Shown here piece by piece: positions 1 to 64,000 of a stretch of 64,000 nt of DNA. Where the stretch lies: positions 6,263 through 70,262 of IMG/VR virus record IMGVR_UViG_3300047476_000779; one strand, given 5' to 3'. Every line of letters starts with the position of its first letter. Within the stretch, counting starts at the first letter, position 1. A program made the translations under genes and the position numbers. This DNA is from a virus. Under the pieces are notes generated by a model. That model was given only the letters and a program-made list of their open reading frames with translations. It did not search any database and had not been told where the DNA came from.

Positions 1-1
1 A

Positions 2-271
2 TTAGTTGACAAGCACAATATCACATTGAATCTGACAGAACCTGTTATTGAATATCTAGCAGAACAAGGTTACGACAAAAAGATGGGTGCTAGACCATTA
101 GCACGTAAGATTGATGAACTTATTCGAGTTCCATTGTCTAAGAAAATTCTTTTTGAACGTATCAAAAACGCTACGATTACTGCGGTAGTTGGTTCAGATG
201 GTATTGAATTTAACGTACTACAAGCGCAGACTGCAAGGGTGAATGACGATGGGATTATTGAAATCAGTTGA
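2..271 (+). CDS. clpA: ClpA/ClpB-family AAA+ chaperone, C-terminal fragment (5' end outside window)
   Basis: The frame is open from position 2. The translation ...LVDKHNITLNLTEPVIEYLAEQGYDKKMGARPLARKIDELIRVPLSKKILFERIKN matches the ClpA/ClpB D2 small-domain signature (GYDxxMGARPL+R.I). Confidence 0.8.
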   Translation, partial: LVDKHNITLNLTEPVIEYLAEQGYDKKMGARPLARKIDELIRVPLSKKILFERIKNATITAVVGSDGIEFNVLQAQTARVNDDGIIEIS

Positions 272-974
272 TAACGTTCCCGGTATTGATTATTATGAAT
301 ATCGGGACAATAACTATTACAATAACTATGAGTACAGGATGCGGGTAGAAATACCCTGCATCAGATACACATGGTGGTGTAAGACAACTAGCGAACTAGA
401 TGACAAGATTAACGGTAAAGTTAAAAAGTATGGCTCTATTAAAAAAGAAGACATGCCGGAAGTGGTCAGTCATCAACATGCGTTGAAAACTGTCATTAGC
501 TTACAGTCTACCCGCAAGAAATCAAAAGACTTGGGCCTTAGGATTGAATCAAATACAGTAGCATTTTTTAGTAACGATCTGACTAAATTACAAGAAATTG
601 CCACTTTGTTGGGGTCAAAGTATAATCCAGATTATACACAAGTTCAGACTAGTCAATATGCTGGCATCAAGCATTTTGTAGATGAACCGAAACACAAATA
701 TAGAGTGTACTTGAAATCTAAAAGAGTTGCGGATGACTTTCACGTTGAGCTAAAAGATACATTCGCCCGTCAAAAAGAACTGTACCCAAGCGGAGCATTA
801 CAGTCCTGGATGAATCGAGATAATAAACGATGGGGAATCTGGAGTTTTAGGTGGACAAGTGCCGCACACTTTATCGATTATGATGACGAAAGCACACTAA
901 GCTATCTAGCACTAATTCATGGTGAAGTTCTCGGTAAGAAGTACAAATTAGAAAAGCGTCCAGATCCGATCTAA
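243..974 (+). CDS. hypothetical protein (start uncertain; first in-frame ATG after the clpA stop is at 339)
   Basis: 243-aa ORF on the coding strand of the operon. No recognisable motif. Confidence 0.4.
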   Translation: MTMGLLKSVDNVPGIDYYEYRDNNYYNNYEYRMRVEIPCIRYTWWCKTTSELDDKINGKVKKYGSIKKEDMPEVVSHQHALKTVISLQSTRKKSKDLGLRIESNTVAFFSNDLTKLQEIATLLGSKYNPDYTQVQTSQYAGIKHFVDEPKHKYRVYLKSKRVADDFHVELKDTFARQKELYPSGALQSWMNRDNKRWGIWSFRWTSAAHFIDYDDESTLSYLALIHGEVLGKKYKLEKRPDPI

Positions 975-1009
975 AATGATAAATACTCTAATAAAATGGA
1001 GTATTTACC

Positions 1010-1177
1010 ATGGCAAAGATTGTCGAGGATGTAGTAGTCATCAAATTCAGTAAAATCGTTAAGGACAGCGAATCAGAAGTTTCTGGTATCGCTGGTTCCG
1101 ACGTTCAGCAAGCATTAGAACAAGTCGCACAAGAACTAGTAGGTGACGGTGTTGTAGTTGAAGTGGTGAGAGCATAA
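1010..1177 (+). CDS. small acidic hypothetical protein (55 aa)
   Basis: ATG at 1010 preceded by GGAG. The stop TAATG overlaps the next start at 1177. Confidence 0.4.
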   Translation: MAKIVEDVVVIKFSKIVKDSESEVSGIAGSDVQQALEQVAQELVGDGVVVEVVRA

Positions 1178-1566
1178 TGAGCCAAACAACCACATTAATT
1201 ATGCTCCCACAGACAGCATGGAGTAGTAATGTTGCTAATGGTAATGCCTACACAGTCACTGGCAACAGTCAGCCTGCTGCCGCTTATTACTTAGGTAATC
1301 GAGACCTACAAACAGTCAATATTAATTTGACTAATTGTACTGGCAATATTACGCTAGAAGCTAGTTTAGCAACATCACCTGGATCAGGTGATTGGTTCAA
1401 AGTATACGAACTAGAAGCAAACGCTAATGCTCCATCGAACAGTGCCCCGCAAATAGCAAGCAACGCTAGTGTCTATACAAACATCGAAGGCAACTTTGTT
1501 TACTTACGAGCAAAGGTAGTAGATTTCGCAGGTGGCGGAGTGAATTTTGTAAAGTTGAGTTATTAA
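1177..1566 (+). CDS. hypothetical protein
   Basis: 129-aa ORF, translationally coupled to its neighbours. Confidence 0.5.
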   Translation: MSQTTTLIMLPQTAWSSNVANGNAYTVTGNSQPAAAYYLGNRDLQTVNINLTNCTGNITLEASLATSPGSGDWFKVYELEANANAPSNSAPQIASNASVYTNIEGNFVYLRAKVVDFAGGGVNFVKLSY

Positions 1567-1567
1567 A

Positions 1568-3046
1568 ATGTCTACGATTGTTATAATGCCAGGTGGCTTT
1601 CATCCTTTTCATGCTGGACATATGGCATTGTATAACAGTGCTCGTAAGGCATTTCCTGACGCTGACTTATATGTTGCCGCAACAAACAGTCAAGAAGAAC
1701 GTCCCTTCCCTTTCGCAGTAAAAGAGAAACTAGCTAAAGTTGCTGGTGTTGAGCCTGGACATTTTGTTCAAGTTAAGAGTCCTTTCCAAGCTAAAGAGAT
1801 TACACAAAATTATAATCCAGAACAAGATGTATTGATTTTTGTTCGTAGTGAAAAAGATAGAAACGAAAGCCCTAAGCCAGGCGGCACAAAGAAAGATGGT
1901 AGTCCAGCTTACTTCCAACCATGGACAGGTAAGGACGTACAACCATTTGGTAAACACGGATATTTTGCGTATCTGCCTACAGTTAAGTTTGGTCCTGGTA
2001 TTACAAGTGCTACAGAGATTCGTAAAGCATGGCCTACATTAGATGATAGACGCAAAACAGCAATGGTTATGAGTTTATATCCTGCGGCTCAGAAGAATCA
2101 AAAACTTGCCGCTAACATTGTTGCTATGCTAGATCAGGTTATGGGCGGTCAGTTAAATGAATTCGCACCTAGCGATGACGGTGATAACGGACAAGAAGAT
2201 ATGTTCTTTAAGTATGCTAAGTTGTGGTATAATGGCAACCTACAAATACAACAAAGAATCGAAGAAGTTTTAGCTCAAGCTGGTTGGGAAATCGGCGAAT
2301 TAGAGTCAGAAGAGGGTGGCGCATTCATCGTTAAAACAGGTGACGAAAATGGTGACACTTATATGGGCTGGCCAGCAGAGTATTTAGGTGATAATTTAAA
2401 CGAGTTCGCACCTGGCAACGGAGACGATGGTTTACCACAGGCTGAATATGTTGTATATCAATGTGATCCTAGCGACCAATTTGAATTCATCGGAGGACCA
2501 TTATACCAAACTGATAGTTTAGGTATGGCTCACAAGTATGCTTACGAGAAGTATGTAAAGCATCGTCCTTTAGCATTTATGATTTATCAACCTCATATTG
2601 AATCAAGTCGTGGTAACTATGGAGTCAAGGGTATCAGTGATGGTACAGAAGAAGTGGATGAAGGAAAGAGCAACGTAATTGCCAGAACAGCTAGTGACTT
2701 GTCTAACCCTCCGAAAGTTATGCAACATCGTGCGAAACGTGATATGGAGCGAGATGAACAGTTAAAGGGCAGAGATATTGCTAAACGTGATGACGATGAA
2801 ATGTTTGTTCCGGGTGATTCTGAAACAGAACGATTAATGCGTTATGTGCAACAACATTATCCTAACGCAACTACTAAACAACAAGCGTTCATTAAGTTCG
2901 CCCAACGTGCTTTGCAACATAGCAAAGACGAGGACGAAATGCAAGATAAAGAGATAACAGATTTAAAACAAGAAGTCAACAAAATTAAGCAAGTTGTTGA
3001 CAAGTTTAAGGTTACCGAAAGCTCTGATTATCTAGAGGAAAAATAA
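1568..3046 (+). CDS. HxGH-motif nucleotidyltransferase (cytidylyl/adenylyltransferase-like) with C-terminal extension
   Basis: N-terminus MPGGFHPFHAGH carries the (T/H)xGH nucleotidyltransferase signature. Internal tandem repeat LNEFAPSDDGDNG / LNEFAPGNGDDG. Confidence 0.5.
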   Translation: MSTIVIMPGGFHPFHAGHMALYNSARKAFPDADLYVAATNSQEERPFPFAVKEKLAKVAGVEPGHFVQVKSPFQAKEITQNYNPEQDVLIFVRSEKDRNESPKPGGTKKDGSPAYFQPWTGKDVQPFGKHGYFAYLPTVKFGPGITSATEIRKAWPTLDDRRKTAMVMSLYPAAQKNQKLAANIVAMLDQVMGGQLNEFAPSDDGDNGQEDMFFKYAKLWYNGNLQIQQRIEEVLAQAGWEIGELESEEGGAFIVKTGDENGDTYMGWPAEYLGDNLNEFAPGNGDDGLPQAEYVVYQCDPSDQFEFIGGPLYQTDSLGMAHKYAYEKYVKHRPLAFMIYQPHIESSRGNYGVKGISDGTEEVDEGKSNVIARTASDLSNPPKVMQHRAKRDMERDEQLKGRDIAKRDDDEMFVPGDSETERLMRYVQQHYPNATTKQQAFIKFAQRALQHSKDEDEMQDKEITDLKQEVNKIKQVVDKFKVTESSDYLEEK

Positions 3047-3096
3047 TTTGACCCCTTGTATGCCATGTAAATATTCTTATCTTTAAAGAGGATTAC

Positions 3097-3996
3097 ATGG
3101 CAACAAAGAAAACCAAAAAAGAAGCAACAGTTCCCGTAGAAAAGTTACAGGAAATTGTTGAGCAAACACAAGCTGACCAAACTCAGCACGATACTAGTTC
3201 ACAACAAACACAGCAAGGTCAAGTACAAGTTAACGTAGATTTCCTACGCACTACCCGAGTACACATAGCAATGCCATGTTATGGGGGTATGTTAACTGAA
3301 TCCACATTCATGTCATTCATCAAGTGGGCAAACACAGCCCGTCAACTTGGTATTGATTGGACGCTCGAAACAATGGTTAATGAATCACTCATTAGCCGAG
3401 CACGTAACACATTAACCGCAAAGTTCTTGGACATGCCTGATGCTACTCACTTGTTCTTTGTTGACGCAGATATTGGTTGGGAACCATGGCACTTGTTAGT
3501 ATTGTTGAACCGTGACGTTGATGTTATCGGTGGACTATACCCGATGAAGACTATGCCAATCAAGTGGGTAGTTAACGGCTTTGAAGGTGCAGAAGAAGGC
3601 ACTGACGGTCTACAAGAAGTATCTAAAGCAGGTACAGGTTTCTTGTTGATGAAGAAGCATGTATTTGAAAAAATGAAAGTTCACCCTGCTGTCAAGCAGT
3701 ATAAGAACGACATTGGTTTAGATCCTAAGTATGACCAACACTTGAAGACCTACTTTGACACAGCAGTTCGTCAGAACCGTTACTACAGTGAAGACTGGAC
3801 ATTCTGTGAAAACTGGCGTGACATGGGCGGACGTATCTGGGTTGATAAGCGAGTATTACTACGTCACTCAGGTTCTTATGTGTTCTGTATGGAAAATCAG
3901 CAACACTTGATGAACACAATCGGTCCTATGTACATGGATGAGCAACGAAATAAAGGTTTCAAGTTAGTCGATCAAAACGGCAACGAAATCAAATAA
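3097..3996 (+). CDS. GT-A fold (family 2-like) glycosyltransferase
   Basis: VHIAMPCYGG ... FFVDADI (DxD) pattern typical of the GT-A fold. RBS AGAGGA upstream. Confidence 0.45.
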   Translation: MATKKTKKEATVPVEKLQEIVEQTQADQTQHDTSSQQTQQGQVQVNVDFLRTTRVHIAMPCYGGMLTESTFMSFIKWANTARQLGIDWTLETMVNESLISRARNTLTAKFLDMPDATHLFFVDADIGWEPWHLLVLLNRDVDVIGGLYPMKTMPIKWVVNGFEGAEEGTDGLQEVSKAGTGFLLMKKHVFEKMKVHPAVKQYKNDIGLDPKYDQHLKTYFDTAVRQNRYYSEDWTFCENWRDMGGRIWVDKRVLLRHSGSYVFCMENQQHLMNTIGPMYMDEQRNKGFKLVDQNGNEIK

Positions 3997-3999
3997 AAT

Positions 4000-4020
4000 A
4001 GCCCCGAAAGGGGCTTTTTT
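4000..4020 (+). terminator. rho-independent terminator
   Basis: agcccc-gaaa-ggggct hairpin followed by a run of six T residues, directly after the stop at 3996. Confidence 0.7.
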
Positions 4021-4156
4021 AATGGACACAATAAATACAGAAAGGAGATAATTATGAGTTGGTATAGACACAGACCCCCAAAGAATCCTCCACATCACCC
4101 GGAACCTGTACAGGAAAACAAGACTCCTTCGAAGTGATACTGATAAATACAGTATC

Positions 4157-6067
4157 ATGAATTTGCGAGAACTCGATTCCTTTAAACTTTCCGACGCCGT
4201 TACTTTCCATAACAATCTGAACCCTAAGTTATGGAATGGCACACACCTCCGACCAGAGGTTAGAAAACAACTAATAACAATAGCACAAGATTTTTTATCT
4301 GAATTAGGTATCCACGACCTAGATGTAAAAGACATAACAGTTTCCGGCAGCAATGCAGCATACAGCTACACAAAGCACTCAGACTTAGACTTACACATTT
4401 TAGTAGACCTCAGCGAATTAGATAATGATGAAGTTTACAAAGAACTATTCAACGCTAAAAAGACAATTTATAACGACAGCCACGACATAACGATTCATGG
4501 GGTACCAGTAGAACTATACGTACAAGACGCCAGAGAACCAGTCATCAGTCTAGGTGAGTACAGTATATTGAATAACGAATGGCTTAGAATCCCCACTAAG
4601 CGCAGAGCAAACTTTGACCAAAATTCAAGTAGAGCAAAATACGAAAAACTATTAGATATCATCAATCAGGCACTAAGATCCACTAGCTTAGAAAAAGTCA
4701 CCAAGACACTAAAGAAGATTAGACAATATAGACAAGCAGGTCTAGACAAAGGTGGTGAGTTTGGTCCTGAAAATTTAGCATACAAAGCATTACGTAGTCG
4801 TGGATACATAACAAAGCTATATGATTTACGAGACAAGTTACATAGTCAAGAATTGACCGTAGAGACAATGTACAAACAAAAACTAGACAAACCTACATTC
4901 GGTGTACGTGAACTAGTTAAGATGCACAACGTATCATTGGATCACATATTAACACAGTTAATTCAAGGAATTAATGTAGAATCTGAACATACTAGCAACG
5001 AAGATTTAGCTAGAGAGATCGCATTAGATCATTTAAAAGAAGATCCTAATTATTACTCTAAATTAAAAAAAGCAGAATTAGAAGAAGAAAAAGAAAGTTT
5101 ACCAGCTAAAGTTTATCATGTAACTCCAGCTGTTAATGTCCCTACTATTATGTCTCGTGGATTAATACCACAAGTTGGTGATCGTTCTAACAAGATACAA
5201 GGTGAAACTCCTGCGGTATATTGCTTCCCTGACACTAATTCACTAGAAGATGCTATGATGAATTGGTTGGGTGACGAATTTGGTGAAGATGAAGATTTAG
5301 CTTTACTAGAGATAAGCACAAGTGGATTAGAAGGGGATGTAACACCTAATGCCGAATACGAAATACAGATTTTTGACCCTGTCCCTCCGCAAAACATCAA
5401 AGTGTTGTCTCAGAATTTAGCAACAATGGTACTAGAATCAGTCAACGAGAGTTTCGACCAACCCTACAAACTTAAATGGGAAAAGAGTGATTATGGTGAC
5501 ATTGACGCAATAGCAAAAATGGACGATGGTAACCATCTAAGTATCATGTTCAACAAAGGATACAACCAAGACAACGAAGAAGCATGGAGTGTTGAATTCT
5601 TTAGAAACAATAGCCAAGAAGTTACAGGTGAAGGTGACGCACAAAGAGTGTTTGCTACTGTGTTAGGGGCTATACAAACGTTCATTAAGAAATACAAACC
5701 AAATAGAATTATCTTTTCAGCAAGCAAGGATAACTGGGCAAAACAACAACAGAATAGCGAAAGCCGAGCATCATTGTATGATAGGTTAGTTCAGCGTTAT
5801 AGCAAAGCATGGGGATTCAGAGCGTTCCGTGCCGATGCAGGCGACAAGGTTATCTATGAATTAAGTAGAATAAAACCCATTGCTAAACCGGTAGCAGAAG
5901 CAAGTGGCTATATCCCATCTGAAAAAGAGAAAAACGATCCACGTTTCAAGACAGCATTAACAGTGGATGTTAAGCCTGACAGTATCAAAAAGAATGCAAA
6001 ATCCTTCTACTGGAAGACTAGTAGAGCAGGCATTCCTCCAACAGCGAACCCTAACGGCAAATTCTGA
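4157..6067 (+). CDS. large protein with pol-beta-like NTase motif and C-terminal ADP-ribosyltransferase-like R/STS/ExE motifs (Alt/Mod-like?)
   Basis: GSNAAYSYTKHSDLDLHILVD fits the GS...DxD nucleotidyltransferase pattern. The C-terminal half has SRGL (Arg), LLEISTSGLEG (STS) and AEYEIQ (ExE), as in R-S-E ADP-ribosyltransferases. Confidence 0.4.
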   Translation: MNLRELDSFKLSDAVTFHNNLNPKLWNGTHLRPEVRKQLITIAQDFLSELGIHDLDVKDITVSGSNAAYSYTKHSDLDLHILVDLSELDNDEVYKELFNAKKTIYNDSHDITIHGVPVELYVQDAREPVISLGEYSILNNEWLRIPTKRRANFDQNSSRAKYEKLLDIINQALRSTSLEKVTKTLKKIRQYRQAGLDKGGEFGPENLAYKALRSRGYITKLYDLRDKLHSQELTVETMYKQKLDKPTFGVRELVKMHNVSLDHILTQLIQGINVESEHTSNEDLAREIALDHLKEDPNYYSKLKKAELEEEKESLPAKVYHVTPAVNVPTIMSRGLIPQVGDRSNKIQGETPAVYCFPDTNSLEDAMMNWLGDEFGEDEDLALLEISTSGLEGDVTPNAEYEIQIFDPVPPQNIKVLSQNLATMVLESVNESFDQPYKLKWEKSDYGDIDAIAKMDDGNHLSIMFNKGYNQDNEEAWSVEFFRNNSQEVTGEGDAQRVFATVLGAIQTFIKKYKPNRIIFSASKDNWAKQQQNSESRASLYDRLVQRYSKAWGFRAFRADAGDKVIYELSRIKPIAKPVAEASGYIPSEKEKNDPRFKTALTVDVKPDSIKKNAKSFYWKTSRAGIPPTANPNGKF

Positions 6068-6111
6068 TTACATAGTATTTTGATAAATACTATATCAATT
6101 TGGAATTCCGT

Positions 6112-6828
6112 ATGAAAATCAATCAAATCATTGTAGAAACCTCAACAACAGCAGGTTCTATCTCTACTGTATCAATGCCATTGGGCGAAGTACAGAAACG
6201 CAATCCTATTAAAACAGTTAGCAAAAAGGGCCCTTATGCCAATAGTCTAAGTGAGGGCGCAGTAAAACAACTATCAATGGACCTTAAAGGTGGTAAAGAC
6301 GGTCTAAATGACGAAGAATTCAAAAAGAAGTACGGCAAGACTAAACAAGAAGTTCGTGCTGAAATGAAGAAACAACCCGAGAAGCAAGAACCAGTTAAAG
6401 AAGATAAACTAGACGAAGAAGATAAAATTATCGCTGTTGGCAAAGGTAGCAAACTAAAGACTGGTCTACACGGTAAAAATGAAGAACCAAAGTTCAAAAA
6501 TTTTGTACCCCCATTCAAAGCAGAAGGCTTGTATGTAAGTGATAAACGCGGTAAAAATGTCTGTGAATGTAGTGAACAAATGTTAGCACCATTAGTTGCT
6601 AAAGCATTAAATGCGTTTGTTGCTACAAATGAATCTATCGACATTGAAGGCGCTGGCGTTGTTGCTGGTGGAGCCCAGTATGAAGGTGCTAAAGTAGATC
6701 GTATGGTTAAACACATTGCTAAGAGTGAAAAGAAGTTAGGTCACTCTAAGAAAGAAGCAGAGAACATTGCGTGGGCAACAGCTAACAAGCGTGGCATGCT
6801 AGACAACAAGAACAAGAAAGCAAAATAA
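6112..6828 (+). CDS. Lys-rich basic protein with CTS-like N-terminus (internal-protein-like)
   Basis: Starts MKINQIIVE|T, resembling the T4 IP capsid-targeting sequence MKTYQEFIAE. Highly basic, Lys-rich composition. The ORF track starts it at TTG 6100. Confidence 0.5.
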   Translation: MKINQIIVETSTTAGSISTVSMPLGEVQKRNPIKTVSKKGPYANSLSEGAVKQLSMDLKGGKDGLNDEEFKKKYGKTKQEVRAEMKKQPEKQEPVKEDKLDEEDKIIAVGKGSKLKTGLHGKNEEPKFKNFVPPFKAEGLYVSDKRGKNVCECSEQMLAPLVAKALNAFVATNESIDIEGAGVVAGGAQYEGAKVDRMVKHIAKSEKKLGHSKKEAENIAWATANKRGMLDNKNKKAK

Positions 6829-6830
6829 TC

Positions 6831-9503
6831 ATGAGTAAAATTTTAAAAGGTTTAGACGAAGCGTACGGACGTTATGGCCGTAGAGATGCTTATCAACGTG
6901 ACTATGATGCTAGCGTTGCGGGTATGAATAAGCGTGACAGTTACGCATATCAAATGGATGGCGGCGCAAACGATGAAGGTTGGGATGAACCTCAACGTGA
7001 TTATACACCTAAACCAGTTGCGAGAAAAGGTATGTATTTCTACAATGTACCGGCCGGTCAGGATTCTAAAGCACAAGAAGTAGGATTGTTTAGAACAAAG
7101 TCAGGCAAGTGGTATAGCCCCTTTCAAAACACACGTGCTGACATGTTCTTTGGTAAAGGCAGATACTGGGAGCCAAAGACTAATGAATCTCAATTAGATG
7201 AACTGAGCAACGACACCCTTGCAAGCTACAAAAAGAAAGCCGGTGCTGACGCATCAGCCGCTGACAAAGCAGGTGACTATAAGCGTGGTGACAAGCGTTT
7301 CAGTGGCATTGTAAAAGCAACTAAGAAACAGTTTGATAACGATAGTAAAGGTGTGGTGGAAGCTAGCCCAGACGCAACGTTCAATGTTCTTAAAGGATTA
7401 AAGAGCTATCAAGTTGTTATTATGAACAACTACTACAGAGGCAAGTATAGTGACTATAGCGGTCGTTACTATTATGTGTTAGCAACAAGCCCAGAAGAAG
7501 CCAAGCAAGTTGTGTTAGATAACGCTGATGCTATCTTACAAGACTTGTTGGCAATGAAGGCACACAATGGTAGAAGAATATTGCCACGTAGTAGTGCCGT
7601 TCCTATTACTCCAGATCGTATCGGTAAGATTGAAGATGGTACAGTTGCTGGTCGCATGAGTACTACAAGCTATAAAAAGATGTACAGCCCAAATGGCCCT
7701 ATGATGGTTAAACTATCTAACGGTGCTATTGAAGATGTACAAGGTCAAGAGCAAAATGTATCTGAAGAAACGATTCACGTAGGTTATCGTGATTCAAGTG
7801 GCGATTGGATCAAAACCACTACGCATACTAACTATGCCGATGCTAAAGCCGCAATGGAAAGATTAGTAAAGAGAGGCAAGAAGGGTGTTCAGCATCGCTA
7901 CGACAATAAGGGCAATATTGACCCGGGTGCTATGATGACTGCGAGACCTGATTCAGGGGTAGCGGAAGACACGGTAAACGAATCTTCTACTATTGATTTT
8001 ATTAGAGGGTTGATTAGTGAGTTCAACACACAAATGAGTGGTAGCCCATACTATCCAATGGATTATAAAAATCCTGGTATGAGAATGTGGACTCGTGGTG
8101 ACGGCTCACGATACAAAGATCCTGGATACATTTTCATTGATCGTGACTTAAAACCAGAAGATCAGCCTAAATGGCACAAGGCTAAAGCAGTTGAAAAGTT
8201 TTGGAAGTTCCTAGAATCTAAAGGTGCTCGTAAGATTGGCGATGTTTCTGGTGAATTTGGGTCCGATCCGCATAGTCCGGCAGTAGTATTGAACAAGCAA
8301 GTATTTGTATTCAACGGTCGTAGCATTGCTTGGGGATCAACTAGTAGACTAAAGAACTCCAGTGTTTGGCGTCAAAAACAACAAGGTGTGGCGGAAGGTT
8401 GGGACCCTGACACGACTAGACTTGAGCAAGATGTTAGAGATGCGTTAGATAACGGTGACGATTACACAGCAAAACAATATGCTAAAATGGCACCGACACC
8501 AGAAGCCAAGAAATATTTGCTAAACATCATCAAGCAAGCAATGTATATTGATGATTTAGGTGGCGAAATTGATTGGAAAGGTGTGTCGGAAGCAGGCAAC
8601 AAACCTGTTGAAAAATACCGTTTAGGAATGGGCGATAATCGCACAGCAAGAGAACTAAAAACTCAAATGCAAGGTGCCAGTGATGAGTTTGTCAATTGGG
8701 CTGCAAAGGATGTTGGACCTTTCCACTCTAGAGTGGCCAAGATGCAGGGCAAACTTGCCAAGAGCGAACTACGCCGCCGTGCAGCCGACCATGATAGATT
8801 AGCAACAGGTACTAACGAAGGTGTGGCGGAAGGCGAAAAGAATCCGCATACTAGCGCATTAGGTAAAGCATTGTATCGTGACCTAAGCAAAGAGAAGAAA
8901 GCAAGTCCACAACAAGTTCAGCGCAACAAAGAGCGTTGGGCAAAGCGTCAGGCTGATATGGTAGGAGATCCTGCTCCACAACATTATCGTGACCAATTGG
9001 CTAAAGATGCCGCCGAGTATAAAAAAGGTGTATCAGAAGGCGAACTTGCTACATACTTGGTAAGTGTTATGGACTCTGCTACTGGCGAGCACTGGCGCAT
9101 TGAAGTCAAAGTCACAAGCCCCGAAATGGCCAAAGAACGAGCAGAAGCAATGGGCTATAAAGTATTAGGCGTTAAAGAAAAGCCTGGTGTGGCGGAAGGC
9201 TCATCTACAATGTGGGAAGTTAGTTTTGATTACGGCCCTCATCAGGCAGACTCAGTAAAGGTCAAGGCCGGTTCAGAAGAAGAAGCCATTGCCAAAGTAG
9301 AGAAGGCGGCAGAGAAAAGAGGCCGAGACATAATGATTAACTGGGCAAGACCAGCAGAGCAAGATGTGGCGGAAGAAAAGCAACGTCTAGATGCCAAGTG
9401 CTGGAAGGGCTATAAAAAGCAAGGCACTAAGATGAAGGGTGATACAAGAGTTAATAACTGTGTTCCTGTAAAAGAATCAGCTATTATGAAGGGTCTTAAA
9501 TAA
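6831..9503 (+). CDS. 890-aa polyprotein-like structural/internal protein with repeated GVAEG motifs
   Basis: Five or more occurrences of G-V-A/S-E-G/D. A repeated ~40-aa module (VLATSPEEAKQVV / VTSPEMAKERAEAMGYKV / GSEEEAIAKVEKAAEKRG). Confidence 0.5.
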   Translation: MSKILKGLDEAYGRYGRRDAYQRDYDASVAGMNKRDSYAYQMDGGANDEGWDEPQRDYTPKPVARKGMYFYNVPAGQDSKAQEVGLFRTKSGKWYSPFQNTRADMFFGKGRYWEPKTNESQLDELSNDTLASYKKKAGADASAADKAGDYKRGDKRFSGIVKATKKQFDNDSKGVVEASPDATFNVLKGLKSYQVVIMNNYYRGKYSDYSGRYYYVLATSPEEAKQVVLDNADAILQDLLAMKAHNGRRILPRSSAVPITPDRIGKIEDGTVAGRMSTTSYKKMYSPNGPMMVKLSNGAIEDVQGQEQNVSEETIHVGYRDSSGDWIKTTTHTNYADAKAAMERLVKRGKKGVQHRYDNKGNIDPGAMMTARPDSGVAEDTVNESSTIDFIRGLISEFNTQMSGSPYYPMDYKNPGMRMWTRGDGSRYKDPGYIFIDRDLKPEDQPKWHKAKAVEKFWKFLESKGARKIGDVSGEFGSDPHSPAVVLNKQVFVFNGRSIAWGSTSRLKNSSVWRQKQQGVAEGWDPDTTRLEQDVRDALDNGDDYTAKQYAKMAPTPEAKKYLLNIIKQAMYIDDLGGEIDWKGVSEAGNKPVEKYRLGMGDNRTARELKTQMQGASDEFVNWAAKDVGPFHSRVAKMQGKLAKSELRRRAADHDRLATGTNEGVAEGEKNPHTSALGKALYRDLSKEKKASPQQVQRNKERWAKRQADMVGDPAPQHYRDQLAKDAAEYKKGVSEGELATYLVSVMDSATGEHWRIEVKVTSPEMAKERAEAMGYKVLGVKEKPGVAEGSSTMWEVSFDYGPHQADSVKVKAGSEEEAIAKVEKAAEKRGRDIMINWARPAEQDVAEEKQRLDAKCWKGYKKQGTKMKGDTRVNNCVPVKESAIMKGLK

Positions 9504-9943
9504 TGTTATCAGATAATTTAAAAGTGTTATTAGCGAGTACTCAGTCATTCGCTATCAAGTCACAAAACTTTCACTGGAACGTTGAAGGTAGTAACTTCCC
9601 ACAGTATCACGAATTCTTTGATACATTGTACGGTGATGTAAGTGGTACAATTGACCGTATCGCTGAATACATCAGAATTTTAGGTCACTACACCCCTGGT
9701 AGTTTAACACGTTATGCTGAACTATCTATCATTCAAGATCAAACAAAGATTCCACGTGCTGAATTAATGTTTGCTGAATCATTACAAGACTGCGAAACAA
9801 TGAGTCAATTAGTAACAGCAATGTTTGATGAAGCCGCAAATGAAAATCAACATGGTATAGAAAACTACATGGCTGAACTACAAGACTTGTACGGCAAGAA
9901 AGCATGGTTCATTCGTTCTATACTAAAGAAAGAACGTGAATGA
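9503..9943 (+). CDS. dps: Dps-like ferritin-superfamily protein
   Basis: NFHWNVEGSNFPQYHEFFDTLYGDVSGTIDRIAEYIRILG matches the Dps di-iron/DNA-binding ferritin signature (HWNV.G..F..H..F). Confidence 0.7.
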   Translation: MLSDNLKVLLASTQSFAIKSQNFHWNVEGSNFPQYHEFFDTLYGDVSGTIDRIAEYIRILGHYTPGSLTRYAELSIIQDQTKIPRAELMFAESLQDCETMSQLVTAMFDEAANENQHGIENYMAELQDLYGKKAWFIRSILKKERE

Positions 9944-11487
9944 GAGCAAATGAGTTCCTACTTGAGTTTGAACTACCCAAGAATCGTTGGGAACTCATAG
10001 TGTCAAATGATGACAAACAAGAACTAGGCACTGACCTGGTTAGCCTCGTTCGTCAAGCATATTCTAGTACACCCCAAGGCAGTTTTGTTAACTCAATAAA
10101 AGATGTTATTCCTAGTGATTGGAATGTAATCGACTGGGATAAAGATCCTGATGTTGACAGTTGTGTGTTCTATCGTAAGAACAGGGGTAATGAAAATTGG
10201 CAAGGATACAAGATACAAGGTCTAGGTCATGACGGTACTAGAACAAGTAAAGACAAAGCACTAAATAAGATATCTAGTTTGTTACTTAGAGACGGTGTTT
10301 GGATTGAATCAAGCGATGCTATGCGTCATATTTTATTGAAACTTAATCTAGCACCTATAAAAGATGAACAATTCCTACAGCAATTATTCAATGACCCTAA
10401 TTTGAGAATGATTAGCAATGATACATATGTTCGTGTGTTAGCTGATGGAACTAAAGTAACTGAAACAGTATTTGGAAATCCTAAACTTATGAGAGCTAAT
10501 GAATTTGTAAAAGAAGAAGCTAAAGCAATCAAGACTAAAGGCTTAACCATGAAGTACGCATTCAACGACCGTGCGTTAATCATGAAAGCCTTCGAGCCTA
10601 GCACTAATAATCCATTAGCGTATGTTAAGTTCGTTAAAGAGAAGAAAGAATTGTATCCTCAGGATCTTTGGGTCAATGATGAGTATCGTAATAAAGGCAT
10701 CGCAAAGACAATGTACGATTCGTTAAAGAATGACGGATATGTTATCAATAGAAGTCATGACCAGACTAAAGCAGGCGCCGGCTTCTGGGATAAGCATCGT
10801 GGTGAAGATGCTTATGTTTGGGAACAGACAGAGATGATTGACGAGATGCCTCTTCCGGCTGATTGGGATCCTCAGCAAATGCGTCAAGGCGCAACTACAT
10901 TTAAATCAAGACTACAGTATGCGTTAGATAGAGCAAAGAAACTAGGCACTGGTTCTAGTCGTGTTGCTACTACAATTGAATATCAAGGTCGTCCTACTGT
11001 ATTGAAGATTGCTAAAAACCAAAAAGGTTTAGCACAAAATAGTGTAGAAGCTGATATTCTTAGCGATGGATACGCAAGTCAATTAGGTATTCTTATTCCA
11101 TTGATTGACTATGACGAACAGAATCGTGAACCAAGTTGGATTCACACCGAAATAGCACAGAAAGCAAATGAAAAACAATTATGTTCTTTGTTAAAATGTC
11201 CTAATCTAAGTTTCTTAGTTAACTTTGCTACTTCTATTACAGGTAAGAAAAGATTTTTAGGGTTACCCCAAGGTTACATTGATAAACTAAAAGAAAGTGG
11301 CATGAGTGACGAAGATGTTGAAACATGCACAGACTACGCCAACACATTAGCTGATTTGAATAGCAACTTTGATGTTGAGCTAGGTGATTTTTCTAGGGCC
11401 GCAAACTGGGGTTTGTACAATGGCAAGCCAGTAATAGTTGATGTTGGGTTCAACAGCAATGTTTTAAATCAGTATTATAAAAGATGA
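9940..11487 (+). CDS. CTS-bearing composite protein (duplicated CTS; GNAT-like and kinase-like segments)
   Basis: N-terminus MRANEFLLE. The motif recurs internally (KLMRANEFVKEE at ~aa 186). VNDEYRNKGIAKTMY is GNAT-like. The C-terminus has VLKIAK ... DFSRAANWG ... VDVGF, which is kinase-like. Confidence 0.5.
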   Translation: MRANEFLLEFELPKNRWELIVSNDDKQELGTDLVSLVRQAYSSTPQGSFVNSIKDVIPSDWNVIDWDKDPDVDSCVFYRKNRGNENWQGYKIQGLGHDGTRTSKDKALNKISSLLLRDGVWIESSDAMRHILLKLNLAPIKDEQFLQQLFNDPNLRMISNDTYVRVLADGTKVTETVFGNPKLMRANEFVKEEAKAIKTKGLTMKYAFNDRALIMKAFEPSTNNPLAYVKFVKEKKELYPQDLWVNDEYRNKGIAKTMYDSLKNDGYVINRSHDQTKAGAGFWDKHRGEDAYVWEQTEMIDEMPLPADWDPQQMRQGATTFKSRLQYALDRAKKLGTGSSRVATTIEYQGRPTVLKIAKNQKGLAQNSVEADILSDGYASQLGILIPLIDYDEQNREPSWIHTEIAQKANEKQLCSLLKCPNLSFLVNFATSITGKKRFLGLPQGYIDKLKESGMSDEDVETCTDYANTLADLNSNFDVELGDFSRAANWGLYNGKPVIVDVGFNSNVLNQYYKR

Positions 11488-12608
11488 GAGCCACAGAATT
11501 CATAACAGAACTCTTTAAGCCAGGTAAAGATTGGCAATGGGAGTTTCGCGGCAGTGAAGAAGCGTTCGCTAGTTTCAAAGTAGGTGATATTGAATATCTA
11601 TGGTCAGCTAGTGTACAAAATCAGAATGATCCTACTCAGTGGACATTAACATTTAGACAACGTGGTCAAGATGAGCAAGATAAAATGTTTGGTATGACAG
11701 GTACTGGTAATTCATCAGAAGTCATATCAACTGTAGTAGATATCACTAGAGAGTTTTTAAAACAATACGGTGATAAAGTATTAGAAATCAAGTTTTCATC
11801 AGCGGGTGATTCACGCACAAGTCTGTATGCTAAGATGGTAAAACGTTTATTGCCTGATTGGGACATGAGCAAAAGAGATGCAGGAGATGAATCTAGATTC
11901 CTGTTAATCAACCCAAGAGCGTATGAGTTAGGTGAAGATATGAGTCGCCGAGGCTTCTTGGGTGCGTTAGGTGGTATGGCAGCTGCCGCTGCCGGTGTTG
12001 ATGCCGAAGCAGGTACAAAGAAGCCCAAAATTAAATCACCTTCGCAACAAACTATTCAACAAGCTAAAAAACTTCAAGCTACTAAGGCAGCTAGTCCTAC
12101 TAAAGATCCTCAAGCAGAAGCAATGTTATATAGAACTGCCAAAGCTAGTGGAATGAAGGGTAGCGAGTTAGCACAGTTTCTAGCACAAACGAAACATGAA
12201 TCATGGGATCATAGTAGATTACAAGAGAAACCAGTGGGTGATCCTAACAAATATTTCACTAAGAAATATGATCCAACGTTAGCACCAAAGACTGCTAAGA
12301 TTCTTGGCAACAAACTTAGAGGCGACGGTGCCAAATATTATGGTAGAGGATTCATACAGTTGACGGGTAGAGATAACTATCAACGAGCTAGTGAAGCACT
12401 AGGATTAGACTTGATAAATCGTCCTGACTTAGCGAGTAAACCAGAGATAGCTGCCAAGATCGCAGTATGGTATTGGAACACTAGAGTTAAACCAAAAGTC
12501 CAAAATTTCGATGATACTGTGGCAGTGACAAAAACAATCAACAACGCAATGTTTGGTTTAGAAGACCGACTAGCAAATTTTATAGATTATAAAAAGAGAG
12601 TAGCATGA
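11484..12608 (+). CDS. CTS-bearing GH19 (chitinase-like) lysozyme-domain protein with internal Tat motif
   Basis: N-terminus MRATEFITE. The C-terminal domain has FLAQTKHES ... YYGRGFIQLTGRDNY ... AVWYWNT, the GH19 catalytic signature. Internal SRRGFLGALGGMAAAAAGVDA at aa 153 is preceded by an SD-like GGTGA. Confidence 0.75.
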   Translation: MRATEFITELFKPGKDWQWEFRGSEEAFASFKVGDIEYLWSASVQNQNDPTQWTLTFRQRGQDEQDKMFGMTGTGNSSEVISTVVDITREFLKQYGDKVLEIKFSSAGDSRTSLYAKMVKRLLPDWDMSKRDAGDESRFLLINPRAYELGEDMSRRGFLGALGGMAAAAAGVDAEAGTKKPKIKSPSQQTIQQAKKLQATKAASPTKDPQAEAMLYRTAKASGMKGSELAQFLAQTKHESWDHSRLQEKPVGDPNKYFTKKYDPTLAPKTAKILGNKLRGDGAKYYGRGFIQLTGRDNYQRASEALGLDLINRPDLASKPEIAAKIAVWYWNTRVKPKVQNFDDTVAVTKTINNAMFGLEDRLANFIDYKKRVA

Positions 12609-13042
12609 AAAAGATTATAACAACATTATTAGTAGCATTATCCGTTACAGCATACGCACAAAAGCAACCACAGGGTGTTACTTATGATGCGAACATATTG
12701 AAAGTAAATGACGGTGATACTGTAGTAATTGCGGCACCTTTCTTACCACAACCATTAAAACCACAACTAGCAGTTAGAATATTTGGTGTTGACACCCCTG
12801 AGAAAGGCTTTAGAGCTAAATGCCCTAGCGAGGACGCACGTGGACAGGCCGCGACAGAATTCACTAAGAAACTAGTAGGAGCAAGTCAAAAGCGTCAAGT
12901 CACACTATACGATTGGGACAAGTTCGGTGGCCGTGTTTTGGGTGACATTATCTTAGATGGTAAAAGTTTAAGACAGCAATTGATTGCTAACGGTTTCGCC
13001 CGTGAATACTTCGGTGAAGCAAAACAATCTTGGTGTAACTAA
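12605..13042 (+). CDS. secreted SNase/thermonuclease-like nuclease
   Basis: Sec signal peptide MKKIITTLLVALSVTAYAQ, followed by the SNase fold motifs VNDGDTVV ... RIFGVDTPE ... KFGGRVLGDI. Confidence 0.7.
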   Translation: MKKIITTLLVALSVTAYAQKQPQGVTYDANILKVNDGDTVVIAAPFLPQPLKPQLAVRIFGVDTPEKGFRAKCPSEDARGQAATEFTKKLVGASQKRQVTLYDWDKFGGRVLGDIILDGKSLRQQLIANGFAREYFGEAKQSWCN

Positions 13043-13078
13043 TTATACCTTACAACGGTCAGTTAATAAATAAACTTT

Positions 13079-13537
13079 ATGACAACCGACAAAGTAACTA
13101 AATTAGGTAATATCATTGGAGCAAACTCTAGTGATGTTACATTGAGCAAAATTAAAGATTTATTTGGTTTATCTCAATGTGAAGATAAACTTATTATACA
13201 GAAACCAAATGATGTTTCCACGCTAGCACAATCAGACCTTTCATCATATAACCCCGAAGCCAAGTATCTAGTAATGAGAATTCAAATTGATCTTACTAAT
13301 TGGGAGATTGGTCATTTCTCTAGCTATGACGATTATCAACACACTAATTGGAAAACAGGGGACGTTACAATATACGATTGGCAATCAACTAGTGTTTGTT
13401 CAGCCAATGCTAGTAACAACAACAGAGTCATGTATCAGTTAACTGGAGTAGTAACTGAAAAAACGAACGAATTTATCAACAGATTAAAAAGATTTGGTAG
13501 TCATCAGTTGGAGTTGACTGACAATTCTTGGTTCTGA
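13079..13537 (+). CDS. hypothetical protein
   Basis: 152-aa ORF with no recognisable motif. Confidence 0.5.
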   Translation: MTTDKVTKLGNIIGANSSDVTLSKIKDLFGLSQCEDKLIIQKPNDVSTLAQSDLSSYNPEAKYLVMRIQIDLTNWEIGHFSSYDDYQHTNWKTGDVTIYDWQSTSVCSANASNNNRVMYQLTGVVTEKTNEFINRLKRFGSHQLELTDNSWF

Positions 13538-13651
13538 ACCCACCTTAGGGCCCGTTGTCGTAACGGTTAGAGCGTAAGCTCAGGCGTCCGCGCAATTGAA
13601 CTGCACCGCGTAGTGTGCCCCGTATAAAGTAAGCGGGATGATAAATACATA

Positions 13652-14227
13652 ATGCGCTTCAAACAAATATTATCAGAATCAGCAACAAGTGAATTAGCAA
13701 ACAAATTGCCTTCGCTTGAAAAGCACGACTATAATACAATTGACCAGCTTATGCGTAAAATAGCAGGTAAGCATAAAATTACCGGAAAAGCATTACATGA
13801 CTTGTTTGTTAAAAAGTTTGGTGATACTCCTGATAGTTGGATTAAAAACAAACTAGACGAAGCGCCAGAAGATTCAGATTTACACAAAGAAGTAGAACAA
13901 TTTACGCAATGGGCTGCCAAAAAGTTAAATGTTAAAAAAATTCCTAAATTTGATTTAAGTACTGACACCCGTGATGCTCAAGACAATCATCATACCGGTA
14001 GTCATCAGATGGGCGGAGATACTGTTTGGGTGTATGTCAAGAACCGTAATTTAGTAGACATTCTACGAACCGTATTCCATGAATTAGTTCATGTACGTCA
14101 AGATGAATTGGGAATGATTGAACCGGGCGACAGTTATCCCGGTAGCCCAATCGAAGCAATGGCAGACATGTTAGCTGGAAAGTATATTAAAATATACGGT
14201 GAAGCTAACCATCACATCTTTCAATAA
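13652..14227 (+). CDS. CTS-bearing HExxH zinc-metalloprotease-like protein
   Basis: N-terminus MRFKQILSE. VFHELVHVRQDE contains the HExxH zincin motif. Confidence 0.5.
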   Translation: MRFKQILSESATSELANKLPSLEKHDYNTIDQLMRKIAGKHKITGKALHDLFVKKFGDTPDSWIKNKLDEAPEDSDLHKEVEQFTQWAAKKLNVKKIPKFDLSTDTRDAQDNHHTGSHQMGGDTVWVYVKNRNLVDILRTVFHELVHVRQDELGMIEPGDSYPGSPIEAMADMLAGKYIKIYGEANHHIFQ

Positions 14228-14253
14228 TAATTAATCTATGCTATACTGCGTAG

Positions 14254-14850
14254 ATGATTAAACTTCTAGTACCTTTACCCAAAAAACTTACTATCGCATG
14301 TAGCGGTGGTGTGGATAGTATGGCAGTTGTTGACTTTCTGAAAAGGAAGCATGATGTAACTCTTGCGTATTTTAATCACGGTACCAGTCATGGTGAACAC
14401 GCAATGGAGTTTGTTGCCGAGTATGCCAACGACAATGATATGACTGTTATGTTTGGGTACTGCCGCAGTGAAAAATCCAAAGAAGAATCACAAGAAGAAT
14501 ACTGGCGCAGAGAACGCTACGACTTCCTAAAAGGTTGTGGTCCCGTTATTACATGTCATCATTTGGATGATTGTGTGGAAACATTTATCTGGTCTAGTCT
14601 TCACGGCACACCCAAAGTCATCCCATTGACTCGCAACAACGTATTGCGTCCGTTCTTAACTACACGTAAGGACGAGTTTAAATCTTGGTGCTTGCGTCAC
14701 GAAGTACCCTGGATTGAAGACAGTTCCAATCAAGATACCAAATACATGCGTAACTATGTACGCAATGTGATGATGCCACAAGCATTACACGTTAACCCAG
14801 GTCTACACACTTTGGTAAAGAAAATCGTTGAAAGTAAGCAAAATAGTTGA
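14254..14850 (+). CDS. PP-loop ATP pyrophosphatase (TilS/MesJ-like catalytic domain; divergent QueC not excluded)
   Basis: CSGGVDSMAVV (SGGxDS PP-loop) and CHHLDDCVETF (TilS HLDDQAET motif). Only ~198 aa, so no TilS C-terminal domains. Confidence 0.6.
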   Translation: MIKLLVPLPKKLTIACSGGVDSMAVVDFLKRKHDVTLAYFNHGTSHGEHAMEFVAEYANDNDMTVMFGYCRSEKSKEESQEEYWRRERYDFLKGCGPVITCHHLDDCVETFIWSSLHGTPKVIPLTRNNVLRPFLTTRKDEFKSWCLRHEVPWIEDSSNQDTKYMRNYVRNVMMPQALHVNPGLHTLVKKIVESKQNS

Positions 14851-14875
14851 CTTTCTTACACAGACGATTTATACT
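14847..14875 (+). promoter_or_regulatory. sigma70-like promoter TTGACT-17-TATACT
   Basis: -35 at 14847-14852, 17-bp spacer, -10 at 14870-14875. Lies upstream of the ATG at 14903, which has an AAGGAG RBS. Confidence 0.55.
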
Positions 14876-14902
14876 AACTATATATCTATTTAAGGAGAAC
14901 CT

Positions 14903-15169
14903 ATGTCAGATTACAACCGCACATTCAATAACGAAGCTAAAATTAAATTAACTCAATTAGTCAATGAAGGTATGACAACATTACACGAGATTGACGCACT
15001 TAATGGTGGTCTAAACGATACCATTAAGGCTGTAGCAGAGGAATTAGAAATTAAGGCTTCTACACTAAAGAAAGCAATTAAGATTGCGCACAAAGCAAGT
15101 CTCGGTCAGACTAACAAAGACCATGATGAATTGAACACAATTCTAGAAACAGTAGGAAAAACCCTTTAA
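14903..15169 (+). CDS. hypothetical protein
   Basis: 88-aa ORF with RBS AAGGAGAA. Confidence 0.5.
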   Translation: MSDYNRTFNNEAKIKLTQLVNEGMTTLHEIDALNGGLNDTIKAVAEELEIKASTLKKAIKIAHKASLGQTNKDHDELNTILETVGKTL

Positions 15170-17877
15170 TGTCATATGTTGACGCAATACACAGTAGAGA
15201 TGAGGATCGCATTTTCGTTGTAGAACGTGATGCGAACGGTAAGCGCCAATATAAAGAATTCTCTACTAATTACGTATTCTACTATCCAGATGCGAAGGGT
15301 AAGCAACGTAGTATCTTTAACGAACCTGTAAGTCGTTTTAGTACACGTAAGCGTACAGAGTTCGAAAAAGAAAAGCGAATTCATAGTGGTAAAAAACTAT
15401 ATGAGAGTGACGTTAACGTAGTGTTCCGTTGCTTGAGTGAAAACTACTTAGGTGTTGAACCTCCTAAACTTCACACTTGCTTCTTTGACATTGAGGTAGA
15501 CTTTGATCCTGTTAAGGGCTTTAGTCCTACGTCAGATCCATTCAACCCTGTTACAGCTATCAGTTGTTATCTTGACTGGATGGATACTTGTTTCACATTA
15601 GTCATTGCTCCCAAGCACATGACCAAAGAAACAGCAAAAGAAATCATCGGTGAGTTTGAGAACACACTTCTTTTCGACAATGAAAAGGAAATGTTTGATG
15701 TATTCTTTCAACTAATCGAAGATGCTGACGTACTAACTGGTTGGAACTCAGAGGGCTATGACATACCCTACATGGTCAATCGTGTTACACGTGTAATGAG
15801 TAAGGATGATACTCGCAAGTTTTGCTTGATGGGTCAACTTCCTAAGCCAAGAGAGTACGAACGATTCGGTAAGACAGAAACAACATACGACTTGATTGGT
15901 CGTATTCACCTCGACTACTTGCAACTTTACAAAAAGTATAACTATGAATCTCGTCATAGTTACAAACTTGATGCTATCGGTGAGATGGAAGTCGGTGAGA
16001 ACAAAACTCAGTATGAAGGTACTCTTGACCAATTGTATAACAAAGACTTTAAAAAGTTTATTGAATACAACAGACAAGATACTATGTTGTTGGTCAAGAT
16101 CCACAACAAGTTGAAATTCCTTGATCTAGCGAATGCGCTAGCACACGAGAATACAGTGTTACTGCCCACTGTTATGGGTTCAGTTGCTATGATTGAAATG
16201 GCAATCATGAACGAAGCCCATGAAAGAGGCATGGTAGTTCCTGATAAAAAACGAAAGACTGATAATGATGATGAAATCCAACAAGCGGCAGGTGCCTATG
16301 TTGCTACTCCCAAAAGAGGCTTACACGAATGGGTCGGTGCGGTGGACATCAACTCACTCTACCCCTCAGCAATCAGAGCACTCAACATGGCACCGGAGAC
16401 CATTGTTGCTCAGGTCAGACAGACCCTCACAGACCAGTACATGAAAGAGAAGGGTGCTAAACTCGCCCGTGAAAAGAAGTACTATAAAGAAGGTGACGAT
16501 GATGTGACCGGCGCCATTCTATGGGAAGGTTTGTTTGGTGCGTTAGAGTACACAGCAATCATGAACCAAGAACGTGGCACTATCTTAACTGTTGACTATG
16601 AAGATGGTCGAAGTGTAGAAATGTCTGCGGCAGAAATCTGGAAATTAGTATTTGATAGTCACAAGCCATGGATGCTAAGTGCGAACGGTACAATCTTTAC
16701 GTATGAGAAAGAGGGTGTGATTCCCGGTCTACTCACACGTTGGTACAGTGAACGTAAGAGTATTCAGAAAGAAGCAAAAGCCGCGTATGGTACAGACATG
16801 TACGAATACTATGATAAGCGACAACTTGTTAGAAAGATTTTGCTTAACTCTGCGTATGGCGCACTATTGAATGAACACTGCCGTTTCTATGATAAGCGTA
16901 TTGGTCAATCGGTAACTCTATCAGGTCGTCAGATTGTCAAACATATGATGAGTGTTATTAACGAAACAGTTGAGGGTGTATATTCACACGAAGGAAACGC
17001 AATTGTTTATGGTGATACTGACTCATGCTATTTTACTGCCTACACAACACTTAAAAAGCAAATTGAAGATGGTGAGCTAGAATGGGATAAAGAAACTTGT
17101 ATTGGTTTATATGATGGAATCGCGGATCAAGCGAACCAATCATTCCCTGCATTCTTAGAACGTGCGTTCCATGCTCCTCGCAAGAATGGTGAGATTATCA
17201 AAGCTGGTCGTGAACTGATTGGTGATCGTAGTATCTTCATCACTAAAAAGCGTTATGCTATCAACATATTTGACAAAGAAGGTAAGCGTAAAGACAAAGA
17301 CGGGCAACTAGGTGATATCAAAGCTATGGGTCTTGACTTGAAACGTGCTGATACTCCTAAATACGTACAAGAGTTCTTAATGGACGTATTGGGTATGGTT
17401 CTTCAACATGGTAAACAGCGTGAAGATATCATTGAACGTGTGAAAGAGTTCAAGCGTGTCATGGTAGCACAAGACAGTTGGACTAAAGGGTCTCCTAAGT
17501 CAGTTAATAACTTGACTAAGCACACTATTGCGTTTGAAAAGACTGGTAAGTGTGGTGTTGGACATGCTAGAGCCGCAATCAATTGGAACTATCTACGTAG
17601 AATGAACAGTGACAACTATTCAATGCAGATCGTAGATGGTATGAAAATTGTAGTGTGTAAGTTGAAGCCTAACCCATTAGGATTCAATAGTATCGCATAC
17701 CCAGTAGATGAACTTAGGCTACCGCAGTGGTTCAAAGAATTACCATTCGATGATGCTGAAATGGAAAAGACATTAGTTGACGAAAAAATCGACAACTTAT
17801 TGGGTGTACTTGATTGGGATATCAAGAGCAACATTGATGTTAAATCTACATTTGACGATTTGTTCTCATTTGGTTAA
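15169..17877 (+). CDS. family B DNA polymerase (T4 gp43-like) with 3'-5' exonuclease domain
   Basis: Exo I FFDIEVDF. Pol motif A VDINSLYPSAI. Motif B KILLNSAYG. Motif C YGDTDSCYF. Confidence 0.95.
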   Translation: MSYVDAIHSRDEDRIFVVERDANGKRQYKEFSTNYVFYYPDAKGKQRSIFNEPVSRFSTRKRTEFEKEKRIHSGKKLYESDVNVVFRCLSENYLGVEPPKLHTCFFDIEVDFDPVKGFSPTSDPFNPVTAISCYLDWMDTCFTLVIAPKHMTKETAKEIIGEFENTLLFDNEKEMFDVFFQLIEDADVLTGWNSEGYDIPYMVNRVTRVMSKDDTRKFCLMGQLPKPREYERFGKTETTYDLIGRIHLDYLQLYKKYNYESRHSYKLDAIGEMEVGENKTQYEGTLDQLYNKDFKKFIEYNRQDTMLLVKIHNKLKFLDLANALAHENTVLLPTVMGSVAMIEMAIMNEAHERGMVVPDKKRKTDNDDEIQQAAGAYVATPKRGLHEWVGAVDINSLYPSAIRALNMAPETIVAQVRQTLTDQYMKEKGAKLAREKKYYKEGDDDVTGAILWEGLFGALEYTAIMNQERGTILTVDYEDGRSVEMSAAEIWKLVFDSHKPWMLSANGTIFTYEKEGVIPGLLTRWYSERKSIQKEAKAAYGTDMYEYYDKRQLVRKILLNSAYGALLNEHCRFYDKRIGQSVTLSGRQIVKHMMSVINETVEGVYSHEGNAIVYGDTDSCYFTAYTTLKKQIEDGELEWDKETCIGLYDGIADQANQSFPAFLERAFHAPRKNGEIIKAGRELIGDRSIFITKKRYAINIFDKEGKRKDKDGQLGDIKAMGLDLKRADTPKYVQEFLMDVLGMVLQHGKQREDIIERVKEFKRVMVAQDSWTKGSPKSVNNLTKHTIAFEKTGKCGVGHARAAINWNYLRRMNSDNYSMQIVDGMKIVVCKLKPNPLGFNSIAYPVDELRLPQWFKELPFDDAEMEKTLVDEKIDNLLGVLDWDIKSNIDVKSTFDDLFSFG

Positions 17878-17884
17878 ACTGGTG

Positions 17885-17913
17885 TTGACTTTCGCAATAA
17901 AACCCATCATAAT
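17885..17913 (+). promoter_or_regulatory. sigma70-like promoter TTGACT-17-CATAAT
   Basis: -35 at 17885-17890, -10 at 17908-17913. Upstream of the ATG at 17935. Confidence 0.5.
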
Positions 17914-17934
17914 ACACACTATAGATTCCTAAAT

Positions 17935-18501
17935 ATGATAAAGCAACAAACTTTTGTAAGAGAACACACAACTCCTATTAAATGGATTGTCAGGAAGAAT
18001 GCTATTCCTCTTGAATTGTGTAATCTTGCTATTGATTATGCCATAGGAAACGAGTCCGGCTTTCATCGTGTTAACAATAGAACACCCAAACATTGGGACA
18101 TTCGTTGTGACACATGTAGGGTATCATTGACTTCAGAGGTCAATACTGAATTATCCAAAGTAATTCTACCTATATGGGAGCAAGCTATCAGTTTCTATGG
18201 TATGGAAACAACACATATTGAAGAATACGAAATTAAACGATATAATATAGGAGACTATGTTACAGAGCACGTTGACCAGTTTTACGGCACAATGGGTAAC
18301 ACTGAACGTAAATTGACGATGCTCATTCAGTTGAACGACGGTTATGAAGGTGGTGACTTAATGGTTGCTAAAAATTCAATGCCCAAGCCAGCTGGAACAG
18401 TTATAGTGATACCTTCGTTTTATATACACGAAGTATTACCGATAACAAAAGGAGAACGCTGGTCACTAAACTGCTGGGCATGGGGCCCTCTATGGAAATA
18501 A
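17935..18501 (+). CDS. 2OG-Fe(II) oxygenase (P4H/PhyH-like)
   Basis: The HxD...H...R arrangement: EHVDQ ... FYIHEVLPITKGERWSL. Confidence 0.5.
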   Translation: MIKQQTFVREHTTPIKWIVRKNAIPLELCNLAIDYAIGNESGFHRVNNRTPKHWDIRCDTCRVSLTSEVNTELSKVILPIWEQAISFYGMETTHIEEYEIKRYNIGDYVTEHVDQFYGTMGNTERKLTMLIQLNDGYEGGDLMVAKNSMPKPAGTVIVIPSFYIHEVLPITKGERWSLNCWAWGPLWK

Positions 18502-18516
18502 CTACTAAGGAAAAAC

Positions 18517-19248
18517 ATGAAAGACAATCTTAAAGACTTAATCGAACACACATATGGTTTAGGTAACATCGACCTAATCAAAATTACAGGTACTGACAAA
18601 GAAACTCAAATCAATGCTATCGCAGATGACAAGAGCGTTATTGTAAGCGGCACATTCAAAGCACCTATTGCTGACTTCATTGGTACATTTGGTATGCCTA
18701 ACTTAGGTAAATTAAAAACTATTATTGGTTTTGAAGAATACGACAATGAAAGTAAAATCAACGTCACTACACAAACTAACGGCGGCGTAACTTCTCCCTC
18801 TGCTATTCACTTTGAAACAAAAGGTGGCGACTTCATCAACGACTATCGCTTAATGAGCAAAACAATTGTTGAAGAAAAAGTCAAGAGCGTTACATTCAAA
18901 GGAGCCGCTTGGGGTGTTGAGTTCGACCCTACTGTAGCAGGTATCTTGCGTTTGAAAAAGCAAAGCCAAGCTAACAGTGAAGAAAAGAACTTTACTATTA
19001 AAACTGAAAATGGCGACTTGAAGATTTATTTCGGTGACCCTTCAACTCACAGCGGTAACTTTGTGTTTCATACAGGTGTTACTGGCGCACTAAACAAGAC
19101 ATGGATGTGGCCCGTTAAAGAGTTTTTGAGTATCATGGACTTGGTTGGTGACAAGACTGTTCGCATTAGTGATGCTGGTGCCGCCGAAGTCACTGTCGAT
19201 AGTGGCACTGCTACATATCGTTATCTACTCCCTGCTCAGGCAAAATGA
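18517..19248 (+). CDS. hypothetical protein
   Basis: 243-aa ORF with RBS AAGGAAAAA. Confidence 0.5.
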   Translation: MKDNLKDLIEHTYGLGNIDLIKITGTDKETQINAIADDKSVIVSGTFKAPIADFIGTFGMPNLGKLKTIIGFEEYDNESKINVTTQTNGGVTSPSAIHFETKGGDFINDYRLMSKTIVEEKVKSVTFKGAAWGVEFDPTVAGILRLKKQSQANSEEKNFTIKTENGDLKIYFGDPSTHSGNFVFHTGVTGALNKTWMWPVKEFLSIMDLVGDKTVRISDAGAAEVTVDSGTATYRYLLPAQAK

Positions 19249-19637
19249 TTGATTACGTAATTGGTGGCGAGTACCTAAATGTTACTAGTAACAAAGGTGC
19301 TCAGCCTTATATCAACATGTCTAGTAGTCAGCCTATGATAGGAGCATTGTCATACGACCATAACAGTCAACAGATGAAAGTCTATGACGGTAATGGTTGG
19401 ATGACTATTGGTGGTGGTAGTGCTACTGTCAATTTGAATCCAAATGCTATCTCTGCGCTTCAATGGGTAGAACGAAAAATGCGAGAAGAACAAGAACGAA
19501 ATCGACTTGCTGAAACCAATCCGGCTATTAAAGATTTACTTGACCAAATTAAAGAAAAAGAAGAACAACTTAAAATGGTCATGACTCTAATAAATAGCCC
19601 CGGTGACAATGAAATCAAACCTTCAATGGTACCTTAA
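19245..19637 (+). CDS. hypothetical protein
   Basis: 130-aa ORF, Gly-rich with a C-terminal coiled-coil-like segment. Confidence 0.45.
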   Translation: MIDYVIGGEYLNVTSNKGAQPYINMSSSQPMIGALSYDHNSQQMKVYDGNGWMTIGGGSATVNLNPNAISALQWVERKMREEQERNRLAETNPAIKDLLDQIKEKEEQLKMVMTLINSPGDNEIKPSMVP

Positions 19638-21253
19638 TGACACAAGATAACTTATCACAAAAACAAAATCCAGAATGGGCGTTGTTCTTACCAGCAGTGT
19701 CAAGTTTTTACATTAGCGGCTTGGGTAAACAACGTAAGGGTGAACCTTACTTTGACCAAAATCGCATACCTGCAGGATTTAACAATGATGTTGAAAAACT
19801 AAACTTTCTAAATAGCAAAGAAGGTCTGTATTACTACAAGTGGGGTTTGTACTCTGCTGGGCACGCCAACTTAGATACAACAGTTGACGATCCTAGCGAA
19901 AGTATCATACGTGAACGTGAAGAGGGCACGTTCATGTTGGGTGACAGTGGTGGTTTCCAGATTCTAAAATGTCAGTGGCCTGCTGATTGGAAAGATCCTA
20001 ATTGTCCTCGTGCTATGAAAAAGCGTCAACAAGTGTTGACATGGATGGATACGTACATGGACTATGGTATGTGTTTAGATATACCATCACAATCCTTGAC
20101 TACCTTTCATATCAAAGATCCTAAGACAGTTGAAAAAGATAAAGACGGAAAAGTTATCCCTGGCTCAGGTATATCAGCACACGGTATCAGCACGATTGAA
20201 GAAGCTATTACAGCTACCCATATTAACAACGAGTACTTTGTTAAGAATCGTTCGGGTAAATGTAAGTTCTTAAATGTTCTTCAAGGTCGTAATCATACTC
20301 AATCTAATGATTGGTATGCCGAAATGAAGAAATACTGTGATCCAAATGTCTATCCAGACAATCACTTTAATGGTTGGGCATTCGGGGGTCAGAACAAGAT
20401 TGACATTCACTTGATGCTAACCCGTTTAGTTGATATCATCCATGATGGTTTACTACAAGAAGGCAAGCATGATTTGATTCACTGTTTGGGTACTAGTATC
20501 TTAGAATATGCCGTATTGTTTACTGACATTCAGAAAGCAATTCGCAAACATCACAATCCAAAACTAGTTATCACGTTTGACTGTGCTAGTCCATTCTACA
20601 GTGCGGCTAAGGGCCTTGCTTATTTCAATACAACTATTGAGCATAACAAGAAATGGTCTTATCAAATGGAAAAGACTGTTGACGGTAAACAATATGGTGT
20701 GCCTCAATTAGGTCAACCTGGTGGTGACCAACGTAAGTTTCGTGATGCTGTATTAGCAGATGGTTTCCATAAGACATTTACAGATAGTCCAGTTACTGAT
20801 AAACTACTACTTAGGGACGTGTGCTATCGAGGCCAGGGCTTCTTGGGTGCACATCAAAAAGAAACTAAAACCAGTTGGGATACGTTGAGTTACACATTGA
20901 TTCAGTCGCATAATGTTTGGATGCACATGAATGCTGTTCAAGAGGCTAATCGCCAGTATGAACAAGGTGTTGTGCCCAAGATGATTATGCACAAGTTCGA
21001 AGGTGGACAATTCTTTGCTAACTTGGTAGATGAAATCTTTAGTAAGAAAACTAAACAAGAAGCTATCGATTTAATTAACTATCACAGTAGCTATTGGCTA
21101 CAGTTTCAATCAGGCAGTCAAGGAATCAGCGGTAAGAAAACTATCAATGCTATGACAATGTTTGACCAATTATTTGAAGTAGCTGGTGAACCCGAAGTTG
21201 ATGAAGCCATCGAAGATAGTGATGACGCAATGGCAGAAATATTAGGAGAATAA
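19637..21253 (+). CDS. dpdA: TGT-fold guanine transglycosylase (DpdA-like, DNA 7-deazaguanine insertion)
   Basis: LGDSGGFQ matches the tRNA-guanine transglycosylase catalytic DSGGFQ motif. In phages this fold, clustered with folE/queD/queE, is DpdA. Confidence 0.65.
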   Translation: MTQDNLSQKQNPEWALFLPAVSSFYISGLGKQRKGEPYFDQNRIPAGFNNDVEKLNFLNSKEGLYYYKWGLYSAGHANLDTTVDDPSESIIREREEGTFMLGDSGGFQILKCQWPADWKDPNCPRAMKKRQQVLTWMDTYMDYGMCLDIPSQSLTTFHIKDPKTVEKDKDGKVIPGSGISAHGISTIEEAITATHINNEYFVKNRSGKCKFLNVLQGRNHTQSNDWYAEMKKYCDPNVYPDNHFNGWAFGGQNKIDIHLMLTRLVDIIHDGLLQEGKHDLIHCLGTSILEYAVLFTDIQKAIRKHHNPKLVITFDCASPFYSAAKGLAYFNTTIEHNKKWSYQMEKTVDGKQYGVPQLGQPGGDQRKFRDAVLADGFHKTFTDSPVTDKLLLRDVCYRGQGFLGAHQKETKTSWDTLSYTLIQSHNVWMHMNAVQEANRQYEQGVVPKMIMHKFEGGQFFANLVDEIFSKKTKQEAIDLINYHSSYWLQFQSGSQGISGKKTINAMTMFDQLFEVAGEPEVDEAIEDSDDAMAEILGE

Positions 21254-21254
21254 T

Positions 21255-21467
21255 ATGCCGTATACTAGTAGAATTAGAACTCTGGAAGAATCATATAGAT
21301 TAGTAGAGAATCAATTGTTCCAATTAGAGAAGTCAGGTAGCACAGATTCTGATAAAATGACACAATTGCGTGAAGCAAAAGAAAAGTACCTTAATGAACT
21401 ACGTCACATGCGTAGGGCACAATGGGATAATGACCACGAAACTGTTGACCTTGGAGATGATAGATGA
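21255..21467 (+). CDS. hypothetical protein
   Basis: 70-aa ORF. Confidence 0.4.
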   Translation: MPYTSRIRTLEESYRLVENQLFQLEKSGSTDSDKMTQLREAKEKYLNELRHMRRAQWDNDHETVDLGDDR

Positions 21468-21919
21468 ACGAGCAACATGAACAAGCACTTGCTGAACAAC
21501 GAGCAAGAATTAAAGACAAAGCCAAACGAATGATCTGGGTAACCTTCAACAAAGAAGGTATCCATCGCTACCCGGCTGCAAGTACCGACCCGAAACTCGC
21601 ATCGGGTGACGAGTATGATGTTAGCTTCTTGGGTATGCCACACAGACATATCTTCCACTTTACAGTGGGGATTCAAGTATTTCATAATGACCGTGATATT
21701 GAATTCATCCAGTTTAAACGCTGGCTTGAGAACCTTTACAAAGAAGGTACTCTGGAACTCAATTTCAAGTCATGTGAAATGATTAGCGATGACCTTTATG
21801 AACAAATCGCTAGTCGCTATACAGGGCGTGACGTTGAAATCACTGTTTCCGAAGACAATGAAAACGGCGCTACAATCTGTTATAATACAACTCAACCTTA
21901 TCAATCACTCGCTATTTAA
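21464..21919 (+). CDS. hypothetical protein in deazaguanine cluster
   Basis: 151-aa ORF directly downstream of the TGT-like gene. Confidence 0.45.
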   Translation: MNEQHEQALAEQRARIKDKAKRMIWVTFNKEGIHRYPAASTDPKLASGDEYDVSFLGMPHRHIFHFTVGIQVFHNDRDIEFIQFKRWLENLYKEGTLELNFKSCEMISDDLYEQIASRYTGRDVEITVSEDNENGATICYNTTQPYQSLAI

Positions 21920-21933
21920 AAGGAAATATTAAA

Positions 21934-22143
21934 ATGGCAAAACCAAAACTCTCCGGTACTTTCAGCACTGAGAATCGCATTTTTGATGACTTGGAAAAGT
22001 ATCTAGAATTCTGTCAAGACTTCGGATACAAATATGACGAATCAACACTATACGACATGCGTAGTTTCGTATTCCGTCAATATCAAAAACATGCCTCAGG
22101 CAAACAAGCTAAGTACTGCTGGGAAGAAGCAATTATTCGATGA
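21934..22143 (+). CDS. hypothetical protein
   Basis: 69-aa ORF with RBS AAGGAAATA. Confidence 0.4.
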   Translation: MAKPKLSGTFSTENRIFDDLEKYLEFCQDFGYKYDESTLYDMRSFVFRQYQKHASGKQAKYCWEEAIIR

Positions 22144-22898
22144 AAATAGTAATTGTCACTGGTGGGTTCGACCCACTACACAGCGGACACATTGAATATT
22201 TCAAGGCCGCACGACAACTCGGTGATATGTTAATCATCGGGTTGAACAGTGACGAATGGTTGACTCGTAAAAAAGGTCAACCTTTTATGCCTTTCACTGA
22301 ACGCTTGTCAATTGTCCGTAATTTAAATATGGTAGATTGGGTTATCGATTTTGATGACTCTGACAATAGCGCAATATGTGCGATTCAGAAAGTAAAAGAA
22401 CGATACCCTAACGACAATATTATTTTTGCCAACGGCGGAGACCGTACCAAAGACAATATACCTGAAATGATTTTTGAAGATGTAGATTTCATGTTTGGGG
22501 TAGGTGGAAATGACAAAATGAATTCAAGTAGCTGGATTCTACATGAATGGAAAAACCCGAAAACCGTGAGGTCATGGGGTTATTATCGTATACTACATGA
22601 TGTACAGGGCTGTAAGGTTAAAGAATTGACTGTAGATCCGGGGAAAAGTTTAAGCATGCAACGACACAAACAACGCAATGAATATTGGTTAGTTAGTGAG
22701 GGTAAATGTGATGTGTTATCAATGATGAACAACGGATACAAATTACCAACACAAACATTAACACAGCACAACTCATATAAAATTCCTGCAGGTGATTGGC
22801 ATCAGCTAAGTAATCCATATAGCGAACCGTGTAGAATTGTAGAAATTCAATATGGTGAGTTATGTGTAGAAGAAGATATAGAAAGAAAAGATGCGTAA
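22140..22898 (+). CDS. HldE-domain-II-like heptose-1-phosphate adenylyltransferase fused to a cupin domain
   Basis: IVTGGFDPLHSGHIEYFKAARQLGDMLIIGLNSDEW closely parallels RfaE/HldE domain II (GCFDILHAGH...VAVNSD). The C-terminus has the cupin pattern (RHKQRNEYWLVSEGK ... PAGDWHQLSNP). Confidence 0.65.
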   Translation: MKIVIVTGGFDPLHSGHIEYFKAARQLGDMLIIGLNSDEWLTRKKGQPFMPFTERLSIVRNLNMVDWVIDFDDSDNSAICAIQKVKERYPNDNIIFANGGDRTKDNIPEMIFEDVDFMFGVGGNDKMNSSSWILHEWKNPKTVRSWGYYRILHDVQGCKVKELTVDPGKSLSMQRHKQRNEYWLVSEGKCDVLSMMNNGYKLPTQTLTQHNSYKIPAGDWHQLSNPYSEPCRIVEIQYGELCVEEDIERKDA

Positions 22899-24078
22899 AT
22901 TATATTACATGGGCCTAGAACCCTACAAAGCACGTTACACCCTTCAACTAACAGAGTGGAATGAACGTGTATTTAAACTACGAGGCATCAATTATGAAAT
23001 CGTGCCCGGAGATACTCTTTCAACTGACCAGCAAATCGTAACAGGTCAAGTGCTTGATGCGCACGGCCGTAGTTATTTTGGTATGAGTCAGTTGATGAAC
23101 TTAGTTAAATTGATGAAGGAAGGTAAGGTAACCAGTGAAGATGTTATCTACTTTGAAGACATGTTCCAGCCGGGCTTTGAAGCGTTGCCTTATATTCTTA
23201 ATCAAGTGCCCGAGACACATCGTCCAAAACTCTTTGCTCGTTGCCTCGCGCAGTCTATCGATCCTGACGATTTTGTCCATGTCTGGGGAATGTCGCGGTG
23301 GATGGGCCTCTACGAGAAAATGGTTTGTGAGGCAGTACGTGACAGTGGCGGTGCAATCCTTGCGACTAATGAAGAAATGGTCATGAATATGAAGATCGCA
23401 GGCTGGGAAGCCCCGATCTACAATATCAGTGGTTTAGCATTCGGTAAAGATGAAGTACAGAGTCGTGTAGGTACTATCAAACCATTCAGTGAACGCAAAC
23501 ATCGTGTTGTTTTTTCAGCACGTTGGGATCAAGAGAAGCAACCAGACTTCTACATGGATATTATTGAAGCATATTTCAAACGTCATCCTGTCAGTGCTGT
23601 TGAATTTTGTGTCTGCGCTGGCAGTAAATTAAAGTCTAACAATGACAGCTATATGGAACGTACCCGTACCTTACAATCTATCGGATTGCTTAAAGTTTAT
23701 GAGGATCTAGAAAAGAATGCTTATTATAATATTGTCAACGATAGCCGTGTTGTATTTAATTGTGCGTTACAAGACTGGGTCTCGAATACTGTCTCGGAAG
23801 CTGATGCTCTTGGTTGTAACGTCCTATATCCTGCTTATCGTAGTTTCCCTGAAACTTTTGCCAACGATGCCACTAGAATGTACATACCTTGGTCTATCGA
23901 GGATGCCCTTGATAAGCTGGAACGGTTGCTAAAGAAACCCAGTGAATACATGGGAGCAATATCAGATTATAACAATGGTACGATTGATCGTATCGTTGAT
24001 ATACTAGAAGGCGGTGGACAGAGTATGTTGAGAATGTCTACCGATTACAGAAAACATACCCGCGAATCAAAATATTAA
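22891..24078 (+). CDS. GT-B fold glycosyltransferase (GT4-like)
   Basis: C-terminal RVVFSARWDQEK ... SEADALGCNVLYP matches the GT-B donor-binding region (E-x7-E like). Confidence 0.5.
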   Translation: MRKLYYMGLEPYKARYTLQLTEWNERVFKLRGINYEIVPGDTLSTDQQIVTGQVLDAHGRSYFGMSQLMNLVKLMKEGKVTSEDVIYFEDMFQPGFEALPYILNQVPETHRPKLFARCLAQSIDPDDFVHVWGMSRWMGLYEKMVCEAVRDSGGAILATNEEMVMNMKIAGWEAPIYNISGLAFGKDEVQSRVGTIKPFSERKHRVVFSARWDQEKQPDFYMDIIEAYFKRHPVSAVEFCVCAGSKLKSNNDSYMERTRTLQSIGLLKVYEDLEKNAYYNIVNDSRVVFNCALQDWVSNTVSEADALGCNVLYPAYRSFPETFANDATRMYIPWSIEDALDKLERLLKKPSEYMGAISDYNNGTIDRIVDILEGGGQSMLRMSTDYRKHTRESKY

Positions 24079-24088
24079 GGAGAAAATT

Positions 24089-24286
24089 ATGAGCGCACAT
24101 GACGATATCAAAACACAATTGGCAGCATACGAAGCCGAAAATGACAAGTTCGTTAAAGGTAATGCGGCAGCAGGCACACGTGCCCGCAAAGCATTAGCAG
24201 AACTAGCTAAAGCGGTTAAAGCACGCCGTAATGAAATTACAGCAGAAAAAGCTGCACGTGCTGAAGAAAAAGCAAAGGCTAAGTAA
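24089..24286 (+). CDS. small Ala/Lys-rich basic protein (nucleoid-associated/histone-like?)
   Basis: 65 aa: GNAAAGTRARKALAELAKAVKARR ... AEEKAKAK. Confidence 0.4.
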   Translation: MSAHDDIKTQLAAYEAENDKFVKGNAAAGTRARKALAELAKAVKARRNEITAEKAARAEEKAKAK

Positions 24287-24288
24287 TC

Positions 24289-24483
24289 ATGGCAACCCGC
24301 AAAACTAAAAAAGTTGCGGGTCCCTCTGTAGTTAAAGGGACCCATCTAACAGTCACAACTGACGAAAATGGTAAAACAACACTAGAGTGGGATGACGAAC
24401 AACTGTTGAAAGAAGTTCGTGAAGCCATTGCTAGCGTGACAGAGGCACCCGTAAAAAAGTCTCGAAAAAAGAAGTCAGCATAA
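24289..24483 (+). CDS. small basic protein
   Basis: 64 aa with Lys-rich termini. Confidence 0.4.
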   Translation: MATRKTKKVAGPSVVKGTHLTVTTDENGKTTLEWDDEQLLKEVREAIASVTEAPVKKSRKKKSA

Positions 24484-24547
24484 ATAAGTATGTCACACAA
24501 CGGTGACAACAATACAAAACTCATATCCGCGTAAGGAAGGATTCTAT

Positions 24548-25225
24548 ATGTCATATAACAAAACAAAAACCGACCCCGAATTAGGTCAACAAGTTCACGA
24601 ACATCTGGTTAAGATGGGTGTTGAAACTCCAATAAAAAAACGTAATCTAGATCGAAAAGAACAGATTGATATCATTGAAGGTAACTTTGCTGAAATCATG
24701 CGAGTTTTAGGGTTAGATTTAACTGATGACAGTCTTATTGATACGCCAAAACGTGTTGCTAAGATGTATGTCAATGAAATTTTCTGGGGTTTAGATTATG
24801 AAGCATTTCCAAAGTGTACCACCGTTGACAATAAAATGCACTACAACGAAATGGTCGTTGAGCGTAACGTGTCAGTACAAAGTAATTGCGAACATCATTT
24901 TGTTGTTATCGACGGCTTGGCTACTGTTGCTTATGTTCCTAAGCAAAAGGTACTTGGTCTGTCAAAAATCAACCGCATTGTTGAATATTTCAGTAAACGG
25001 CCTCAAATACAAGAGCGACTTACTGAACAAATCTTCCATACCCTACAATATATACTTGAGACTGAAGATGTAGCAGTTATGATTGACGCACAGCACTATT
25101 GTGTAAAATCACGTGGTGTAGAAGATACAGGTTCAAGTACAGTTACTTGTCGCTTAGGTGGCGGATTCAAGACTGACCCTGCGGCACGTGCCGAATTCTT
25201 ACAGATTGCTAACAAGGGTAAGTAA
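24548..25225 (+). CDS. folE: GTP cyclohydrolase I (FolE)
   Basis: SNCEHHFVVIDG ... YVPKQKVLGLSKINRIVEYFSKRPQIQERLT is the classic FolE signature. ATG at 24548 with an AAGGAAGG RBS. The ORF track starts it at GTG 24503. Confidence 0.9.
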   Translation: MSYNKTKTDPELGQQVHEHLVKMGVETPIKKRNLDRKEQIDIIEGNFAEIMRVLGLDLTDDSLIDTPKRVAKMYVNEIFWGLDYEAFPKCTTVDNKMHYNEMVVERNVSVQSNCEHHFVVIDGLATVAYVPKQKVLGLSKINRIVEYFSKRPQIQERLTEQIFHTLQYILETEDVAVMIDAQHYCVKSRGVEDTGSSTVTCRLGGGFKTDPAARAEFLQIANKGK

Positions 25226-25425
25226 TGATTACCGAACACTTTAAAAAACAAATAGAAGCAGGCACTGAAATCTTCTTCTATGGATTAGAAAGAACACCTG
25301 AACAAGAAGGCGGTATCGTTGCCAGCATTATGAGACACAAAGGATCATTGGATAGTTTCCCCACTAATCTAGAGTTTGTTAGGATGATGACTGAAAATAC
25401 TCCGTTGTTTAAGGAAGTAGCATGA
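25225..25425 (+). CDS. hypothetical protein
   Basis: 66-aa ORF overlapping the folE stop. Confidence 0.4.
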   Translation: MITEHFKKQIEAGTEIFFYGLERTPEQEGGIVASIMRHKGSLDSFPTNLEFVRMMTENTPLFKEVA

Positions 25426-25449
25426 TAAACCTACTAATAATTTTAGTCG

Positions 25450-25815
25450 TTGTCGCAATCGCTGTGTCAATCGTTCGTAGATTACCCGGTGGATGTCAGC
25501 GTGATTGCAATCAGGGGCGTAACTGTGACTGCCAAGACAAGCGTTGAACTTATTCAAGAAGCCGCAGAACGGATCAGAAATGATCCTGTAAAGCTCAAAG
25601 AGTTCATGCGTAAGGTCATGGGCCCTCCCAAACGAGTACTAGAAGGTGCCGAGCGTGAGCATATGCTTACTGTGTTCAAACTCATCGAACCAGTACGCAC
25701 AACAAACAATCAAAGGTCATTCACTGATGAATATGTACATGCCGGAAAGATGTATGATGTTCATTATTTTGAAGGTGAAACAGTAGTAGAGGAATATTTA
25801 GATGAGGAATCTTAA
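25450..25815 (+). CDS. hypothetical protein (start uncertain)
   Basis: 121-aa ORF. A 41-aa membrane ORF (25422..25547) overlaps its 5' end in another frame. Confidence 0.35.
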   Translation: MSQSLCQSFVDYPVDVSVIAIRGVTVTAKTSVELIQEAAERIRNDPVKLKEFMRKVMGPPKRVLEGAEREHMLTVFKLIEPVRTTNNQRSFTDEYVHAGKMYDVHYFEGETVVEEYLDEES

Positions 25816-25993
25816 ATTAGTTGACGCAGTAATCGCACTGCATGAGATTCGTAGAACAGTAGAAGAAGAATGCGGTAAGTGTAGACTAAGCATAGAGATT
25901 GAACGCATCGCAGATCAGTTACATCAAATGTCTATTCAAGATGCCAAGAACGTTGTAGTTGTTAAAGACATTATCAACAAGGCAAAAGAATGA
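25802..25993 (+). CDS. hypothetical protein
   Basis: 63-aa ORF. Confidence 0.35.
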   Translation: MRNLKLVDAVIALHEIRRTVEEECGKCRLSIEIERIADQLHQMSIQDAKNVVVVKDIINKAKE

Positions 25994-26463
25994 TATTCAA
26001 CCATGTTAAAAAACTTAAACAAGAAGGCAAGCGTATTGGAATCACGTTTAGCACATTTGACTTGCTACATGCGGGACATATTGCTATGCTTAGTGAGGCA
26101 AGAAACCACTGTGACTACCTCATATGCGGTCTTCAAACAGACCCCACTATCGATAGGCCAGAGACTAAGAATAAACCGATACAAAGTATTGTCGAACGTC
26201 AGATACAACTGGCGGCTTGCCGTTATGTTGATGAAGTTGTTGTGTACAGTACCGAACAAGACTTGGTTGACCTCTTACTTATTCTCCCGGTCGATGTTAG
26301 AATTCTCGGCGTCGAATATGCTGACAAAAATTTCACCGGCAAAAGTGAGTGCGACCTCAGAGGGATCGACATTGTATACAACGGTAGAGATCACTCCTTT
26401 AGTTCCAGTAGCTTACGTAAACGTGTCTATGATAGTGAGTCCAACAAAAGAGGACAACAATGA
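25990..26463 (+). CDS. cytidylyltransferase-like nucleotidyltransferase (HldC/TagD-like)
   Basis: GITFSTFDLLHAGHIAMLSEAR contains the GxFDxxHxGH motif. Confidence 0.7.
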   Translation: MIFNHVKKLKQEGKRIGITFSTFDLLHAGHIAMLSEARNHCDYLICGLQTDPTIDRPETKNKPIQSIVERQIQLAACRYVDEVVVYSTEQDLVDLLLILPVDVRILGVEYADKNFTGKSECDLRGIDIVYNGRDHSFSSSSLRKRVYDSESNKRGQQ

Positions 26464-26765
26464 GTAATTTTTACGATTCATTCATGAGTAAATTCGGTGT
26501 CAAACATGTCAGGACATTGCGAGACCGTGATTACCGAACGATCAATTACGGTACTTATAATCAAACTGCTAGTTACTATGCTGACCGTGACGAACTAATT
26601 GAAATGGAACTCACACGCACTGGTTTTGAAAATTTAGTAAATCTAGACCACGAGACTGAAAAGGTATGGCAAGACCAGCGTGATGAAGCATACTTGCGTA
26701 GAACATACCCTGCAGTAGCAGAAGCGTATAGTAAATATAAAATGCTTTTGGAACTATATAAGTAA
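26460..26765 (+). CDS. hypothetical protein
   Basis: 101-aa ORF. Confidence 0.45.
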   Translation: MSNFYDSFMSKFGVKHVRTLRDRDYRTINYGTYNQTASYYADRDELIEMELTRTGFENLVNLDHETEKVWQDQRDEAYLRRTYPAVAEAYSKYKMLLELYK

Positions 26766-26805
26766 AATTTGGTAAATAGATATAGCGGTCTCGGCGTCAT
26801 CCCGC

Positions 26806-26834
26806 TTGAAAAATTCTGCCGCCTATGCTACAAT
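26806..26834 (+). promoter_or_regulatory. sigma70-like promoter TTGAAA-17-TACAAT upstream of queD
   Basis: -35 at 26806-26811, -10 at 26829-26834. ATG at 26851 with an AGGAGAAAAT RBS. Confidence 0.5.
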
Positions 26835-26850
26835 TAACATAGGAGAAAAT

Positions 26851-27351
26851 ATGCATAATCCAATTACATACAAATATACAAGTACTAAAGAGTACCATGA
26901 CGCATTCCCATGCGCTTATCGTCAGTGGCGTGCTGACAGTCATTGTAATACTATTCACGGTTATAGTTTCAGTATGAAATTCTATTTCGGTACAAACGAT
27001 TTAGACGTTCGTAACTGGGCAGCCGATTACGGTGGGTTGAAAGAACTGAAAAAGATTCTTGAGGATCAGTTTGACCACACATTGTTAGTAGCACAAGATG
27101 ACCCTGAACTTGAAACATTCAAACTGTTACAAGAAAAGAAGATGGCTAAACTAACTATTTTGCCTCGCTTAGGTTGCGAAAGTCTTGCTGATATGCTTTA
27201 CAAATATGTCAATGGTGTTTACATCCCTGATATGTGGGGTGAAGGTGAAGCAAAGCGTCTATGGTGCTATCGTGTTGAAGTACGTGAGACACAGAGCAAC
27301 ATGGCTTTCCGTGAAGGTCACCGAGAATGGAATGAGGACTTGTTTACATGA
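26851..27351 (+). CDS. queD: 6-carboxy-5,6,7,8-tetrahydropterin synthase (QueD)
   Basis: CNTIHGYSF (Cx3HGH-type) and FDHTLL motifs of the QueD/PTPS family. Confidence 0.8.
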   Translation: MHNPITYKYTSTKEYHDAFPCAYRQWRADSHCNTIHGYSFSMKFYFGTNDLDVRNWAADYGGLKELKKILEDQFDHTLLVAQDDPELETFKLLQEKKMAKLTILPRLGCESLADMLYKYVNGVYIPDMWGEGEAKRLWCYRVEVRETQSNMAFREGHREWNEDLFT

Positions 27352-27545
27352 ACAAACTAACATATGATGAATGGCTTGAAAAATGCGGTGGGAAGTTGAA
27401 AGATAATCAATTTCAGACCGCGCAAGAAATGATATCCGATTTTCAGAAATTTCACAGACTATCTTTACAAGACGAAATTGATATGATAAATCAATCAGAA
27501 TATCAGTTATATCTACAGCGAGTTGATGCAGGAGTTGAAGAATGA
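27348..27545 (+). CDS. hypothetical protein
   Basis: 65-aa ORF. Confidence 0.4.
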   Translation: MNKLTYDEWLEKCGGKLKDNQFQTAQEMISDFQKFHRLSLQDEIDMINQSEYQLYLQRVDAGVEE

Positions 27546-28717
27546 CAAAAACTGTAGCAGTCATCGGTGCCGGTATTACCGGTATCACTACAGCATATTA
27601 CCTTGCTAAAAAAGGTTATAGTGTAACTGTCTACGAACAAGAACCACATGCGGCAATGCGTACTAGCTTTGCCAATGGTGGACAAATATCAGTTAGTAAC
27701 AGTGAAGTCTGGACTACATGGAGTAACGTCAAGAAGGGCATCAAGTGGCTCTTTAAGAAAGATGCTCCGTTGTTGATTCGTCCTCGTTTAGATTATCGTC
27801 AATGGAAGTGGATCGCAAAGTTTCTATACAATACTGCTACAAATCAGTATGAAAAGAACACTAGCGAAACAATTAAGATGGGTCTAGAATCTAGTAAGTT
27901 GTACAAAGAAATTATGTACACAGAAAAACTAAGTTTTGACCAATCACCTTCAGGTATTCTTCACTTCTACAAAGATAAACAATACTTTGAAGCCGCAAAA
28001 CAAGCACAATACATCTATCGTAAGAACGGTTGTGAGTGGGATATAGTTGACACACAACGAGTTAAGGAGTTAGATAGTACACTAGAAAATGTTGAGGGTA
28101 TCGTAGGTGGTGCGTGGACATTGGGTGATTGGACTGGTGACATTCATAAGTTTTGTATAGACCTTGAGCGTGTGTTGAAGAAGAAATACGGAGTAACTTT
28201 TATTTACAATTCAGTAACTACTAAAGATACAATGCTACAATTAGTCAATTTGTATGATGCTGTAGTTGTATGTGCAGGTGTAGGTAGTGTTGACATTGCT
28301 AACAGTGTAGGTGATACGTTAGACATTTACCCAGTCAAAGGTTACAGTATTACTATCAATAACGTAGATAAGAAACATTTGCCTGTCGTTAGTTTGTTAG
28401 ATGACCAAGCAAAGATTGTTACTGCAAGTTTAGGTAATCGTTTCCGTGTTGCAGGTACTGCTGAACTAGCAGGTGAGAACTATGATATCCGTCATGATAG
28501 AGTCAAGCCATTGCTAGATTGGGTAAGAACTAATTTCCCTAATATGGATACTAGTGATTACAGTAGTTGGGCATGTCTCAGGCCAATGACTCCGAACATG
28601 ATGCCTATTACCAAACGTAGTGACAAGAATGATAAAGTGTACTATAATACAGGACATGGTCACTTAGGTTGGACATTAGGTCCAGTAACAGCAAAACAAA
28701 TTGCGGAAATGATATGA
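27542..28717 (+). CDS. FAD-dependent oxidoreductase, D-amino-acid dehydrogenase (DadA)-like
   Basis: VAVIGAGITGITTAYYLAKKGYSVTVYEQE (GxGxxG). Along its length it matches DadA blocks (IKWLF...APLL, YPVKGYSITI, LRPMTP, NTGHGHLGWT). Confidence 0.7.
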   Translation: MTKTVAVIGAGITGITTAYYLAKKGYSVTVYEQEPHAAMRTSFANGGQISVSNSEVWTTWSNVKKGIKWLFKKDAPLLIRPRLDYRQWKWIAKFLYNTATNQYEKNTSETIKMGLESSKLYKEIMYTEKLSFDQSPSGILHFYKDKQYFEAAKQAQYIYRKNGCEWDIVDTQRVKELDSTLENVEGIVGGAWTLGDWTGDIHKFCIDLERVLKKKYGVTFIYNSVTTKDTMLQLVNLYDAVVVCAGVGSVDIANSVGDTLDIYPVKGYSITINNVDKKHLPVVSLLDDQAKIVTASLGNRFRVAGTAELAGENYDIRHDRVKPLLDWVRTNFPNMDTSDYSSWACLRPMTPNMMPITKRSDKNDKVYYNTGHGHLGWTLGPVTAKQIAEMI

Positions 28718-29562
28718 GTCAAATAAAAATTTCAGAATTATTCTATTCAATTCAAGGTGAAGGTAAATTCATGGGAGTCCCGAGTGTGTTTTTACGCACG
28801 TTCGGGTGTAACTTTGAATGTAATGGCTTTGGGTTGTCTAAAGGTGAAAAGAGTACAGAGAGAGATACAATTGCGATTAAAGCAGAAACTTATACAGATT
28901 ATAAATCCTTACCGCTTGTCAGCACGGGATGTGATAGTTATGCATCTTGGGACCCTCGTTTCAAACATCTTAGTCCTGTGCTCGATTCCGATACTATTGC
29001 TAACAGCATTGTTGATACACTTCCTCGAGGTCGTTGGATGGATGAGCACTTGGTTATCACGGGCGGCGAACCGCTTCTCGGATGGCAAAGAGCGTATCCT
29101 GACTTACTTTCGCACGATAAGATGAAATCATTGAAGGAGATGACGTTTGAGACAAACGGCACTCAACATATAAGTGAGGACTTCACTAAGTATCTACGTG
29201 AATGGCAACGTAATCGTGCTAAAGATGCGATTACATTCAGTGTAAGTCCTAAACTCAGTATCAGCGGTGAAAAGTGGGAAGATGCTATCTGTCCCGAAGT
29301 TATCGCACAATACAAGGTTCATGGTTTCGTATATCTCAAATTTGTTGTAGCAACTAAAGAAGATGTGAAAGAAGCTGAACAAGCAGTAGATGAGTATCGC
29401 AAGAAAGGTTTTACTGGTCCTGTATACTTGATGCCATGCGGTGGCGTTGAATCTATCTATAGTTTGAATGCACGTAACGTAGCAATTGAAGCGATGAACC
29501 GAGGTTGGCGCTATAGTGATAGACTACAAGTGCCGTTGTTTAAGAATGAATGGGGTACATGA
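28714..29562 (+). CDS. queE: 7-carboxy-7-deazaguanine synthase (QueE, radical SAM)
   Basis: FYSIQGEGKFMGVPSVFLRTFGCNFEC and HLVITGGEPLL parallel E. coli QueE (FQTLQGEGYFTGVPAIFIRLQGC ... VVITGGEP). ATG 28714 overlaps the upstream stop. Confidence 0.8.
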   Translation: MSQIKISELFYSIQGEGKFMGVPSVFLRTFGCNFECNGFGLSKGEKSTERDTIAIKAETYTDYKSLPLVSTGCDSYASWDPRFKHLSPVLDSDTIANSIVDTLPRGRWMDEHLVITGGEPLLGWQRAYPDLLSHDKMKSLKEMTFETNGTQHISEDFTKYLREWQRNRAKDAITFSVSPKLSISGEKWEDAICPEVIAQYKVHGFVYLKFVVATKEDVKEAEQAVDEYRKKGFTGPVYLMPCGGVESIYSLNARNVAIEAMNRGWRYSDRLQVPLFKNEWGT

Positions 29563-29747
29563 TGACACAAGTAGTAATTACACGAACACAATATGAACGA
29601 CTACGTGAAGTATTTGAAATGTACGACAGCGTAGATCGTATAGTTTGGAAGCAGGAATCAGTAAGTGGGATTGGTCCTAATGTTACTATTGAGTTTGATC
29701 CAAAAGAAACAGTCAAATTAGATATCACTGATGTGGAGAGTTGGTAA
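29550..29747 (+). CDS. hypothetical protein
   Basis: 65-aa ORF. Confidence 0.35.
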   Translation: MGYMMTQVVITRTQYERLREVFEMYDSVDRIVWKQESVSGIGPNVTIEFDPKETVKLDITDVESW

Positions 29748-29974
29748 TGGAAGACGGACCTCAAACATATGATCCATTCAAGCATAGATGTATTGGCACT
29801 GAATACAAGTTTACTTGGTTACCGCAGACGTGCCACATCACCGGAAAAAAGTTGTGGCTAAAACATGCGTATAGACAAACAGCAATGATTGTGGGCCCTG
29901 GAGACTCTATATTTGATTTTCGATGGTACCAAAAGGATGCGTTCTTGATAGCAAGATTAAAAGGTATAGTATGA
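29741..29974 (+). CDS. hypothetical protein
   Basis: 77-aa ORF. Confidence 0.35.
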   Translation: MVMEDGPQTYDPFKHRCIGTEYKFTWLPQTCHITGKKLWLKHAYRQTAMIVGPGDSIFDFRWYQKDAFLIARLKGIV

Positions 29975-31323
29975 AATTGTATAGTAAACGAATCGCATTT
30001 TTAATCAGTGACCAGCATTTTATTCCGCATGGTGGCATCGGTAGTTTCTGTAAGAGTTTTACAGAAATGTCTAGTAGACTAAACTGGAAAGTTGATATTA
30101 TACTTGACAAAGCTCCAAACAATGACAGGTTTAAAGATTTAATTGAAGAAGCTGGTGCCAATATCATATGGCCTTTAGAACCACTGCGATACAACAATCA
30201 CACCGCAACATTTGCGTTTAGTGACACTATCAACTTTGAAAAGATTATCAACTTCCGTACAGCATTGTTGGAAGCATTTGAAGAAAATGTATACGACATG
30301 ATTGTGTGTAACACACAAGAAGCAATGACAGCGGCATATGCTATGACAGTCAACAAGTATATTCCTGTTGTGTTCTATACACATTTACATTCAATGATTT
30401 TCCGCGACAGTCAAGGTAGCGATGTGTTTTTAGACAGTTATCATAACTTCTATAACAAGCACATGGAATTCACTGATATCATCATTGGTACACAGAGTCA
30501 AAAGAACATCGATGAATTAACAAAATACGGAGCAACTAATTGTCAGTTGCTTCCCATGCCCATGAGCGAACGCGGGTTGCTCACTGAGAGTGGATTGACT
30601 AGTAAAGGCGTATTATTCATCGGCCGCTGGGAAGAAGGCAAGAACCCAGAAGCATACATTCGTGCTATGAAAGAATGCCAGTTGCCCTGTAAAGTAATGA
30701 CTAATAGTAACGGTGCTAAGAAATTTGAGAAGGCATTTGCTGAGGCAGGTATCACTGACTACGAAATTCGTGCAGGCATTACCGGACAAGAGAAAGTAAA
30801 TTTCATTCATAGTGCTAGCGTGTTCTTTATGCCCAGCTTGCGTGAGAACTATCCTTTCGCATTCTTAGAATGCTTGGGTCATATGCCTTGCGTAGTTTTA
30901 GATTCACAAGATTGGTCAGACAACTTTGATAGCAAGTATTTTCACAAAGTCAATATCAAAGATGCCGGTAACAAAATCAAAGAACTGTATGGGTCAGCGC
31001 AAGTCAATGGTGCGTTAGACTATGTAAAACAACTTGACTATCAGGTAGCTTTCAAATGGAATAAGTTCTTAGATGATTTTGTAGGGAAACGTAGTAATAC
31101 TAATGCCGCTAAGATTAACACATTTGAAACAGTCAAGTATCGTGACTATATTAAAGATTTAGAGCGAAAACATCTAGCACGTGAAGATTTTGAATCTGTG
31201 CTATCAAACAAATATAAGTTTACTACTGTTTGGTACACTGATACAGATACCTATCTTAGCAAAGATCCAACTTATAAACCAGTAGAGGAAGAAACAGGAT
31301 TGAGCCTGTTCGAGGGACTATGA
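29971..31323 (+). CDS. GT-B fold glycosyltransferase (GT4-like)
   Basis: ATG 29971 overlaps the upstream stop. C-terminal FIGRWEEGKNPE ... PSLRENYPFAFLECLG resembles the GT-B donor-binding region. Confidence 0.5.
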   Translation: MKLYSKRIAFLISDQHFIPHGGIGSFCKSFTEMSSRLNWKVDIILDKAPNNDRFKDLIEEAGANIIWPLEPLRYNNHTATFAFSDTINFEKIINFRTALLEAFEENVYDMIVCNTQEAMTAAYAMTVNKYIPVVFYTHLHSMIFRDSQGSDVFLDSYHNFYNKHMEFTDIIIGTQSQKNIDELTKYGATNCQLLPMPMSERGLLTESGLTSKGVLFIGRWEEGKNPEAYIRAMKECQLPCKVMTNSNGAKKFEKAFAEAGITDYEIRAGITGQEKVNFIHSASVFFMPSLRENYPFAFLECLGHMPCVVLDSQDWSDNFDSKYFHKVNIKDAGNKIKELYGSAQVNGALDYVKQLDYQVAFKWNKFLDDFVGKRSNTNAAKINTFETVKYRDYIKDLERKHLAREDFESVLSNKYKFTTVWYTDTDTYLSKDPTYKPVEEETGLSLFEGL

Positions 31324-32144
31324 AAAAAATCTTAATTACAGGAAACAGCGGATACATCGGTAGTCATTTGACTAAGATGTTAAAAGATGAATATATTATT
31401 CATGGCATGGATATGAATCAACCACAGATTCAACCAGTTACTCATCATTATAATGACATTCGCAAGCCTATTGATATAGCAGAAGAATATGATTGTGTCA
31501 TTCATTTGGCTGCTTTAGTTAATGTAGGTGAAAGTGAACAGATCCCTATTCAATACTACATTACTAATTTAAATGGTACAATGAATGTATTGAACAAGAT
31601 CAAGACTAAGAATTTTGTCTTTGCGAGTACAGGTGCCGCAGTAGGTTGTGAAAGTGCTTATGGTATTAGTAAACGTGCCGCCGAAGATGTAGTATGTGAA
31701 TATTGTACCGCGCACAATCCAAAAGACTATACAATCTTTAGGTTCTACAATGTGATTGGTAGTGATGGATTCGCTCCAACTAATCCCGATGGATTAATGT
31801 ATAACTTATTGAAAGCTAAAGAATCAGGTGAGTTTACTATCTTTGGTAAAGACTATGATGTAAGTCCTGACGGAACATGTATTCGTGATTATGTTCACGT
31901 AAATGAGATTTGTGATGCTTTAAAGCAAGCGATTGAAAAGCCAAGTTACAAGGTAGAATCATTGGGACATGGTGTAGGTTATACTGTTCGTGAGATTGTT
32001 AGTATGTTTCAGAACGTAAATGATACAGACTTTGATGTAAAATACGGCCCAAGAAGAAAGGGCGACCTTGCTAGTAGTGTACTAGAAGATGTGTCGCCCT
32101 ATATGCGTAACTTGTATACGATGGAACAGTTGTTAAAAGTTTAA
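31320..32144 (+). CDS. NAD-dependent sugar epimerase/dehydratase (extended SDR)
   Basis: ILITGNSGYIGSHL is a Rossmann GxxGxxG. YGISK is the catalytic YxxxK. Confidence 0.7.
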   Translation: MKKILITGNSGYIGSHLTKMLKDEYIIHGMDMNQPQIQPVTHHYNDIRKPIDIAEEYDCVIHLAALVNVGESEQIPIQYYITNLNGTMNVLNKIKTKNFVFASTGAAVGCESAYGISKRAAEDVVCEYCTAHNPKDYTIFRFYNVIGSDGFAPTNPDGLMYNLLKAKESGEFTIFGKDYDVSPDGTCIRDYVHVNEICDALKQAIEKPSYKVESLGHGVGYTVREIVSMFQNVNDTDFDVKYGPRRKGDLASSVLEDVSPYMRNLYTMEQLLKV

Positions 32145-32800
32145 CTTCCCCAACCTGCGAAGAACGGATCACTGATAACAATCTCTCCGTCACTTCCTAA
32201 CATGAAGTTACCACTGTGTAGGTCTAGATTTCCTAGACCTATTTTTCTAGCTACTTTCTTCAAGTCAGTGATTGTATCCCATAGTTTATTGAAACCATCT
32301 TCACCAACTAGTGTCATAAGTTTATTGAAGTTGTCTGTGTTTTGCTGACCCCAACTCCTATTCTCATAGCCCTTCATGAAGTCTTGTTTTTGTTTTGGGC
32401 TATTACCGCGCTCTGCTTTATCAGCAAGATGTGATAACACATAATTCATGCCACTAGCACCTTTTGTGAAAGGGAACAATCTTTCCATCTTAATTTGTAG
32501 ATAAGGTTTTCCCTTATAGTGGAATAGATTCCAGTCACTAAACTGAGGCAAGAAAGGGTTGTCACTATTTGCCTTGCAATAGTCTGCGTATGCTTTGAAT
32601 GTCTTTTGTGATCTTGTTAATTGAATGCTACCTTGTTTGGCGCGACTACTAGTACCAAAGATTTTCAGTATCATACCATCAGGGGCTAAGTAAGCAGTTT
32701 GGTCAACGCCACTGCCTAATTTTTTATAGCCCTTTTGCCTAAGGATGCCATCGATACTTCTATCTGTGTATGCTTCTGATAAAAATTCTTCTGCTCTCAT
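32141..32800 (-). CDS. CTS-bearing protein kinase-like protein
   Basis: N-terminus MRAEEFLSE. GSGVDQTAYLAPDGMILKIF (Gly-loop + K), LDLHSGNFML (catalytic-loop-like D..N) and ISDPFFAG (DFG-like). Confidence 0.5.
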   Translation of the reverse strand: MRAEEFLSEAYTDRSIDGILRQKGYKKLGSGVDQTAYLAPDGMILKIFGTSSRAKQGSIQLTRSQKTFKAYADYCKANSDNPFLPQFSDWNLFHYKGKPYLQIKMERLFPFTKGASGMNYVLSHLADKAERGNSPKQKQDFMKGYENRSWGQQNTDNFNKLMTLVGEDGFNKLWDTITDLKKVARKIGLGNLDLHSGNFMLGSDGEIVISDPFFAGWGS

Positions 32801-32801
32801 T

Positions 32802-34253
32802 TTAGTGCTTCAATAATAATGTGCTTAATACGCCATGACTCTTAGCTGTAATGTCCGGCTCACCTGGGGTGATGATAACATTATATTTAACAGGGGTTTC
32901 TTTTTTGCCGCCGTCAGTTTTTTGATCCCACTCGTTATAAGACAATATAGAGTTGGCGCTGATACCGTACTCTTTTGCTATTCTTTGTTTTAGTTCAGGT
33001 AACTTGTCGGGTATCACTTGCCATTGACCTTCTGCTCCCTTAACTAAGTTCTTCTTCTCATCCTTCACTAATAAGTCATAGAATATATCAGTGGGAACAA
33101 TTCTACTATTCTTTGTCTGTTCTAAACTTGGATCAGCGGCCTTAACTTTTTTCTCTTGTGAAGTGTGAGCACCTTCACTCCAGTTAATAATAAAGTTGTT
33201 TGGCTTAGCACCAACAGCAACATCACCCATCTTTGTGTAAGCGTAGAACTGTACATTAGGATGTGCTTTTGCTAGTTTAAAAGCCATGTCAACATATTCA
33301 GGACTGAAGAAATCACCAGCATCGTGCCAGCGAATAGTTACTTTGTAACCACCCTTCTGACCGGCTTTTTCTTCTTTAGTAATTTCTGCGCTTAATTGAT
33401 TGAAGAAACCTGTTGGATCATTTAATAGATATGTTAGAATACGACCGTCACTTTGCCAAGCATTCTTAAACTGAACTTTACCGCCCTTCATAGCAAAGCA
33501 ATCGACTTTACATGAACCAGCACCTGGACATGTATTAACAATGATAAGTTTGTTCGTTTGTTCGTCAACAGCAATACCAGTCAATGCGGCGAAACCAATG
33601 TTGAAGAACTGTTCTAGTTCTCCATTACTGTGCTTCATCTTTTCGTTTTGCTTCAATAGTGCTTTTGGACGCTGTGATAGAGTTTTCTTAACTAATTCTT
33701 CATCGTATGTTTGACCATCAGGACCTAAATATTCAATGACACTTGAACGGTGAATGTATGGCATCTTGTACTTGTCTGTCTTTGTTTTGCCGGACACATA
33801 CTTTTCAATACCCTTCTTGTCGGTTTTAACATTACCTTGTTTATCTAAATCAGGTGTACCTACAATTCGTTTCATATAGTCTTGAAACTCATCGCCACCA
33901 AATTCACGTGACTGTGCCGGCAATGCTGTGGCTTCATCTAAACCAGATAGTTTACGAATTCTTTCTAGATGTTCCTTACTTTCATTAGCTGCATCTTTAA
34001 AGTTTTTAGCAGTAGGTGCTCCCTTGCTCCCCGGTTCACGCATCTTTTCACCGGATCCATGCTTAATTCGTTCACGTTTAGCATGTATATTTGCCCATAA
34101 ACCCTTGCCTTCTTCGGCAACTTGTTCATCTGATTCTTCACCGGGCATATCACCTGCTTTAGCAACGAATTGCTGAGGTGTCATAATTTGGATACCTTGC
34201 GGTGCTCCGGGCATTTTTGGCTCTGCGCCTTCGAATAATTCTTTAAAATTCAT
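32802..34253 (-). CDS. large hypothetical protein with CTS-like N-terminus
   Basis: 483 aa. N-terminus MNFKELFE|G. Confidence 0.5.
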   Translation of the reverse strand: MNFKELFEGAEPKMPGAPQGIQIMTPQQFVAKAGDMPGEESDEQVAEEGKGLWANIHAKRERIKHGSGEKMREPGSKGAPTAKNFKDAANESKEHLERIRKLSGLDEATALPAQSREFGGDEFQDYMKRIVGTPDLDKQGNVKTDKKGIEKYVSGKTKTDKYKMPYIHRSSVIEYLGPDGQTYDEELVKKTLSQRPKALLKQNEKMKHSNGELEQFFNIGFAALTGIAVDEQTNKLIIVNTCPGAGSCKVDCFAMKGGKVQFKNAWQSDGRILTYLLNDPTGFFNQLSAEITKEEKAGQKGGYKVTIRWHDAGDFFSPEYVDMAFKLAKAHPNVQFYAYTKMGDVAVGAKPNNFIINWSEGAHTSQEKKVKAADPSLEQTKNSRIVPTDIFYDLLVKDEKKNLVKGAEGQWQVIPDKLPELKQRIAKEYGISANSILSYNEWDQKTDGGKKETPVKYNVIITPGEPDITAKSHGVLSTLLLKH

Positions 34254-34271
34254 AGTTTAATCCGTAAATAG

Positions 34272-34300
34272 TTGACTTTATTGCGTAACTGTGCTACACT
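34272..34300 (+). promoter_or_regulatory. sigma70-like promoter TTGACT-17-TACACT (divergent region)
   Basis: -35 at 34272-34277, -10 at 34295-34300. Upstream of the ATG at 34331. Confidence 0.5.
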
Positions 34301-34330
34301 ATATCTATTATTTATCACTTTGGTCTATCT

Positions 34331-35365
34331 ATGCACTCTTTCAATCTTACTACTAAACGTATCGGTTTTGCTTGTAAATTCGCTGAAATTAACAAGAAAG
34401 GCGAGATTTCGTCAGTCGAAGGTCTTAACACCGGCGGCACAACTATGGCATGGGCAAAGCGCAACACCCGCGCCGCAGTAGAAGAAAAAATCATTGATGT
34501 TGCTAAGACCAACATCGTAAACACACACAATCTTATTAAGAAGGTGGCAACTCTTCCCGAGCCACAACGCATGTTGCGCATTACTAGTGACATGCTTAGT
34601 TTTTATACACACGAAGACTGGCAACCCTTCTGGCAATCTACTAATACTCAGGATTCACTCGCACGTTGGTTCGCTCCTCTAGGTGAGACTGCTAGACAAA
34701 ACAACGTTCGCTTGTCATTTCACCCTGACCAATTCGTGGTTCTTGCTAGTGACCGCGAAGATGTAGTAAATAAGAGTATCGAGGAATTCGAGTATCATTG
34801 TGACATGGCTCGCTGGTTAGGGTACGGTAAGACTTTTCAGGACATGAAGGTCAACGTTCATATCAGTGGTCGTCAAGGTCCCGAAGGTATTCGCAAGGCG
34901 TATCAGCGTCTAAGTCCCGAAGCACGTAACACTATCACTATCGAGAACGAAGAAAATGCCTGGGGACTTGACGATTGCCTTACTTTATCTGATTTGCTTC
35001 CAATTGTTTTGGACATTCATCATCATTGGTGCAGAGAGGGAGAATACTTGGCAATCACCGACGAGCGTGTTCAGCGGGTTGTTGATTCTTGGCGCCATGT
35101 TCGCCCTACTCTACATTATAGTGTGTCACGTGAAGATATCCTTGTTGGTCATTGCGTTAATACTTTACCATGCCGCGACAGCTTGATTGCCCAAAAAATC
35201 AACAAGCAAAAGCTACGTGCTCATAGTGACTACTTTTGGAACAACGCAGTTAATGACTGGGCATTGACATACGTAGATAAATTTGATATCATGTGCGAGT
35301 CTAAGGGCAAGAATCTTGCTAGCACACCATTATACGAGAAAGCGAAACAAAATGGGATTATTTGA
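34331..35365 (+). CDS. uvdE: UV damage endonuclease (UvdE)-like
   Basis: IGFACKF, VRLSFHPDQFVVL, ITIENEE and VLDIHHHW match conserved UVDE TIM-barrel blocks. Confidence 0.65.
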   Translation: MHSFNLTTKRIGFACKFAEINKKGEISSVEGLNTGGTTMAWAKRNTRAAVEEKIIDVAKTNIVNTHNLIKKVATLPEPQRMLRITSDMLSFYTHEDWQPFWQSTNTQDSLARWFAPLGETARQNNVRLSFHPDQFVVLASDREDVVNKSIEEFEYHCDMARWLGYGKTFQDMKVNVHISGRQGPEGIRKAYQRLSPEARNTITIENEENAWGLDDCLTLSDLLPIVLDIHHHWCREGEYLAITDERVQRVVDSWRHVRPTLHYSVSREDILVGHCVNTLPCRDSLIAQKINKQKLRAHSDYFWNNAVNDWALTYVDKFDIMCESKGKNLASTPLYEKAKQNGII

Positions 35366-35810
35366 TAAATTATTTGGTAAGAAGAAAGAAGCACCACCTG
35401 AGGATAGGGGTCTACCTAAAGTAGACACTGCCCCGCCGATTCCTAAGGTAAAGAAACCTCGCAAACCGAAAGAGAAAAAAGTCGAACATACTCTTTCAGC
35501 TAAAGAAAAAGCTACTCAAGCAGGTGAACCTTATGTGTCTGTTGTTAAGATTGATTTAGATCCTAATAACATAAACGATGGCTCATTCGAATTGGATTGG
35601 AATGACAAGTTTGTTTTAAATCTAATCAAAGCAGGATATAAGCAACGTGAAGATGACACCGATCAACTTATAGTAGAAAGGTGGTTTCAGTATACCTGTC
35701 GCAACGTTGCACTAGAACTATACGAACAGCAGGTTGCAGATCCCTCTAATAGAGATTTGCGAAACGTGGTTAGCAAGGATTTAGGTAACGGAAGGACAGA
35801 GGTAAGTTAA
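35352..35810 (+). CDS. hypothetical basic/proline-rich protein
   Basis: ATG 35352 (MGLFDKLFGKKKE). The ORF track starts it earlier, overlapping uvdE. Confidence 0.4.
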   Translation: MGLFDKLFGKKKEAPPEDRGLPKVDTAPPIPKVKKPRKPKEKKVEHTLSAKEKATQAGEPYVSVVKIDLDPNNINDGSFELDWNDKFVLNLIKAGYKQREDDTDQLIVERWFQYTCRNVALELYEQQVADPSNRDLRNVVSKDLGNGRTEVS

Positions 35811-36400
35811 TGTTTAATAATATTCAGTTGAATACACCAGATTTTTATTTTGATGTAGGCTCGATGACGCATCACACTGAGATATATCAAATCTTACGTG
35901 ATAATCAAATCAGCAAAATGTACGCATACGCAATTATGTATCGCAAGAGTTTTATTGAGTATGAGTTTTTGAAGATAGGTCAAAGTTGTCCCGAACCCGG
36001 TGAAGATACTGAAAAGGCAGTAGGGGAACGATTAGGTAGACAGCTAGCATGGTTTGATGGCTGGGACTATCAAAAGCCAAAAAGCGTACACGGTGCTGAC
36101 TTTTACTTTAACACTGTGTCTGAAATCAAGAACGGTAATTTACCCAGTTACTTGAATGATAAAAAATTCTTATGCGTGGGTGTTTGGAACGTTGACCGTA
36201 GAGCACCAAACGTAGCAAACTTTATTCGCAAGGATAGAGATATGACGGAATGGGTAGAGGGTGAATTGGCTAGTCAACATAAAAAACAAAAACAATGCCT
36301 ACCATTGCTCAACTACAAAGACCCTACTAAAAACTATTCTTACGTCAACTGTAACGTAAATGTTAACCATTTTTCACAGTTATTTGCGGTTCAGCCTTGA
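35810..36400 (+). CDS. hypothetical protein
   Basis: 196-aa ORF. Confidence 0.45.
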   Translation: MFNNIQLNTPDFYFDVGSMTHHTEIYQILRDNQISKMYAYAIMYRKSFIEYEFLKIGQSCPEPGEDTEKAVGERLGRQLAWFDGWDYQKPKSVHGADFYFNTVSEIKNGNLPSYLNDKKFLCVGVWNVDRRAPNVANFIRKDRDMTEWVEGELASQHKKQKQCLPLLNYKDPTKNYSYVNCNVNVNHFSQLFAVQP

Positions 36401-36425
36401 CAAAAAATCAAAATAGTCGTATAAT
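36397..36425 (+). promoter_or_regulatory. sigma70 consensus promoter TTGACA-17-TATAAT
   Basis: -35 at 36397-36402, -10 at 36420-36425. Upstream of the RNase H-like gene. Confidence 0.6.
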
Positions 36426-36458
36426 ATACGCATATTACTCAACTATATACAATCCCGC

Positions 36459-37463
36459 ATGAAATACGCACTAATCGACACTGCCAACACTTTCTTTCGA
36501 GCACGCCACGTGGCTTCACGTAACAGCGACCCAGAAGAAAAGGCCGCGTTTGCGCTACACTTGACCCTCGCAAGTATTAATCAAGCTGTACGTTTGTACC
36601 AAATTGACCACGTTGTCGTGTGCTTAGAAGGTCGTAGCTTCCGGAAGTCACTATACGCTCCTTATAAAAAGAATCGTGTAGTAGATGAAAAATTACAGAC
36701 TGAGGCTGAGATTGAAGAAAACAGGATGTTCTGGGAGCACTACGAAGCACTAACAACTTTTTTCAGAGAGAAGACCAACGTATCAGTACTACGGCATGAA
36801 GAAGCTGAGGCTGATGACATGATCGCCCGATTCATTCACTTACATCCTAATGACCAACACTACATTATTAGTACAGACACCGACTACTACCAACTTTTGT
36901 CTGACAACGTTTCACAGTTTAACGGGGTCGAGGGTCACTTAATTACGACCTCGGGTTATTGGAAAGACAACGGCAAGCCTGTTATCGATAAAAAAACTAA
37001 CGAACAGAAGGTTCTTGCTGGTACTCCCGACTATCTCAAATTCCTAAAATTAATCCGCGGTGATTCGGGTGACAACGTATTCCCTGCTTATCCTGGTGTG
37101 CGTGAGAAAGGTTCTAAGAATAAAGTCGGTATCATGGAAGCATACGAAGACCGTGATAAACAGGGCTTTGCGTGGAACACGTTCATGTTGCAGCGCTGGA
37201 CCGATCATGAGGGTGTGGAACACAGAGTTCGTGATGACTATGAGCGTAATAAGGTTCTAATTGATCTAACCGCACAGCCTCAGGAAATCAAGGATAAGGT
37301 CGATCAACGTATTCGTGAGTCAGTTAGGGTAACTACCACCCCTCAAGTTGGTATCCATTTTATGCGTTTCTGTTCAAAATATGCCTTGGAAAAAATATCT
37401 CAAAATGTGGATGCTTATTGTAAATGGATTAACGCACCGTATCAAGGGAACGTTAATGAATGA
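36459..37463 (+). CDS. rnh: 5'-3' exonuclease / RNase H (T4 rnh / FEN-like)
   Basis: N-terminal layout (ALIDTANTFFRA ... HVVVCLEGRSFRKSLYAPYKKNR) parallels T4 RNase H (LIDFSQIA ... IVLCIDNAKSGYWRRDFAYYYKKNR). Confidence 0.6.
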   Translation: MKYALIDTANTFFRARHVASRNSDPEEKAAFALHLTLASINQAVRLYQIDHVVVCLEGRSFRKSLYAPYKKNRVVDEKLQTEAEIEENRMFWEHYEALTTFFREKTNVSVLRHEEAEADDMIARFIHLHPNDQHYIISTDTDYYQLLSDNVSQFNGVEGHLITTSGYWKDNGKPVIDKKTNEQKVLAGTPDYLKFLKLIRGDSGDNVFPAYPGVREKGSKNKVGIMEAYEDRDKQGFAWNTFMLQRWTDHEGVEHRVRDDYERNKVLIDLTAQPQEIKDKVDQRIRESVRVTTTPQVGIHFMRFCSKYALEKISQNVDAYCKWINAPYQGNVNE

Positions 37464-37692
37464 TTTAATTGAGAAGCAATTGTACTTGGGTATCGTTGCG
37501 GTACTCAAGGATCAGAAGTTATATTACGAATCACAAGTCGGTGGTAAAGGTGCCTACAATCACTTTCAAGATGGTGGCAAAGAAGCATTGCTTTTGTACA
37601 TTGAAACCATGGCACCATTGATTCTGAAAAACGAGCGTGAGAAACTCGACAAACGTGCCAAACAATTGATGTGGGAAGAATTGAAGAAATGA
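37456..37692 (+). CDS. hypothetical protein
   Basis: ATG 37456 overlaps the rnh stop (ATGAATGA). Confidence 0.35.
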   Translation: MNDLIEKQLYLGIVAVLKDQKLYYESQVGGKGAYNHFQDGGKEALLLYIETMAPLILKNEREKLDKRAKQLMWEELKK

Positions 37693-37916
37693 CATTCACT
37701 GTACAAGAAAATCGTATCAAAGAGATTAAACGGGACGATCAACACTTTTACATGATTGATGGCATCAAGATGGTACCACGTGCTGGAATTGAAATTTCTA
37801 AAAGTTGTCCATATAACTATCAAAAAATTCTAGCCGATTGTATTGACAGAGGCTGGGTAAAACCAGTAGCATACGTAAAGACTAAGGAACTATTCTGGGA
37901 AGTACTAGAATCATGA
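37689..37916 (+). CDS. hypothetical protein
   Basis: ATGA overlap with the upstream ORF. Confidence 0.35.
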   Translation: MTFTVQENRIKEIKRDDQHFYMIDGIKMVPRAGIEISKSCPYNYQKILADCIDRGWVKPVAYVKTKELFWEVLES

Positions 37917-38395
37917 ATAAAGTATTTTATGAAAAAGTCGGTAAGCGTTACAAGCCCGTCAGAGAGTACGACAGTACACTGATGGATGCCATGCCTAAGG
38001 GTACTCATATCATCATGTGTTACCCGGGCGGTCAATCAACTCGTTATAGCATTGACCCGGCACTTGCGCCCTTGATTGCCGCAGGTCGTGTAGCAGAGGA
38101 TGCTATATCTAATGCTATACACAAAGCCTCTGAATTGCGTCCAGCAAGAAGCTATAACATTACGCCGGAACAACGTAAATTGTTTGATGCGTTTCTGGCT
38201 TCAATGCCAGCTGATGATTACCAGCGTAACATGATGACATACGGATCAATTCGTGACGCCGCAGAAGCAGGGGTCAAGGCTATGATAGATGAAGCAAACA
38301 AACTGTTGGAGAACCCAGCAGTGAAAAAAGCCTATGAGCATTTTTTGCTTGTAGCAGAATTAACAAAGGGAGAGACACATGACACTAATAGCTAA
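37913..38395 (+). CDS. hypothetical protein
   Basis: 160-aa ORF. Confidence 0.45.
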   Translation: MNKVFYEKVGKRYKPVREYDSTLMDAMPKGTHIIMCYPGGQSTRYSIDPALAPLIAAGRVAEDAISNAIHKASELRPARSYNITPEQRKLFDAFLASMPADDYQRNMMTYGSIRDAAEAGVKAMIDEANKLLENPAVKKAYEHFLLVAELTKGETHDTNS

Positions 38396-38831
38396 GCCGG
38401 TAGTAAAAGACCAGTTTTGGATAGTAACTGACGGTGAAAAGAAAGTCGGCAATGTTATTGCTGAGGGCAGTGGTTTTGATGTAAAGATACATGGTAGTAT
38501 AGCACATTTTAAAAACACTAGTGCTATAAAGCGTCAAGTTCAAATTGAATTTGAACCCGTAGTAAAAAAGACAAAACCAGAGCCAGTATTCACTGAATAC
38601 CCTACAACTAGCAAAGTATATAACTCAATGTTTGATATTAAACGCAAACTACATTTATATACAAAAACACCAAAGAGTAAATGCTATCATGCCGCAGGGT
38701 GGTACGTGATGCGTCAAGGTTCTGATCCTGTCGTAACTTTTTGCCCAAAATATATCTTTATTCAACGATATGAGTATTCAGGCCCGTATAAAACAGAAAA
38801 CGAAGCAAAAAGCCAGATAAATAAGCTATGA
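38379..38831 (+). CDS. hypothetical protein
   Basis: 150-aa ORF. Confidence 0.45.
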   Translation: MTLIAKPVVKDQFWIVTDGEKKVGNVIAEGSGFDVKIHGSIAHFKNTSAIKRQVQIEFEPVVKKTKPEPVFTEYPTTSKVYNSMFDIKRKLHLYTKTPKSKCYHAAGWYVMRQGSDPVVTFCPKYIFIQRYEYSGPYKTENEAKSQINKL

Positions 38832-39031
38832 TTCATATCAAACGGTTTATTGACAAAGTTACTTCAACTGAAGGCAAGCAAGGAAAAGACGTAGTTATTC
38901 CTATACACGAAGCCAGAGGTTTACGTGATGAATTAGCCAAGTTATTAATAGACCGTGTAGAAAAAAACAACATGAAAGAATCTACCCCTGAAGTTATAGA
39001 AATTCAAGTGGTAGGTGGGAAATTTAAATGA
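38828..39031 (+). CDS. hypothetical protein
   Basis: 67-aa ORF. Confidence 0.4.
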   Translation: MIHIKRFIDKVTSTEGKQGKDVVIPIHEARGLRDELAKLLIDRVEKNNMKESTPEVIEIQVVGGKFK

Positions 39032-39327
39032 GCAGAACACAACCAAAAGTATTACTAGAGCTAGTTGATAAGGTAACATACAAATGCGACCAGATCGTAG
39101 AAGCCTCTGGGATTTGGGCCGTGTTCTATGACGGTCAACCTATCAATTTAAAATCACAGCATTACTTGGATAATGAAGCTACACCCAAGTACAAAAAGAC
39201 TAGCTTCAGTAACCCAGGACACGCACGAAACCTGTGTCGCAAACTTAACAACCAATTTAAAACTGATAAGTTCACTGTTGTGTTTATGAATACAGGTAGA
39301 TGTGTCTACCCAGATGACCAATCCTAA
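39028..39327 (+). CDS. hypothetical protein
   Basis: 99-aa ORF. Confidence 0.4.
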   Translation: MSRTQPKVLLELVDKVTYKCDQIVEASGIWAVFYDGQPINLKSQHYLDNEATPKYKKTSFSNPGHARNLCRKLNNQFKTDKFTVVFMNTGRCVYPDDQS

Positions 39328-39718
39328 GTCACACAAGTACCTCATTACTGTTGCGGTAGCGAAAGAATTGCCCGACGAACTCAGAGAAGAACGTGAGACA
39401 GCCGTTGCCAGTTTAATGTTCAAGTGGTGGCAAACAGGTAGACAAGACGGACTCAGACTCACTGAGTATGGGGATTTAGCATTCAGAATGGCAGAAATTG
39501 AATTCTATCAATACGATCTTAAACCACAACCTGCTACTAGCTATCACGCATGGTTAATGGAACTCACTAAAAAAATCAAATGCCCCTATTACATCGGCGT
39601 AAATAAAGATGGGAAGAAAAGCAAACCGTTCATACGATTCTACGACAGCAAGATTGCTATGATGGTTAGTTTGTACGGAAACGTCAACGAATATTTAGAT
39701 TCTATAAAGGTAAAATGA
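39302..39718 (+). CDS. hypothetical protein
   Basis: 138-aa ORF. Confidence 0.4.
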   Translation: MSTQMTNPKSHKYLITVAVAKELPDELREERETAVASLMFKWWQTGRQDGLRLTEYGDLAFRMAEIEFYQYDLKPQPATSYHAWLMELTKKIKCPYYIGVNKDGKKSKPFIRFYDSKIAMMVSLYGNVNEYLDSIKVK

Positions 39719-39966
39719 TGACTGAGCAAAAGAAAACAAACTTTTTGGATGCGATTAAAGCCGCACAATCTGTTAAGAATAAAGTGCCAGCTGCAAAGGC
39801 TAAGCTAATACAGCAAGAAAAGGCACCCAAAGCCAGTAAAGGTTTCGGGTCAAGTGTTATGCGAAAAACTGGGCGCGGTGGATAACTTTTGTCAACGACT
39901 TCACTAGCTGAGGCGTTATTATATAGTAGACGCTAAAATCTACTTCATTTTTCAAGGAGAAACCAA

Positions 39967-40230
39967 ATGAAACAATTAGCAATCGCAACATTAGCCGCAT
40001 TATCTTTAACAGCATTCGCCGCAGAGCCCGCAAAGACTCCTGCTGCACCAGCTACAGCCGCATCTGCTCCAGCACCCGCTAAAGCAGAAGCTCCTAAGAC
40101 TGAAATGAAGTTGGCTAAGAAGAAGGAAGACAAGGCTGCTCCCAAGCAAGACGCCACTAAAAGCCCTGTCAAGGACGAAAAGGCTGCAGCACCAACTGCT
40201 CCAAAAGCCGAAGCAAAACCAGCTAAGTGA
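39967..40230 (+). CDS. secreted Ala/Pro/Lys-rich low-complexity protein
   Basis: Signal peptide MKQLAIATLAALSLTAFA followed by AP/K repeats. RBS AAGGAGAAA. Confidence 0.5.
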   Translation: MKQLAIATLAALSLTAFAAEPAKTPAAPATAASAPAPAKAEAPKTEMKLAKKKEDKAAPKQDATKSPVKDEKAAAPTAPKAEAKPAK

Positions 40231-40406
40231 AGTAGAGGACAGTGATAACTATGATGTAGTTGAATTAGACTTACATCGTAGTTATTCTAGACCTAAACTA
40301 GTTAAAGTTAAGAATCTTTGGGATGATGATGCTGAATTACCAGAACGTATCACAAAGAGATTAGCAGAAATTAGAGTCCAAGCTCTAGCAAAATACAGAG
40401 AAACAT

Positions 40407-40432
40407 GGGGCTAAATGCCCCTTTTCTCTTTT
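40407..40432 (+). terminator. rho-independent terminator
   Basis: ggggc-taaat-gcccc hairpin, then a T-rich tract (ttttctctttt). Confidence 0.6.
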
Positions 40433-40533
40433 ATGTACAAATATTTTGCGCTATAATATTAGTGTAAATACTAATAGACAGTTGTAGGATCTGTTAAAAA
40501 TCTACGTTAAACACACTTACACAGGAGAAAAAT

Positions 40534-40812
40534 ATGTTTAATTCATTCGCATTCCAAGCCGTCGACGGCATACAAAACGCTAAGAAACAATTCGTTTCTA
40601 CATTCGTCCAGCACGAACAATTCGCTAAAGTGCTAAACGGTTTCATTGACGCACAAGCATCATACACAAAAGAAGCAATCACAGCAGGTTCTGTAGCCGC
40701 AACTGGCGTACAAGAAATCTTGACTGACCGCACACCCTATGTCAATTTGACAAAGAAAATCGCTGAGTACTTCCCTACTGCGGCTTGCGCTACAGGAAAG
40801 AAGGCTAAGTAA
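40534..40812 (+). CDS. hypothetical protein
   Basis: 92-aa ORF with RBS AGGAGAAAAA. Confidence 0.45.
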   Translation: MFNSFAFQAVDGIQNAKKQFVSTFVQHEQFAKVLNGFIDAQASYTKEAITAGSVAATGVQEILTDRTPYVNLTKKIAEYFPTAACATGKKAK

Positions 40813-40814
40813 TC

Positions 40815-41009
40815 ATGTTGTCAATTCTATTGACAATAGGAGCACTAGCTATGGTAGGCATCGTTGGTCCATTATTTGCGATGGCAACCGAATCAACGTA
40901 TGGTTCTGAGTTAGAAAACTATATCATCAGTAACAATCCTAAGGATACCGGTGATGTAGAACGACTAACTAGAGAATACGATATAGCATCATCTAAGAGG
41001 TTCCTATGA
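40815..41009 (+). CDS. small membrane protein
   Basis: 64 aa with a hydrophobic N-terminal helix. Confidence 0.4.
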   Translation: MLSILLTIGALAMVGIVGPLFAMATESTYGSELENYIISNNPKDTGDVERLTREYDIASSKRFL

Positions 41010-41094
41010 AATCAATCAAAGACTTTTTACGTTCTATACTTGAAGCTATTCAGTTAGCAAAAGCACACAGAGCAAGTAAGTACAAAAACGTACT

Positions 41095-41679
41095 ATGATT
41101 CACTTACAGCGCACTAGCATTTATAAAATTACTGAGTACAGCAAGCATTTAAAAAACTTGCCGGATGAAGATAAGTATTCACGTTTTGGCTACAAAATAA
41201 GTGACCACAATATCGATCAGTTAATTTTATCTATGTGTTATCATTACAAAGACCATGAACTGTGGTATGCGAGAACTGATGACAGGCGCGTTGGATGGGG
41301 ACATATGGCCAAGAACGAAGATGGTTCTTGGGAACTTGCTGTTAGTGTTGAACATGACTATCAACGTCAAGGTATCGGTGACATGTTAATCAATGAAATG
41401 TTAGAGTGGGCTAAGTTCCATCACATTCCTGAAGTTTATATGCACTGTATCGAGGCTAACAAAGTCATTCAACATTTGGCAGTCAAGCATAATTTGAAAA
41501 CAAAGACTAGAGGAGACGGTGAGCGCACTGCGGCACTTGAAATTCCCGAAGCAAATGTTTTTGAATCCAATGCTCAGTTGTGGAAAGAACACAATGAAAT
41601 CATGACTGAGTTTGCGAGGTTGCGTAAGCGTTACAAAGAATTGTGGGCTAACGCAGTTATACCAAAACCCTTGAAGTAA
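41095..41679 (+). CDS. GNAT family N-acetyltransferase
   Basis: QRQGIGDMLINEMLEWAK is the Q/RxxGxG/A acetyl-CoA-binding motif. Confidence 0.55.
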   Translation: MIHLQRTSIYKITEYSKHLKNLPDEDKYSRFGYKISDHNIDQLILSMCYHYKDHELWYARTDDRRVGWGHMAKNEDGSWELAVSVEHDYQRQGIGDMLINEMLEWAKFHHIPEVYMHCIEANKVIQHLAVKHNLKTKTRGDGERTAALEIPEANVFESNAQLWKEHNEIMTEFARLRKRYKELWANAVIPKPLK

Positions 41680-41727
41680 CAATATAGGTTTGTTACACTT
41701 AACACACATTAACACAGGAGACACGAT

Positions 41728-42003
41728 ATGTCACAATTTGAAACACCAAAACTACCCGAAGTAAAATTCAACAAGAACGGATATGAAATCCGTGCTGATA
41801 TCTTAGCAATGGCTAAGGATATGGTCCAGAACGAATACAGCATGAAATTTCATGGCTGGGAAATGTCAGCCGAACGTGACCCAAAGACAAACCAAATCGT
41901 ATCTACAGTTAAGATGCCCGAGTTCCCGGGTCTAGACAAGATTCTAGAGACTGCTGAAAAGATGTACGGATTTGTTAATCAAGGTACGCCGTCCAAAAAG
42001 TAA
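41728..42003 (+). CDS. hypothetical protein
   Basis: 91-aa ORF with RBS AGGAGACACG. Confidence 0.45.
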   Translation: MSQFETPKLPEVKFNKNGYEIRADILAMAKDMVQNEYSMKFHGWEMSAERDPKTNQIVSTVKMPEFPGLDKILETAEKMYGFVNQGTPSKK

Positions 42004-42020
42004 TACTTAGTACTACTTTT

Positions 42021-42040
42021 AGCCCCGGAAACGGGGCTTT
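42021..42040 (+). terminator. terminator hairpin of conserved terminator-promoter cassette
   Basis: agccccg-gaaa-cggggct, then ttt. Preceded by the conserved TAATACTTAGTACTAC element. Confidence 0.6.
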
Positions 42041-42048
42041 CCTACGGC

Positions 42049-42077
42049 TTGACAATAAATCGTTTTGGGCATATAAT
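42049..42077 (+). promoter_or_regulatory. consensus early promoter TTGACA-17-TATAAT in conserved cassette
   Basis: TTGACAATAAATCGTTTTGGGCATATAATAC. -35 at 42049-42054, -10 at 42072-42077. Confidence 0.7.
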
Positions 42078-42106
42078 ACTTGTATTGATTGATTAAAGGA
42101 GCAGTT

Positions 42107-42337
42107 ATGTCACAGCGTTTCATCGACTACATGATGGATTTCTATGGTCCCGACAGTGAAATCTATCCTGAGTTGAATTTCAACGAAACCCAAATTGCGA
42201 TTGCTCTTGGTATCTACAAGATGCGCCTGTCTACTAAGGGTGAAGAATTTTGCGAAGATTCAGTAGACCGCGAAAATGTCCGTGATATCATCCTCGAAGC
42301 ACGAGAAAAAGTTTTGCCCGAGTTCGCAAAGGCTTGA
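42107..42337 (+). CDS. hypothetical protein
   Basis: ATG 42107 with an AAGGAG RBS. Confidence 0.45.
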   Translation: MSQRFIDYMMDFYGPDSEIYPELNFNETQIAIALGIYKMRLSTKGEEFCEDSVDRENVRDIILEAREKVLPEFAKA

Positions 42338-42362
42338 CAATAAATCAGTTTGGGCATATAAT
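42334..42362 (+). promoter_or_regulatory. consensus early promoter TTGACA-17-TATAAT in conserved cassette
   Basis: TTGACAATAAATCAGTTTGGGCATATAATAC. -35 at 42334-42339, -10 at 42357-42362. Confidence 0.7.
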
Positions 42363-42395
42363 ACATACATAGACAGTTAAGACAAGGAGTTGAAA

Positions 42396-42605
42396 ATGGG
42401 TTTTGAAACAGTTGTTCTCACTAAAGTTTCTGACGTTCTCGGTACCGACAACCAAGCTAGTTTTGCTTATGGTACATTGTTTGTTGAATGCTCCGAGGCA
42501 GAGGCTCGCAAAGTGTTTCATCGCCTGAGCAAGGACTACGGTCTCGGTAAAGTTCAAATCTCCAAGTCTGAACGTAGCCCCGAATTCGCATTTGATTTTG
42601 TTTGA
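42396..42605 (+). CDS. hypothetical protein
   Basis: ATG 42396 with an AAGGAG RBS. Confidence 0.45.
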   Translation: MGFETVVLTKVSDVLGTDNQASFAYGTLFVECSEAEARKVFHRLSKDYGLGKVQISKSERSPEFAFDFV

Positions 42606-42614
42606 GGATTGAAC

Positions 42615-43388
42615 ATGCCTGGTTTTGTTGACGTTTCGCACATGAGCAACGAAGAAGTCCGACGTATGGGTCATGCTGATGACTATGACGAGGATACTAA
42701 TCGCCGTAGCTATCGTAACCCTTACGCATATCGCAAACCTACTGCCCCTAAAGAAAATATCTCATTCACTGCGGATGACATGTGGGCGGCTGCTTGGCAA
42801 GCGTATGCTATCAACGGCAATCAATACGTCAAGGCGCTACTGCCCGGTGTTCCGGAAGATCAGCCCCAGCCTAACCGTGCAATTGCTGAACGACTATTAG
42901 CCAACCCTGAACAAATCACGGAAGAAAGTCGTCAAGTCGGTGGTGTTATGCGCCGATACTTTCAAGGCTTGACTTTCAAACTTATTGAAGGCAAGAAACT
43001 TACTCCTTTTCTTCAAAGCGCATTTGACGCCGCAAACAAAGACGAAATCACTAGCAAGTATGACCTTGCTGTGATTGTCAGTTTGCCCGCAACCTACGAA
43101 AAGTCTGTAAAGCGTGAAGATATTGACCGCAAGATCAATTGGGCTCAAGGTGGGTATATTGGTATTGTCGGTGTCAAGACTGAGCAACGTATTGAGATTA
43201 TCAGAAAAATCTGGTCTCAGAAATGGAACACATGGTTCTACAGTGGCATCAACGATCAGGATCAAGTGTTGTTTTTCGCACACATGAAAACTCAACTTGA
43301 TGTTGGTTCTCATGTTACAATTCAAGGTGTTGTGAAAGCACACCGTGACAACTCTACTCAACTCAACCGTGTAAAGGTAATCGAATGA
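42615..43388 (+). CDS. hypothetical protein
   Basis: ATG 42615, 6 nt after GAGGA. Confidence 0.5.
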   Translation: MPGFVDVSHMSNEEVRRMGHADDYDEDTNRRSYRNPYAYRKPTAPKENISFTADDMWAAAWQAYAINGNQYVKALLPGVPEDQPQPNRAIAERLLANPEQITEESRQVGGVMRRYFQGLTFKLIEGKKLTPFLQSAFDAANKDEITSKYDLAVIVSLPATYEKSVKREDIDRKINWAQGGYIGIVGVKTEQRIEIIRKIWSQKWNTWFYSGINDQDQVLFFAHMKTQLDVGSHVTIQGVVKAHRDNSTQLNRVKVIE

Positions 43389-43564
43389 ATACAGTATGGG
43401 TATTAGTAGCAATCGTGTTCAACGGTCACTGGACTAACTCTATTATTCCTACACTGGAATTCAAAACACAAGAGAAGTGTCTGGCAGCTATTGAATCTTT
43501 CAAGGAAGAAACTGACAACAAACAAGGTAAGGCTTTTATGCGTTGTGTGAGGATTGAAAAATGA
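43385..43564 (+). CDS. small hypothetical protein (59 aa)
   Basis: ATGA overlap with the upstream stop. Below the ORF-track length cutoff. Confidence 0.35.
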   Translation: MNTVWVLVAIVFNGHWTNSIIPTLEFKTQEKCLAAIESFKEETDNKQGKAFMRCVRIEK

Positions 43565-43718
43565 AAAACTTTATTGTTGGTACTATTTTTGGTATTGTTA
43601 TTTCTACTGTAGGCTTCTCGGGCATCGCCCGAATGCTTGATAACGGTATTCAAAAAACCAAAGATATCGCAGTTGAAACTGCCAAGTGAAATTTAAACGT
43701 AAACAATTGGAGGACAAG

Positions 43719-44144
43719 ATGGGACTTGATATGTACGCATATGTTGGACGTCCAGGTCAACGTGCTGAGTTTTATGAGCAAGATGGTCTTGAATATAATT
43801 CAAAGACAGGTGATTGGGATGTGCCGGTTGGTGGCGTCACACAACCACAAGAAATTGCGTATTGGCGCAAGCACCCTAATCTACATGGTTGGATGCGTGA
43901 GCTATGGGAAGCAAAGGGTAACTCTGGTGAATTCAACGGTGATGAACTTGAATTGACCTGGGATGATATTGATATGCTTGAACAAGATATCAAGAATGGT
44001 ACTTTGTCAAAACTGAACGTCAGAGGTTTCTTCTTCGGAGATCCTAGTGATGAATACTACAAAGAACATGACCTCAAGTTTTGTATCGATGCTAAGGCAG
44101 AATGCTTTCTTGGTCGTCAAGTTTTCTACAACTCTAGTTGGTGA
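43719..44144 (+). CDS. hypothetical protein
   Basis: ATG 43719 with a GGAGGA RBS. Confidence 0.45.
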   Translation: MGLDMYAYVGRPGQRAEFYEQDGLEYNSKTGDWDVPVGGVTQPQEIAYWRKHPNLHGWMRELWEAKGNSGEFNGDELELTWDDIDMLEQDIKNGTLSKLNVRGFFFGDPSDEYYKEHDLKFCIDAKAECFLGRQVFYNSSW

Positions 44145-44147
44145 CGT

Positions 44148-44465
44148 ATGAGATTGATGTTAGGTACACCCGACAAGCCCAGCCTTCTTGTTGATATTGA
44201 GCAGGAATACTCACCTGCTCATTTTGAATTCTGGGTAGTCAACGGCGCATGGAAAGGTACATACAACAACGGGCACGTCACAGTGTGGCATCCCTACGAG
44301 CCATGGTCTGATCTAACTAAAACGGAGATCCTATCAGACAATCCAGACAGGTTACGTGGTGATTATCAGGAAGTGTTCAACAACTTCCACGATGAAAACT
44401 ATGTTGCGCCTAAGCCAAAGCCAGTTGAGTATCCAGCTAGCTGGGACGATGATATCCCTTTTTAA
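44148..44465 (+). CDS. hypothetical protein
   Basis: 105-aa ORF. Confidence 0.45.
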   Translation: MRLMLGTPDKPSLLVDIEQEYSPAHFEFWVVNGAWKGTYNNGHVTVWHPYEPWSDLTKTEILSDNPDRLRGDYQEVFNNFHDENYVAPKPKPVEYPASWDDDIPF

Positions 44466-44606
44466 AATGTACATTACAAACAAATACGATTCAATCAGAC
44501 TTCCCTATAGTGAAGAACTATTAGAGTGGTTGGTTGAAACTTATCCTCTTTCAAAATATAGGGTGGTACAAAAACTACCTGAGCTAAACCCGTGAGTAAA
44601 TAGCGC

Positions 44607-44807
44607 ATGTTTAAAAATATAATTATTATTGTGCTAGGAACTCTCGTGGTGTTGTTTTGGTTAAGTGAGGAAGAAGACGACACCACAAATGATTTAGATA
44701 ACGTCATTATCGAATACCAATGTAGTGACTTACCTGAATACGAAAGTGTACCCGAAGAAGTTTTACAAGAATGTAAGGCGCGCGGGTTGGTTGGAAAAAC
44801 AATTTGA
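44607..44807 (+). CDS. small membrane protein with acidic C-terminus
   Basis: 66 aa. The N-terminal TM segment is IIIVLGTLVVLFWL. Confidence 0.4.
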   Translation: MFKNIIIIVLGTLVVLFWLSEEEDDTTNDLDNVIIEYQCSDLPEYESVPEEVLQECKARGLVGKTI

Positions 44808-44832
44808 CAATTAATAAAATCGGTGTTATAAT
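44804..44832 (+). promoter_or_regulatory. consensus early promoter TTGACA-17-TATAAT
   Basis: -35 at 44804-44809 (overlapping the upstream stop), -10 at 44827-44832. Upstream of the ligase gene. Confidence 0.65.
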
Positions 44833-44855
44833 ACTAGCATTGATTAGGAGAACTC

Positions 44856-46202
44856 ATGTCCGCAAGTTGGATTAAAAAGCTGAATGAATCTGACAGTCGC
44901 CTTCACAAAGAGGACGTACTGAAACAAGCGTTGGCGGCCGCAACCCTCGGCTCTATTAACTCACAAATTTTTCTGGGCTTGACTAAAGCCTGTTATAATC
45001 CATTCGTCACGTTTGGTGTACGCAAGGTACCTGATACTGTTGGTATCGTTGACTCGGAAAATCCCTGGGGTGAATTCAATGAATTGCTTACTAAACTCAG
45101 TAAGCGTGAACTCACCGGTAACGCCGCACTAACTGCTATTGATAACATGTCTGAGCGTTTTGACAGTATTGAGTGGAATACATTCTGTGCTCCAGTCATT
45201 CGCCGAGACCTTCGTGCGGGTATCAGTGACAAGACTATCAACAAAATCTGTAAAAAGACTGACTACGAAATTCCAATCTTTGGTTGTCAACTTGCTACAA
45301 GTTCAGAAGGGCGCCCTGAAATGAAGGGTATCAAGCGACTTGAGCCTAAGTTGGACGGTGTGCGTGTGATTTTGATGGTCATCCCCAATGACATGGGTGA
45401 AGTTGTTACTGCTTGCTATAGCCGCAACGGCAAAATCTTTGAGAACTTTACTCACATCGAGGAACAGGTTCAGTCTAACTTTACAAAACTTGTTCGCACT
45501 ATCAAAAACAAATACGGTGGCGCATTTGTTGACGGCTTTGTGCTTGACGGTGAAGTAATCGGCAATACATTCCAAGAACTTATGCGACAAGCGCGCCGCA
45601 AAACCGACGCACAAGCTGATGACAGTGTGTTTAACATCTTTGACATTCTGCCGCTAGCTGATTTCCGTCGTGGTCACTGGAATGCTCAACTTGAAAAGCG
45701 TGTAGAAATTCTCAATGGCATGCGAAGTGTCGTTGACGAAATGCCCAACGTTGAACTGCTCCCGCACATTATGGTTGATCTTGACACTGCCGCAGGCAAG
45801 GATCAACTTGAGCGTTACGCTAAGGATCAAGTGAACGCGGGATTTGAAGGTATCATGATTAAGGATATGAATAGTCCTTATGAATGTAAGCGCAATACTT
45901 CTTGGATGAAGTGGAAGCCTGTTATCACTGTTGACTTGGAGGTCGTAGGTGTTGAAGAAGGTACTGGACGTAATGTCGGACGCCTGGGAGCACTTGTTTG
46001 CGCAGGTATGGATGACGGAAAAGAAATTTCAGTCAACGTTGGTAGTGGTTTTAGTGACGATGACCGAGATAACTATTGGCGTGATAGTCAGTTTATCATT
46101 GGTCGCACTGCTGAAATCTTGTGTGACGTAATCACACAAAACCAAGATGGCACTTACAGTTTGCGTTTCCCTCGCTTTGTTCGCTTCCGTGATGACAAGT
46201 AA
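44856..46202 (+). CDS. ATP-dependent DNA ligase
   Basis: Adenylation motif I KLDGVR (IKRLEPKLDGVRVIL). RBS AGGAGAA. Confidence 0.75.
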   Translation: MSASWIKKLNESDSRLHKEDVLKQALAAATLGSINSQIFLGLTKACYNPFVTFGVRKVPDTVGIVDSENPWGEFNELLTKLSKRELTGNAALTAIDNMSERFDSIEWNTFCAPVIRRDLRAGISDKTINKICKKTDYEIPIFGCQLATSSEGRPEMKGIKRLEPKLDGVRVILMVIPNDMGEVVTACYSRNGKIFENFTHIEEQVQSNFTKLVRTIKNKYGGAFVDGFVLDGEVIGNTFQELMRQARRKTDAQADDSVFNIFDILPLADFRRGHWNAQLEKRVEILNGMRSVVDEMPNVELLPHIMVDLDTAAGKDQLERYAKDQVNAGFEGIMIKDMNSPYECKRNTSWMKWKPVITVDLEVVGVEEGTGRNVGRLGALVCAGMDDGKEISVNVGSGFSDDDRDNYWRDSQFIIGRTAEILCDVITQNQDGTYSLRFPRFVRFRDDK

Positions 46203-46330
46203 GGTCATTGTTCCTAGACTAGTTGACCATTTGTGGTATCCCATACTAGTTAAAGCAGGTGGTGGACACGTTATTCGTGAGTTACAGGGTAAGAGTGTCA
46301 ATGACTGGAACGACATGGTAAGGAAACAAA

Positions 46331-46531
46331 ATGAGTTGCACACATCAAACAACAAAAGAATATTGGGTAGATGAATTTGAAAATGACTGGGGGTATACAG
46401 AGCCCGGTCATTGGGAACGTGAAACTGTATCAACTACAGTGGACATTGACATTGGTCGCTACAAGTGTACACAATGCGGTGAAGTAATGTATTACACTGG
46501 CACTTGGCGTAAGCATTGGGAGGGAGCATGA
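46331..46531 (+). CDS. small zinc-ribbon protein
   Basis: CTQCGEVMYYTG (CxxC) together with an upstream Cys/His. Confidence 0.4.
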   Translation: MSCTHQTTKEYWVDEFENDWGYTEPGHWERETVSTTVDIDIGRYKCTQCGEVMYYTGTWRKHWEGA

Positions 46532-47037
46532 ACTGGACAGCAGGCATTTTAGCATTCATACTGTTTTGGGTTCCAATGGCAATTATCTTTGTCAGGTTCC
46601 ACAAAGAGAACAAAGAGATTGATCGTAAGTACGAAGAAAAGATTCGTAAGATTGAAGAACGCTATGGAGTGAAACGATGATTCCATACACTGACTATGAA
46701 AAGATTCTTCTGCTGGAAGAACTTGAGCGAGGTGATAAGGTTGTCATTCCCAGTAGTTTGGAACATGCTGAGTTTATGATTAAGGTAGCGCAAGGCTATA
46801 TTAATGAACACAAAGAAAAAATGTTGGAAATTTTAAAGGCTTAATTATGATTCGTGTATTCTTTTTATTTGTAGTACTTTTTATTGTATTTGGCGCACTG
46901 ATTCAGGGTTTCCGAGTTATGACCGGAAAGCAGGCTTTGGTGTTGACAAAAATTGCTGGTTATAGTATACTAGCATCTTCACTCGCATTAGCAGTGATGT
47001 TTGGTTTGGTAATTCTTTTTTAAATTAAGGACTCATA

Positions 47038-47835
47038 ATGAATCGTTTTCTGAAACTCTCTTTTGTCGTTGCCGCTGTCGCACTGACTAGCGCATGTACC
47101 CGTATCGAGACCGGTGAAGTTGGTCTTCGCCGAGATATTAATAAACAGGTCAGTACTCAAGAACTGTTGCCCGGTTCTTGGAATCAAACATTGATCGGTG
47201 AGGTTATGACTTTCCCTGTCAAGGACGTTAACGTCAAGTTGGATGACATGACTCCCCTTGCGAAAGACAATAGCACAATGAAAGATTTTGATGCTGTGGT
47301 TATCTATAACTTGAATCAGGCACAGGTCGCGGAGTTGTATAACAGTAAGAGCCGAGCGTTCCACGTTGAACACAAGGGCGACACTTATCTGATGTATAAC
47401 TATGTTATGCAAATCGCACGTAATAGCATTTACAAAGCCGCACGTGATTACGAAGCATTGGACATGGCAGACAATCGCCAACCAATTGAGACTAAGGTTA
47501 AGGAACTGATGCAAAAAGCATTGGCAGAAGAAAAATTAGACGGAGCATTGTCTATTACTCAAGTTCTTGTTCGTAACGTTGTTCCGGCTGACAGTGTTGT
47601 TCAAAGTGCCAACGACTTGGTTCGTAGTAAGAATGAATTGAAACAGAAAGAAGTTGAAGTTAAGACTGCCGAAGCAGAAGCCCGTCGAATGGCAGCATTG
47701 GCTAATAACAGTGCTAGTTCTATCGCATTCATGAATGCTCAGGCCGCACTGAATATCAGTGAAGGTATTAAGAACGGTAAGGTTCAGACTATCGTTGTTC
47801 CTAGCAACATGACATCGTTGATGTTGCCTAAGTGA
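47038..47835 (+). CDS. lipoprotein, possibly SPFH/band-7-like
   Basis: Lipobox LTSAC after the signal peptide MNRFLKLSFVVAAVA. Long coiled C-terminus. Confidence 0.45.
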   Translation: MNRFLKLSFVVAAVALTSACTRIETGEVGLRRDINKQVSTQELLPGSWNQTLIGEVMTFPVKDVNVKLDDMTPLAKDNSTMKDFDAVVIYNLNQAQVAELYNSKSRAFHVEHKGDTYLMYNYVMQIARNSIYKAARDYEALDMADNRQPIETKVKELMQKALAEEKLDGALSITQVLVRNVVPADSVVQSANDLVRSKNELKQKEVEVKTAEAEARRMAALANNSASSIAFMNAQAALNISEGIKNGKVQTIVVPSNMTSLMLPK

Positions 47836-47943
47836 TATCATGCTGAGTAAAGTAATAGGCTTCATATTGACTGCACTTGTTGTATTTGGTATGAGCCTAT
47901 TACTCATTCCAATCGCAGGTATCGTGTTTGGTCTGATTAAGAA

Positions 47944-48477
47944 ATGGATAGTGTGATGGAAAATTTTATTGGTTGGATGCTTATGCTACTGATTCCAGTA
48001 GTAACTGTATTTGTTGTAGTACGTGGCATTAAGTATTTTAAACTCAGGCGTGAGCGCAAGGCTCAAAAAATCCGAGAAGAACTAGAACAAGCAAAAGCCC
48101 GTGCTAAACAAGTAAAAGAAGAATGGCGTCAGAAATTGCGCGGTGCGACACATATAGGCAATACTAGATACGATTACCACACTGACACATCTACGACTGT
48201 CGTAAAAAATCAAGCAACTGGTTCTAGAGTGTCTTACGTACATACTCGTGATGACGGACCAGACATTCTTACTACATTGATTGTAGCCGATCTATTGAAC
48301 AATAACAAATCGTCATCCAGCGGTACTGTTAATTGGAATAATGATATTCCTAGCATTGAACCCGAAGAAAGAAAATCTTCTAGTAGTAGCTGGAGTAGCA
48401 GTAGCAGTGATGATATTGGTTCTAGTAGTTCCTGGGACAGTAGTTCTAGTTCTAGTTCAAGTTCTAGTTGGGATTAA
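47944..48477 (+). CDS. membrane protein with Ser/Trp-rich repetitive C-terminus
   Basis: N-terminal TM helix. C-terminal SSSSSWSSSSSDD..SSSSWDSSSSSSSSSSWD. Confidence 0.45.
   Translation: MDSVMENFIGWMLMLLIPVVTVFVVVRGIKYFKLRRERKAQKIREELEQAKARAKQVKEEWRQKLRGATHIGNTRYDYHTDTSTTVVKNQATGSRVSYVHTRDDGPDILTTLIVADLLNNNKSSSSGTVNWNNDIPSIEPEERKSSSSSWSSSSSDDIGSSSSWDSSSSSSSSSSWD
48378..48474 (+). repeat. simple-sequence (AGT/AGC/TCT)n tract encoding the poly-Ser tail
   Basis: Runs of agtagtagc, agtagcagtagcagt and agttctagttctagttcaagttctagt. Confidence 0.6.
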
Positions 48478-48759
48478 TTATGATGACACTACAAGAATTT
48501 AGTATGTTTGTCACTGGAGTATTCTGGGGCATCTTTATCATCAAACCTCTATATGACATAGTGGTTAAAATTTACAAAAACGCAAAGGAAAGACAATGAA
48601 TAAATTTCGTCAATGGTATTTGACCTACAGTAATGAAATCACCTGGTTTCTTATTGGTCTGCTAGTGTCCGGTGGTATTGACTCATTGGCGCGTGGGCAT
48701 TATGGCAACGCCGCACTGAGTTTCGGTATCGCATATCTCAACTACTTTTTCAACAAGCG

Positions 48760-49080
48760 ATGAAAACAATTCCCAACAAGTTCCGTCCAAGTTCAAGCAT
48801 GGACACTAAGAGCGTCATGAAGGATCGACTTAAAATGGGTCGCACTGACAATTACAACTGGCAAAGCCGTATTGAGTGGTATCCTGTTGGGTTTAAGTTG
48901 AATCATAAAACGATCTTCAAGCAATTTGGTAAACTTCACTATCTTGCTTGTCACAGTCCTGAGCCTGTCACAAAGAAATGGCAGAAGGCTTACGACAATT
49001 TTTACAAGAAACACTTTGGCGCATTCAAAGGCGCAAGTGTCCGATATCTCAACAAATACTCTTGTCACAGTTGGCTATGA
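48760..49080 (+). CDS. hypothetical protein
   Basis: 106-aa ORF. Confidence 0.4.
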   Translation: MKTIPNKFRPSSSMDTKSVMKDRLKMGRTDNYNWQSRIEWYPVGFKLNHKTIFKQFGKLHYLACHSPEPVTKKWQKAYDNFYKKHFGAFKGASVRYLNKYSCHSWL

Positions 49081-49294
49081 ATATCGACCATGAAAATACA
49101 GCTAGAGCATTAAAAGATCAACCCTTGTTTGCTACTAAGCAATGGTTATGTGCTTTCGGCATTCACACTTGGTTACAATGGGGTAAGGTTGCTATGAACA
49201 GGCGCGGGTCATATTCTATGGTTGAACAATATCGTTCTTGTGGTTGCTGTGGGAAAACACAGCGCAGAATGTTATCAAAGGAGATATCTGGATA

Positions 49295-49534
49295 ATGGCT
49301 AGTCTAGCAGAATATTTCAAACAAAACCGATATCAAGCAAAGTATGATATCGGTGATCGTGTTTTTGGTAAATGGAATAAGATTCCGTTCGTGGGCACAG
49401 TGGGCAATGATACCGTAATTAATGAGAATGAAGGTCCTCGTATTACGGTACATTTAGATTTACCAATTAAGTATCAGGACAAAGTTTATACTGTTATAAT
49501 TGTTAAACACAAAGATATAAAACCCTACAAATAA
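49295..49534 (+). CDS. hypothetical protein
   Basis: ATG 49295 with an AAAGGAGAT RBS. TAATG overlap with the upstream ORF (49077..49295). Confidence 0.4.
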   Translation: MASLAEYFKQNRYQAKYDIGDRVFGKWNKIPFVGTVGNDTVINENEGPRITVHLDLPIKYQDKVYTVIIVKHKDIKPYK

Positions 49535-49543
49535 GGAAAGATT

Positions 49544-50098
49544 ATGGTAACACTAGTAAAACATGAATGGCATCAAGTTGACGCCCAATTTGCATTTGAG
49601 TTAGATGCCGACAAGCTGAGTGAGATTTATCCTGACAAGGATGAAAATGAAATTGAGGAAATGCTACAGCAAATTGCTAACGGTGAAGTTGATCTTGAAG
49701 TACTTCTACAAGAAGCCTATGACAATGATGTAGAGATTGAATGGGATCGCCAATATGATGACTGGTGGACTGACCGTAAGGGTGGTTACGAAGTTACATT
49801 TGAAGTGGGTGACGAAGATAGTTGGCATTCATCCCCAGAAGAACCACCAGCAACACACAAGTGTACCAAGTGCCGTTGGGAAGGCAAGAGTTGGGAAAGT
49901 CGTACTGTTTATGTAAACGAACAAGGTGAAGTATTACCTGATGATTGTGACGAATGGCATGACACTAAAGATGCTTGCCCAATGTGTGATTCAAAGTTAG
50001 AATTAACTGAACACGGCGTTAGTGAAGAAAACGCAAAGAGAAAACGCATGGCAGAAATAGAGGCTATGTTTGATGAAGATGACGAGAATGACCAATGA
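49544..50098 (+). CDS. acidic protein with CxxC...CxxC zinc ribbon
   Basis: CTKCRWEG ... CPMCDS. Confidence 0.45.
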   Translation: MVTLVKHEWHQVDAQFAFELDADKLSEIYPDKDENEIEEMLQQIANGEVDLEVLLQEAYDNDVEIEWDRQYDDWWTDRKGGYEVTFEVGDEDSWHSSPEEPPATHKCTKCRWEGKSWESRTVYVNEQGEVLPDDCDEWHDTKDACPMCDSKLELTEHGVSEENAKRKRMAEIEAMFDEDDENDQ

Positions 50099-50301
50099 CA
50101 GTAGATCAATTAGTGGGTAAATTCTACACATTTGATGATGAAAGTAAAATTGAAGTCATTCAAGTAAAGAAAACAGACGAAGATCGAGGTGGCAAACTCG
50201 TTACATATCATGTCACACAGGGTAAATATAGTTTACCTAGAAAATTAATAATGGGTGAAATTGAATTTATGAACACATTTGGGCATCTATTCAAAGACTA
50301 A
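50095..50301 (+). CDS. hypothetical protein
   Basis: 68-aa ORF. Confidence 0.4.
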   Translation: MTVDQLVGKFYTFDDESKIEVIQVKKTDEDRGGKLVTYHVTQGKYSLPRKLIMGEIEFMNTFGHLFKD

Positions 50302-50309
50302 ATATTTTA

Positions 50310-52007
50310 ATGTTCAAAAAAATTGTAAATCTACCTAATTTAACACTGTTAGTGGCGCTGTCATTGAGCACAGTAGCCGCATATTACAGTATCATTGGAT
50401 TAACCGCTATCTTTGCAGGTGCGGTTATTCCTGTCATCATCATGGGGTCTATGCTAGAAGTAGCAAAGATCACTACAACAGTGTGGCTACGTAAGTACTG
50501 GAATAAATGTAGCTGGGTACTCAAGTTATATCTAGTTCCTGCTGTAGTAGCACTAGCATTACTAACCTCTATGGGTATCTTTGGATTCTTATCTAAAGCT
50601 CACATGGATCAAGGAATCACCTCAGGTGATGTACAAGCAAAGCTATCGCTATATGATGAAAAAATCAAGACTCAACGTGATAACATTGAATTGGCGCGTA
50701 AGGCACTTCAACAGATGGATGCTCAGGTCGATCAGCGACTTTCACGTTCTGATAGTGAGCAGGCTGCTGAACGTGCTGTTCAAATTCGTAGACAACAAGC
50801 AGGTGAACGTACTAAGTTACAAAAAGAAATAGGTGAGGCACAGAAAGAGATACAAAAACTCAACGAAGAACGTGCTCCTATCGCTGCAGAGAATCGTAAA
50901 GTAGAAGCCGAGGTTGGTCCTGTCAAATACATTGCCGCATTGATTTACGGAGATAACGCAGATACAAACATGCTTGAGGCTGCTGTACGCTGGGTTATTA
51001 TTTTACTTGTTGTTGTTTTTGACCCATTAGCTATCGCATTAGTATTAGCGGGTAATCAAAGTAAAGAATGGCTGTTAGAAAATACCGAAGATGATAAAGA
51101 ATCCGAGAATTCTGTTACTGATAAACTGATTGCCCGTGGTATTGATGCCGATGAAGAAGAAAGACTAGTAAGAGAAGCAAACGAAAAGATTGCCGAAATC
51201 GAACCTGAAGTTAACGAGCCTATAATCAATGTACCTATGAAATTCGTAGACTTAGGGGAACACCCTAAGGATCACGATGAAAAATCTCTAGAGGAACCTA
51301 TTATCGAAGAACAACTACCCGAACCAGATGTAGTTGTCAAAGAACAGGAGAAGTCGATATTAGAACAACATCCCTATCTCACTACAGGTTTCTCACATTT
51401 TCAAAATCTAGAGCCAATGGTTTATAAACCAGAAACTGAACCAGAATCCCTAGAAGAAGATGTAGCTGTTGTTAATGAAGAAACAGTTCCGGAAGAAATA
51501 GTAGACGAAGAACCTAAAGTAGAAATTCTAGCAGTGGGAATCGATCCAGTCGAACGCCCAGGTGATTACCTAACAGCAGACTCCACTGAGATAATGACAG
51601 AAGGTGTCACGCAAGAAAATCCGATCACATTACTAGAAAGTGGATATGTAATGTATGACGGTAAGCAAATGACCAGAGAAGTCATGAAGGATATGCATCC
51701 AGAACTCTTTAGGTTAAGACCTGATTTGGGTAGAAAAGTAGATACTAACTTTGGTTCTAAATTTCCTGAGTATGCCCAAAAAGGAGATGTCTTTGTGCGA
51801 GTTGACGCATTGCCCAATCGTGTATACAAATTTGATGGCAAACGATGGATCGAGGTGAACAAGGACCGTTCAGACTCATACCTTCATGACCAAAAGTACA
51901 TAGAATATCTAGTGGAAATGATAGACAAAGGTGAGTACGATGTTGAACTATTGTCCGATCATGAACGAGACCAGATTTCGGAATTCCTAAACAAGAAAAA
52001 ACATTGA
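50310..52007 (+). CDS. multi-pass membrane protein with long coiled-coil/acidic periplasmic or cytoplasmic region
   Basis: Three to four N-terminal TM helices, then a coiled coil (QAKLSLYDEKIKTQRDNIELARKALQQMDAQ...) and an acidic segment. Confidence 0.5.
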   Translation: MFKKIVNLPNLTLLVALSLSTVAAYYSIIGLTAIFAGAVIPVIIMGSMLEVAKITTTVWLRKYWNKCSWVLKLYLVPAVVALALLTSMGIFGFLSKAHMDQGITSGDVQAKLSLYDEKIKTQRDNIELARKALQQMDAQVDQRLSRSDSEQAAERAVQIRRQQAGERTKLQKEIGEAQKEIQKLNEERAPIAAENRKVEAEVGPVKYIAALIYGDNADTNMLEAAVRWVIILLVVVFDPLAIALVLAGNQSKEWLLENTEDDKESENSVTDKLIARGIDADEEERLVREANEKIAEIEPEVNEPIINVPMKFVDLGEHPKDHDEKSLEEPIIEEQLPEPDVVVKEQEKSILEQHPYLTTGFSHFQNLEPMVYKPETEPESLEEDVAVVNEETVPEEIVDEEPKVEILAVGIDPVERPGDYLTADSTEIMTEGVTQENPITLLESGYVMYDGKQMTREVMKDMHPELFRLRPDLGRKVDTNFGSKFPEYAQKGDVFVRVDALPNRVYKFDGKRWIEVNKDRSDSYLHDQKYIEYLVEMIDKGEYDVELLSDHERDQISEFLNKKKH

Positions 52008-52032
52008 CAATAATACCCCAATATGTTATACT
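52004..52032 (+). promoter_or_regulatory. sigma70-like promoter TTGACA-17-TATACT
   Basis: -35 at 52004-52009, -10 at 52027-52032. Upstream of the lipoprotein gene. Confidence 0.6.
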
Positions 52033-52061
52033 ATATTCATTGTAACTTATTGGGGATTTTT

Positions 52062-52697
52062 ATGAAACTCGCTGTTATTGTTGTAGCTTTGTCATTGTCG
52101 GTAGTTGGATGTTCAACTACTAAACGAGGTGAGGGTGAACTTGATAGTATTCGCACACAGAAACTATCGACCTCTTTCCGTGAAGACACAATCCGTATCG
52201 AAACTGACTGTCGCTGGTACACTCTTGACAAAAGCAATTGTGAAATTATCTCAATTGAATCTGTCGCTACTGCTAGCGCAAACGGCAACACAGAAAGCAA
52301 CCGTCGCACTGCGTTAATTCGAGCAGGCGATAAGGCACGTGCTCAGGTTCGTCACTTCATTCAGGAAGATGTGTCTAGCTCTCGGGTGTCAACTACACTG
52401 GCTAAAAACGTTGAGAAGGCAAACGACCGTCTCAAATCACGTACAAATGTAGGTGAGATTGTCGCTATGTCAGATACTGACGCAAGCAAAGACACTAACT
52501 TTTCTATCCGCGAAAACTCAAACGATACTGCCTACAACTTACAAGAAACTATTCGTGTGAATGCTAGTGGTATTCTGCGTGGCTTCAAAGTTGTAAAACA
52601 AGAAGTCGTAGGCGCACAAGAAGTATCAGTAACTATCCGTTGGGACAAAGAATCTGAACGATTCTCTAATCAATTGCGTAAAAAATTCGGTAGCTAA
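52062..52697 (+). CDS. lipoprotein
   Basis: MKLAVIVVALSLSVVGCS lipobox. ATG 52062. Confidence 0.5.
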   Translation: MKLAVIVVALSLSVVGCSTTKRGEGELDSIRTQKLSTSFREDTIRIETDCRWYTLDKSNCEIISIESVATASANGNTESNRRTALIRAGDKARAQVRHFIQEDVSSSRVSTTLAKNVEKANDRLKSRTNVGEIVAMSDTDASKDTNFSIRENSNDTAYNLQETIRVNASGILRGFKVVKQEVVGAQEVSVTIRWDKESERFSNQLRKKFGS

Positions 52698-52699
52698 TC

Positions 52700-53692
52700 A
52701 TGCGCTGGATCGTTTTGGTCTGTGCTATTCTAGCCGGCTGTGCTAGTACCTCAAAACCTAACTACATTAGAGCTACGGGTACTGGCACCACACTAGAAGA
52801 AGCCAAACAAATCGCATTTCGTGATGCCATTGAATATCAGATAGGTACAATGGTATTGAGTGAACGAGAATCATCAAAACATGATTTAATCAAGAATCAA
52901 ATTCTTGTTCATAGCGCAGGCTACGTGGACGACTTTAAAATAATTAATACCATCAAAAGCAACGGACAAACCACAGTAACTATGGATGTACTGGTTGCTA
53001 GTAGCAAGATTGATAATCAGATATTGTCATCTGGTAAATCTAGTAATAACTTTGACGGTAACAGACACGATGCCCAATACTCAACACTAGTCAAAGAGAG
53101 AATTCAAGGTGACTTGATATTGGATAATTTCCTGAGAGGATATCCTACTAAAGCGTACAAGATCAAACAACAAAAGTATACCGTTTCAGTAGATAATTAC
53201 AGAAATTTAGTATTAAACGTACCGTATGAACTATCTTGGAACTTTGAATACATCAAATCATTAAGATCGTTATTGGATACTATTGAAGATGGTAGTAATG
53301 GTATATTAAAGCATTCTCCCGGCAACGTGACGATCATGGCAAAGGATCCCAAAGATTTTGTTTTAGGTGAGAGAACTATTCATAGATTCAATGACATTTC
53401 ACGTGTAAACAAAATACAACAAGGAATGACCAATAGTAGTGAACTGCGGTTAAAGCTGACGATTACTGACTATGGTAACAATAGATTGTTTTCACGATGC
53501 TGGGCACCGGCAAGTATATCTGGGTACGGGTCTTTCTATGCTATTGGGTCAGTGACTGATATTAGAATCTACGGCAATCATAAAGAAAAGCAGGTAATAA
53601 ACTTTACAGTGCCGAGTAACCTAACTAGTATGATTAATAGGTTTTCTAGTGTAGAATTGAACGTAGTTGCTGAACGTGACTGTCAAAAATAA
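52700..53692 (+). CDS. lipoprotein (LPP20-like N-terminal region?)
   Basis: MRWIVLVCAILAGCAS lipobox. Confidence 0.5.
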   Translation: MRWIVLVCAILAGCASTSKPNYIRATGTGTTLEEAKQIAFRDAIEYQIGTMVLSERESSKHDLIKNQILVHSAGYVDDFKIINTIKSNGQTTVTMDVLVASSKIDNQILSSGKSSNNFDGNRHDAQYSTLVKERIQGDLILDNFLRGYPTKAYKIKQQKYTVSVDNYRNLVLNVPYELSWNFEYIKSLRSLLDTIEDGSNGILKHSPGNVTIMAKDPKDFVLGERTIHRFNDISRVNKIQQGMTNSSELRLKLTITDYGNNRLFSRCWAPASISGYGSFYAIGSVTDIRIYGNHKEKQVINFTVPSNLTSMINRFSSVELNVVAERDCQK

Positions 53693-53722
53693 ACAGATAA
53701 CACAATAAAGATAAGTATAATT

Positions 53723-54925
53723 ATGTCAACTGATGGAAAACTAACTCACTGTTCCTTTTGTGGAAATCACAAAGATATCGTTAAAAAATTGATCGTAGGC
53801 GACGATGTGGCTATTTGTAGCGACTGTATTGAACTATGTACTCAATTGATTGTAGACGATTCTTCCGTAGAATCAGAAGTAAAAAAAGATATAGGTCATT
53901 ATGACCCGTCATCTATCAAAGAATTCTTAGACTTACATGTGATTGGTCAAGACTCGGCCAAATCAGTATTAAGTGTAGCTATTGCTAATCACTATAAACG
54001 TATAACATACCCACCGAAAGACTTAGAAATAAGTAAGGGCAATGTATTAATCATTGGGCCAACTGGATCGGGAAAGACTCTGTTGGCAAAAACTGTAGCG
54101 AAGTACTTGGGTGTACCCTTTGTTGTTACTGATGCTACTAGCTTAACCGAAGCGGGCTATGTAGGTGATGATGTCGAATCCATGATTAGCATGTTAGTAA
54201 ATGCGGCAGGTGGAGACAAAGACCTAGCAGAACGCGGTATTGTATTCATTGACGAAATCGATAAGATTGCTAGAAAAGGTGAATCATCAAGTATCACCCG
54301 TGATGTGTCCGGTGAAGGTGTACAGCAAGCACTACTCAAGTTAGTCGAGGGTACAACTTGTCGCATTCCCGCCGGTGGTGGTAGAAAGCATCCCGGTGGC
54401 GATATGCTAGAAATCAACACAAAGAATATATTGTTTATTGCCGGTGGCGCATTCGTGGGTGTGAAGGATATCATTAACAGTCGAACTAATGGTACAAGTA
54501 TTGGTTTTTCAGCTACGATTAAAGACAAAACACACCAGTTTAGTTTAAGTAATGTTAGCCCTGATGATTTGACTAAATTCGGTATGATTCCTGAATTTAT
54601 CGGTAGATTCACTACTACAGTTAGTATCGAGGATTTGACAAAAGAGCAATTAGTTAAGGTTCTTACTGGAGTTAAGAATAACTATATTGACCAATATAAG
54701 TATTTGTTTAGCATCGATGGTATTGACCTTGAATTTGATAACGTTGCTCTGGAGCAAATAGCTGAGAACTGTTTGAAACTCAAAACCGGAGCACGTGGAC
54801 TGCATACCGAAATTGAGCGTGTATTAATGCCACACATGTTCAACACTAAAAAATATCGTGAAAATAATATAACAAAGATAAATATTAATCAGGAGCAGAT
54901 TTTAAATCCAAAAGCTATTATATGA
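53723..54925 (+). CDS. clpX: ClpX-like AAA+ unfoldase
   Basis: N-terminal C4 zinc-binding domain CSFCGN...CSDCIELC. Walker A GPTGSGKTLLAKTVAKYLGVPF. Walker B VFIDEIDKI. Confidence 0.9.
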   Translation: MSTDGKLTHCSFCGNHKDIVKKLIVGDDVAICSDCIELCTQLIVDDSSVESEVKKDIGHYDPSSIKEFLDLHVIGQDSAKSVLSVAIANHYKRITYPPKDLEISKGNVLIIGPTGSGKTLLAKTVAKYLGVPFVVTDATSLTEAGYVGDDVESMISMLVNAAGGDKDLAERGIVFIDEIDKIARKGESSSITRDVSGEGVQQALLKLVEGTTCRIPAGGGRKHPGGDMLEINTKNILFIAGGAFVGVKDIINSRTNGTSIGFSATIKDKTHQFSLSNVSPDDLTKFGMIPEFIGRFTTTVSIEDLTKEQLVKVLTGVKNNYIDQYKYLFSIDGIDLEFDNVALEQIAENCLKLKTGARGLHTEIERVLMPHMFNTKKYRENNITKININQEQILNPKAII

Positions 54926-55140
54926 AAAAGGGAAGACGAGTTATTGTACAAGACGGCAACGTAGAGAAAGCGTTGCGTAAATTTAAAAAGAAGATTGCGG
55001 ATACGGATCTTCTTCAAGAGGTTCGTGACCGTCAACAATTTATCAAACCTACAATTAAACGTAAAATAGCAAAAAGTCAAGCGAAACGTAGGTGGCAAAA
55101 ATATCTACGTGACCAAAGTTTGCCTAAGAAACTGTTCTAA
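54922..55140 (+). CDS. rpsU: ribosomal protein bS21 homologue
   Basis: VQDGNVEKALRKFKKKIADTDLLQEVRDRQQFIKPTIKRKIAKSQAKRRWQKY matches the S21 family. ATGA overlap with the clpX stop. Confidence 0.85.
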   Translation: MKKGRRVIVQDGNVEKALRKFKKKIADTDLLQEVRDRQQFIKPTIKRKIAKSQAKRRWQKYLRDQSLPKKLF

Positions 55141-55244
55141 CCAAAATATTAGATTTTTTTGCGTATTTTTTATAAAATAAATACGTATTCAGATGCCGAT
55201 GGTCGGGTCTGAAAATGTCATCTTGCTTAATAAAGGAGAAAAAT

Positions 55245-55682
55245 ATGACAAAAACTTTATCCCTTCGTTCCCTCGACATTCCGTCAATTCACAAATTTGG
55301 TATCGGTTTCGATAACATGTTTGACGAACTAATGCGAATGAATAGTCAACAATCCCTAAACTATCCCCCATATAACATCGTCAAGAATACCGAAGATTCC
55401 TTCGATATTCAAGTAGCTGTTTCTGGATTTGGTGAAGGTGAAATCGAAGTCAATCTTGACAATCGAGTATTGACTATCAAAGGTCAAAAGAAGGAAGACC
55501 TAGTTGCTGAGTATCTACACAAGGGTATCAGTACACGTGATTTTGTGCGTGAGTTTACTCTTGCCGAACACGTTGAGGTTATCAATGCTTCACAGAAGGA
55601 CGGTATTCTAACTATTAATTTAGAGCGTATTGTTCCGGAAGAAAAGAAGCCAAAAGCTATTGCTATTAGTTACACTAAATAA
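55245..55682 (+). CDS. small heat-shock protein (Hsp20/IbpA family)
   Basis: Alpha-crystallin domain blocks: DIQVAVSGFGEGEIEVNLDNRVLTIKGQKK ... REFTLAEHVEVINASQKDGILTINLER. RBS AAAGGAGAAAAAT. Confidence 0.85.
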   Translation: MTKTLSLRSLDIPSIHKFGIGFDNMFDELMRMNSQQSLNYPPYNIVKNTEDSFDIQVAVSGFGEGEIEVNLDNRVLTIKGQKKEDLVAEYLHKGISTRDFVREFTLAEHVEVINASQKDGILTINLERIVPEEKKPKAIAISYTK

Positions 55683-55691
55683 TATAATAGC

Positions 55692-55722
55692 AGTGAGTAG
55701 TCGAAAGGCTACTCACTTTCTT
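55692..55722 (+). terminator. rho-independent terminator
   Basis: agtgagtag-tcgaaagg-ctactcact stem with a GAAA loop, then ttctt. Confidence 0.6.
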
Positions 55723-55741
55723 AATTCACTTGGATAATAAC

Positions 55742-56047
55742 ATGCCCAAAACAGAAACAAAAATTAAAATTAAACCTAATCTTGCTTTACAAGAACCACC
55801 GTTGTACAAGATTATCTACATGAATGACAATGTAACCAGCATGGAATTTGTTATCCATAGTCTAATTGATTATTTTGATTACACGGCTGATACTGCCACT
55901 ACTATTACACAGAACATCCACAATGATGGGAGCGCAATTGTAGCAGTGCTACCTTATGAAATTGCCGAACAAAAGGGAATTGAAGTCACACTAGATGCTA
56001 GAACTCAGGGCTACCCGCTTCAAGTAAAAATTGAAGCTGAGAGTTAA
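55742..56047 (+). CDS. clpS: ClpS-like N-end-rule adaptor
   Basis: YKIIYMNDNVTSMEFVIHSLIDYF ... AIVAVLPYEIAEQKG matches the ClpS core (VIL.NDD.T.MEFV..VL...F). Confidence 0.7.
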   Translation: MPKTETKIKIKPNLALQEPPLYKIIYMNDNVTSMEFVIHSLIDYFDYTADTATTITQNIHNDGSAIVAVLPYEIAEQKGIEVTLDARTQGYPLQVKIEAES

Positions 56048-56742
56048 CCTCTGACTTCTATTCTTTTTGCCCAGTAAGGTTCTCTTTTATAATGGGCATT
56101 ATTAATGTAGTTGATATCATTTATATTGGTATCAACTACTTTTCCATATGATCCATAAATCCAATGCGACACTTTCTTTTCAGTGTCTACTATAAGTGCG
56201 AGATTTAACGGAAGTTGTGCGTGTAGTGATTGAGGTTCCTCGTGAAAAAACAAGTCTACACAAGGAACGCTATTTGTTATGATTACTACCTTCTTAACAT
56301 CTAAGTGTCGCTGAAGTTTTTCTAAGGTAGATTTTAAATATACTATATCTTCATGTCGATGTTGTTCCATCATTTCATCTGTTATTGAATCTGTTGGCTC
56401 CATGTTACCATACCAACCGTTACTCCCTAACAATGCGATTCCGTCAATGATGACAACGTTGTGATGTAAGAACGCTACATTCTTTATAGTACGAGTGAGT
56501 TTTATTAATTCATCAGTCTTGCGGTCTATGTTGTGGGAATCTCTGTACTCTAGAGACCCCGCAACATAAAACACTCCTTGATAATATCTAGCCAAATGAG
56601 TTAACACTTGTCTAATAGTCTTTGTGTCGTGACTGATGTTTCCAGCAACAAGACAATATAGACTAGTGGCCTTCCCCTCCCAATTGAACGCTTCACCCGG
56701 TTCTAGGTTAAGGTCACTGATTATATCAAAACCGATGTTCAT
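56044..56742 (-). CDS. calcineurin-like metallophosphoesterase
   Basis: DIISDLNLEPGE (DxH-like), CLVAGNISHD (GN(H)D/E) and further His-rich blocks. Confidence 0.5.
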   Translation of the reverse strand: MNIGFDIISDLNLEPGEAFNWEGKATSLYCLVAGNISHDTKTIRQVLTHLARYYQGVFYVAGSLEYRDSHNIDRKTDELIKLTRTIKNVAFLHHNVVIIDGIALLGSNGWYGNMEPTDSITDEMMEQHRHEDIVYLKSTLEKLQRHLDVKKVVIITNSVPCVDLFFHEEPQSLHAQLPLNLALIVDTEKKVSHWIYGSYGKVVDTNINDINYINNAHYKREPYWAKRIEVRG

Positions 56743-56746
56743 CAGA

Positions 56747-57064
56747 TTATTTTGCTACTCTGATGTTGGCTTTTTTCGGGGCTTTGGTAGTTTTTGCCGC
56801 TGCCTTTGGTTTAGCCTTCATTGCTGCCTTTGGCTTAGCCTTAGGTTTAGCTTTTGGTTTTTCGGCTTCAACTGCCACCGCCGGAGCTTCTGCTACAGTT
56901 TCCTGTACAGGAGCAACTGGAGCTTCTGCGACTGGGACAATCGCTGGGGTATCTACCTTATAAGGTGCGGATTCTTCTACTACTGTTTCTTCCTTTTTGC
57001 GGAAGAAGATGTAATATACAGCTCCTGCTGCAACTAATAAGGCAATTGCTAATTCTAGCGTCAT
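56747..57064 (-). CDS. membrane-anchored Ala/Pro-rich protein with KPKAKPKA basic repeat tail
   Basis: N-terminal TM helix LELAIALLVAAGAVYYIFF, then an AP-rich linker and EKPKAKPKAKPKAAMKAKPKAAAK. The DNA has an 18-bp direct repeat at 56801-56818 and 56824-56841. Confidence 0.5.
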   Translation of the reverse strand: MTLELAIALLVAAGAVYYIFFRKKEETVVEESAPYKVDTPAIVPVAEAPVAPVQETVAEAPAVAVEAEKPKAKPKAKPKAAMKAKPKAAAKTTKAPKKANIRVAK

Positions 57065-57156
57065 TTTTTTCTCCTAAAATTATATTTAGACAAGAAAAAA
57101 CCGTTTCGTTTTTTATATAGTCATAGTTTGCGCAATTCACAGTCAGTAAATACGTC

Positions 57157-57648
57157 ATGTTCAGAAAAACATCACTAGCAGAGATTATGCGTGAGGACTT
57201 ACCTCCCATAGCCTACCAAAAGCGTCTTTGCTATAGGACCGACCGTGATGAAGTCGTAAGGTTGTATAGGATGCTGAACAAACAGATTTTCAACAATAAA
57301 TTGATTATGCCTGAGATTGAAGTCATGGGCCGTTGTCGAAAATACTGGGGCATGTGCTACGGATCAACGACAATGCCCACTAAGACTAAAAGCTATTGTA
57401 AAATACGCATGATGGACAAATGGTATTGTCGTCAGTGGTTAGTGATAGTTTTAGCGCATGAAATGTGCCATCAATATCAATGGGACGTTCAGGGGTTAAA
57501 GAGACTCAATGAGGGAAAAGAGCCTATTATGAGTCATGGACCTAGCTTCTTTGTGTTTAGGGATAAACTAAAGAAACTAGGTATTCCATTAAAGAGCGCA
57601 CATAGTAGAAAACGCTGGTTCTTACATCAAAACGTTTTCAAGTGCTAA
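57157..57648 (+). CDS. SprT-like zinc metalloprotease
   Basis: LAHEMCHQYQW is an HExxH motif in a SprT-like context (...KYWGMCY...). Confidence 0.55.
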   Translation: MFRKTSLAEIMREDLPPIAYQKRLCYRTDRDEVVRLYRMLNKQIFNNKLIMPEIEVMGRCRKYWGMCYGSTTMPTKTKSYCKIRMMDKWYCRQWLVIVLAHEMCHQYQWDVQGLKRLNEGKEPIMSHGPSFFVFRDKLKKLGIPLKSAHSRKRWFLHQNVFKC

Positions 57649-58752
57649 TTATTTGATATTTGGATTCTTGACTACGTTACCGAACTGGTCAACAAGAATA
57701 ACATCCTTAGTACCCTTTTTACCGATACCACGAGATAATGTGACACCCAATGGACGAATACCTGCGATGCCCAATGAACCACCGTTACGTGTACTATCAT
57801 TGCGTAGTAACCAGACCATCATGTGACTTTCTGGGATCTCAGCGGCATTAGTAATAACTGCGTGACAATTAACAGTTATATTGTTTTCTTTCTGTGTGAA
57901 ATGTTCAGGTTTGAATGTCTGAACAACTACACCGCCTTTAGGATTCAAGTCAGCACCGAAGACTGCCCCTAATGCTTCCTGTTCTGTGGGCTCCATAACA
58001 ATTTCTTTGCTTAGTTCATACACAGGAACAGTTCCGGTCTTCATCTTACGTTCACCGATTTGGTTTAGTTGAACGACACCTTTAGCTACTAGTTTATCAA
58101 GAATCGCACGGGCACGTTCACCGAACATGTTATCAGCACTTTCCCACATGTCAGCATCAAGTTTCTTAATACTGATAGGCAAGCTACCACGTTCGCTGGT
58201 CAGTACTACGTCTGCTTTCTTACGATCTGCGGTATCACGGCCAGCTACTTCAACGTTAGTTGCGTTTCTGATTGTCATTTTCTTGCCGCGAGGATCAATA
58301 AAAGTAACATTAGCAGAACCGTACTTTTGAATCACGGATTGTAAAATACTTGCCAATTCTAGTTCGTTAGCAACACCTGCGGATTGGTCACCTTGTTTTC
58401 CAGTATCTTTTACAACTACACTAACTGGACTAGCACTGAACACAATGCCACCTAAACTGCTTAATCCTGGGTCAGAACTATATTCCGGATCGGCTTCGGG
58501 TAGTTGTGCTTTAAGAACTGCTAATAATTCGTTAAGAATAGCTACACGGAACTCATTCTTTTTCTGTCCTGCTGGAATCTGTACCAAAACGTTAATCTTG
58601 TTTCCGGCAAATTTGAAATCCTCGTAACCGTTTTTACGTAAGATTTGTTCTACTTGTTGTTTGGTGACGGGTGTGGGTTGAACATCTACATTCCCCGCTT
58701 TAGGACGGGCGGCAGCTTCAACCAAAGTTCTTGTAAATTCGTAGTGTCTCAT
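57649..58752 (-). CDS. CTS-bearing hypothetical protein
   Basis: Starts [12 protein letters not shown]|A at 58752. The ORF track extends it upstream to 58842. Confidence 0.5.
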
Positions 58753-58804
58753 GTATAATCTCTCATGTATAGTATTTATCGCAATAATTTTAAAAAGGAA
58801 ACTT

Positions 58805-59395
58805 ATGAGTTTAGTACCAATTGTCATTGAACAAACAAGCAAAGGTGAGCGTAGCTACGACATTTACAGTCGATTAATGCGTGATCGGGTGATCTTACTT
58901 GAAGGCCCTGTAGGAGATCAAATGGCAAATTTGATTGTAGCACAACTTTTATTCCTTGAATCAGAAGATCCTAGCAAGGATATCAGTATGTACATCAATA
59001 GTCCGGGCGGCTCAGTATCAGCAGGATTGGCAATCTATGATACTATGCAGTTCATCAAGCCCGACGTACAGACAATTGTTATGGGTCAAGCATGTAGCAT
59101 GGGATCGTTGCTAGCACAAGCAGGTGCTCCCGGCAAACGAGTTATGTTGCCCAACGCACGACACATGATTCATCAACCTTCAGGTGGTGCTCGTGGTATG
59201 CAAAGTGACATTGAAATTTCCTATAAAGAAATCACTTACTTGAAAAAGCGACTGACCGAAATTTATGTCGAACACAATTCAAAGGGTAAGACCTATGCTG
59301 AGTTTGAGAAGGATATGGATCGTGATACATTCATGTCAGCACAGCAAGCATTGGATTACGGACTTATCGATCAGATTCTAGCTAAACGCCCATAA
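58805..59395 (+). CDS. clpP: ClpP serine protease
   Basis: [18 protein letters not shown] (Ser nucleophile GGSV), MHQPSGG and the overall ClpP layout. RBS AAAGGAAACTT. Confidence 0.9.
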
Positions 59396-59396
59396 T

Positions 59397-59425
59397 TTGA
59401 CAATAAATAACCTTTCTGTTACAAT
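59397..59425 (+). promoter_or_regulatory. consensus early promoter TTGACA-17-TACAAT with embedded inverted repeat
   Basis: -35 at 59397-59402, -10 at 59420-59425. A 10-bp IR aacctttctg/cagaaaggtt at 59409-59418 and 59431-59440 spans the -10 and the SD. Confidence 0.6.
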
Positions 59426-59446
59426 AGTTTCAGAAAGGTTATCCAT

Positions 59447-60187
59447 ATGTCCAATAAATTTCTAGCAATTTTAATTTTCTGCTGTGGGTCTGTATTTGCT
59501 CAGGAAACTGACCCGTTCGGTTATCAAAAACTAAACAGTGAAGTATCGTTTAAAGTAAAGAAATTAGATGAACCTGGACCTACTGTAATTCTTATTCACG
59601 GCGGTGGTGGGGTACGAAGTATGCACAACCTCGATGTGTGGTCATACATACTGACCGGTTGGGGATACAACGCCGTCATTATTGATATGTTCTCGGGTAG
59701 GGGTTTGGGTGATCTTACGAAAAACGGTCAACGTCTTTCATTCAGAACCAGAGCTAAAGATGTAACTGAGTTGGCAAAACACATCAGTGTCCAACCGTGG
59801 CACAAAGGCGGAATCGGTACGATTGGGTTCAGTCAAGGTGGGTCTACTGTATTTGCTTTGGGCAAAGATGACGACCAAACACTTATTAAAGCTGGTATAG
59901 CGTACTACCCCGCATGTGCTTATGAGGGCCCTGCGTACACCCCTTCTATTCCCACACAAATGCATTTGGCTATGAAGGATGACTTGTCTAATCCGGCATT
60001 GTGTGGTATAAATTTTTTCTTGAAAAAGCACGATGTACACCGTTATGAAAATGCTAGTCACGTGTTTGACGTTGCCGCCGAAAAAAGAGTCACTCCCAGT
60101 GGGAACGTAATCTGGTATGATCGTGATGCCCACATGTTGTCAAACGACAGGACTAAGGCTTTTTTAGACAAATACCTAATCCAATAA
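59447..60187 (+). CDS. secreted alpha/beta hydrolase (dienelactone hydrolase-like)
   Basis: Signal peptide MSNKFLAILIFCCGSVFAQE. GFSQGGS nucleophile elbow. VILIHGGGG. Confidence 0.6.
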   Translation: MSNKFLAILIFCCGSVFAQETDPFGYQKLNSEVSFKVKKLDEPGPTVILIHGGGGVRSMHNLDVWSYILTGWGYNAVIIDMFSGRGLGDLTKNGQRLSFRTRAKDVTELAKHISVQPWHKGGIGTIGFSQGGSTVFALGKDDDQTLIKAGIAYYPACAYEGPAYTPSIPTQMHLAMKDDLSNPALCGINFFLKKHDVHRYENASHVFDVAAEKRVTPSGNVIWYDRDAHMLSNDRTKAFLDKYLIQ

Positions 60188-60188
60188 T

Positions 60189-60217
60189 TTGACAATAAAT
60201 GGATTTGGGCATATAAT
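60189..60217 (+). promoter_or_regulatory. consensus early promoter TTGACA-17-TATAAT in conserved cassette
   Basis: TTGACAATAAATGGATTTGGGCATATAATAC. -35 at 60189-60194, -10 at 60212-60217. Confidence 0.7.
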
Positions 60218-60247
60218 ACATGTATTGATTGATTAAAGGAGATCGAA

Positions 60248-60463
60248 ATGGCAAATTACTCAATGTACACAGGTTTCGGAAACGATGCTGTTGACGCAAT
60301 TGTACGTAGTGCTAAAGTACTCAAAATGGAATGGCCCCAAGTGCTCCAAGAACTGCGTGACCTTGCTGACCGTTTCCCTGAGGACTTTGGTGAGGCAACT
60401 GATACCGCAGTCCGTGAGGCAGTTTACATCAAACTGGGTTTCACTAGCGATTTTTATGTTTGA
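60248..60463 (+). CDS. hypothetical protein
   Basis: 71-aa ORF with RBS AAAGGAGATCG. Confidence 0.45.
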   Translation: MANYSMYTGFGNDAVDAIVRSAKVLKMEWPQVLQELRDLADRFPEDFGEATDTAVREAVYIKLGFTSDFYV

Positions 60464-60488
60464 CAATAAATCCAAACTCTGATACAAT
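60460..60488 (+). promoter_or_regulatory. early promoter TTGACA-17-TACAAT upstream of rIIA
   Basis: TTGACAATAAATCCAAACTCTGATACAAT. -35 at 60460-60465, -10 at 60483-60488. Confidence 0.65.
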
Positions 60489-60520
60489 ACTTGTATTGAC
60501 ACTGAAACACAGGAACACAC

Positions 60521-62680
60521 ATGAAACTTCACAGCGCAGTCCAAAACGAAGCAATCTTGTCCAACGTGGGTGAGATTGGCGAATTCCGTATTCGCAATTC
60601 AGCTAAGGCTTTTAACATTCTGTCCAGCGGTCTGTATGCTAACAAGATCCGCGCTATCATCCGTGAACTGTCTTGTAATGCCGTTGACAGTCACACTGCC
60701 GCAGGCAAGCAAGACACCCCCTTCGATGTTCACTTGCCCAACAGTTTCGAACCCTACTTTTCTATCCGTGATTACGGTACAGGACTGACACATGACCAAG
60801 TTACAAGCATTTACACTACATACTTTGAATCTACTAAGACTGATTCTAACGCCTTCATTGGAGCTCTCGGTCTCGGTAGCAAGTCTCCTTTTAGTTATAC
60901 TGATAACTTCACTGTAACTGCCATCAAAGACGGTCGCAAAGGTATCTACACCGCTTTCATTAACGAACAAGGTGTGCCTTCTATCGCATTGATGATGGAA
61001 GAAGAAACTACTGACCCCGCTGGTGTCGAGGTTCGTTTCGCTGTCGAGGAACGTTATGACTTTGACAAGTTCCGTAGCGAAGCCCGCTATGTGTACGAAT
61101 ACTTCAAACTGCGTCCTGTAATTTCAGGTAATGCTGACTTTTCTTTCAAGGACCCTACTTACAAGGAACAAAATATCGTTCCGGGTGTTCACTATGGTAG
61201 TGATGGTCATCGCACCTCATACGCTATCATGGGTAACATCAAGTATCCGATTGAAGTACCCAACGCTGAAAAATCTCTCGGTGGTCTGCATGGTCTGCTG
61301 AGTTGCGGTCTGGTCATGGAATTCAACATAGGTGAACTTGACTTCCAAGCGTCACGTGAAGGTCTGAGTTACATTCCTGAAACGATCAACGCAATCAAGG
61401 CTAAGCTGGTTGCTCTGAATGCTCAATTGGCAATTCACATTGCTAACGAAGCCGACAAGATTGAAAACTTGTGGGAGCGGGCACTGTATCTGAACAAGCG
61501 TCACGAGGACTATCTGTTTACTCAGGCTGTGGTTAAGTATGTTCAGGACACTAAGTTTGAACTGTTTGACCCTACACGAAATCGCTGGGATGCGATGAAA
61601 GAATTCAAGCTGAGTGTTGCTGATCTGGCCAGCAAGTACAACATTGCTATCAAGGGCTTTACCAAGACACAAAGTTATCAAACTTGTTCTAACATCAAGC
61701 CGCATCAGGCATACATTCAAGTTGCTGGTCAACAAGCGATTTCACCTGAATGGCAATTCAAGGTCAGTAATGATACTTACTTTGTTATCAACGATACCAA
61801 AGTTGGTGCTACTGAGCGAGCCAAGCATCACTGGCGTAACATGAAGATGCCCACTCACTACAGTAACGTGTATGTGATTGAGGCTCATGTCAAAGACAAG
61901 CCAGTTAAGACTGAGGCTTTCTTCAAGGCACTGTCTACTCCGCCCGGTGGTAAAATCCTCAAGGCAAGTGATCTGCTTGAAAAGGAACGTGCAGGTGGTA
62001 TCGGTAAGAACGTTACTATCATGCATCTGGTTGAAGGTGCGACCCGCGGTCGTTGGTCTAACAATCGTCCTATGGTCTGGCACGATGCTGGTAAGGCAGG
62101 TGACTTTGACAAGAAGACCACTCACTACTATCTGCCATTGAGCGGCTATCAGTGTCTGGGTGTTGTTGCTGACGTTAAGGATCTGCATTACAACCTGAAC
62201 AAGAGTGGTATTTTTACTGACACTATCTATGGCGTTCGCAAGACTGACATGGAATGGGTAAAGAAACAAAAGAACTGGGTCAACCTTGACGAACATATCA
62301 AGGACAAACTCAGTAAAATGGGTCAGGCTGATGTGCTTGGTTTGGTCAAACAAGCTATTGACTGGAAAGAAATTTACCAGTACAATGCTACTAAGCATGT
62401 TACTAACGCTAACAGCCCGTATATGGTTCTGTTCAATACTTTCAAGGATGTGAAAGTTGAAGATAGTAACCGTAAGACACATCTTCAAACCTTGTGTCGT
62501 CAGTACAGTGTACAAACTCAAACAAATGCTGACCCCAGCAAGTTGATTGATAAGTACACTAAGGAAGTGGAAAATGTTTATAAGCGTTATCCACTGTTGA
62601 AACGACTGAGCAAGTACAGCACAGAAGGTGCGGAAGTTGCTGAGTACATTAATTTGATTGATTCTTCTAAAGGTGTTTAA
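60521..62680 (+). CDS. rIIA: rIIA-like protein (GHKL/Bergerat ATPase N-terminus)
   Basis: IRELSCNAVDSH is an N-box ExxxNAxD. Size (719 aa) and position immediately upstream of an rIIB homologue fit T4 rIIA. Confidence 0.6.
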   Translation: MKLHSAVQNEAILSNVGEIGEFRIRNSAKAFNILSSGLYANKIRAIIRELSCNAVDSHTAAGKQDTPFDVHLPNSFEPYFSIRDYGTGLTHDQVTSIYTTYFESTKTDSNAFIGALGLGSKSPFSYTDNFTVTAIKDGRKGIYTAFINEQGVPSIALMMEEETTDPAGVEVRFAVEERYDFDKFRSEARYVYEYFKLRPVISGNADFSFKDPTYKEQNIVPGVHYGSDGHRTSYAIMGNIKYPIEVPNAEKSLGGLHGLLSCGLVMEFNIGELDFQASREGLSYIPETINAIKAKLVALNAQLAIHIANEADKIENLWERALYLNKRHEDYLFTQAVVKYVQDTKFELFDPTRNRWDAMKEFKLSVADLASKYNIAIKGFTKTQSYQTCSNIKPHQAYIQVAGQQAISPEWQFKVSNDTYFVINDTKVGATERAKHHWRNMKMPTHYSNVYVIEAHVKDKPVKTEAFFKALSTPPGGKILKASDLLEKERAGGIGKNVTIMHLVEGATRGRWSNNRPMVWHDAGKAGDFDKKTTHYYLPLSGYQCLGVVADVKDLHYNLNKSGIFTDTIYGVRKTDMEWVKKQKNWVNLDEHIKDKLSKMGQADVLGLVKQAIDWKEIYQYNATKHVTNANSPYMVLFNTFKDVKVEDSNRKTHLQTLCRQYSVQTQTNADPSKLIDKYTKEVENVYKRYPLLKRLSKYSTEGAEVAEYINLIDSSKGV

Positions 62681-62681
62681 A

Positions 62682-63692
62682 ATGAGTTTTCCGTTTATCG
62701 TTCAAGGTAACAATGTTACTGTCGTGATTGGCAACAAGCCTCACACTATTGCCAAGTCTCACATCACTTATAACAAAGTGATTGACGCTATCAAAGCTCA
62801 AGACTGGGACAAGGTCAAGGATATTATTGAGCCTAAAAAGGTCGTACTGAGTTACGGCAAAGGCAACGTGAGTGTCCAGGGTGACCAACTCTACTGGAAG
62901 GGCAAGCCCATGAACAATGGTCTGGCTACTCGCATGATTGCGATGTTGCAGGATGAGTTCCCGATTGAGCCTCTGGTTAACTTCATGGAAAATCTCATGA
63001 CTAACCCTAGTAAGCGTGCCGTTGATGAACTGTATGGCTTCTTAGAAAAGAATAGTCTGCCGATCACTCCCGATGGTTGCTTCTTGGCTTACAAGAAAGT
63101 CCGTAACGACTACTTGGACATTCACAGTGGCACTATGGACAACAGTGTTGGTAAGGTTGTTTCTATGGAACGCAACGAAGTTGACGATGACAAAGATCGC
63201 ACTTGCTCCGCAGGTCTGCACTTCTGTAGTCAAGACTATTTGCCGCACTTTGGTAATGGTTACGACAACCGTGTTGTGATTCTGAAAATCAACCCACGTG
63301 ACGTAGTGTCCATTCCTAGCGATTACAACAACGCTAAAGGTCGGGCATGTAGCTACGAAGTTATCGGTGAAATCGGTAACGATGGAGATCAGATTGACAA
63401 TGCTTTCAACAAGCCTGTACAAAGTAACGCAAGTAACAACATCGCTAAGCCGGTAGCTACTGTGAAGCGTGAAGCAAAGACTGGCTCTACTGACTTCTAT
63501 CGTGGTTACACTGATGGTTACGAAGGTCGTGACTACACTGATCCTGTTGGTGTCAAAGCCCGTAAGGATTATGATGAAGGTTATGACAAGGGTGCGACTG
63601 ATGCGGATTGGGGTGATAGTCCTCGCTATCAATATGTAGCACCTAGTGCTACGAAAGCTCCGACTGGTGTCTGGCCCTTCCCAACTAAGTAA
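62682..63692 (+). CDS. rIIB: rIIB-like protein
   Basis: ITPDGCFLAYKKVRNDYLDIHSGTMDNSVGKVVS ... RTCSAGLHFCSQDYLPHFGNGYDNRVVILKINPRDVVSIPSDYNNAKGRACSYEV parallels the T4 rIIB C-terminal region. Confidence 0.7.
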   Translation: MSFPFIVQGNNVTVVIGNKPHTIAKSHITYNKVIDAIKAQDWDKVKDIIEPKKVVLSYGKGNVSVQGDQLYWKGKPMNNGLATRMIAMLQDEFPIEPLVNFMENLMTNPSKRAVDELYGFLEKNSLPITPDGCFLAYKKVRNDYLDIHSGTMDNSVGKVVSMERNEVDDDKDRTCSAGLHFCSQDYLPHFGNGYDNRVVILKINPRDVVSIPSDYNNAKGRACSYEVIGEIGNDGDQIDNAFNKPVQSNASNNIAKPVATVKREAKTGSTDFYRGYTDGYEGRDYTDPVGVKARKDYDEGYDKGATDADWGDSPRYQYVAPSATKAPTGVWPFPTK

Positions 63693-63710
63693 TACTTAGT
63701 ACTACAAATT

Positions 63711-63734
63711 AGCCCCTTAAATGGGGCTTTTTTT
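63711..63734 (+). terminator. rho-independent terminator of conserved cassette
   Basis: agcccc-ttaaat-ggggct followed by a run of seven T residues. Preceded by TAATACTTAGTACTAC. Confidence 0.65.
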
Positions 63735-63739
63735 GTGGC

Positions 63740-63768
63740 TTGACAATAAATCATTTTGGGCATATAAT
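63740..63768 (+). promoter_or_regulatory. consensus early promoter TTGACA-17-TATAAT in conserved cassette
   Basis: TTGACAATAAATCATTTTGGGCATATAATAC. -35 at 63740-63745, -10 at 63763-63768. Confidence 0.7.
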
Positions 63769-63799
63769 ACATGTATTGAATCAGAAAACGGAGTACGAA

Positions 63800-64000
63800 A
63801 TGGCACGTGAAACAGTAGCACAACGAAACGCACGATACGCACAAGAGCGTGAGGTATATCTGGCAAATCAAGTTGCCGAGTATCCTACTCGTTTGATGGC
63901 TGCTCTTACCCGTGCCACCAACGCATACTTTGATTTGTCTGTCAATGACAACAAGTTTTTGGTTCGTGACCGCAACAAATATGAGCCTCAGGTTCACACA
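63800..64000 (+). CDS. hypothetical protein, 3' end outside window
   Basis: ATG 63800 after a GGAG. The frame is open to the window end (MAREHVAQRNARYAQERE...). Confidence 0.4.
   Translation, partial: MARETVAQRNARYAQEREVYLANQVAEYPTRLMAALTRATNAYFDLSVNDNKFLVRDRNKYEPQVHT

Follow-up and report, generated by a model that had tools for sequence, protein, structure and literature searches.

The stretch of DNA analysed, hereafter the window (64 kb in full), carries on its plus strand a gene cluster at 4157-14227 whose surroundings are replication and metabolic genes rather than head genes. The upstream unit is closed by a hairpin resembling an intrinsic terminator (AGCCCCGAAAGGGGCT and then a T run; 4000..4015, +), and the cluster constitutes a new transcription unit beginning 3' of it, with a sigma-70-like promoter also present upstream of 4157. 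The first gene (4157..6067, +) encodes a 636-aa multi-module protein starting with MNLRE|L, an L-x-E ending, and consisting of an N-terminal phrog_36119 domain (weak nucleotidyltransferase match), DUF5661, a DUF6934-like module directly preceded by SVNE|SFDQPYKL (aa ~431) and a conserved tail. It is followed by a 238-aa protein (6112..6828, +) bearing the short N-terminal leader MKINQIIVE (6112-6138), which orthologues in relatives keep as MKINQII.E; this protein had been described as Lys-rich and basic, in agreement with its 17% Lys and pI of 9.5. The third gene (6831..9503, +) encodes an 890-aa protein with the N-terminus MSKILKGLDE|A. Along it are spread six linkers of the form G-V-[A/S]-E (aa 376, 519, 584, 664, 733 and 786), where 0.115 were expected and 2000 shuffles returned a maximum of 2; it is probably a polyprotein.

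A leaderless Dps/ferritin-like protein (9503..9943, +), co-oriented in the operon, precedes a 515-aa three-module protein (9940..11487, +). Here module A follows the leader MRANEFLLE (9940-9966), a GNAT-like module follows another leader within the ORF, MRANEFVKE (10489-10515), and module C, which is possibly kinase-like, follows the junction ..TEMIDE|MPLPADWD (about 10837); in relatives the three modules occur as separate genes, each with a leader. The preliminary description had labelled this ORF a GNAT/kinase-like composite; its GNAT matches are sub-threshold only (E 0.003) and the kinase-like assignment of the C-terminal module is weak. The 374-aa protein encoded next (11484..12608, +) carries MRATEFITE (11484-11510) before a DUF6934/GNAT-like module, then the junction AYELGE|DMSRRGFLGALGG (about 11934), a twin-arginine-signal-like segment and a GH19 muramidase, a domain already proposed and now assigned to PF00182 (E 1.4e-16). 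The last gene of the operon (12605..13042, +) encodes a leaderless Staphylococcal-nuclease-like protein with a signal peptide. Further downstream, a 191-aa protein (13652..14227, +) begins with MRFKQILSE (13652-13678), and in its orthologues this leader is retained, with 'S..TELAK.LPSL' after it. The HExxH motif for which it had been called a protease is present at aa 143, whereas the protease label itself is weak, as no family match was obtained.

Three further leader genes lie on the minus strand. A 219-aa protein (32141..32800, -) with the leader MRAEEFLSE (32774-32800) had been labelled kinase-like, and its match to phrog_15752, a T7 0.7-type kinase family (E 1.2e-11), supports this. The adjacent 483-aa protein (32802..34253, -) has a GP88 domain (PF17338) and starts with MNFKELFE|G, resembling the N-terminus of a small putative prohead-core protein from related head modules. 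A 367-aa protein (phrog_12709; 57649..58752, -) carries a 12-aa leader at 58717-58752; its homologues in KVP40-like, Moby and S-8S55 phages have no leader. We placed its start at the ATG at 58752 and not at an upstream TTG because a GATAAATA motif (58773..58780, -) lies 20 nt upstream of that ATG. This motif, which is like the T4 late promoter TATAAATA, is also found 7 nt before the ATG at 4157 (4142..4149, +), 22 nt before that at 6112 (6082..6089, +), 4 nt before that at 13652 (13640..13647, +) and upstream of the 34253/32800 operon (34309..34316, -); five of the eight sites in the window precede leader genes or leader operons.

All seven N-termini listed in the preliminary description (6112, 9940, 11484, 13652 and, on the minus strand, 32800, 58752 and 34253) were recovered at their coordinates and each ends in [LIV]-x-E, the starts at 4157 and 6831 being leader-like cases not listed there. 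The six GV[A/S]E linkers of the 890-aa ORF and the [LIVM]-x-E before internal modules were likewise new to that description. In a six-frame translation of the window the strict pattern M[RK]..[EQ][FIL][LIVFT].E gave only six matches: five fall on the start codons of 191- to 515-aa ORFs, and the sixth, also missing from the earlier list, is MRANEFVKE at 10489, where two domains of the 515-aa ORF meet. As computed from the amino-acid composition of the window, 0.018 such starts were expected among its 98 ORFs (P(>=5) = 1.3e-11), confirming that the leader is real and far beyond chance.

The alignment of N-termini across related phages, proposed earlier as a check, extended this observation to 82 distinct proteins of related metagenomic phages. 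Leader matches were N-terminal in 82/83 cases in 42 related loci, while control loci returned matches in 13/1898 ORFs (head-module loci) and 2/212 (slices of cultured-phage genomes). The conserved stretch is exactly positions 1-9 (M; R/K; A; x; E/Q; F/I; I/L; x; E), with conservation gone at position 10, and the codons at conserved positions vary synonymously (Ala GCA/GCC/GCT/GCG, Arg AGA/CGT/CGA/CGC, Glu GAA/GAG, Phe TTT/TTC); both features indicate selection on the peptide. With the first 10 residues removed, BLAST shows no link between at least 19 groups of leader-bearing cargo, which supports the leader as a modular, peptide-level tag common to unrelated proteins. Some leader proteins do share modules, as would be expected if the similarity reflected a single duplicated gene family, but paralogy and chance are effectively refuted by these unlinked groups and by the P~1e-11 calculated above, and one cargo, the 367-aa protein, has leaderless homologues in other phages.

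Among relatives the cargo modules A-E (GNAT, GNAT-like DUF6934, possibly kinase-like, GH19 muramidase and others) occur in many shuffled combinations, and [LIVM]-x-E, the site type of the T4 gp21 prohead protease, directly precedes nearly every internal module start of the fusion proteins. Examples are EEKLDE|LFQPG, EENLTE|LFQQG, ENKINE|LFDP, SVNE|SFDQPY, ENKLSE|EAK and AYELGE|DMSRRGFLG, one exception being IDD|VNLPKD in locus L049; database homologues with the PLPxDWD motif show [ILV]xE immediately before MPLPxDWD in 109/109. Some junctions hold fossil leaders that have lost their Met (RRANEFVSE|EAK in L015, VRANESVHE|EAK in L043). The GVAE linkers of the 890-aa protein have Val at P3, compared with the canonical L/I of T4. 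Shuffling this extreme, at exactly the leader and junction boundaries, could also be expected of a non-proteolytic element, namely an oligomerisation or partner-binding helix, an expression or translation-initiation feature, or a recombination-promoting cassette boundary. In T-even phages the conserved DNA coding for the capsid-targeting sequence (CTS) has been proposed to mediate cassette exchange. Moreover, residues 3-10 are helical in an AF2 model of the DUF6934-like module, and on this model a structural N-terminal helix might end at [LIVM]-x-E, as an alternative to cleavage there. The synonymous codon diversity speaks against a DNA- or RNA-level signal, however, and the internal junctions keep P3 and P1 only while the rest decays (RRANEFVSE, VRANESVHE, EEKLDE), a pattern expected of a protease site and not of a binding helix. 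As the GV[A/S]E linkers are also unrelated to any domain start helix, a non-proteolytic role appears distinctly unlikely.

The cultured phages Alishewanella Slicko01, Xanthomonas XacN1 and Vibrio KVP40 carry their own lineage-specific leaders on the same cargo modules, with the boundaries MKFSEYQNELTE|AFDRP in KVP40, MKIDDLLENLLVE|SFDKGY and MKIYNLYSTLLE|APLPDDWD in Slicko01, and MKQVRLSQFLSE|APLPDDWD in XacN1 ORF170. The main text on the XacN1 proteome, which is gel-band based, does not mention ORF170. The Slicko01 genome (141 kb) has nine leader genes, one of which encodes an ART-PolyVal ADP-ribosyltransferase comparable to the packaged T4 Alt. A search for the prohead protease, also proposed earlier, returned no protease, MCP or scaffold gene in the window, elsewhere on its contig or in the same-clade contigs examined, and we therefore infer the enzyme from relatives: gp21-type proteases are encoded by K64-1 and Vibrio 2.275.O, relatives of the window phage by DNA polymerase, and by Slickus01, VH7D (KVP40-like) and XacN1. 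The leaders also resemble N-termini of proteins from the head gene cluster. A small protein encoded between portal and protease, taken to be a prohead-core protein by its gene position, starts with M-x-[LF]-x-E-[LMIF]-[FLY] in 78 lineages, XacN1 ORF299 has ..KFSEYLAE|S, and leader genes adjoin MCP or portal genes in six loci (L141, L157, L190, L199, L210 and L213).

The T4-late-type motif NATAAATA precedes both leader genes and head genes in Slicko01 and XacN1. In the whole Slicko01 genome it occurs within 60 nt upstream of only 21 genes, including MCP, scaffold, core, sheath and baseplate genes and four of the nine leader genes (Fisher p = 0.008), and in XacN1 GATAAATAC lies upstream of the ORF171-170 operon. 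Within the clade of the window the association with leaders was not significant under the strict leader definition (15/87 vs 108/901, p = 0.17), and the motif is also found upstream of non-leader genes (S21, Dps).

The T4 CTS, MKTYQEFIAE, undergoes a single cleavage and brings about packaging of whatever protein it is fused to (PMC8442874); it is the only shared part of the otherwise diverse T-even internal proteins (PMC3012670). The likeness noted previously was upheld, since the last five leader residues, EF[I/L]xE, match this sequence and are of the same type as EFIAE. As with IPI, IPII, IPIII and the processed Alt N-terminus, a short N-terminal leader of 9-12 aa ending in [L/I]-x-E, the gp21 site, stands on otherwise unrelated proteins of one phage; the cargo comprises a Lys-rich basic protein and host-modifying enzymes (the ADP-ribosyltransferase of the Slicko01 cluster, like Alt), and relatives encode gp21-type proteases. 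The window leader differs in having nine residues instead of ten and its own consensus, MRAxEF..E, and cargo families are far more numerous in the clade (at least 19); most of this cargo consists of enzymes and of multi-module fusions that contain additional internal sites. The window phage belongs to the jumbo phages, its DNA polymerase grouping with those of RaK2/Atu_ph07-type phages, and packaging, demonstrated in T4, is a prediction for the window leaders. RaK2/Atu_ph07-type phages lie outside Straboviridae.

On these comparisons, we consider it rather probable that MRAxEF[I/L]xE and its variants MKINQIIxE, MNFKELFE and the 12-aa leader act in the manner of the T4 CTS, as a leader for capsid targeting and cleavage. 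This reading is well supported by the fact that cultured phages with gp21-type proteases tag the same modules and, in Slicko01 and XacN1, share the late-type motif with head genes. Counting against it are the setting of the cluster among replication and metabolic genes, the sigma-70-like promoter before 4157, the Val at P3 of the GVAE linkers and the occurrence of the motif before non-leader genes. Leader genes would be co-expressed with head genes, and the amphipathic leader would dock its cargo on the scaffolding core of the assembling prohead. A gp21-type protease, predicted also for the genome of the window phage, would cleave after the leader Glu and, between the modules of fusions, after [LIVM]-x-E and GV[A/S]E. 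The mature head would then contain free enzymes (GNAT-type acetyltransferases, kinase-like proteins, GH19 muramidase and others) together with the Lys-rich DNA-binding-type protein, and all of these would enter the next host with the DNA. The proposal of a CTS-like injected set was accordingly supported in part, as regards the modular tag, the gp21-type site and the proteases of relatives, with packaging, cleavage and injection as predicted steps. As the same nine-residue tag, close to the T4 head-loading signal, is found on many unrelated enzymes and fusions, this uncultured giant phage probably delivers a large number of proteins to its host along with its DNA. The unusually large repertoire suggested before is plausible, considering the nine leader genes of Slicko01 against three internal proteins in T4; for the window phage itself, 64 kb give only a partial count.

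Against an injected role for the GH19 enzyme, its twin-arginine-like signal is more suggestive of an exported endolysin. In stand-alone genes the leader Glu is immediately followed by the TAT-like SRRGFLGALGG, which in the window fusion follows LGE, and the neighbouring SNase is predicted from its signal peptide to be exported too. Leader and junctions might be processing signals only, used by a protease that matures pro-proteins or polyproteins in the cytoplasm or after export with no capsid loading, for instance unmasking the muramidase signal to time lysis. Candidates for this protease are a gp21-type enzyme and the HExxH protein at 13652, which bears a leader and is itself a member of the cluster, although the latter has no family support as a peptidase. 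In T4, gp21-type proteases work inside proheads. The conserved MRAxEF upstream of P3-P1, moreover, exceeds the needs of a cleavage site, and proteins of the head gene cluster share leader-like N-termini. Even considering that peptidase domains of polyvalent proteins have been proposed to process themselves, either ahead of delivery or once delivered (PMC5512222), processing alone seems an unlikely account.

A role as recognition tag or degron for a phage-encoded Clp system (ClpX, ClpS, ClpB-like), controlling protein lifetime, was also considered, as the window encodes ClpX, ClpS, a ClpB/A-type C-terminus and Hsp20, and XacN1 encodes a Clp protease. After the predicted cleavage, Leu or Phe, the ClpS N-degron residues, would be the first residue in 16/82 cargos, but they are not clearly enriched at P1'. 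We know of no ClpX N-terminal motif that the leader fits, Slicko01 and KVP40 have analogous leaders with no Clp genes found in the examined parts of both genomes, and the [LIVM]-x-E at internal junctions is left unexplained, which makes this role very improbable.

Besides T4, the putative capsid-targeted set recalls other delivered proteins. Polyvalent proteins of phages and conjugative elements combine disparate enzymatic domains in one polypeptide, with predicted DNA co-delivery (Iyer et al. 2017, PMC5512222), and they share with the present fusions lysozyme, GNAT, ART and metallopeptidase domains, a proposed proteolytic domain release and, in the Slicko01 leader cluster, the ART-PolyVal domain itself. 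Here the modules are small and each may also form a stand-alone leader-bearing gene, the junctions are defined [LIVM]-x-E sites matching the head protease in place of an embedded autopeptidase, and there are no MuF or portal fusions. The giant phages phiKZ and SPN3US, of a lineage unrelated to the window phage, likewise package many proteins (inner-body and ejection proteins) that are later ejected into the host, and trim propeptides by a T4-gp21-related prohead protease at x-x-E sites. Their motif is S/A/G-x-E, with small P3 residues in contrast to [LIVM] here, and the phiKZ propeptides are long and have no shared 9-aa tag. The P1 Dar system and the T7 internal core proteins (gp14-16) are also head-internal and delivered with the DNA, with functions including anti-restriction and peptidoglycan hydrolysis (T7 gp16), but they are incorporated without a short, cleavable, shared N-terminal tag. 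Coliphage 121Q is presumably a member of the RaK2-like group. In keeping with the capsid-targeting reading, internal proteins embedded in the DNA ('bubblegram') have been reported in 121Q (PMC7247149).

The window is part of the genome of a jumbo phage that has not been cultured. The B-family DNA polymerase encoded at 15169-17877 shares 43-49% identity with the polymerases of Sinorhizobium phage Phosso, Agrobacterium phage Atu_ph07, Vibrio phage 2.275.O, Xanthomonas phage XaC1, Pectobacterium phage CBB and Klebsiella phages RaK2/K64-1, and rIIA/rIIB and a T4-type DNA ligase are also encoded. A near-identity DNA search against cultured phages returned no match to the window, and its exact proteins were found only in short metagenome contigs. 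Near-identical proteins also occur on 360-kb contigs such as IMGVR_UViG_3300043418_000114.

The preliminary description had listed seven proteins of the window whose N-termini resemble the T4 capsid targeting sequence (CTS). All seven N-termini were recovered at the positions reported for them, and each of these leaders ends in [LIV]-x-E. The six-frame translation of the window was scanned with the strict pattern M[RK]..[EQ][FIL][LIVFT].E, which returned six matches, five of them coinciding with the start codon of an ORF (191-515 aa; 6112, 9940, 11484, 13652 and 32800 on the minus strand) and the sixth, at 10489, internal to the 515-aa ORF at a domain boundary. On the basis of amino-acid composition, 0.018 leader starts were expected by chance among the 98 ORFs (P(>=5) = 1.3e-11). 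The replication and metabolic genes of the window that were examined (DNA polymerase, ligase, rIIA/B, ClpX and glycosyltransferases) lack a leader start.

With the 515-aa ORF as query, an IMG/VR search retrieved 42 related loci (929 ORFs over 686 kb), in which the strict pattern occurred 83 times, 82 of them at an N-terminus. The 82 distinct leader proteins showed the residues M; R59/K23; A50; x; E69/Q13; F55/I22; I42/L30; x; E79 at positions 1-9, with I, L or V at position 7 in 78 of them, and conservation was lost from position 10 onward. Once the first ten residues were removed, the cargos sorted into at least 19 groups that BLAST did not connect. The alignment of N-termini across related phages, a check proposed in the preliminary description, returned a shared leader over residues 1-9 and unrelated cargo beyond. 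Paralogy or chance as the origin of the shared N-terminus, to which we assign a negligible probability, was rejected on the grounds of these unlinked groups and of the P value obtained for the window. A database search with one cargo domain, module C, retrieved 475 homologues and, among the matches listed, the strict leader was present in 85 of the 107 starting with Met. Codon choice at the conserved positions is free (four Ala and four Arg codons, GAA/GAG, TTT/TTC), indicating that the constraint acts on the peptide and not on DNA or RNA; a signal at the DNA level was ruled out by this synonymous variation. As judged from the sequences, the leader is a clade-wide, modular element operating at the peptide level.

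In phage T4, the prohead protease gp21 cleaves after [L/I]-x-E. CTS-directed packaging and the diversity of the T-even internal proteins are textbook knowledge, and polyvalent injected proteins and processed ejection proteins of the phiKZ type are also known. The T4 CTS, MKTYQEFIAE, is removed by one cleavage, and the head retains whatever protein is fused to it (PMC8442874); in T-even phages the CTS is the sole part shared by the diverse internal proteins (PMC3012670). The resemblance originally pointed out was borne out, since Met1, a basic residue 2 and a terminal EF[I/L]xE are common to both leaders, in a peptide too short for statistical homology. As in T4, a short leader is common to unrelated proteins of one phage, and its end, [LIV]-x-E, corresponds at the sequence level to the (L/I)-x-E of T4, whereas the T4-type gp21 protease is present in relatives of the window and not within the window itself. 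A T4-CTS-type leader is the most economical reading and, taken with all its steps, a reasonably probable one. The leader proteins would be made late, the leader would dock its cargo to the scaffold core, and a gp21-type protease would cut behind the leader Glu as well as at [LIVM]-x-E or GV[A/S]E sites within the proteins; the cleaved cargo would stay in the head and then enter the host with the DNA.

The predicted internal cut sites coincide with the boundaries of exchangeable modules. The window proteins consist of modules that recur in relatives, differently combined or as genes of their own, namely module A (FELPKNRWEL..), module B (GNAT), module C (MPLPADWD..), modules D/H (DUF6934-like; LFKPGKDW.. 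or SFDQPYKL..) and module E (SRRGFLG.. followed by GH19). The 515-aa ORF is built from A, GNAT and C and the 374-aa ORF from a GNAT-like domain and GH19, a polyvalent-type arrangement of at least two disparate domains per polypeptide, and the 636-aa and 890-aa ORFs are likewise multi-module. Disparate domains are combined in this manner in polyvalent proteins (Iyer et al. 2017), while further hallmarks of that class occur in part, the head-gene context in some relatives only and the ART-PolyVal domain only in the cluster of phage Slicko01. A first-placed module starts directly after the leader Glu, and an internal module is preceded by [LIVM]-x-E in all but one case (IDD|VNLPKD in L049). Such junctions precede LF-type modules (EEKLDE|LFQPG, EENLTE|LFQQG, ECLTE|LFEPG, ENKINE|LFDP), FDQPY modules (DLTE|SFDQPY, SIAE|GFDQPY and, in the 636-aa ORF of the window, SVNE|SFDQPYKL) and others (ENKLSE|EAK, GGSLTE|FQLTKN and, in the 374-aa ORF of the window, AYELGE|DMSRRGFLG). 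In database homologues with the PLPxDWD motif, [ILV]-x-E stands directly before MPLPxDWD in 109 of 109. At the junction before GNAT, at aa ~184-192, two related loci carry a fossil leader with Met replaced (RRANEFVSE|EAK in L015, 8061-9062; VRANESVHE|EAK in L043, 10001-10954), and the leader is intact in the window counterpart, MRANEFVKE|EAK, which shows that separate leader genes were fused with retention of P3 and P1, the third and the last residue before the cut.

The 890-aa ORF (6831-9503) contains six of the seven G-V-[A/S]-E motifs of the entire window, against an expectation of 0.115 from shuffling (maximum 2 in 2000 shuffles). These linkers split its C-terminal half into segments of roughly 50-140 aa, and the protein is probably a polyprotein, with no function assigned to most of its modules. 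At P3 the GVAE linkers have Val, a residue that is non-canonical there in T4, and this counts against a CTS. So does the AF2 prediction of a helix over residues 3-10, since [LIVM]-x-E may then mark the end of a structural helix. We consider it distinctly unlikely that the leader is a non-proteolytic helix of this kind or an expression or recombination element; the second option faces the free choice of synonymous codons.

Analogous leaders were found in cultured phages. In Alishewanella phage Slicko01 (141 kb), eight genes in a row start MKI[D/E]xLYESxLxE, and a ninth lies elsewhere in the genome, the nine occupying record positions 85888-91558 and 97101-97559; among them are a module C homologue (MKIYNLYSTLLE|APLPDDWD) and a DUF6934-like module (MKIDDLLENLLVE|SFDKGYQW). 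This cluster is also the only place where an ART-PolyVal ADP-ribosyltransferase was found (PF18760, E 2e-11), recalling the packaged Alt enzyme of T4 (PMC5512222). Four paralogous Slicko01 leader proteins (933-6603 of the L009 slice, record positions 85888-91558) share ISP[IV]V[YF]H[SA]T ... F[FY][LM]ST[AT]R[ST] ... E.EDR[IL]; these motifs, which by eye look like an H/R-S-E ADP-ribosyltransferase signature, gave no Pfam match. ORF170 of Xanthomonas phage XacN1 reads MKQVRLSQFLSE|APLPDDWD, and a DUF6934-like module follows the leader in both KVP40.0115 (MKFSEYQRINE|SLDRP..) and KVP40.0116 (MKFSEYQNELTE|AFDRPAQ..). The same module is internal in phage nt-1, after SSVNLTE|, and in a 634-kb uncultured phage module A lies behind MKHLKAFEEYE|F, beside other genes starting MKxLKxFE. 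Homologues of the 367-aa cargo (58752, minus strand) in KVP40-like phages, Stenotrophomonas phage Moby and cyanophage S-8S55 have no leader and align with the window protein from its residue ~25-33 onward. Constancy within a genome, specificity to a lineage and exchangeable cargo are what would be expected of a leader that binds a phage-specific partner.

Head, scaffold and protease genes are absent from the 64-kb window, and local tblastn searches of the window and of the related loci retrieved by then, with T4 gp21 and the K64-1 head proteins as queries, gave no match. Two IMG/VR searches for the head module of the clade to which the window belongs, one with a protease alignment and one with a closer protease, returned 160 head loci, none of them on contigs bearing the leader cluster. 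That neither a head gene nor a protease gene shares the contig speaks against a CTS. A processing signal without packaging is an alternative that we regard as unlikely. Leader genes directly adjoin head genes in several related contigs, after the major capsid protein (MCP) gene in L141 and before the portal gene in L157, L190, L199, L210 and L213, where the leaders read M[RK]IxE[IF]LxE|..EGP..NKIG. Homologues of T4 gp21 are present in K64-1, Vibrio phage 2.275.O, Slickus01 and VH7D, and one is annotated in XacN1 (ORF297). Between the portal and protease genes, 78 distinct related head clusters encode a small protein starting M-[IRKLN]-[LF]-x-E-[LMIF]-[FLY] (e.g. MKLFEMFD, MNLNEIYD, MILRELFY, MKAKELLLE), which belongs to phrog_13986, a family without functional annotation, and which we take from its position to be a prohead-core protein. 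The same pattern fits the window starts MNFKELFE (34253, minus strand) and MNLRELDSF (4157). XacN1 ORF299, in the same position between portal and protease, reads ..KFSEYLAE|S, near the YQEFIAE of T4, and the Slickus01 scaffold protein starts MKEDLKQLFESVVLNE, near the MKIxxLYESxLxE leaders of that phage. Coliphage 121Q is presumably RaK2-like. Internal proteins embedded in its packaged DNA have been reported (PMC7247149).

The timing of expression was approached through promoter motifs. Eight GATAAATA sites, comparable to the T4 late promoter TATAAATA, occur in the window. Five lie just upstream of leader genes or operons, at 4142, 6082, 13640, 34309 (minus strand) and 58773 (minus strand), ahead of the genes at 4157, 6112, 13652, 34253 (minus strand) and 58752 (minus strand); the others are at 978, 38816 and 54877. 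Across the window and the 42 related loci the distance from GATAAATA to the ATG falls into two classes, 4-7 nt and 17-24 nt, the shorter of which would imply leaderless or nearly leaderless mRNAs if the motif is a T4-late-type -10 element. Upstream of the leader cluster there are, in addition, a terminator (4000-4015) and a sigma-70-like site (4023-4052). With the strict leader definition, NATAAATA was not significantly enriched at leader genes of the related loci (15/87 vs 108/901, p = 0.17); many other motif-preceded genes there have looser leader-like starts, and PHROG annotation of the other NATAAATA-preceded genes revealed no structural functions. In the complete Slicko01 genome, NATAAATA is found within 60 nt upstream of only 21 of 199 ORFs. 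Among these are the genes for MCP, scaffold, core, tail sheath and baseplate/tail proteins, together with four leader genes out of nine (Fisher p = 0.008). In XacN1, TATAAATA and AATAAATA stand upstream of ORF300, a head gene, and of the portal gene, and GATAAATAC precedes the ORF171-170 operon, suggesting late expression of the latter together with head genes. The promoter evidence is clearer in the cultured phages and ambiguous for the clade of the window; given the former, late expression of the window leader genes is likely.

Among the cargos, the labels first given to the GH19 muramidase (PF00182, E 1.4e-16) and to the Lys-rich basic protein (238 aa, 6112; 17% Lys, pI 9.5) were confirmed, as was a GP88 domain, while the Dps-like and SNase neighbours have no leaders. 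The other labels stood in part. The 219-aa kinase-like protein (32800, minus strand) matched the T7 0.7-type kinase family phrog_15752 (E 1.2e-11), so that its label is moderately supported, and gave no match by tblastn against cultured phages. In the proposed GNAT/kinase-like composite, the 515-aa ORF, both assignments are weak: GNAT scored below the cut-off (E 0.003), and the AF2 model of module C (pLDDT 65) had IRAK4 and Bud32 kinases as top Foldseek matches with E > 0.1, weakly suggesting a kinase-like fold. The DUF6934-like module (AF2 pLDDT 77) found its best Foldseek matches in acetyltransferases (probability up to 0.91, E >= 0.02) and may, again weakly, be GNAT-like. PDB sequence searches with modules C and D and the 219-aa protein gave no match. 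The 191-aa protein at 13652, described as an HExxH protease, does contain the motif and has no family match, NCBIfam returning nothing useful, so that the protease label is weak; MuF or MPTase family matches were absent from the window. The last gene of the leader operon (12605-13042) encodes a protein that resembles staphylococcal nuclease and carries a signal peptide of the Sec or lipoprotein type, MKKIITTLLVALSVTAYAQ.

The GH19 enzyme carries a twin-arginine-like segment, DMSRRGFLGALGGMAAAAAGVDAEA, ahead of the catalytic domain (11934-12010, aa ~151-175 of the 374-aa ORF) and in this respect looks like an exported endolysin, a further point against a CTS. Its motif, SRRGFLGALGGMAAAAAGVDAEA, is internal in the window (aa ~153) and directly follows the leader in relatives (L012 10969, L016 3540, L036 9321, L020 7485). 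Since the SRRGFLG segment always begins immediately after the predicted [LIV]-x-E cut site, cleavage would create a proper N-terminal Tat-type signal. The phage also encodes ClpX (53723-54925) and ClpS (55730-56047), and 16 of 82 cargos have Leu or Phe, the ClpS N-degron residues, at position 10, after the predicted cut. That the leader is a tag for this ClpX/ClpS system is nevertheless very improbable, the enrichment of Leu/Phe over background not being clear. A wider interpretation, which we put forward tentatively, is that leader and [LIVM]-x-E junctions form a general grammar of cargo cassettes throughout an abundant clade of uncultured jumbo phages. Any module bearing the nine-residue tag would be loaded into the prohead, and the head protease would cut shuffled polyproteins into many separate effectors within the capsid. 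Cleavage would also unmask the Tat export signal on the muramidase and Leu/Phe N-degrons read by the phage ClpS, programming the destination and lifetime of the injected proteins in the next host.

The literature searched contained no description of CTS-like leaders in RaK2-type or related jumbo phages. Nor did we find a published description of the distinct nine-residue consensus in this abundant uncultured clade related to RaK2/Atu_ph07, of such a leader on at least 19 cargo groups that are mostly enzymes, of a protease-site grammar that is conserved where the modules of freely shuffled fusion proteins join, or of analogous leaders, each specific to its lineage, on these cargo modules in cultured phages. 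Should the tag function as it does in T4, abundant environmental jumbo phages would deliver a dozen or more enzymes at DNA entry, including acetyltransferases, kinase-like proteins, a muramidase and, in relatives, ADP-ribosyltransferases, a pre-made takeover and anti-defence kit far larger than the three T4 internal proteins. Injected effectors would be predictable in metagenomes by sequence alone, from an N-terminal MRAxEF..E or the leader of the lineage in question together with [LIVM]-x-E junctions, and the tag would be a natural, portable means of loading foreign proteins into large capsids. The analogous leaders in three cultured phages (Slicko01/Slickus01, XacN1 and KVP40) make the idea directly testable.

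Besides ClpX and ClpS, the proteostasis and translation genes carried by the phage comprise ribosomal protein S21 (54922-55140; PF01165, E 1e-15), Hsp20 (55215-55682) and, at the start of the window (2-271), the C-terminal end of a ClpA/B-type ATPase; GATAAATA is also found ahead of the S21 gene and of a 67-aa ORF. Finally, aa ~40-105 of the 483-aa ORF (33940-34135, minus strand) include a segment of ~50 aa that is 60-74% identical to small podophage ORFs of phrog_16028 and very widely conserved, occurring in podophages of Pelagibacter, Roseobacter, Synechococcus and Prochlorococcus.

Follow-up and report, generated by a model that had tools for sequence, protein, structure and literature searches.

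The 2'-deoxy-7-deazaguanine (dDG) system of Cellulophaga phage phiST comprises FolE, QueD, QueE, DpdL, and the transglycosylase DpdA3 (Hutinet et al. 2023, PMC10516641). DpdL is the proposed 7-carboxy-7-deazaguanine (CDG) decarboxylase of this phage and has been reported in phages with DpdA, FolE, QueD, and QueE but without QueC (PMC10516641). The DNA of Cellulophaga phages phiST, phi13:1, and phi19:2 carries dDG, and coexpression of DpdL and DpdA in E. coli, from phiST and from ACP17, yielded no dDG (PMC10516641). The DNA of PA5oct (Wroclawvirus) behaves as G-modified: restriction sites containing G resist cleavage, and nucleases that recognize modified G target the phage (PMC12191111). The closest named phage subfamily to the transglycosylase described below is DpdA2 of Schizotequatrovirus (Vibrio phage nt-1, GR11A type), whose phages have preQ0/preQ1 pathways with QueC.

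Results

A gene set for 7-deazaguanine synthesis without QueC

We analyzed a 64-kb stretch (the window) of a ∼350-kb genome from an uncultured jumbo phage, whose kin are the group of PA5oct, Phosso, and Vibrio 2.275.O. The original prediction of a 7-deazaguanine DNA-modification gene set was borne out, with genes for FolE, QueD, QueE, and a DpdA-like protein of the TGT fold all found on the plus strand (Table 1). The gene order of the module was seen again in dozens of metagenomic and IMG/VR contigs, and these genes are therefore not chance open reading frames (ORFs). We compared the locus with two samples, one of 35 syntenic loci spanning the DpdA-like gene to queE (termed relatives) and the other of 66 QueE-sampled loci. 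The core genes were kept in 35/35 relatives, versus 3/35 for the DadA-like gene.

Table 1. Features of the module and its downstream neighbors (relatives, the 35 syntenic loci)
Feature	Position	Strand	Evidence
Putative DpdA-like DNA-guanine transglycosylase, 538 aa	19637..21253	+	Large unannotated family, TGT superfamily
70-aa ORF	21255..21467	+	18/35 relatives
DpdL homolog, T-fold QueD paralog, proposed CDG decarboxylase	21464..21919	+	tblastn, motif; 35/35 loci
69-aa conserved ORF	21934..22143	+	35/35 relatives
Cytidylyltransferase-like/cupin fusion (mannose-6-P isomerase C-terminal type)	22140..22898	+	PF01467 3e-14, PF01050 1.2e-20; 21/35 relatives
GT4-like (GT-B) protein, companion of DpdA-type and DpdL genes	22891..24078	+	35/35 relatives
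GTP cyclohydrolase I (FolE)	24548..25225	+	NF006824 327 bits (cutoff 202); PF01227 3e-61; 35/35 relatives
Small cytidylyltransferase-family nucleotidyltransferase (RfaE domain II-like), conserved queD neighbor	25990..26463	+	PF01467 9e-13; TIGR02199 81.6 bits, under cutoff; 35/35 relatives
QueD (6-carboxytetrahydropterin synthase), phage type, C-x3-H-G-Y	26851..27351	+	PF01242 62 bits (cutoff 22.4), 6e-17; phrog_2389 3.5e-37
65-aa ORF between queD and DadA gene	27348..27545	+	4-nt overlap at each end
DadA-like FAD-dependent amino-acid dehydrogenase	27542..28717	+	PF01266 7e-60
QueE-like radical-SAM 7-carboxy-7-deazaguanine synthase	28714..29562	+	phrog_2076 1e-52
GT1-family glycosyltransferase-like protein	29923..31323	+	PF00534 1.6e-5, under cutoff; 33/35 relatives
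NAD-dependent sugar epimerase/dehydratase	31320..32144	+	PF01370 1.8e-30; 33/35 relatives

The QueD protein is 44% identical to its counterpart in the dPreQ0 phage Iggy and 33% identical to that of phiST, both of which have the same motif variant. The QueE-like protein matched the NCBIfam QueE models below their cutoffs; it shows the QueE signature ELFYSIQGEG at its N terminus as well as a C-x3-C motif and is 33% identical to the annotated QueE of PA5oct (gp322). No ORF of at least 100 aa in the whole window contained a QueC or QueF Pfam domain, in agreement with the claim that no canonical queC or queF lies nearby; since the window covers 64 kb of a ∼350-kb genome, QueC could be encoded elsewhere. 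A PP-loop gene resembling the N-terminal domain of TilS had been put forward as a substitute for QueC, a role for which it is not needed given the presence of a DpdL homolog. We found this gene in none of the fetched relative loci, few of which reach its position; L003, whose sequence extends over the stretch upstream of PolB, was among the loci without it.

A DpdL homolog points to 7-deazaguanine

The block from 21255 to 22143, previously described as small unknown ORFs, holds a homolog of DpdL, which matched phiST CGPG_00067 (tblastn, 1.6e-12), ACP17 ASD50405 (7e-41), and PA5oct gp318 (2e-44). Its LxxxHRHxF signature reads LGMPHRHIF (L56-x3-H60-R-H62-x-F64, plus H34), and the motif is intact in 42/42 distinct related sequences. 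Family searches with the flanking 70- and 69-aa ORFs gave no match. A DpdA-type transglycosylase and DpdL together with FolE, QueD, and QueE, in the absence of QueC, constitute the published set for dDG, and the missing QueC thus does not require a novel end product, as had been suggested. We propose, from sequence comparison, that the overlooked DpdL gene explains the absence of QueC and points to the known base 7-deazaguanine. Like the phiST system, the locus combines the same biosynthetic set without QueC, a DpdL with LxxxHRHxF, a phage-type QueD with C-x3-HGY, and a transglycosylase of the TGT superfamily.

We consider it likely that the region is a guanine-replacement module in which 7-deazaguanine made by DpdL is inserted and the DadA-like gene is cargo. 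FolE would convert GTP into dihydroneopterin triphosphate, from which QueD would form 6-carboxytetrahydropterin and QueE, in turn, CDG. Without QueC, the DpdL homolog would decarboxylate CDG to 7-deazaguanine, which the DpdA-like transglycosylase would insert postreplicatively into phage DNA in place of guanine, possibly with the GT4-like protein as a helper. The product would be dDG, which is expected to block host restriction enzymes.

It is unlikely, in our view, that the DpdL homolog has another role and that the inserted base is instead CDG (giving dCDG), or preQ0 or ADG obtained via QueC of the host. The decarboxylase activity of DpdL is a proposal, CDG could be diverted to preQ0 by QueC of the host, many phages depend on the Que enzymes of their hosts, PA5oct itself encodes QueD and QueE only, and in an E. 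coli strain devoid of queC, DpdA2 was seen to insert CDG in small amounts. Against this, dDG was found in the DNA of each of the three DpdL-bearing Cellulophaga phages analyzed, and the strong conservation of DpdL, in its presence as in its motif, speaks for a function in the pathway.

A conserved GT4-like companion and sugar-nucleotide genes

The GT4-like protein gave weak PDB profile matches, every one to a glycosyltransferase, and a weak Pfam match to Glyco_trans_1_2, and its profile matched ACP17 ASD50404 (8e-18) and PA5oct gp317 (1.8e-15). It accompanies DpdA and DpdL in three distant phage lineages. The cytidylyltransferase-like/cupin fusion gene and the two downstream neighbors, the GT1-family and epimerase/dehydratase genes, have putative links to the module. 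phiST differs from the window in lacking the conserved GT4-like, nucleotidyltransferase, and epimerase genes.

These genes are the basis of a reading that we regard as improbable, in which the GT4-like protein, the nucleotidyltransferases, the second glycosyltransferase, and the epimerase encoded among the que genes attach a sugar or sugar-phosphate to the deazaguanine, either before its insertion or afterwards. The conservation of the GT4-like gene beside DpdA-type and DpdL genes in the three lineages would fit such a decoration, as would the occurrence of nucleotidyltransferase NT157, glycosyltransferase GT466, and the epimerase in 33 to 35 of the 35 relatives and the failure of DpdA and DpdL alone to reconstitute dDG. 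However, C7 of 7-deazaguanine has no obvious acceptor group, the glycosyltransferase family assignments are weak, colinearity in one clade may reflect inherited synteny, and neither PA5oct nor ACP17, both of which encode the GT4-like protein, has nucleotidyltransferase or epimerase genes nearby. If an undescribed derivative were made, the conserved GT4-like and nucleotidyltransferase genes would be better candidates for its synthesis than the DadA-like gene originally favored.

The DadA-like gene occupies a hypervariable junction

The DadA-like protein matched the bacterial DadA model over its full length (residues 3 to 391 versus positions 2 to 403 of NF009074/PRK12409), with a score of 450.7 bits, just below the equivalog cutoff of 494. 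It shares with bacterial DadA the DAO fold and the GxGxxG FAD-binding site and is 45 to 53% identical to the products of genes in aquatic bacterial genomes; its similarity to MnmC is confined to the FAD-binding N terminus. The closest cellular homologs are stand-alone genes without que neighbors in metagenome-assembled genomes of Pelagibacterales and SAR86. Unlike bacterial DadA, the gene is carried by phages and is mobile with respect to its place in the genome, and its substrate is putative.

The described coupling of the DadA-like gene between queD and queE was borne out by 4-nt ATGA overlaps (QueD/65-aa ORF, 65-aa ORF/DadA, and DadA/QueE), which place a previously unlisted 65-aa ORF between queD and the DadA-like gene. 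This ORF (cluster I10) occurred only in L005 to L007, which are copies of this same phage. The DadA-like gene was present in only 3/35 relatives and 6/66 QueE-sampled loci and does not belong to the conserved part of the module. In relatives, QueD and QueE are separated by 9 bp to 5.2 kb, a space filled by unrelated alternative cargo, including genes for PsiE, Bax1-I, endonuclease VII, class II aldolase, and a GMP-reductase-like protein. The DadA gene of other phages is found between nrdA and nrdB or beside other genes, and on the DadA tree these different settings are interleaved.

It is very improbable that an undescribed derivative arises through action of the flavoenzyme on a deazaguanine intermediate or on the modified base within DNA. 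Besides the coupling seen here, a queD gene lies at most three ORFs upstream of DadA in 33 of 67 DadA loci on viral contigs, which is above random expectation, and a functional link may therefore exist. Yet the 32 relatives that lack DadA all have the core module, the same slot carries unrelated genes, and PA5oct, ACP17, and phiST are devoid of DadA. The gene is probably optional accessory cargo, outside the base-modification pathway. We suggest that it was acquired separately as a metabolic gene and inserted at this junction, and that the enzyme would most likely oxidize free D-amino acids, or some similar amine, in the host. Of the earlier interpretation as a whole, the gene set, the DpdA-like fold, and the absence of QueC and QueF from the window were supported, while the new base, the TilS substitute, and the role of DadA were not supported.

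A large family of DpdA-like transglycosylases in jumbo phages

In the structural comparison that had been suggested for the 538-aa protein, the best match was the DNA enzyme DpdA, ahead of tRNA Tgt. The predicted catalytic residues D103 and D315 are conserved and would serve as general acid/base and nucleophile, respectively. The canonical TGT/DpdA zinc motif CxCxxC...H was not visible in the sequence, in which it differs from DpdA of Salmonella Montevideo (PDB 7UI4; 13% identity). The protein is also ∼125 residues longer than bacterial DpdA, including a disordered acidic tail, and the window has no DpdB/DpdC partner genes. The transglycosylase of phiST belongs to another subfamily, has 259 aa, and matched the window protein with a Foldseek E value of only 5e-3 and without pairwise BLAST similarity; substrate specificity is therefore not confidently transferable. 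Although it retains the exact bacterial Tgt motif DSGGFQ, modification of host or phage tRNA instead of DNA is highly improbable in view of its structural match, the absence of tRNA genes from the window, the location of its homologs among replication genes, the G-modified DNA of PA5oct, and the restriction of known DpdL-type pathways to DNA.

The protein belongs to a large DpdA-like family of jumbo phages, hitherto without annotation, of which PA5oct gp316 (33% identity) is also a member. PA5oct shares the order PolB, structural protein, DpdA-like (gp316), GT4-like (gp317), DpdL (gp318), and QueE (gp322); its block differs in lacking FolE, DadA, and sugar-nucleotide genes, and its QueD is encoded elsewhere in the genome. 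Structural similarity was detected to DpdA2 of nt-1 (R9TGF0; Foldseek, 2e-9 in BFVD, predicted viral structures), to which the window protein itself has no direct sequence match. Transitive sequence links connect the family to Tgt, Iggy DpdA, phiST DpdA3, the candidate DpdA of ACP17, and a Schizotequatrovirus TGT-domain protein, that of GR11A being matched at 4e-5 from a family member.

A DpdA-like transglycosylase family outside the current profile libraries

The block running from the DpdA-like gene to queE is supported as a deazaguanine DNA-modification module built around a DpdA-like enzyme with a predicted DNA substrate. That part of the original prediction stands, as do its named genes, since family matches and the DSGGFQ motif of the 538-aa protein confirmed them; the missing QueC and the DadA-like gene, from which an undescribed derivative had been proposed, are both explained more simply. 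The real novelty is an unannotated DpdA-like family together with its GT4-like companion.

Features of the deazaguanine block and of the surrounding window
Feature	Position	Strand	Length	Assignment
Nucleotidyltransferase	1568-3046			Cytidylyltransferase family
PP-loop protein, stand-alone	14254-14850		198 aa	TilS catalytic N-domain homolog (PDB 1wy5, 8e-17)
PolB	15169-17877			Family-B DNA polymerase
2OG-Fe(II) oxygenase	17935-18501			PF13640
DpdA-like	19637-21253	+	538 aa	TGT superfamily
DpdL homolog	21464-21919	+	151 aa	phrog_17812
69-aa ORF	21934-22143		69 aa	
Cytidylyltransferase-cupin fusion	22140-22898			Cupin of the mannose-6-phosphate-isomerase type
GT4-like	22891-24078	+	395 aa	Weak glycosyltransferase similarity
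65-aa ORF	24089-24286		65 aa	Hc1 family (PF07432), precomputed Pfam match of the identical copy in L005, the same phage
FolE	24548-25225	+		Above the NCBIfam equivalog cutoff
NT157	25990-26463			Small nucleotidyltransferase, cytidylyltransferase family
QueD	26851-27351	+		QueD-type PTPS; above the Pfam cutoff, matches the PHROG QueD family
DadA-like	27542-28717	+	391 aa	DAO-family flavoenzyme; PF01266, 203.8 bits (cutoff, 27.9)
QueE-like	28714-29562	+		Radical-SAM; phrog_2076 (PHROG QueE family), full length, 1e-52
Second glycosyltransferase	29923-31323			Weak similarity to the GT1 family
Epimerase	31320-32144			
Proteostasis genes	53723-59395			ClpX-like ATPase, Hsp20, ClpS adaptor, ClpP protease

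According to published work, a recognizable DpdA is encoded by every phage that has deazaguanine synthesis genes. The 538-aa protein matched nothing in Pfam (including the TGT family, PF01702), PHROGs, or NCBIfam, nor any PDB sequence in single-sequence and profile searches, and its fold was resolved only by structure prediction and fold search. An AlphaFold model built from a 51-sequence alignment was confident (pLDDT 87, pTM 0.86) and displayed the TIM-barrel TGT fold. Structure prediction had been proposed originally as a way of telling DpdA from bacterial Tgt. The top 27 Foldseek matches of the model in the PDB were all tRNA-guanine transglycosylases, followed by a clear gap, and DpdA is the enzyme to which the modeled protein bears the closest structural resemblance. 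The named proteins nearest to it in a search of predicted viral structures were a Motura "tRNA guanine transglycosylase," a Vibrio phage nt-1 protein of the DpdA2 type, and, weakly, phiST DpdA3.

We then analyzed the catalytic residues. D103, within DSGGFQ, does not vary among 51 family members sharing 32 to 95% identity with the window protein, and it corresponds to the general acid/base aspartate (Asp95 in DpdA, DSGGF motif in Tgt). The equally invariant D315 (FDCASP) was aligned by hhalign with FDCVMP of E. coli Tgt, the nucleophile motif (Asp256 in DpdA, FDC in Tgt), and the QG, GG, and FDC motifs were all in register with the E. coli enzyme. D148, also invariant, is by its order in the sequence a candidate for the base-recognition aspartate (Asp130 in DpdA). 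The DpdA aspartates to which D103, D315, and, putatively, D148 correspond were proven essential by mutagenesis (PMC10164549). The CxCxxC of the zinc site (CxCxxC...H) is absent from the 538-aa sequence; the matching region holds only C396, which is nearly invariant, and two fully conserved histidines, H425 and H430, and a canonical zinc motif does not appear recognizable at the sequence level.

Two database searches returned >7,500 and ∼1,600 relatives, among them PA5oct gp316 (33% identity) and proteins of phages Phosso and Vibrio 2.275.O, and 1,140 clusters were retrieved at an E value of ≤0.001 when 1.84 billion cluster representatives were searched with a profile. Distant members of the family gave faint, subthreshold matches to Pfam TGT (PF01702; E values of 0.006 to 0.04) and were linked by BLAST to E. 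coli Tgt, Iggy DpdA, phiST DpdA3, the ACP17 candidate, and a Schizotequatrovirus TGT-domain protein. Together, its fold, motifs, and sequence links make the 538-aa protein a genuine TGT-superfamily member. Its sequence family lies outside current profile libraries: it escapes Pfam, PHROG, and NCBIfam and yet comprises ∼1,140 clusters at 50% identity, with thousands of members on contigs of up to ∼0.5 Mb. In all 35 relatives spanning the DpdA-like gene to queE, it is co-encoded with FolE, QueD, QueE, and DpdL, a gene context from which we predict a DNA substrate.

A DpdL homolog and the absence of QueC

In line with the original remark that no canonical queC or queF lies nearby, no QueC (PF06508) or QueF domain was found in any ORF of ≥100 aa in the 64-kb window. 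The original prediction treated this absence as unusual and counted several small ORFs of the block as unknown, one of which proved to be a DpdL homolog. Its 151-aa product shares 61% identity with PA5oct gp318, 54% with ACP17 ASD50405, and 33% with CGPG_00067 of the Cellulophaga phage phiST, the tblastn match (E value, 1.6e-12) falling on that very locus tag. CGPG_00067 was named DpdL by Hutinet et al. in 2023 as a QueD paralog in which CxxxHGH is replaced by LxxxHRHxF (PMC10516641). In the window protein, residues 56 to 64 read LGMPHRHIF, H34, H60, and H62 are invariant, and LxxxHRHxF is kept in 42/42 distinct relatives. Pfam hmmscan gave no PTPS match for this protein, and a single-sequence hhalign comparison with E. 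coli QueD was in register and weak (E value, 0.005); in the source paper, the T-fold/QueD paralogy rested on HHpred (PMC10516641).

DpdL is found in phages that lack QueC and carry DpdA, FolE, QueD, and QueE, and it was proposed to decarboxylate 7-carboxy-7-deazaguanine (CDG) to 7-deazaguanine; 2'-deoxy-7-deazaguanine (dDG) was found in the DNA of phiST, phi13:1, and phi19:2, with essentially complete replacement of G in phiST (PMC10516641). The homolog keeps the same company within the 64-kb window. On the strength of LGMPHRHIF with its three histidines and of the motif's conservation among relatives, the gene set of the window equals the published dDG set. The window DpdL would then convert CDG to 7-deazaguanine by decarboxylation, and the predicted product of the module in DNA is dDG. 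A DpdL homolog and a dDG product would together explain the absence of QueC. The prediction is directly testable, since PA5oct and Phosso are cultured. The alternative that the TilS-like PP-loop enzyme replaces QueC was rejected: this protein, devoid of the TilS tRNA-binding domains, matches PF01171 and TilS structures instead of QueC, and its gene was not found in the collected related loci, few of which reach its position, including L003, a related locus that covers the region upstream of PolB.

An experimental link is provided by PA5oct, in which the block PolB/structural protein/gp316/gp317/gp318/QueE is orthologous to that of the window. According to a 2025 preprint, PA5oct DNA is resistant to enzymes with G in GA or GG contexts and susceptible to nucleases directed at G-modified phages; its authors noted QueE and a PTPS and left the transglycosylase unnamed (PMC12191111). 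The orthology of the two blocks makes gp316 a concrete, testable assignment for this transglycosylase, and recognition of the family would fill the same place in PA5oct-like therapeutic Pseudomonas phages.

FolE, QueD, and QueE

The QueE-like protein scored under the cutoffs of all NCBIfam QueE models, and its radical-SAM cysteine motif is split (C-x3-C, an insertion, and then CDS). The window QueD reads C-x3-H-G-Y, and Y or F occupies the position of His16, a zinc ligand of E. coli QueD. We considered whether these replacements of two zinc-binding histidines make it aberrant and rejected this idea, because the QueDs of phiST and of the dPreQ0 phage Iggy share the variant; it is an ordinary phage QueD. 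Phage QueDs may thus bind metal at a site unlike the CxxxHGH arrangement of textbooks.

A GT4-like companion and sugar-nucleotide genes

A profile of the 395-aa GT4-like protein gave marginal matches in the PDB, all of them to GT-B/GT4 enzymes, and matched ACP17 ASD50404 (8e-18; 12192-13220 of locus L211) and PA5oct gp317 (1.8e-15; 13617-14678 of locus L001), each encoded between a DpdA-type gene and DpdL, a position at which the GT4-like protein is conserved in three distant phage lineages. In the 2023 study, DpdA and DpdL alone yielded no dDG, and a missing factor was suspected (PMC10516641). We nominate the GT4-like protein as a candidate for this factor, which may account for the failed reconstitution. 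Two nucleotidyltransferases, the second glycosyltransferase-like protein, and the epimerase are also nearly always present in the window clade, a co-occurrence that may reflect inherited synteny or further elaboration of the base. It seems improbable to us that the GT4-like protein is an essential third component of QueC-less systems and that the DNA of these abundant jumbo phages carries an undescribed sugar-decorated or extended 7-deazaguanine inserted by an unrecognized sixth DpdA subfamily. The window contains three nucleotidyltransferases of the cytidylyltransferase family in total, one of them fused to the cupin.

The DadA-like gene in the queD-queE gap

The translational coupling described for the DadA-like gene is real, with ATGA stop/start overlaps linking QueD, an intervening 65-aa ORF, DadA, and QueE. 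The protein has an N-terminal VIGAGITG, conforming to GxGxxG, and its alignment to the DadA model NF009074 is full length (450.7 bits, under the equivalog cutoff of 494). The parallel drawn with the MnmC oxidase domain (TIGR03197) did not hold, as similarity is confined to the FAD-binding motif at residues 4 to 45.

Its standing as an unusual member of the module was not borne out either: DadA occurs in only 3/35 loci spanning the DpdA-like gene to queE and is thus optional cargo, against 35/35 for DpdA-like, DpdL, the 69-aa ORF, GT4-like, FolE, NT157, QueD, and QueE. Sampling based on QueE found it in 6/66 loci having upstream DNA. The queD-queE gap (27351-28714 in the window) is a hypervariable cargo slot of 9 bp to 5.2 kb in loci L089 to L167, holding a class II aldolase, Bax1-I, PsiE, an endonuclease VII-like nuclease, a radical-SAM/SPASM protein, a methyltransferase, a GMP-reductase-like protein, or a Vut_1/YhhQ-family transporter (the queuosine-precursor transporter family).

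At least 142 DadA relatives are present in IMG/VR, and we retrieved 80 loci and read their neighborhoods from 10 kb per side. The gene followed queD, whether or not queE was there too; lay between nrdA and nrdB (ribonucleotide reductase) or behind an NT5C-like nucleotidase; adjoined a KdsA-like gene and UvdE; or, in the remaining loci, had other neighbors. These classes were thoroughly interleaved on a neighbor-joining tree (n = 67; 33 queD-adjacent, 18 nrd- or NT5C-adjacent, and 16 other). The nearest cellular homologs (45 to 53% identity) come from metagenome-assembled genomes of Pelagibacterales, other Alphaproteobacteria, and SAR86, where they stand alone on the chromosome; they have no que neighbors, and bacterial neighborhoods inspected for hints of function were uninformative. 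The simplest reading is that the DadA-like gene is an auxiliary metabolic gene captured from aquatic bacteria and shuffled among plastic sites of these phage genomes. Because it so often adjoins queD, we keep a small probability for a functional link with the deazaguanine pathway. Even a striking adjacency, such as DadA between queD and queE, can arise from the insertion of cargo and need not mark a step in a pathway. The closest "bacterial" match (61% identity) lies on L168, a 6.3-kb contig of a metagenome-assembled genome binned as Crocinitomicaceae, which may be a mis-binned phage fragment.

Genomic setting

By its features, the window resembles a section of a large phage genome. Nearly all of its genes are on the + strand, its G+C content is ∼0.40, and no tRNA genes were found in the 64 kb. 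A megablast search of the phage collection with the block retrieved nothing; the block was found, identical or near identical, on metagenome contigs, and relatives lie on contigs of 350 kb and larger. PolB shares 43 to 49% identity with those of Phosso, Atu_ph07, Vibrio 2.275.O, and RaK2-like jumbo phages. The 2OG-Fe(II) oxygenase gene, between the polymerase and the DpdA-like block, is also carried by two relatives (L003 and L004). A SprT-like protein is encoded close to the phage-encoded proteostasis genes, and sites 34331-35365, 9503-9943, 44856-46202, and 11484-13042 account for a UvdE UV-endonuclease, a Dps/ferritin-like protein, an ATP-dependent DNA ligase, a class I chitinase-like protein (GH19), and a staphylococcal-nuclease homolog.

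Follow-up and report, generated by a model that had tools for sequence, protein, structure and literature searches.

Why does a phage keep genes for the activation and transfer of sugars among genes for 7-deazaguanine synthesis? The sequence-only reading of the window (the whole stretch of 64,000 nucleotides analysed here) had proposed a DNA glycosylation system at 22140-32144, an interpretation that is partly supported overall. Profile searches recovered every gene named within this region, with coordinates and domain content as given. Two upstream calls fared less well. In the HxGH nucleotidyltransferase at 1568-3046, the domain was confirmed in the first ~90 residues only (E 6.5e-6), and the assignment of the whole is less secure. 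The same applies to the GT-A glycosyltransferase at 3097-3996, which has a DAD motif and matches STIV A197 at E 0.018.

The genes belong to a single co-directional block (19637-32144) in what we read as a giant phage (Table 1). The block starts 5' of the region originally described, with the DpdA-like gene and the gene for DpdL. DNA polymerase and clamp genes precede it, UvdE, RNase H and ligase genes follow, and a hairpin lies at its junction with convergent minus-strand genes. When the block genes were compared, homologues in the same order were found at 50-90% identity in 80 viral contigs, indicating that the ORFs are real genes and not chance. All 81 loci encoding the first glycosyltransferase (GT1) in this phage family are syntenic. 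The small conserved ORF of unknown function, which also occurs in the marine lineage, overlaps the start of the following gene by 4 bp.

Table 1. Features of the co-directional block and its downstream boundary.
Feature	Coordinates	Strand	Evidence or occurrence
DpdA-like (TGT-superfamily) DNA transglycosylase, long form, 538 aa	19637..21253	+	
DpdL, QueD paralogue, proposed 7-carboxy-7-deazaguanine decarboxylase	21464..21919	+	motif, identities
Conserved 69-aa ORF of unknown function, DpdL-GT interval	21934..22143	+	68/81 loci
HIGH-type nucleotidyltransferase + type-II phosphomannose-isomerase cupin fusion (NT-cupin)	22140..22898	+	profile matches
GT1, GT-B (GT4-like, retaining-type) glycosyltransferase, conserved DpdL/DpdA partner	22891..24078	+	
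FolE (GTP cyclohydrolase I)	24503..25225	+	PF01227, E 4e-61
NT2, small HIGH-type (cytidylyl/adenylyl) transferase	25990..26463	+	CTP_transf_like / rfaE_dom_II / TagD-like
QueD (CPH4 synthase)	26806..27351	+	PF01242, E 7.5e-17; phrog_2389
DadA-like FAD oxidoreductase (DAO), rare accessory insert	27542..28717	+	NF009074, 451 bits; 5/81 loci
QueE (7-carboxy-7-deazaguanine synthase)	28714..29562	+	phrog_2076, E 1.6e-53; TIGR03365
GT2, second GT-B (GT4-like) glycosyltransferase	29971..31323	+	Glycos_transf_1 sub-threshold, family consensus
GalE-like NDP-hexose 4-epimerase (short SDR)	31320..32144	+	TIGR01179, E. coli GalE
Terminator-like hairpin closing the block	32218..32242	+	10-bp stem, then T run

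FolE, QueD and QueE are encoded in between the sugar and glycosyltransferase genes. With DpdL and the DpdA-like protein they form the 7-deazaguanine (dDG) gene set of the phiST type, complete in the window. The likeness to the phiST system (Cui et al. 2023, PMC10516641) goes beyond these same five functions: QueC is absent, DNA polymerase is adjacent, the TGT-superfamily enzyme is divergent, and DpdL carries the diagnostic LxxxHRHxF pattern (here LGMPHRHIFHF; PMC10516641). DpdL of the window is 71% identical to its counterpart in Phosso, 61% to that of PA5oct, and 55% to ASD50405 of ACP17. The ACP17 dpdL expressed in PMC10516641 was given without accession; ASD50405 is the ACP17 gene beside QueE. 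In that study the decarboxylase role of DpdL was a proposal, and its reconstitution failed (PMC10516641). Motifs are the basis of the DpdA-like assignment, together with a weak hhalign score and a model of medium confidence; DpdA (7ui4) is the top structural match. Compared with the DpdA3 set of ACP17, BUDD and BUCT-ZZ01, not with phiST DpdA3 itself, the protein is ~100 aa longer and very divergent, and it gave no BLAST or HMM match to this set.

Since the window encodes DpdL and the scan of its ORFs turned up no QueC, the base is predicted, by analogy with phiST, to be plain 7-deazaguanine. The deazaguanine side chain that had been suggested as a sugar acceptor is therefore not borne out. A plain base offers no obvious hydroxyl acceptor, so that a sugar would have to be linked as an N- or C-glycoside, or elsewhere.

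Of all block proteins, GT1 is the best conserved. Its conservation exceeds that of DNA polymerase (mean 78% vs 76%), and most clearly so in the distant subclade (74-79% vs 59%). The fold is a GT4-like GT-B, in which the donor-binding and D/Ex7E residues are invariant in both subtypes. For GT2, matches to Glycos_transf_1 were sub-threshold but consistent (14 of 23 family members), and the start at 29971 proved correct, since the family consensus opens with MxxYxKRIGFLIS. GT2 is 42% identical to a FolE-adjacent gene of BUCT-ZZ01, and 31-35% identical to a gene of Roseobacter-group islands bearing GT1-like and DpdA-like genes.

The sugar-activation genes are less constant. The NT-cupin protein matches CTP_transf_like at residues 6-105 (E 3e-14), rfaE_dom_II (TIGR02199, E 4e-22, under the family cutoff) and, at residues 141-250, the PMI-type cupin PF01050 (74 bits, over the cutoff). 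Matches to it occur in 41 of the 81 loci, but only ~23 are 250-259-aa fusions, the rest being cross-hits to the small NT2-type gene, and the fusion is thus accessory, as are GT2 and DAO. NT2 and the SDR are common to the freshwater and marine lineages, and NT2 shares 61% identity with its counterpart in the equivalent cluster of marine relatives. Since the NT2 family also contains cytidylyltransferases for glycerol-phosphate and ethanolamine-phosphate, the donor could be something other than a sugar. The epimerase is GalE-like (TIGR01179, E 5e-45; E. coli GalE, E 3e-29). Other sugar genes differ by lineage: marine relatives have phosphomannomutase and a cupin, while the clusters of a second freshwater subclade encode a 4,6-dehydratase, a DegT aminotransferase, a radical-SAM enzyme and a methyltransferase. 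Of the heptose- or hexose-type sugar initially proposed, the sugar genes point to the hexose, and the heptose is not supported: the epimerase is GalE-like, not HldD-like, the scan of window ORFs yielded neither GmhA nor a heptose kinase or phosphatase, and relatives carry phosphomannomutase and PMI-type cupins.

At least 7 phage lineages, and mobile islands of Alphaproteobacteria, have relatives of GT1 adjoining DpdL and a DpdA-type gene, and the pairing of glycosyltransferase and deazaguanine genes is found in more than 10 independent contexts. GT1-type genes directly flank DpdL and/or DpdA-type genes in ACP17, BUDD/X1, BCSR5, the PA5oct group, Phosso and the cyanophage BUCT-ZZ01. Of 80 loci in the marine lineage, 79 have DpdL and 74 a DpdA-like gene; among 39 loci from genome collections (8 of them phage-like contigs that had been binned into MAGs, the remainder mostly alphaproteobacterial chromosomal islands), the numbers are 21 and 33. 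Many of these islands bear a tyrosine recombinase and a Vut_1/YhhQ-type transporter, and both islands examined in detail (n = 2) have defence-type neighbours. These data support the view, as had been claimed, that sugar module and deazaguanine genes are functionally linked and not chance neighbours. The reappearance of this pairing in bacterial islands and in many unrelated phages suggests that a sugar-decorated purine, so far undescribed, may occur in DNA. PA5oct encodes the trio of GT1-like, DpdL and DpdA-like proteins; its DNA resists restriction enzymes with G-containing sites and is targeted by modified-G-sensing nucleases (PMC12191111).

From the gene identities, folds and conserved linkage observed here, we infer the following scheme. 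FolE, QueD and QueE would convert GTP into 7-carboxy-7-deazaguanine, DpdL would take off the carboxyl group, and the DpdA-like transglycosylase would exchange guanine in phage DNA for 7-deazaguanine. This half corresponds to the system demonstrated in Cellulophaga phage phiST (PMC10516641). In the other half, the phage itself would make an activated hexose: a manno-hexose phosphate may be turned into an NDP-sugar by the PMI-type cupin and the HIGH-type nucleotidyltransferases, and then be epimerised by the GalE-like enzyme. GT1 would transfer the sugar to deazaguanine-containing DNA, or to the deazaguanine base just before insertion, and GT2 might add a second or alternative sugar. Transfer of a phage-made NDP-hexose onto deazaguanine-containing DNA is our best reading, with about an even chance of being right, and we judge it evenly balanced whether 19637-32144 is one DNA-hypermodification operon of two joined halves. 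If so, a sugar-bearing purine would shield phage DNA from nucleases, as glucosyl-hydroxymethylcytosine does in T4.

We found no published description of such a glycosyltransferase/deazaguanine system, and each known relative differs from it. In contrast to phiST, the window operon incorporates a GT-B glycosyltransferase and sugar-nucleotide genes. T4 draws on host UDP-glucose, whereas this phage encodes its own sugar activation; the predicted base is a purine inserted by base exchange and not via the nucleotide pool, and T4 AGT and BGT show no sequence similarity to the window enzymes, with generic GT4 enzymes scoring higher. Vertebrate mannosyl- and galactosyl-queuosine of tRNA (QTMAN/GTDC1, QTGAL/B3GNTL1) likewise involve a 7-deazaguanine derivative that is inserted by TGT and later glycosylated. 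QTMAN/GTDC1, a glycosyltransferase named for its action on tRNA queuosine, belongs to the GT4-type GT-B enzymes and uses activated mannose. There, however, the sugar sits on the cyclopentenediol hydroxyls of queuosine, whereas here the base is predicted to have no side chain and the target is presumably DNA; the comparison with GTDC1 is by description. In the huimycin/dapiramicin pathway, the GT4-type enzyme HuiG puts a sugar on a 7-deazaguanine-derived base made by FolE, QueD and QueE, but the product is an actinomycete free-base compound from preQ0, with QueC present and no nucleic-acid insertion enzyme. HuiG and QTMAN/GTDC1 are precedents for GT4-type enzymes acting on 7-deazaguanine compounds. 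The Salmonella Dpd modification-restriction islands (DpdA/B/C) share the mobile setting and a DNA-guanine transglycosylase; here the partner is a glycosyltransferase, and neither DpdB, DpdC nor restriction components were identified beside GT1-type genes, apart from a CoiA-nuclease-like neighbour in Magnetospirillum.

HuiG, which N-glycosylates a free 7-deazapurine base, also raises the possibility that the acceptor of GT1 is a small pathway molecule (7-deazaguanine as free base, nucleoside or nucleotide) and not DNA, which we consider unlikely. The product could be short-lived, to be used next by a phosphoribosyltransferase or by the DpdA-like enzyme, or it could be a metabolite in its own right, for example a storage form or a nucleoside-analogue toxin. 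Clusters of many relatives do contain a phosphoribosyltransferase and a HIT protein, resembling the tubercidin route from CDG. GT1 is an acidic protein (pI 5.6), and acidic or aromatic side chains occupy most of the invariant positions in its N-domain, a pattern that would suit a guanine-like ligand; these features would also fit a small-molecule acceptor. Moreover, heterologous DpdL plus DpdA gave no dDG (PMC10516641). However, phiST reaches 100% replacement with plain dDG without a GT1 homologue (PMC10516641), and none lies near DpdL in RHph_I1_18 and D479, indicating that the glycosyltransferase is not needed for insertion, a point that counts against our best reading as well. Its tightest conserved partner is the DNA transglycosylase (the 33 of 39 loci above), and a secreted or toxic metabolite would have no obvious use on a mobile island without base-synthesis genes.

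Transfer to deazaguanine-containing DNA must also be weighed against remodelling of the host envelope (LPS, capsule) or glycosylation of virion proteins, with the deazaguanine genes adjacent merely as further early accessory genes in a variable region. Similar HIGH-nucleotidyltransferase/cupin/GT clusters of jumbo cyanophages were read as capsule or O-antigen modification (Iyer et al. 2021, PMC7824862), and sugar-tailoring genes here vary among related phages, like glycan loci, the NT-cupin gene, GT2 and DAO being accessory. We nevertheless regard this as quite improbable, given the many independent pairings, bacterial islands included, and the ACP17-like contigs, in which the entire operon is FolE-DpdA3-GT-DpdL-QueE with 4-bp stop/start overlaps and no other sugar gene. 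Neither GT1 nor GT2 has a hydrophobic segment indicating a membrane anchor (19-residue hydropathy maxima 0.71 and 0.96), the ORF scan yielded no flippase, Wzy/Wzx or GtrA/B genes, and the block is located in the replication region and not among the structural genes.

That the enzymes glycosylate another base, such as a T-even-like hydroxymethylated pyrimidine whose synthesis genes would lie outside the window, is very unlikely: the window covers 64 kb of a genome of probably >300 kb and has a 2OG-Fe(II) oxygenase at 17935-18501, but this gene occurs in just 6 of 81 loci, the scan of window ORFs yielded none resembling thymidylate synthase or dCMP hydroxymethylase, which speaks against the earlier suggestion of hmC as acceptor, ACP17-type compact operons and bacterial islands hold the glycosyltransferase with deazaguanine genes only, and the PA5oct restriction data indicate a modified G (PMC12191111). 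Cultured carriers of a GT1-type gene are PA5oct, ACP17, BUCT-ZZ01 and Phosso.

Downstream of the DNA polymerase, the plus strand carries a co-directional block of genes (19637-32144) for deazaguanine synthesis, sugar activation and glycosyl transfer. All the genes that the sequence-only reading, which proposed DNA glycosylation, had named within 22140-32144 were present as described, on domain and family evidence. The start of the operon had been missed, however, and with it the two upstream genes encoding a DpdA-like protein and DpdL.

Positions of the features discussed, in the window and in loci of relatives (L numbers)
Source	Position	Feature
Window	1568-3046	nucleotidyltransferase-domain gene
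Window	3097-3996	putative GT-A glycosyltransferase
Window	4157-6067	large multi-domain protein
Window	9503-9943	ferritin-like protein
Window	9940-11487	large multi-domain protein
Window	11484-12608	large multi-domain protein
Window	14254-14850	TilS-type PP-loop ATPase
Window	15169-17877	family-B DNA polymerase
Window	17935-18501	2OG-Fe(II) oxygenase (PF13640)
Window	19637-21253	DpdA-like protein
Window	21464-21919	DpdL
Window	22140-22898	NT-cupin (nucleotidyltransferase-cupin fusion)
Window	22891-24078	GT1 (GT-B glycosyltransferase)
Window	24089-24286	small basic protein
Window	24289-24483	small basic protein
Window	24503-25225	FolE
Window	25450-25815	small ORF
Window	25990-26463	NT2 (small nucleotidyltransferase)
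Window	26460-26765	small ORF
Window	26806-27351	QueD
Window	27542-28717	DadA-like D-amino-acid dehydrogenase
Window	28714-29562	QueE
Window	29741-29974	small ORF
Window	29971-31323	GT2 (second glycosyltransferase)
Window	31320-32144	SDR (GalE-like epimerase)
Window	32218-32242	terminator-like hairpin
Window	53723-54925	ClpX homologue
Window	58751-59395	ClpP homologue
Window	60521-63692	rIIA and rIIB
L086	10524-11445	purine phosphoribosyltransferase/HIT
L089	9873-11254	purine phosphoribosyltransferase/HIT
L053	18794-19327	purine phosphoribosyltransferase/HIT
L001	7093-7554	purine phosphoribosyltransferase/HIT
L085	12324-12758	purine phosphoribosyltransferase/HIT
L196	3036-4622	MASE1-type sensor histidine kinase
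L200	4658-6304	MASE1-type sensor histidine kinase
L200	9561-11318	585-aa protein

FolE, QueD and QueE, by which a phiST-type 2'-deoxy-7-deazaguanine (dDG) system is recognized, are all encoded in the window, and no match to QueC (PF06508) was found among the scanned ORFs of the 64-kb stretch. DpdL is defined as a paralogue of QueD that carries LxxxHRHxF in place of CxxxHGH, and was proposed to be a 7-carboxy-7-deazaguanine decarboxylase (Cui et al., PMC10516641). The window protein bears this phiST-type signature as LGMPHRHIFHF, and is 55% identical to the product of the ACP17 gene adjoining QueE, 61% to that of PA5oct and 71% to that of Phosso. Neither DpdL nor the DpdA-like protein gave any match in Pfam, NCBIfam or PHROG, and PDB-chain sequence searches with the DpdA-like family returned nothing usable. 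The alignment of this family shows the TGT hallmarks DSGGFQ, LDIPS, VLQG, GWAFGG, HCLGTS and FDCASPF, and hhalign places the TGT motifs in register with DpdA3 of ACP17, BUDD and BUCT-ZZ01 (E 0.006). With FolE, QueD, QueE, the DpdL signature and the TGT-hallmark protein present and QueC not found, the deazaguanine half is predicted to be a complete gene set belonging to the phiST-type dDG system, but with a divergent transglycosylase. In phiST, this type of system replaces all dG by 2'-deoxy-7-deazaguanosine (PMC10516641).

GT1 is a GT-B enzyme with two Rossmann-like domains and is structurally similar to GT4 enzymes. Its C-terminal E/Dx7E motif is formed by D295 and E303 (QETLGIxxYE in the ACP17-type subfamily), and the basic donor-phosphate ligands of the R...EK donor-binding motif, R211, E215 and K216, were invariant in 70 sequences; the E/Dx7E motif, too, does not vary in GT1. 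No Pfam, NCBIfam or PHROG match above threshold was obtained for GT1, the Pfam scan gave no match to DUF3524, which the queuosine glycosyltransferase QTMAN/GTDC1 combines with a GT1 domain, and PDB-chain sequence searches with GT1 and GT2 returned nothing usable. GT2 showed consistent but sub-threshold matches to the GT4 family (14 of 23 family members), and the start codon assigned to it earlier agreed with the family consensus. The glycosyltransferase half would work similarly to T4 glucosylation and to mannosyl-queuosine formation in tRNA, yet it has no sequence membership in the T4 enzyme families; T-even AGT or BGT enzymes accompanied by a hydroxymethylcytosine pathway were not what we found. 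Two genes further upstream had been noted as well: in the first, a nucleotidyltransferase domain was recovered in the first ~90 residues only, and for the second a DAD motif and similarity to A197, a GT-A protein of viral origin (E 0.018), tentatively suggest a GT-A enzyme.

The NT-cupin combines a HIGH-superfamily nucleotidyltransferase (PF01467, CTP_transf_like fold) with a phosphomannose-isomerase cupin of type II, which scores 74.3 bits to PF01050 (cutoff 23.6) and matches positions 357-461 of TIGR01479. Bifunctional PMI-GMP enzymes (ManC/AlgA) share this C-terminal cupin but carry an N-terminal NTP_transferase guanylyltransferase domain (GlmU/RmlA-like) in place of the HIGH-superfamily domain; the architecture is analogous rather than homologous. 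NT2 belongs to the same nucleotidyltransferase family as the N-terminal domain of the fusion, its nearest solved relatives being the ethanolamine-phosphate (ECT) and glycerol-3-phosphate (TagD) cytidylyltransferases, and the SDR is a short, GalE-like protein with GxxGxxG and YxxxK motifs. A heptose, one of the two sugar types suggested earlier, was not borne out: the nucleotidyltransferases reached only 78-82 bits with rfaE_dom_II, whose cutoff is 181.5, the SDR matched GalE (E 5e-45) far above the heptose epimerase (E 5e-13), and GmhA, the kinase and the GmhB phosphatase were not found among the scanned window ORFs, leaving the ADP-heptose set of GmhA, HldE, GmhB and HldD incomplete. The PMI-type cupin-nucleotidyltransferase fusion, together with a phosphomannomutase in relatives, points to a phage-made NDP-hexose of the manno/galacto type; the donor may instead be glycerol- or ethanolamine-phosphate.

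An IMG/VR scan with GT1 yielded at least 599 stretches, all encoding relatives, the best 80 at 74-89% identity; in the protein database, GT1 relatives form at least 7994 clusters. Two GT1 subfamilies comprise thousands of 90%-identity clusters each, from freshwater and marine metagenomes. In the best 80 of the at least 599 loci, gene order was constant: DNA polymerase, clamp-like gene, small ORF, DpdA-like, DpdL, small ORF, (NT-cupin), GT1, FolE, NT2, QueD, (DadA-like), QueE, GT2, SDR, where brackets mark genes that are not always present. The NT-cupin is accessory, the full-length fusion occurring in about 23 loci of the family. GT1 was the most conserved protein of the block in these best 80 loci (mean identity 78%), and in a distant subclade with a polymerase only 59% identical it still reached 74-79%. 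There, NT2, GT2 and SDR are replaced by a CmcI-like methyltransferase, an NDP-hexose 4,6-dehydratase, a radical-SAM enzyme and a DegT-type aminotransferase, and a phosphoribosyltransferase is also present. The gene pairing is widespread, not rare, and the glycosyltransferase is more conserved than the adjacent DNA polymerase.

The same linkage was observed in other phages. BUCT-ZZ01, a freshwater cyanophage (Kyanoviridae), has in one row QueE, a phosphoribosyltransferase, QueD, FolE, a GT2 homologue (42% identical to that of the window), DpdA3, DpdL and a GT1 homologue (64%). A divergent GT1 subtype, ~21% identical to the window GT1 yet ranking second among viral proteins in its structural match to it, adjoins DpdL and a DpdA-type gene in ACP17, BUDD/X1, BCSR5, eleven PA5oct-like phages and Phosso. 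The PA5oct homologue of GT1 is EST35_0317. Nothing but FolE-DpdA3-GT-DpdL-QueE, with overlapping stops and starts, makes up the operon of ACP17 and two environmental relatives; a locus search with the single ACP17 GT sequence gave no match besides ACP17. Marine relatives of the window phage form a lineage in which the polymerase is followed by an NT2 orthologue (61%), in some cases a phosphomannomutase, then an epimerase, the clamp, DpdA-like (51%) and DpdL (65%); next come a small ORF, GT, phosphoribosyltransferase, HIT protein, FolE and QueE, with a cupin in some cases. Among 80 loci of this lineage, whose cut contigs make all counts lower bounds, DpdL occurred in at least 79, the DpdA-like gene and the phosphoribosyltransferase in at least 74 each, SDR in at least 50, NT2 in at least 41, the cupin in at least 36 and phosphomannomutase in at least 24. 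In many relatives, the deazaguanine cluster contains a purine phosphoribosyltransferase gene, often with a HIT-family gene; none is present in the window. By analogy with tubercidin biosynthesis, these genes hint at a nucleotide-level branch, which would lie outside the model proposed below. The glycosyltransferase is absent from some DpdL phages: phiST has no homologue (Cui et al., PMC10516641), and none was found within 8 kb on either side of DpdL in RHph_I1_18 and D479.

Prokaryotic genomes, one per species, were scanned with the type-A GT alignment A6, which gave 39 loci; the mixed alignment A3 proved unsuitable because its sequences were too diverse. Eight loci (L175-L182) come from phage-like contigs that had been binned into MAGs, and the remainder are mostly chromosomal islands of Alphaproteobacteria (Magnetospirillum, Pelagibacterium, Devosia, Ochrobactrum, Methylobacterium, Aurantimonas, Shimia, Sulfitobacter and others); Magnetospirillum aberrantis SpK and Shimia ponticola are among the carriers. 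The GT is adjoined by a DpdA-like gene in 33 of the 39 loci and by DpdL in 21; a Vut_1/YhhQ-type transporter is found in 17, a tyrosine recombinase in ~16, and a GT2 homologue in five Roseobacter-group loci. In the two islands studied in detail, a HEPN protein, a CoiA-nuclease-like protein and an ABC-3C system are among the neighbours. A MASE1-type sensor histidine kinase is encoded in 13 loci, from both Magnetospirillum and Roseobacter-group islands, at a distance of a few genes on the upstream side of the GT1-like/DpdA-like pair; given this neighbour, DNA modification in the islands is possibly regulated. The 585-aa protein, encoded 3' of the DpdA-like gene in 8 alphaproteobacterial islands and having no Pfam or PDB match, is possibly a further component, a candidate restriction or reader subunit.

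The reading that we favour, at about even confidence, is that a phage-made NDP-hexose would be moved by GT1 onto deazaguanine DNA or base, with GT2 varying the decoration. FolE, QueD and QueE lead from GTP to CDG. The analysis establishes gene identity, folds and linkage, while the steps that would follow are inferred: DpdL would remove the carboxyl group, the DpdA-like enzyme would exchange guanine in DNA for 7-deazaguanine, GT1 would use the phage NDP-sugar to place a hexose on that DNA, or on the base directly before insertion, and GT2 would extend or vary the decoration. The weak point of this mechanism is its chemistry. Since 7-deazaguanine has no hydroxyl group, the linkage would probably be an N- or C-glycoside, attachment at another site being the further option; HuiG makes an N-glycoside at the 2-amino group of a deazapurine. 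More tentatively, GT1-type enzymes may put the hexose directly on 7-deazaguanine in double-stranded DNA, in which case the DpdA-like/GT pair would be a portable two-enzyme DNA-marking unit.

The phosphoribosyltransferase and HIT genes in the clusters of relatives, as well as the acidic acceptor domain of GT1, would suit a glycosyltransferase acting on a small-molecule acceptor inside the pathway, which we consider unlikely. Envelope or virion glycosylation, as similar clusters were read by Iyer et al. (PMC7824862), is quite unlikely given the compact operons of the ACP17 type, the location of the block in the replication region and the absence of membrane segments: no 19-mer with a hydropathy above 1.6 occurs in any module protein (GT1, 0.71; GT2, 0.96). 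Surface-glycan partners as in Gtr-type systems (a membrane-embedded GT, flippase or polymerase) were not found among the Pfam families of the block. Glycosylation of another base is very improbable, as no hydroxymethylase was found in the window and PA5oct restriction data indicate modified G (PMC12191111).

A literature search found no description of glycosylated deazaguanine in DNA or of a glycosyltransferase in a deazaguanine DNA system. To our knowledge, the known DNA glycosylations are all on pyrimidines (glucosyl- and arabinosyl-hydroxymethylcytosine, base J). Eight 7-deazaguanine derivatives are known in DNA, none of them sugar-bearing (PMC10516641). If the favoured reading, glycosylation of deazaguanine, is true, the combination would potentially represent a new chemical class of DNA modification, which would matter for restriction, CRISPR and sequencing chemistry. 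On the more tentative reading of direct transfer to the base in double-stranded DNA, no glycosylated purine would have preceded it in any genome; the DpdA-like/GT pair would then serve thousands of aquatic phages as anti-restriction armour and the mobile islands of Alphaproteobacteria as a self-mark, possibly within a modification-restriction system. The proposal also bears on the identity of the modified G in PA5oct-like jumbo phages and on the puzzle of why ACP17 DpdL and DpdA3, expressed in E. coli, gave no dDG, for which other enzymes may be required (Cui et al., PMC10516641). In ACP17, the GT gene sits between the genes assigned here as DpdA3 and DpdL. Since cultured phages carry the pairing, the proposal is directly testable in them.

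With Megablast, none of 50,697 phage records matched the block. At the DNA level this is a new phage, and the window comes from a large T4-related phage without a close sequenced relative. Its DNA polymerase shares 43-49% identity with the polymerases of four jumbo phages (Phosso, Atu_ph07, RaK2 and CBB). Besides rIIA and rIIB, the window encodes ClpX, ClpP, DNA ligase, RNase H and UvdE. Most adjacent genes from 21934 to 32144 overlap by 4-8 bp, and the hairpin lies at the block end, where the block runs into convergent genes. Promoter-like matches were at chance level (58 observed against 55.4 expected); therefore, no claim about transcription units is built on them.

Between GT1 and FolE, two small and very basic proteins (pI 9.75) are encoded, the first rich in alanine and lysine and 84% conserved in 29 loci; both look like histone-H1-like DNA binders. 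The three small ORFs within the module, kept in 17, 12 and 32 of 81 loci in order of position, could be accessory subunits. The DadA-like gene between QueD and QueE (451 bits to NF009074) occurs in only 5 of 81 related loci and is thus probably a recent bacterial acquisition. The oxygenase encoded between the polymerase and the clamp-like gene occurs in just 6 related loci and could hydroxylate nucleic acids or proteins. Directly upstream of the polymerase, and in 22 related loci, lies the gene for the PP-loop ATPase; it was considered as a hidden QueC and rejected because it matches TilS-type PF01171 (E 4e-31) and gave no QueC match; tRNA or a DNA base may be its substrate. Among the three large multi-domain proteins, one has DUF5661 and a weak nucleotidyltransferase match, one has a weak GNAT match, one is GH19 chitinase-like, and DUF6934 is common to two.
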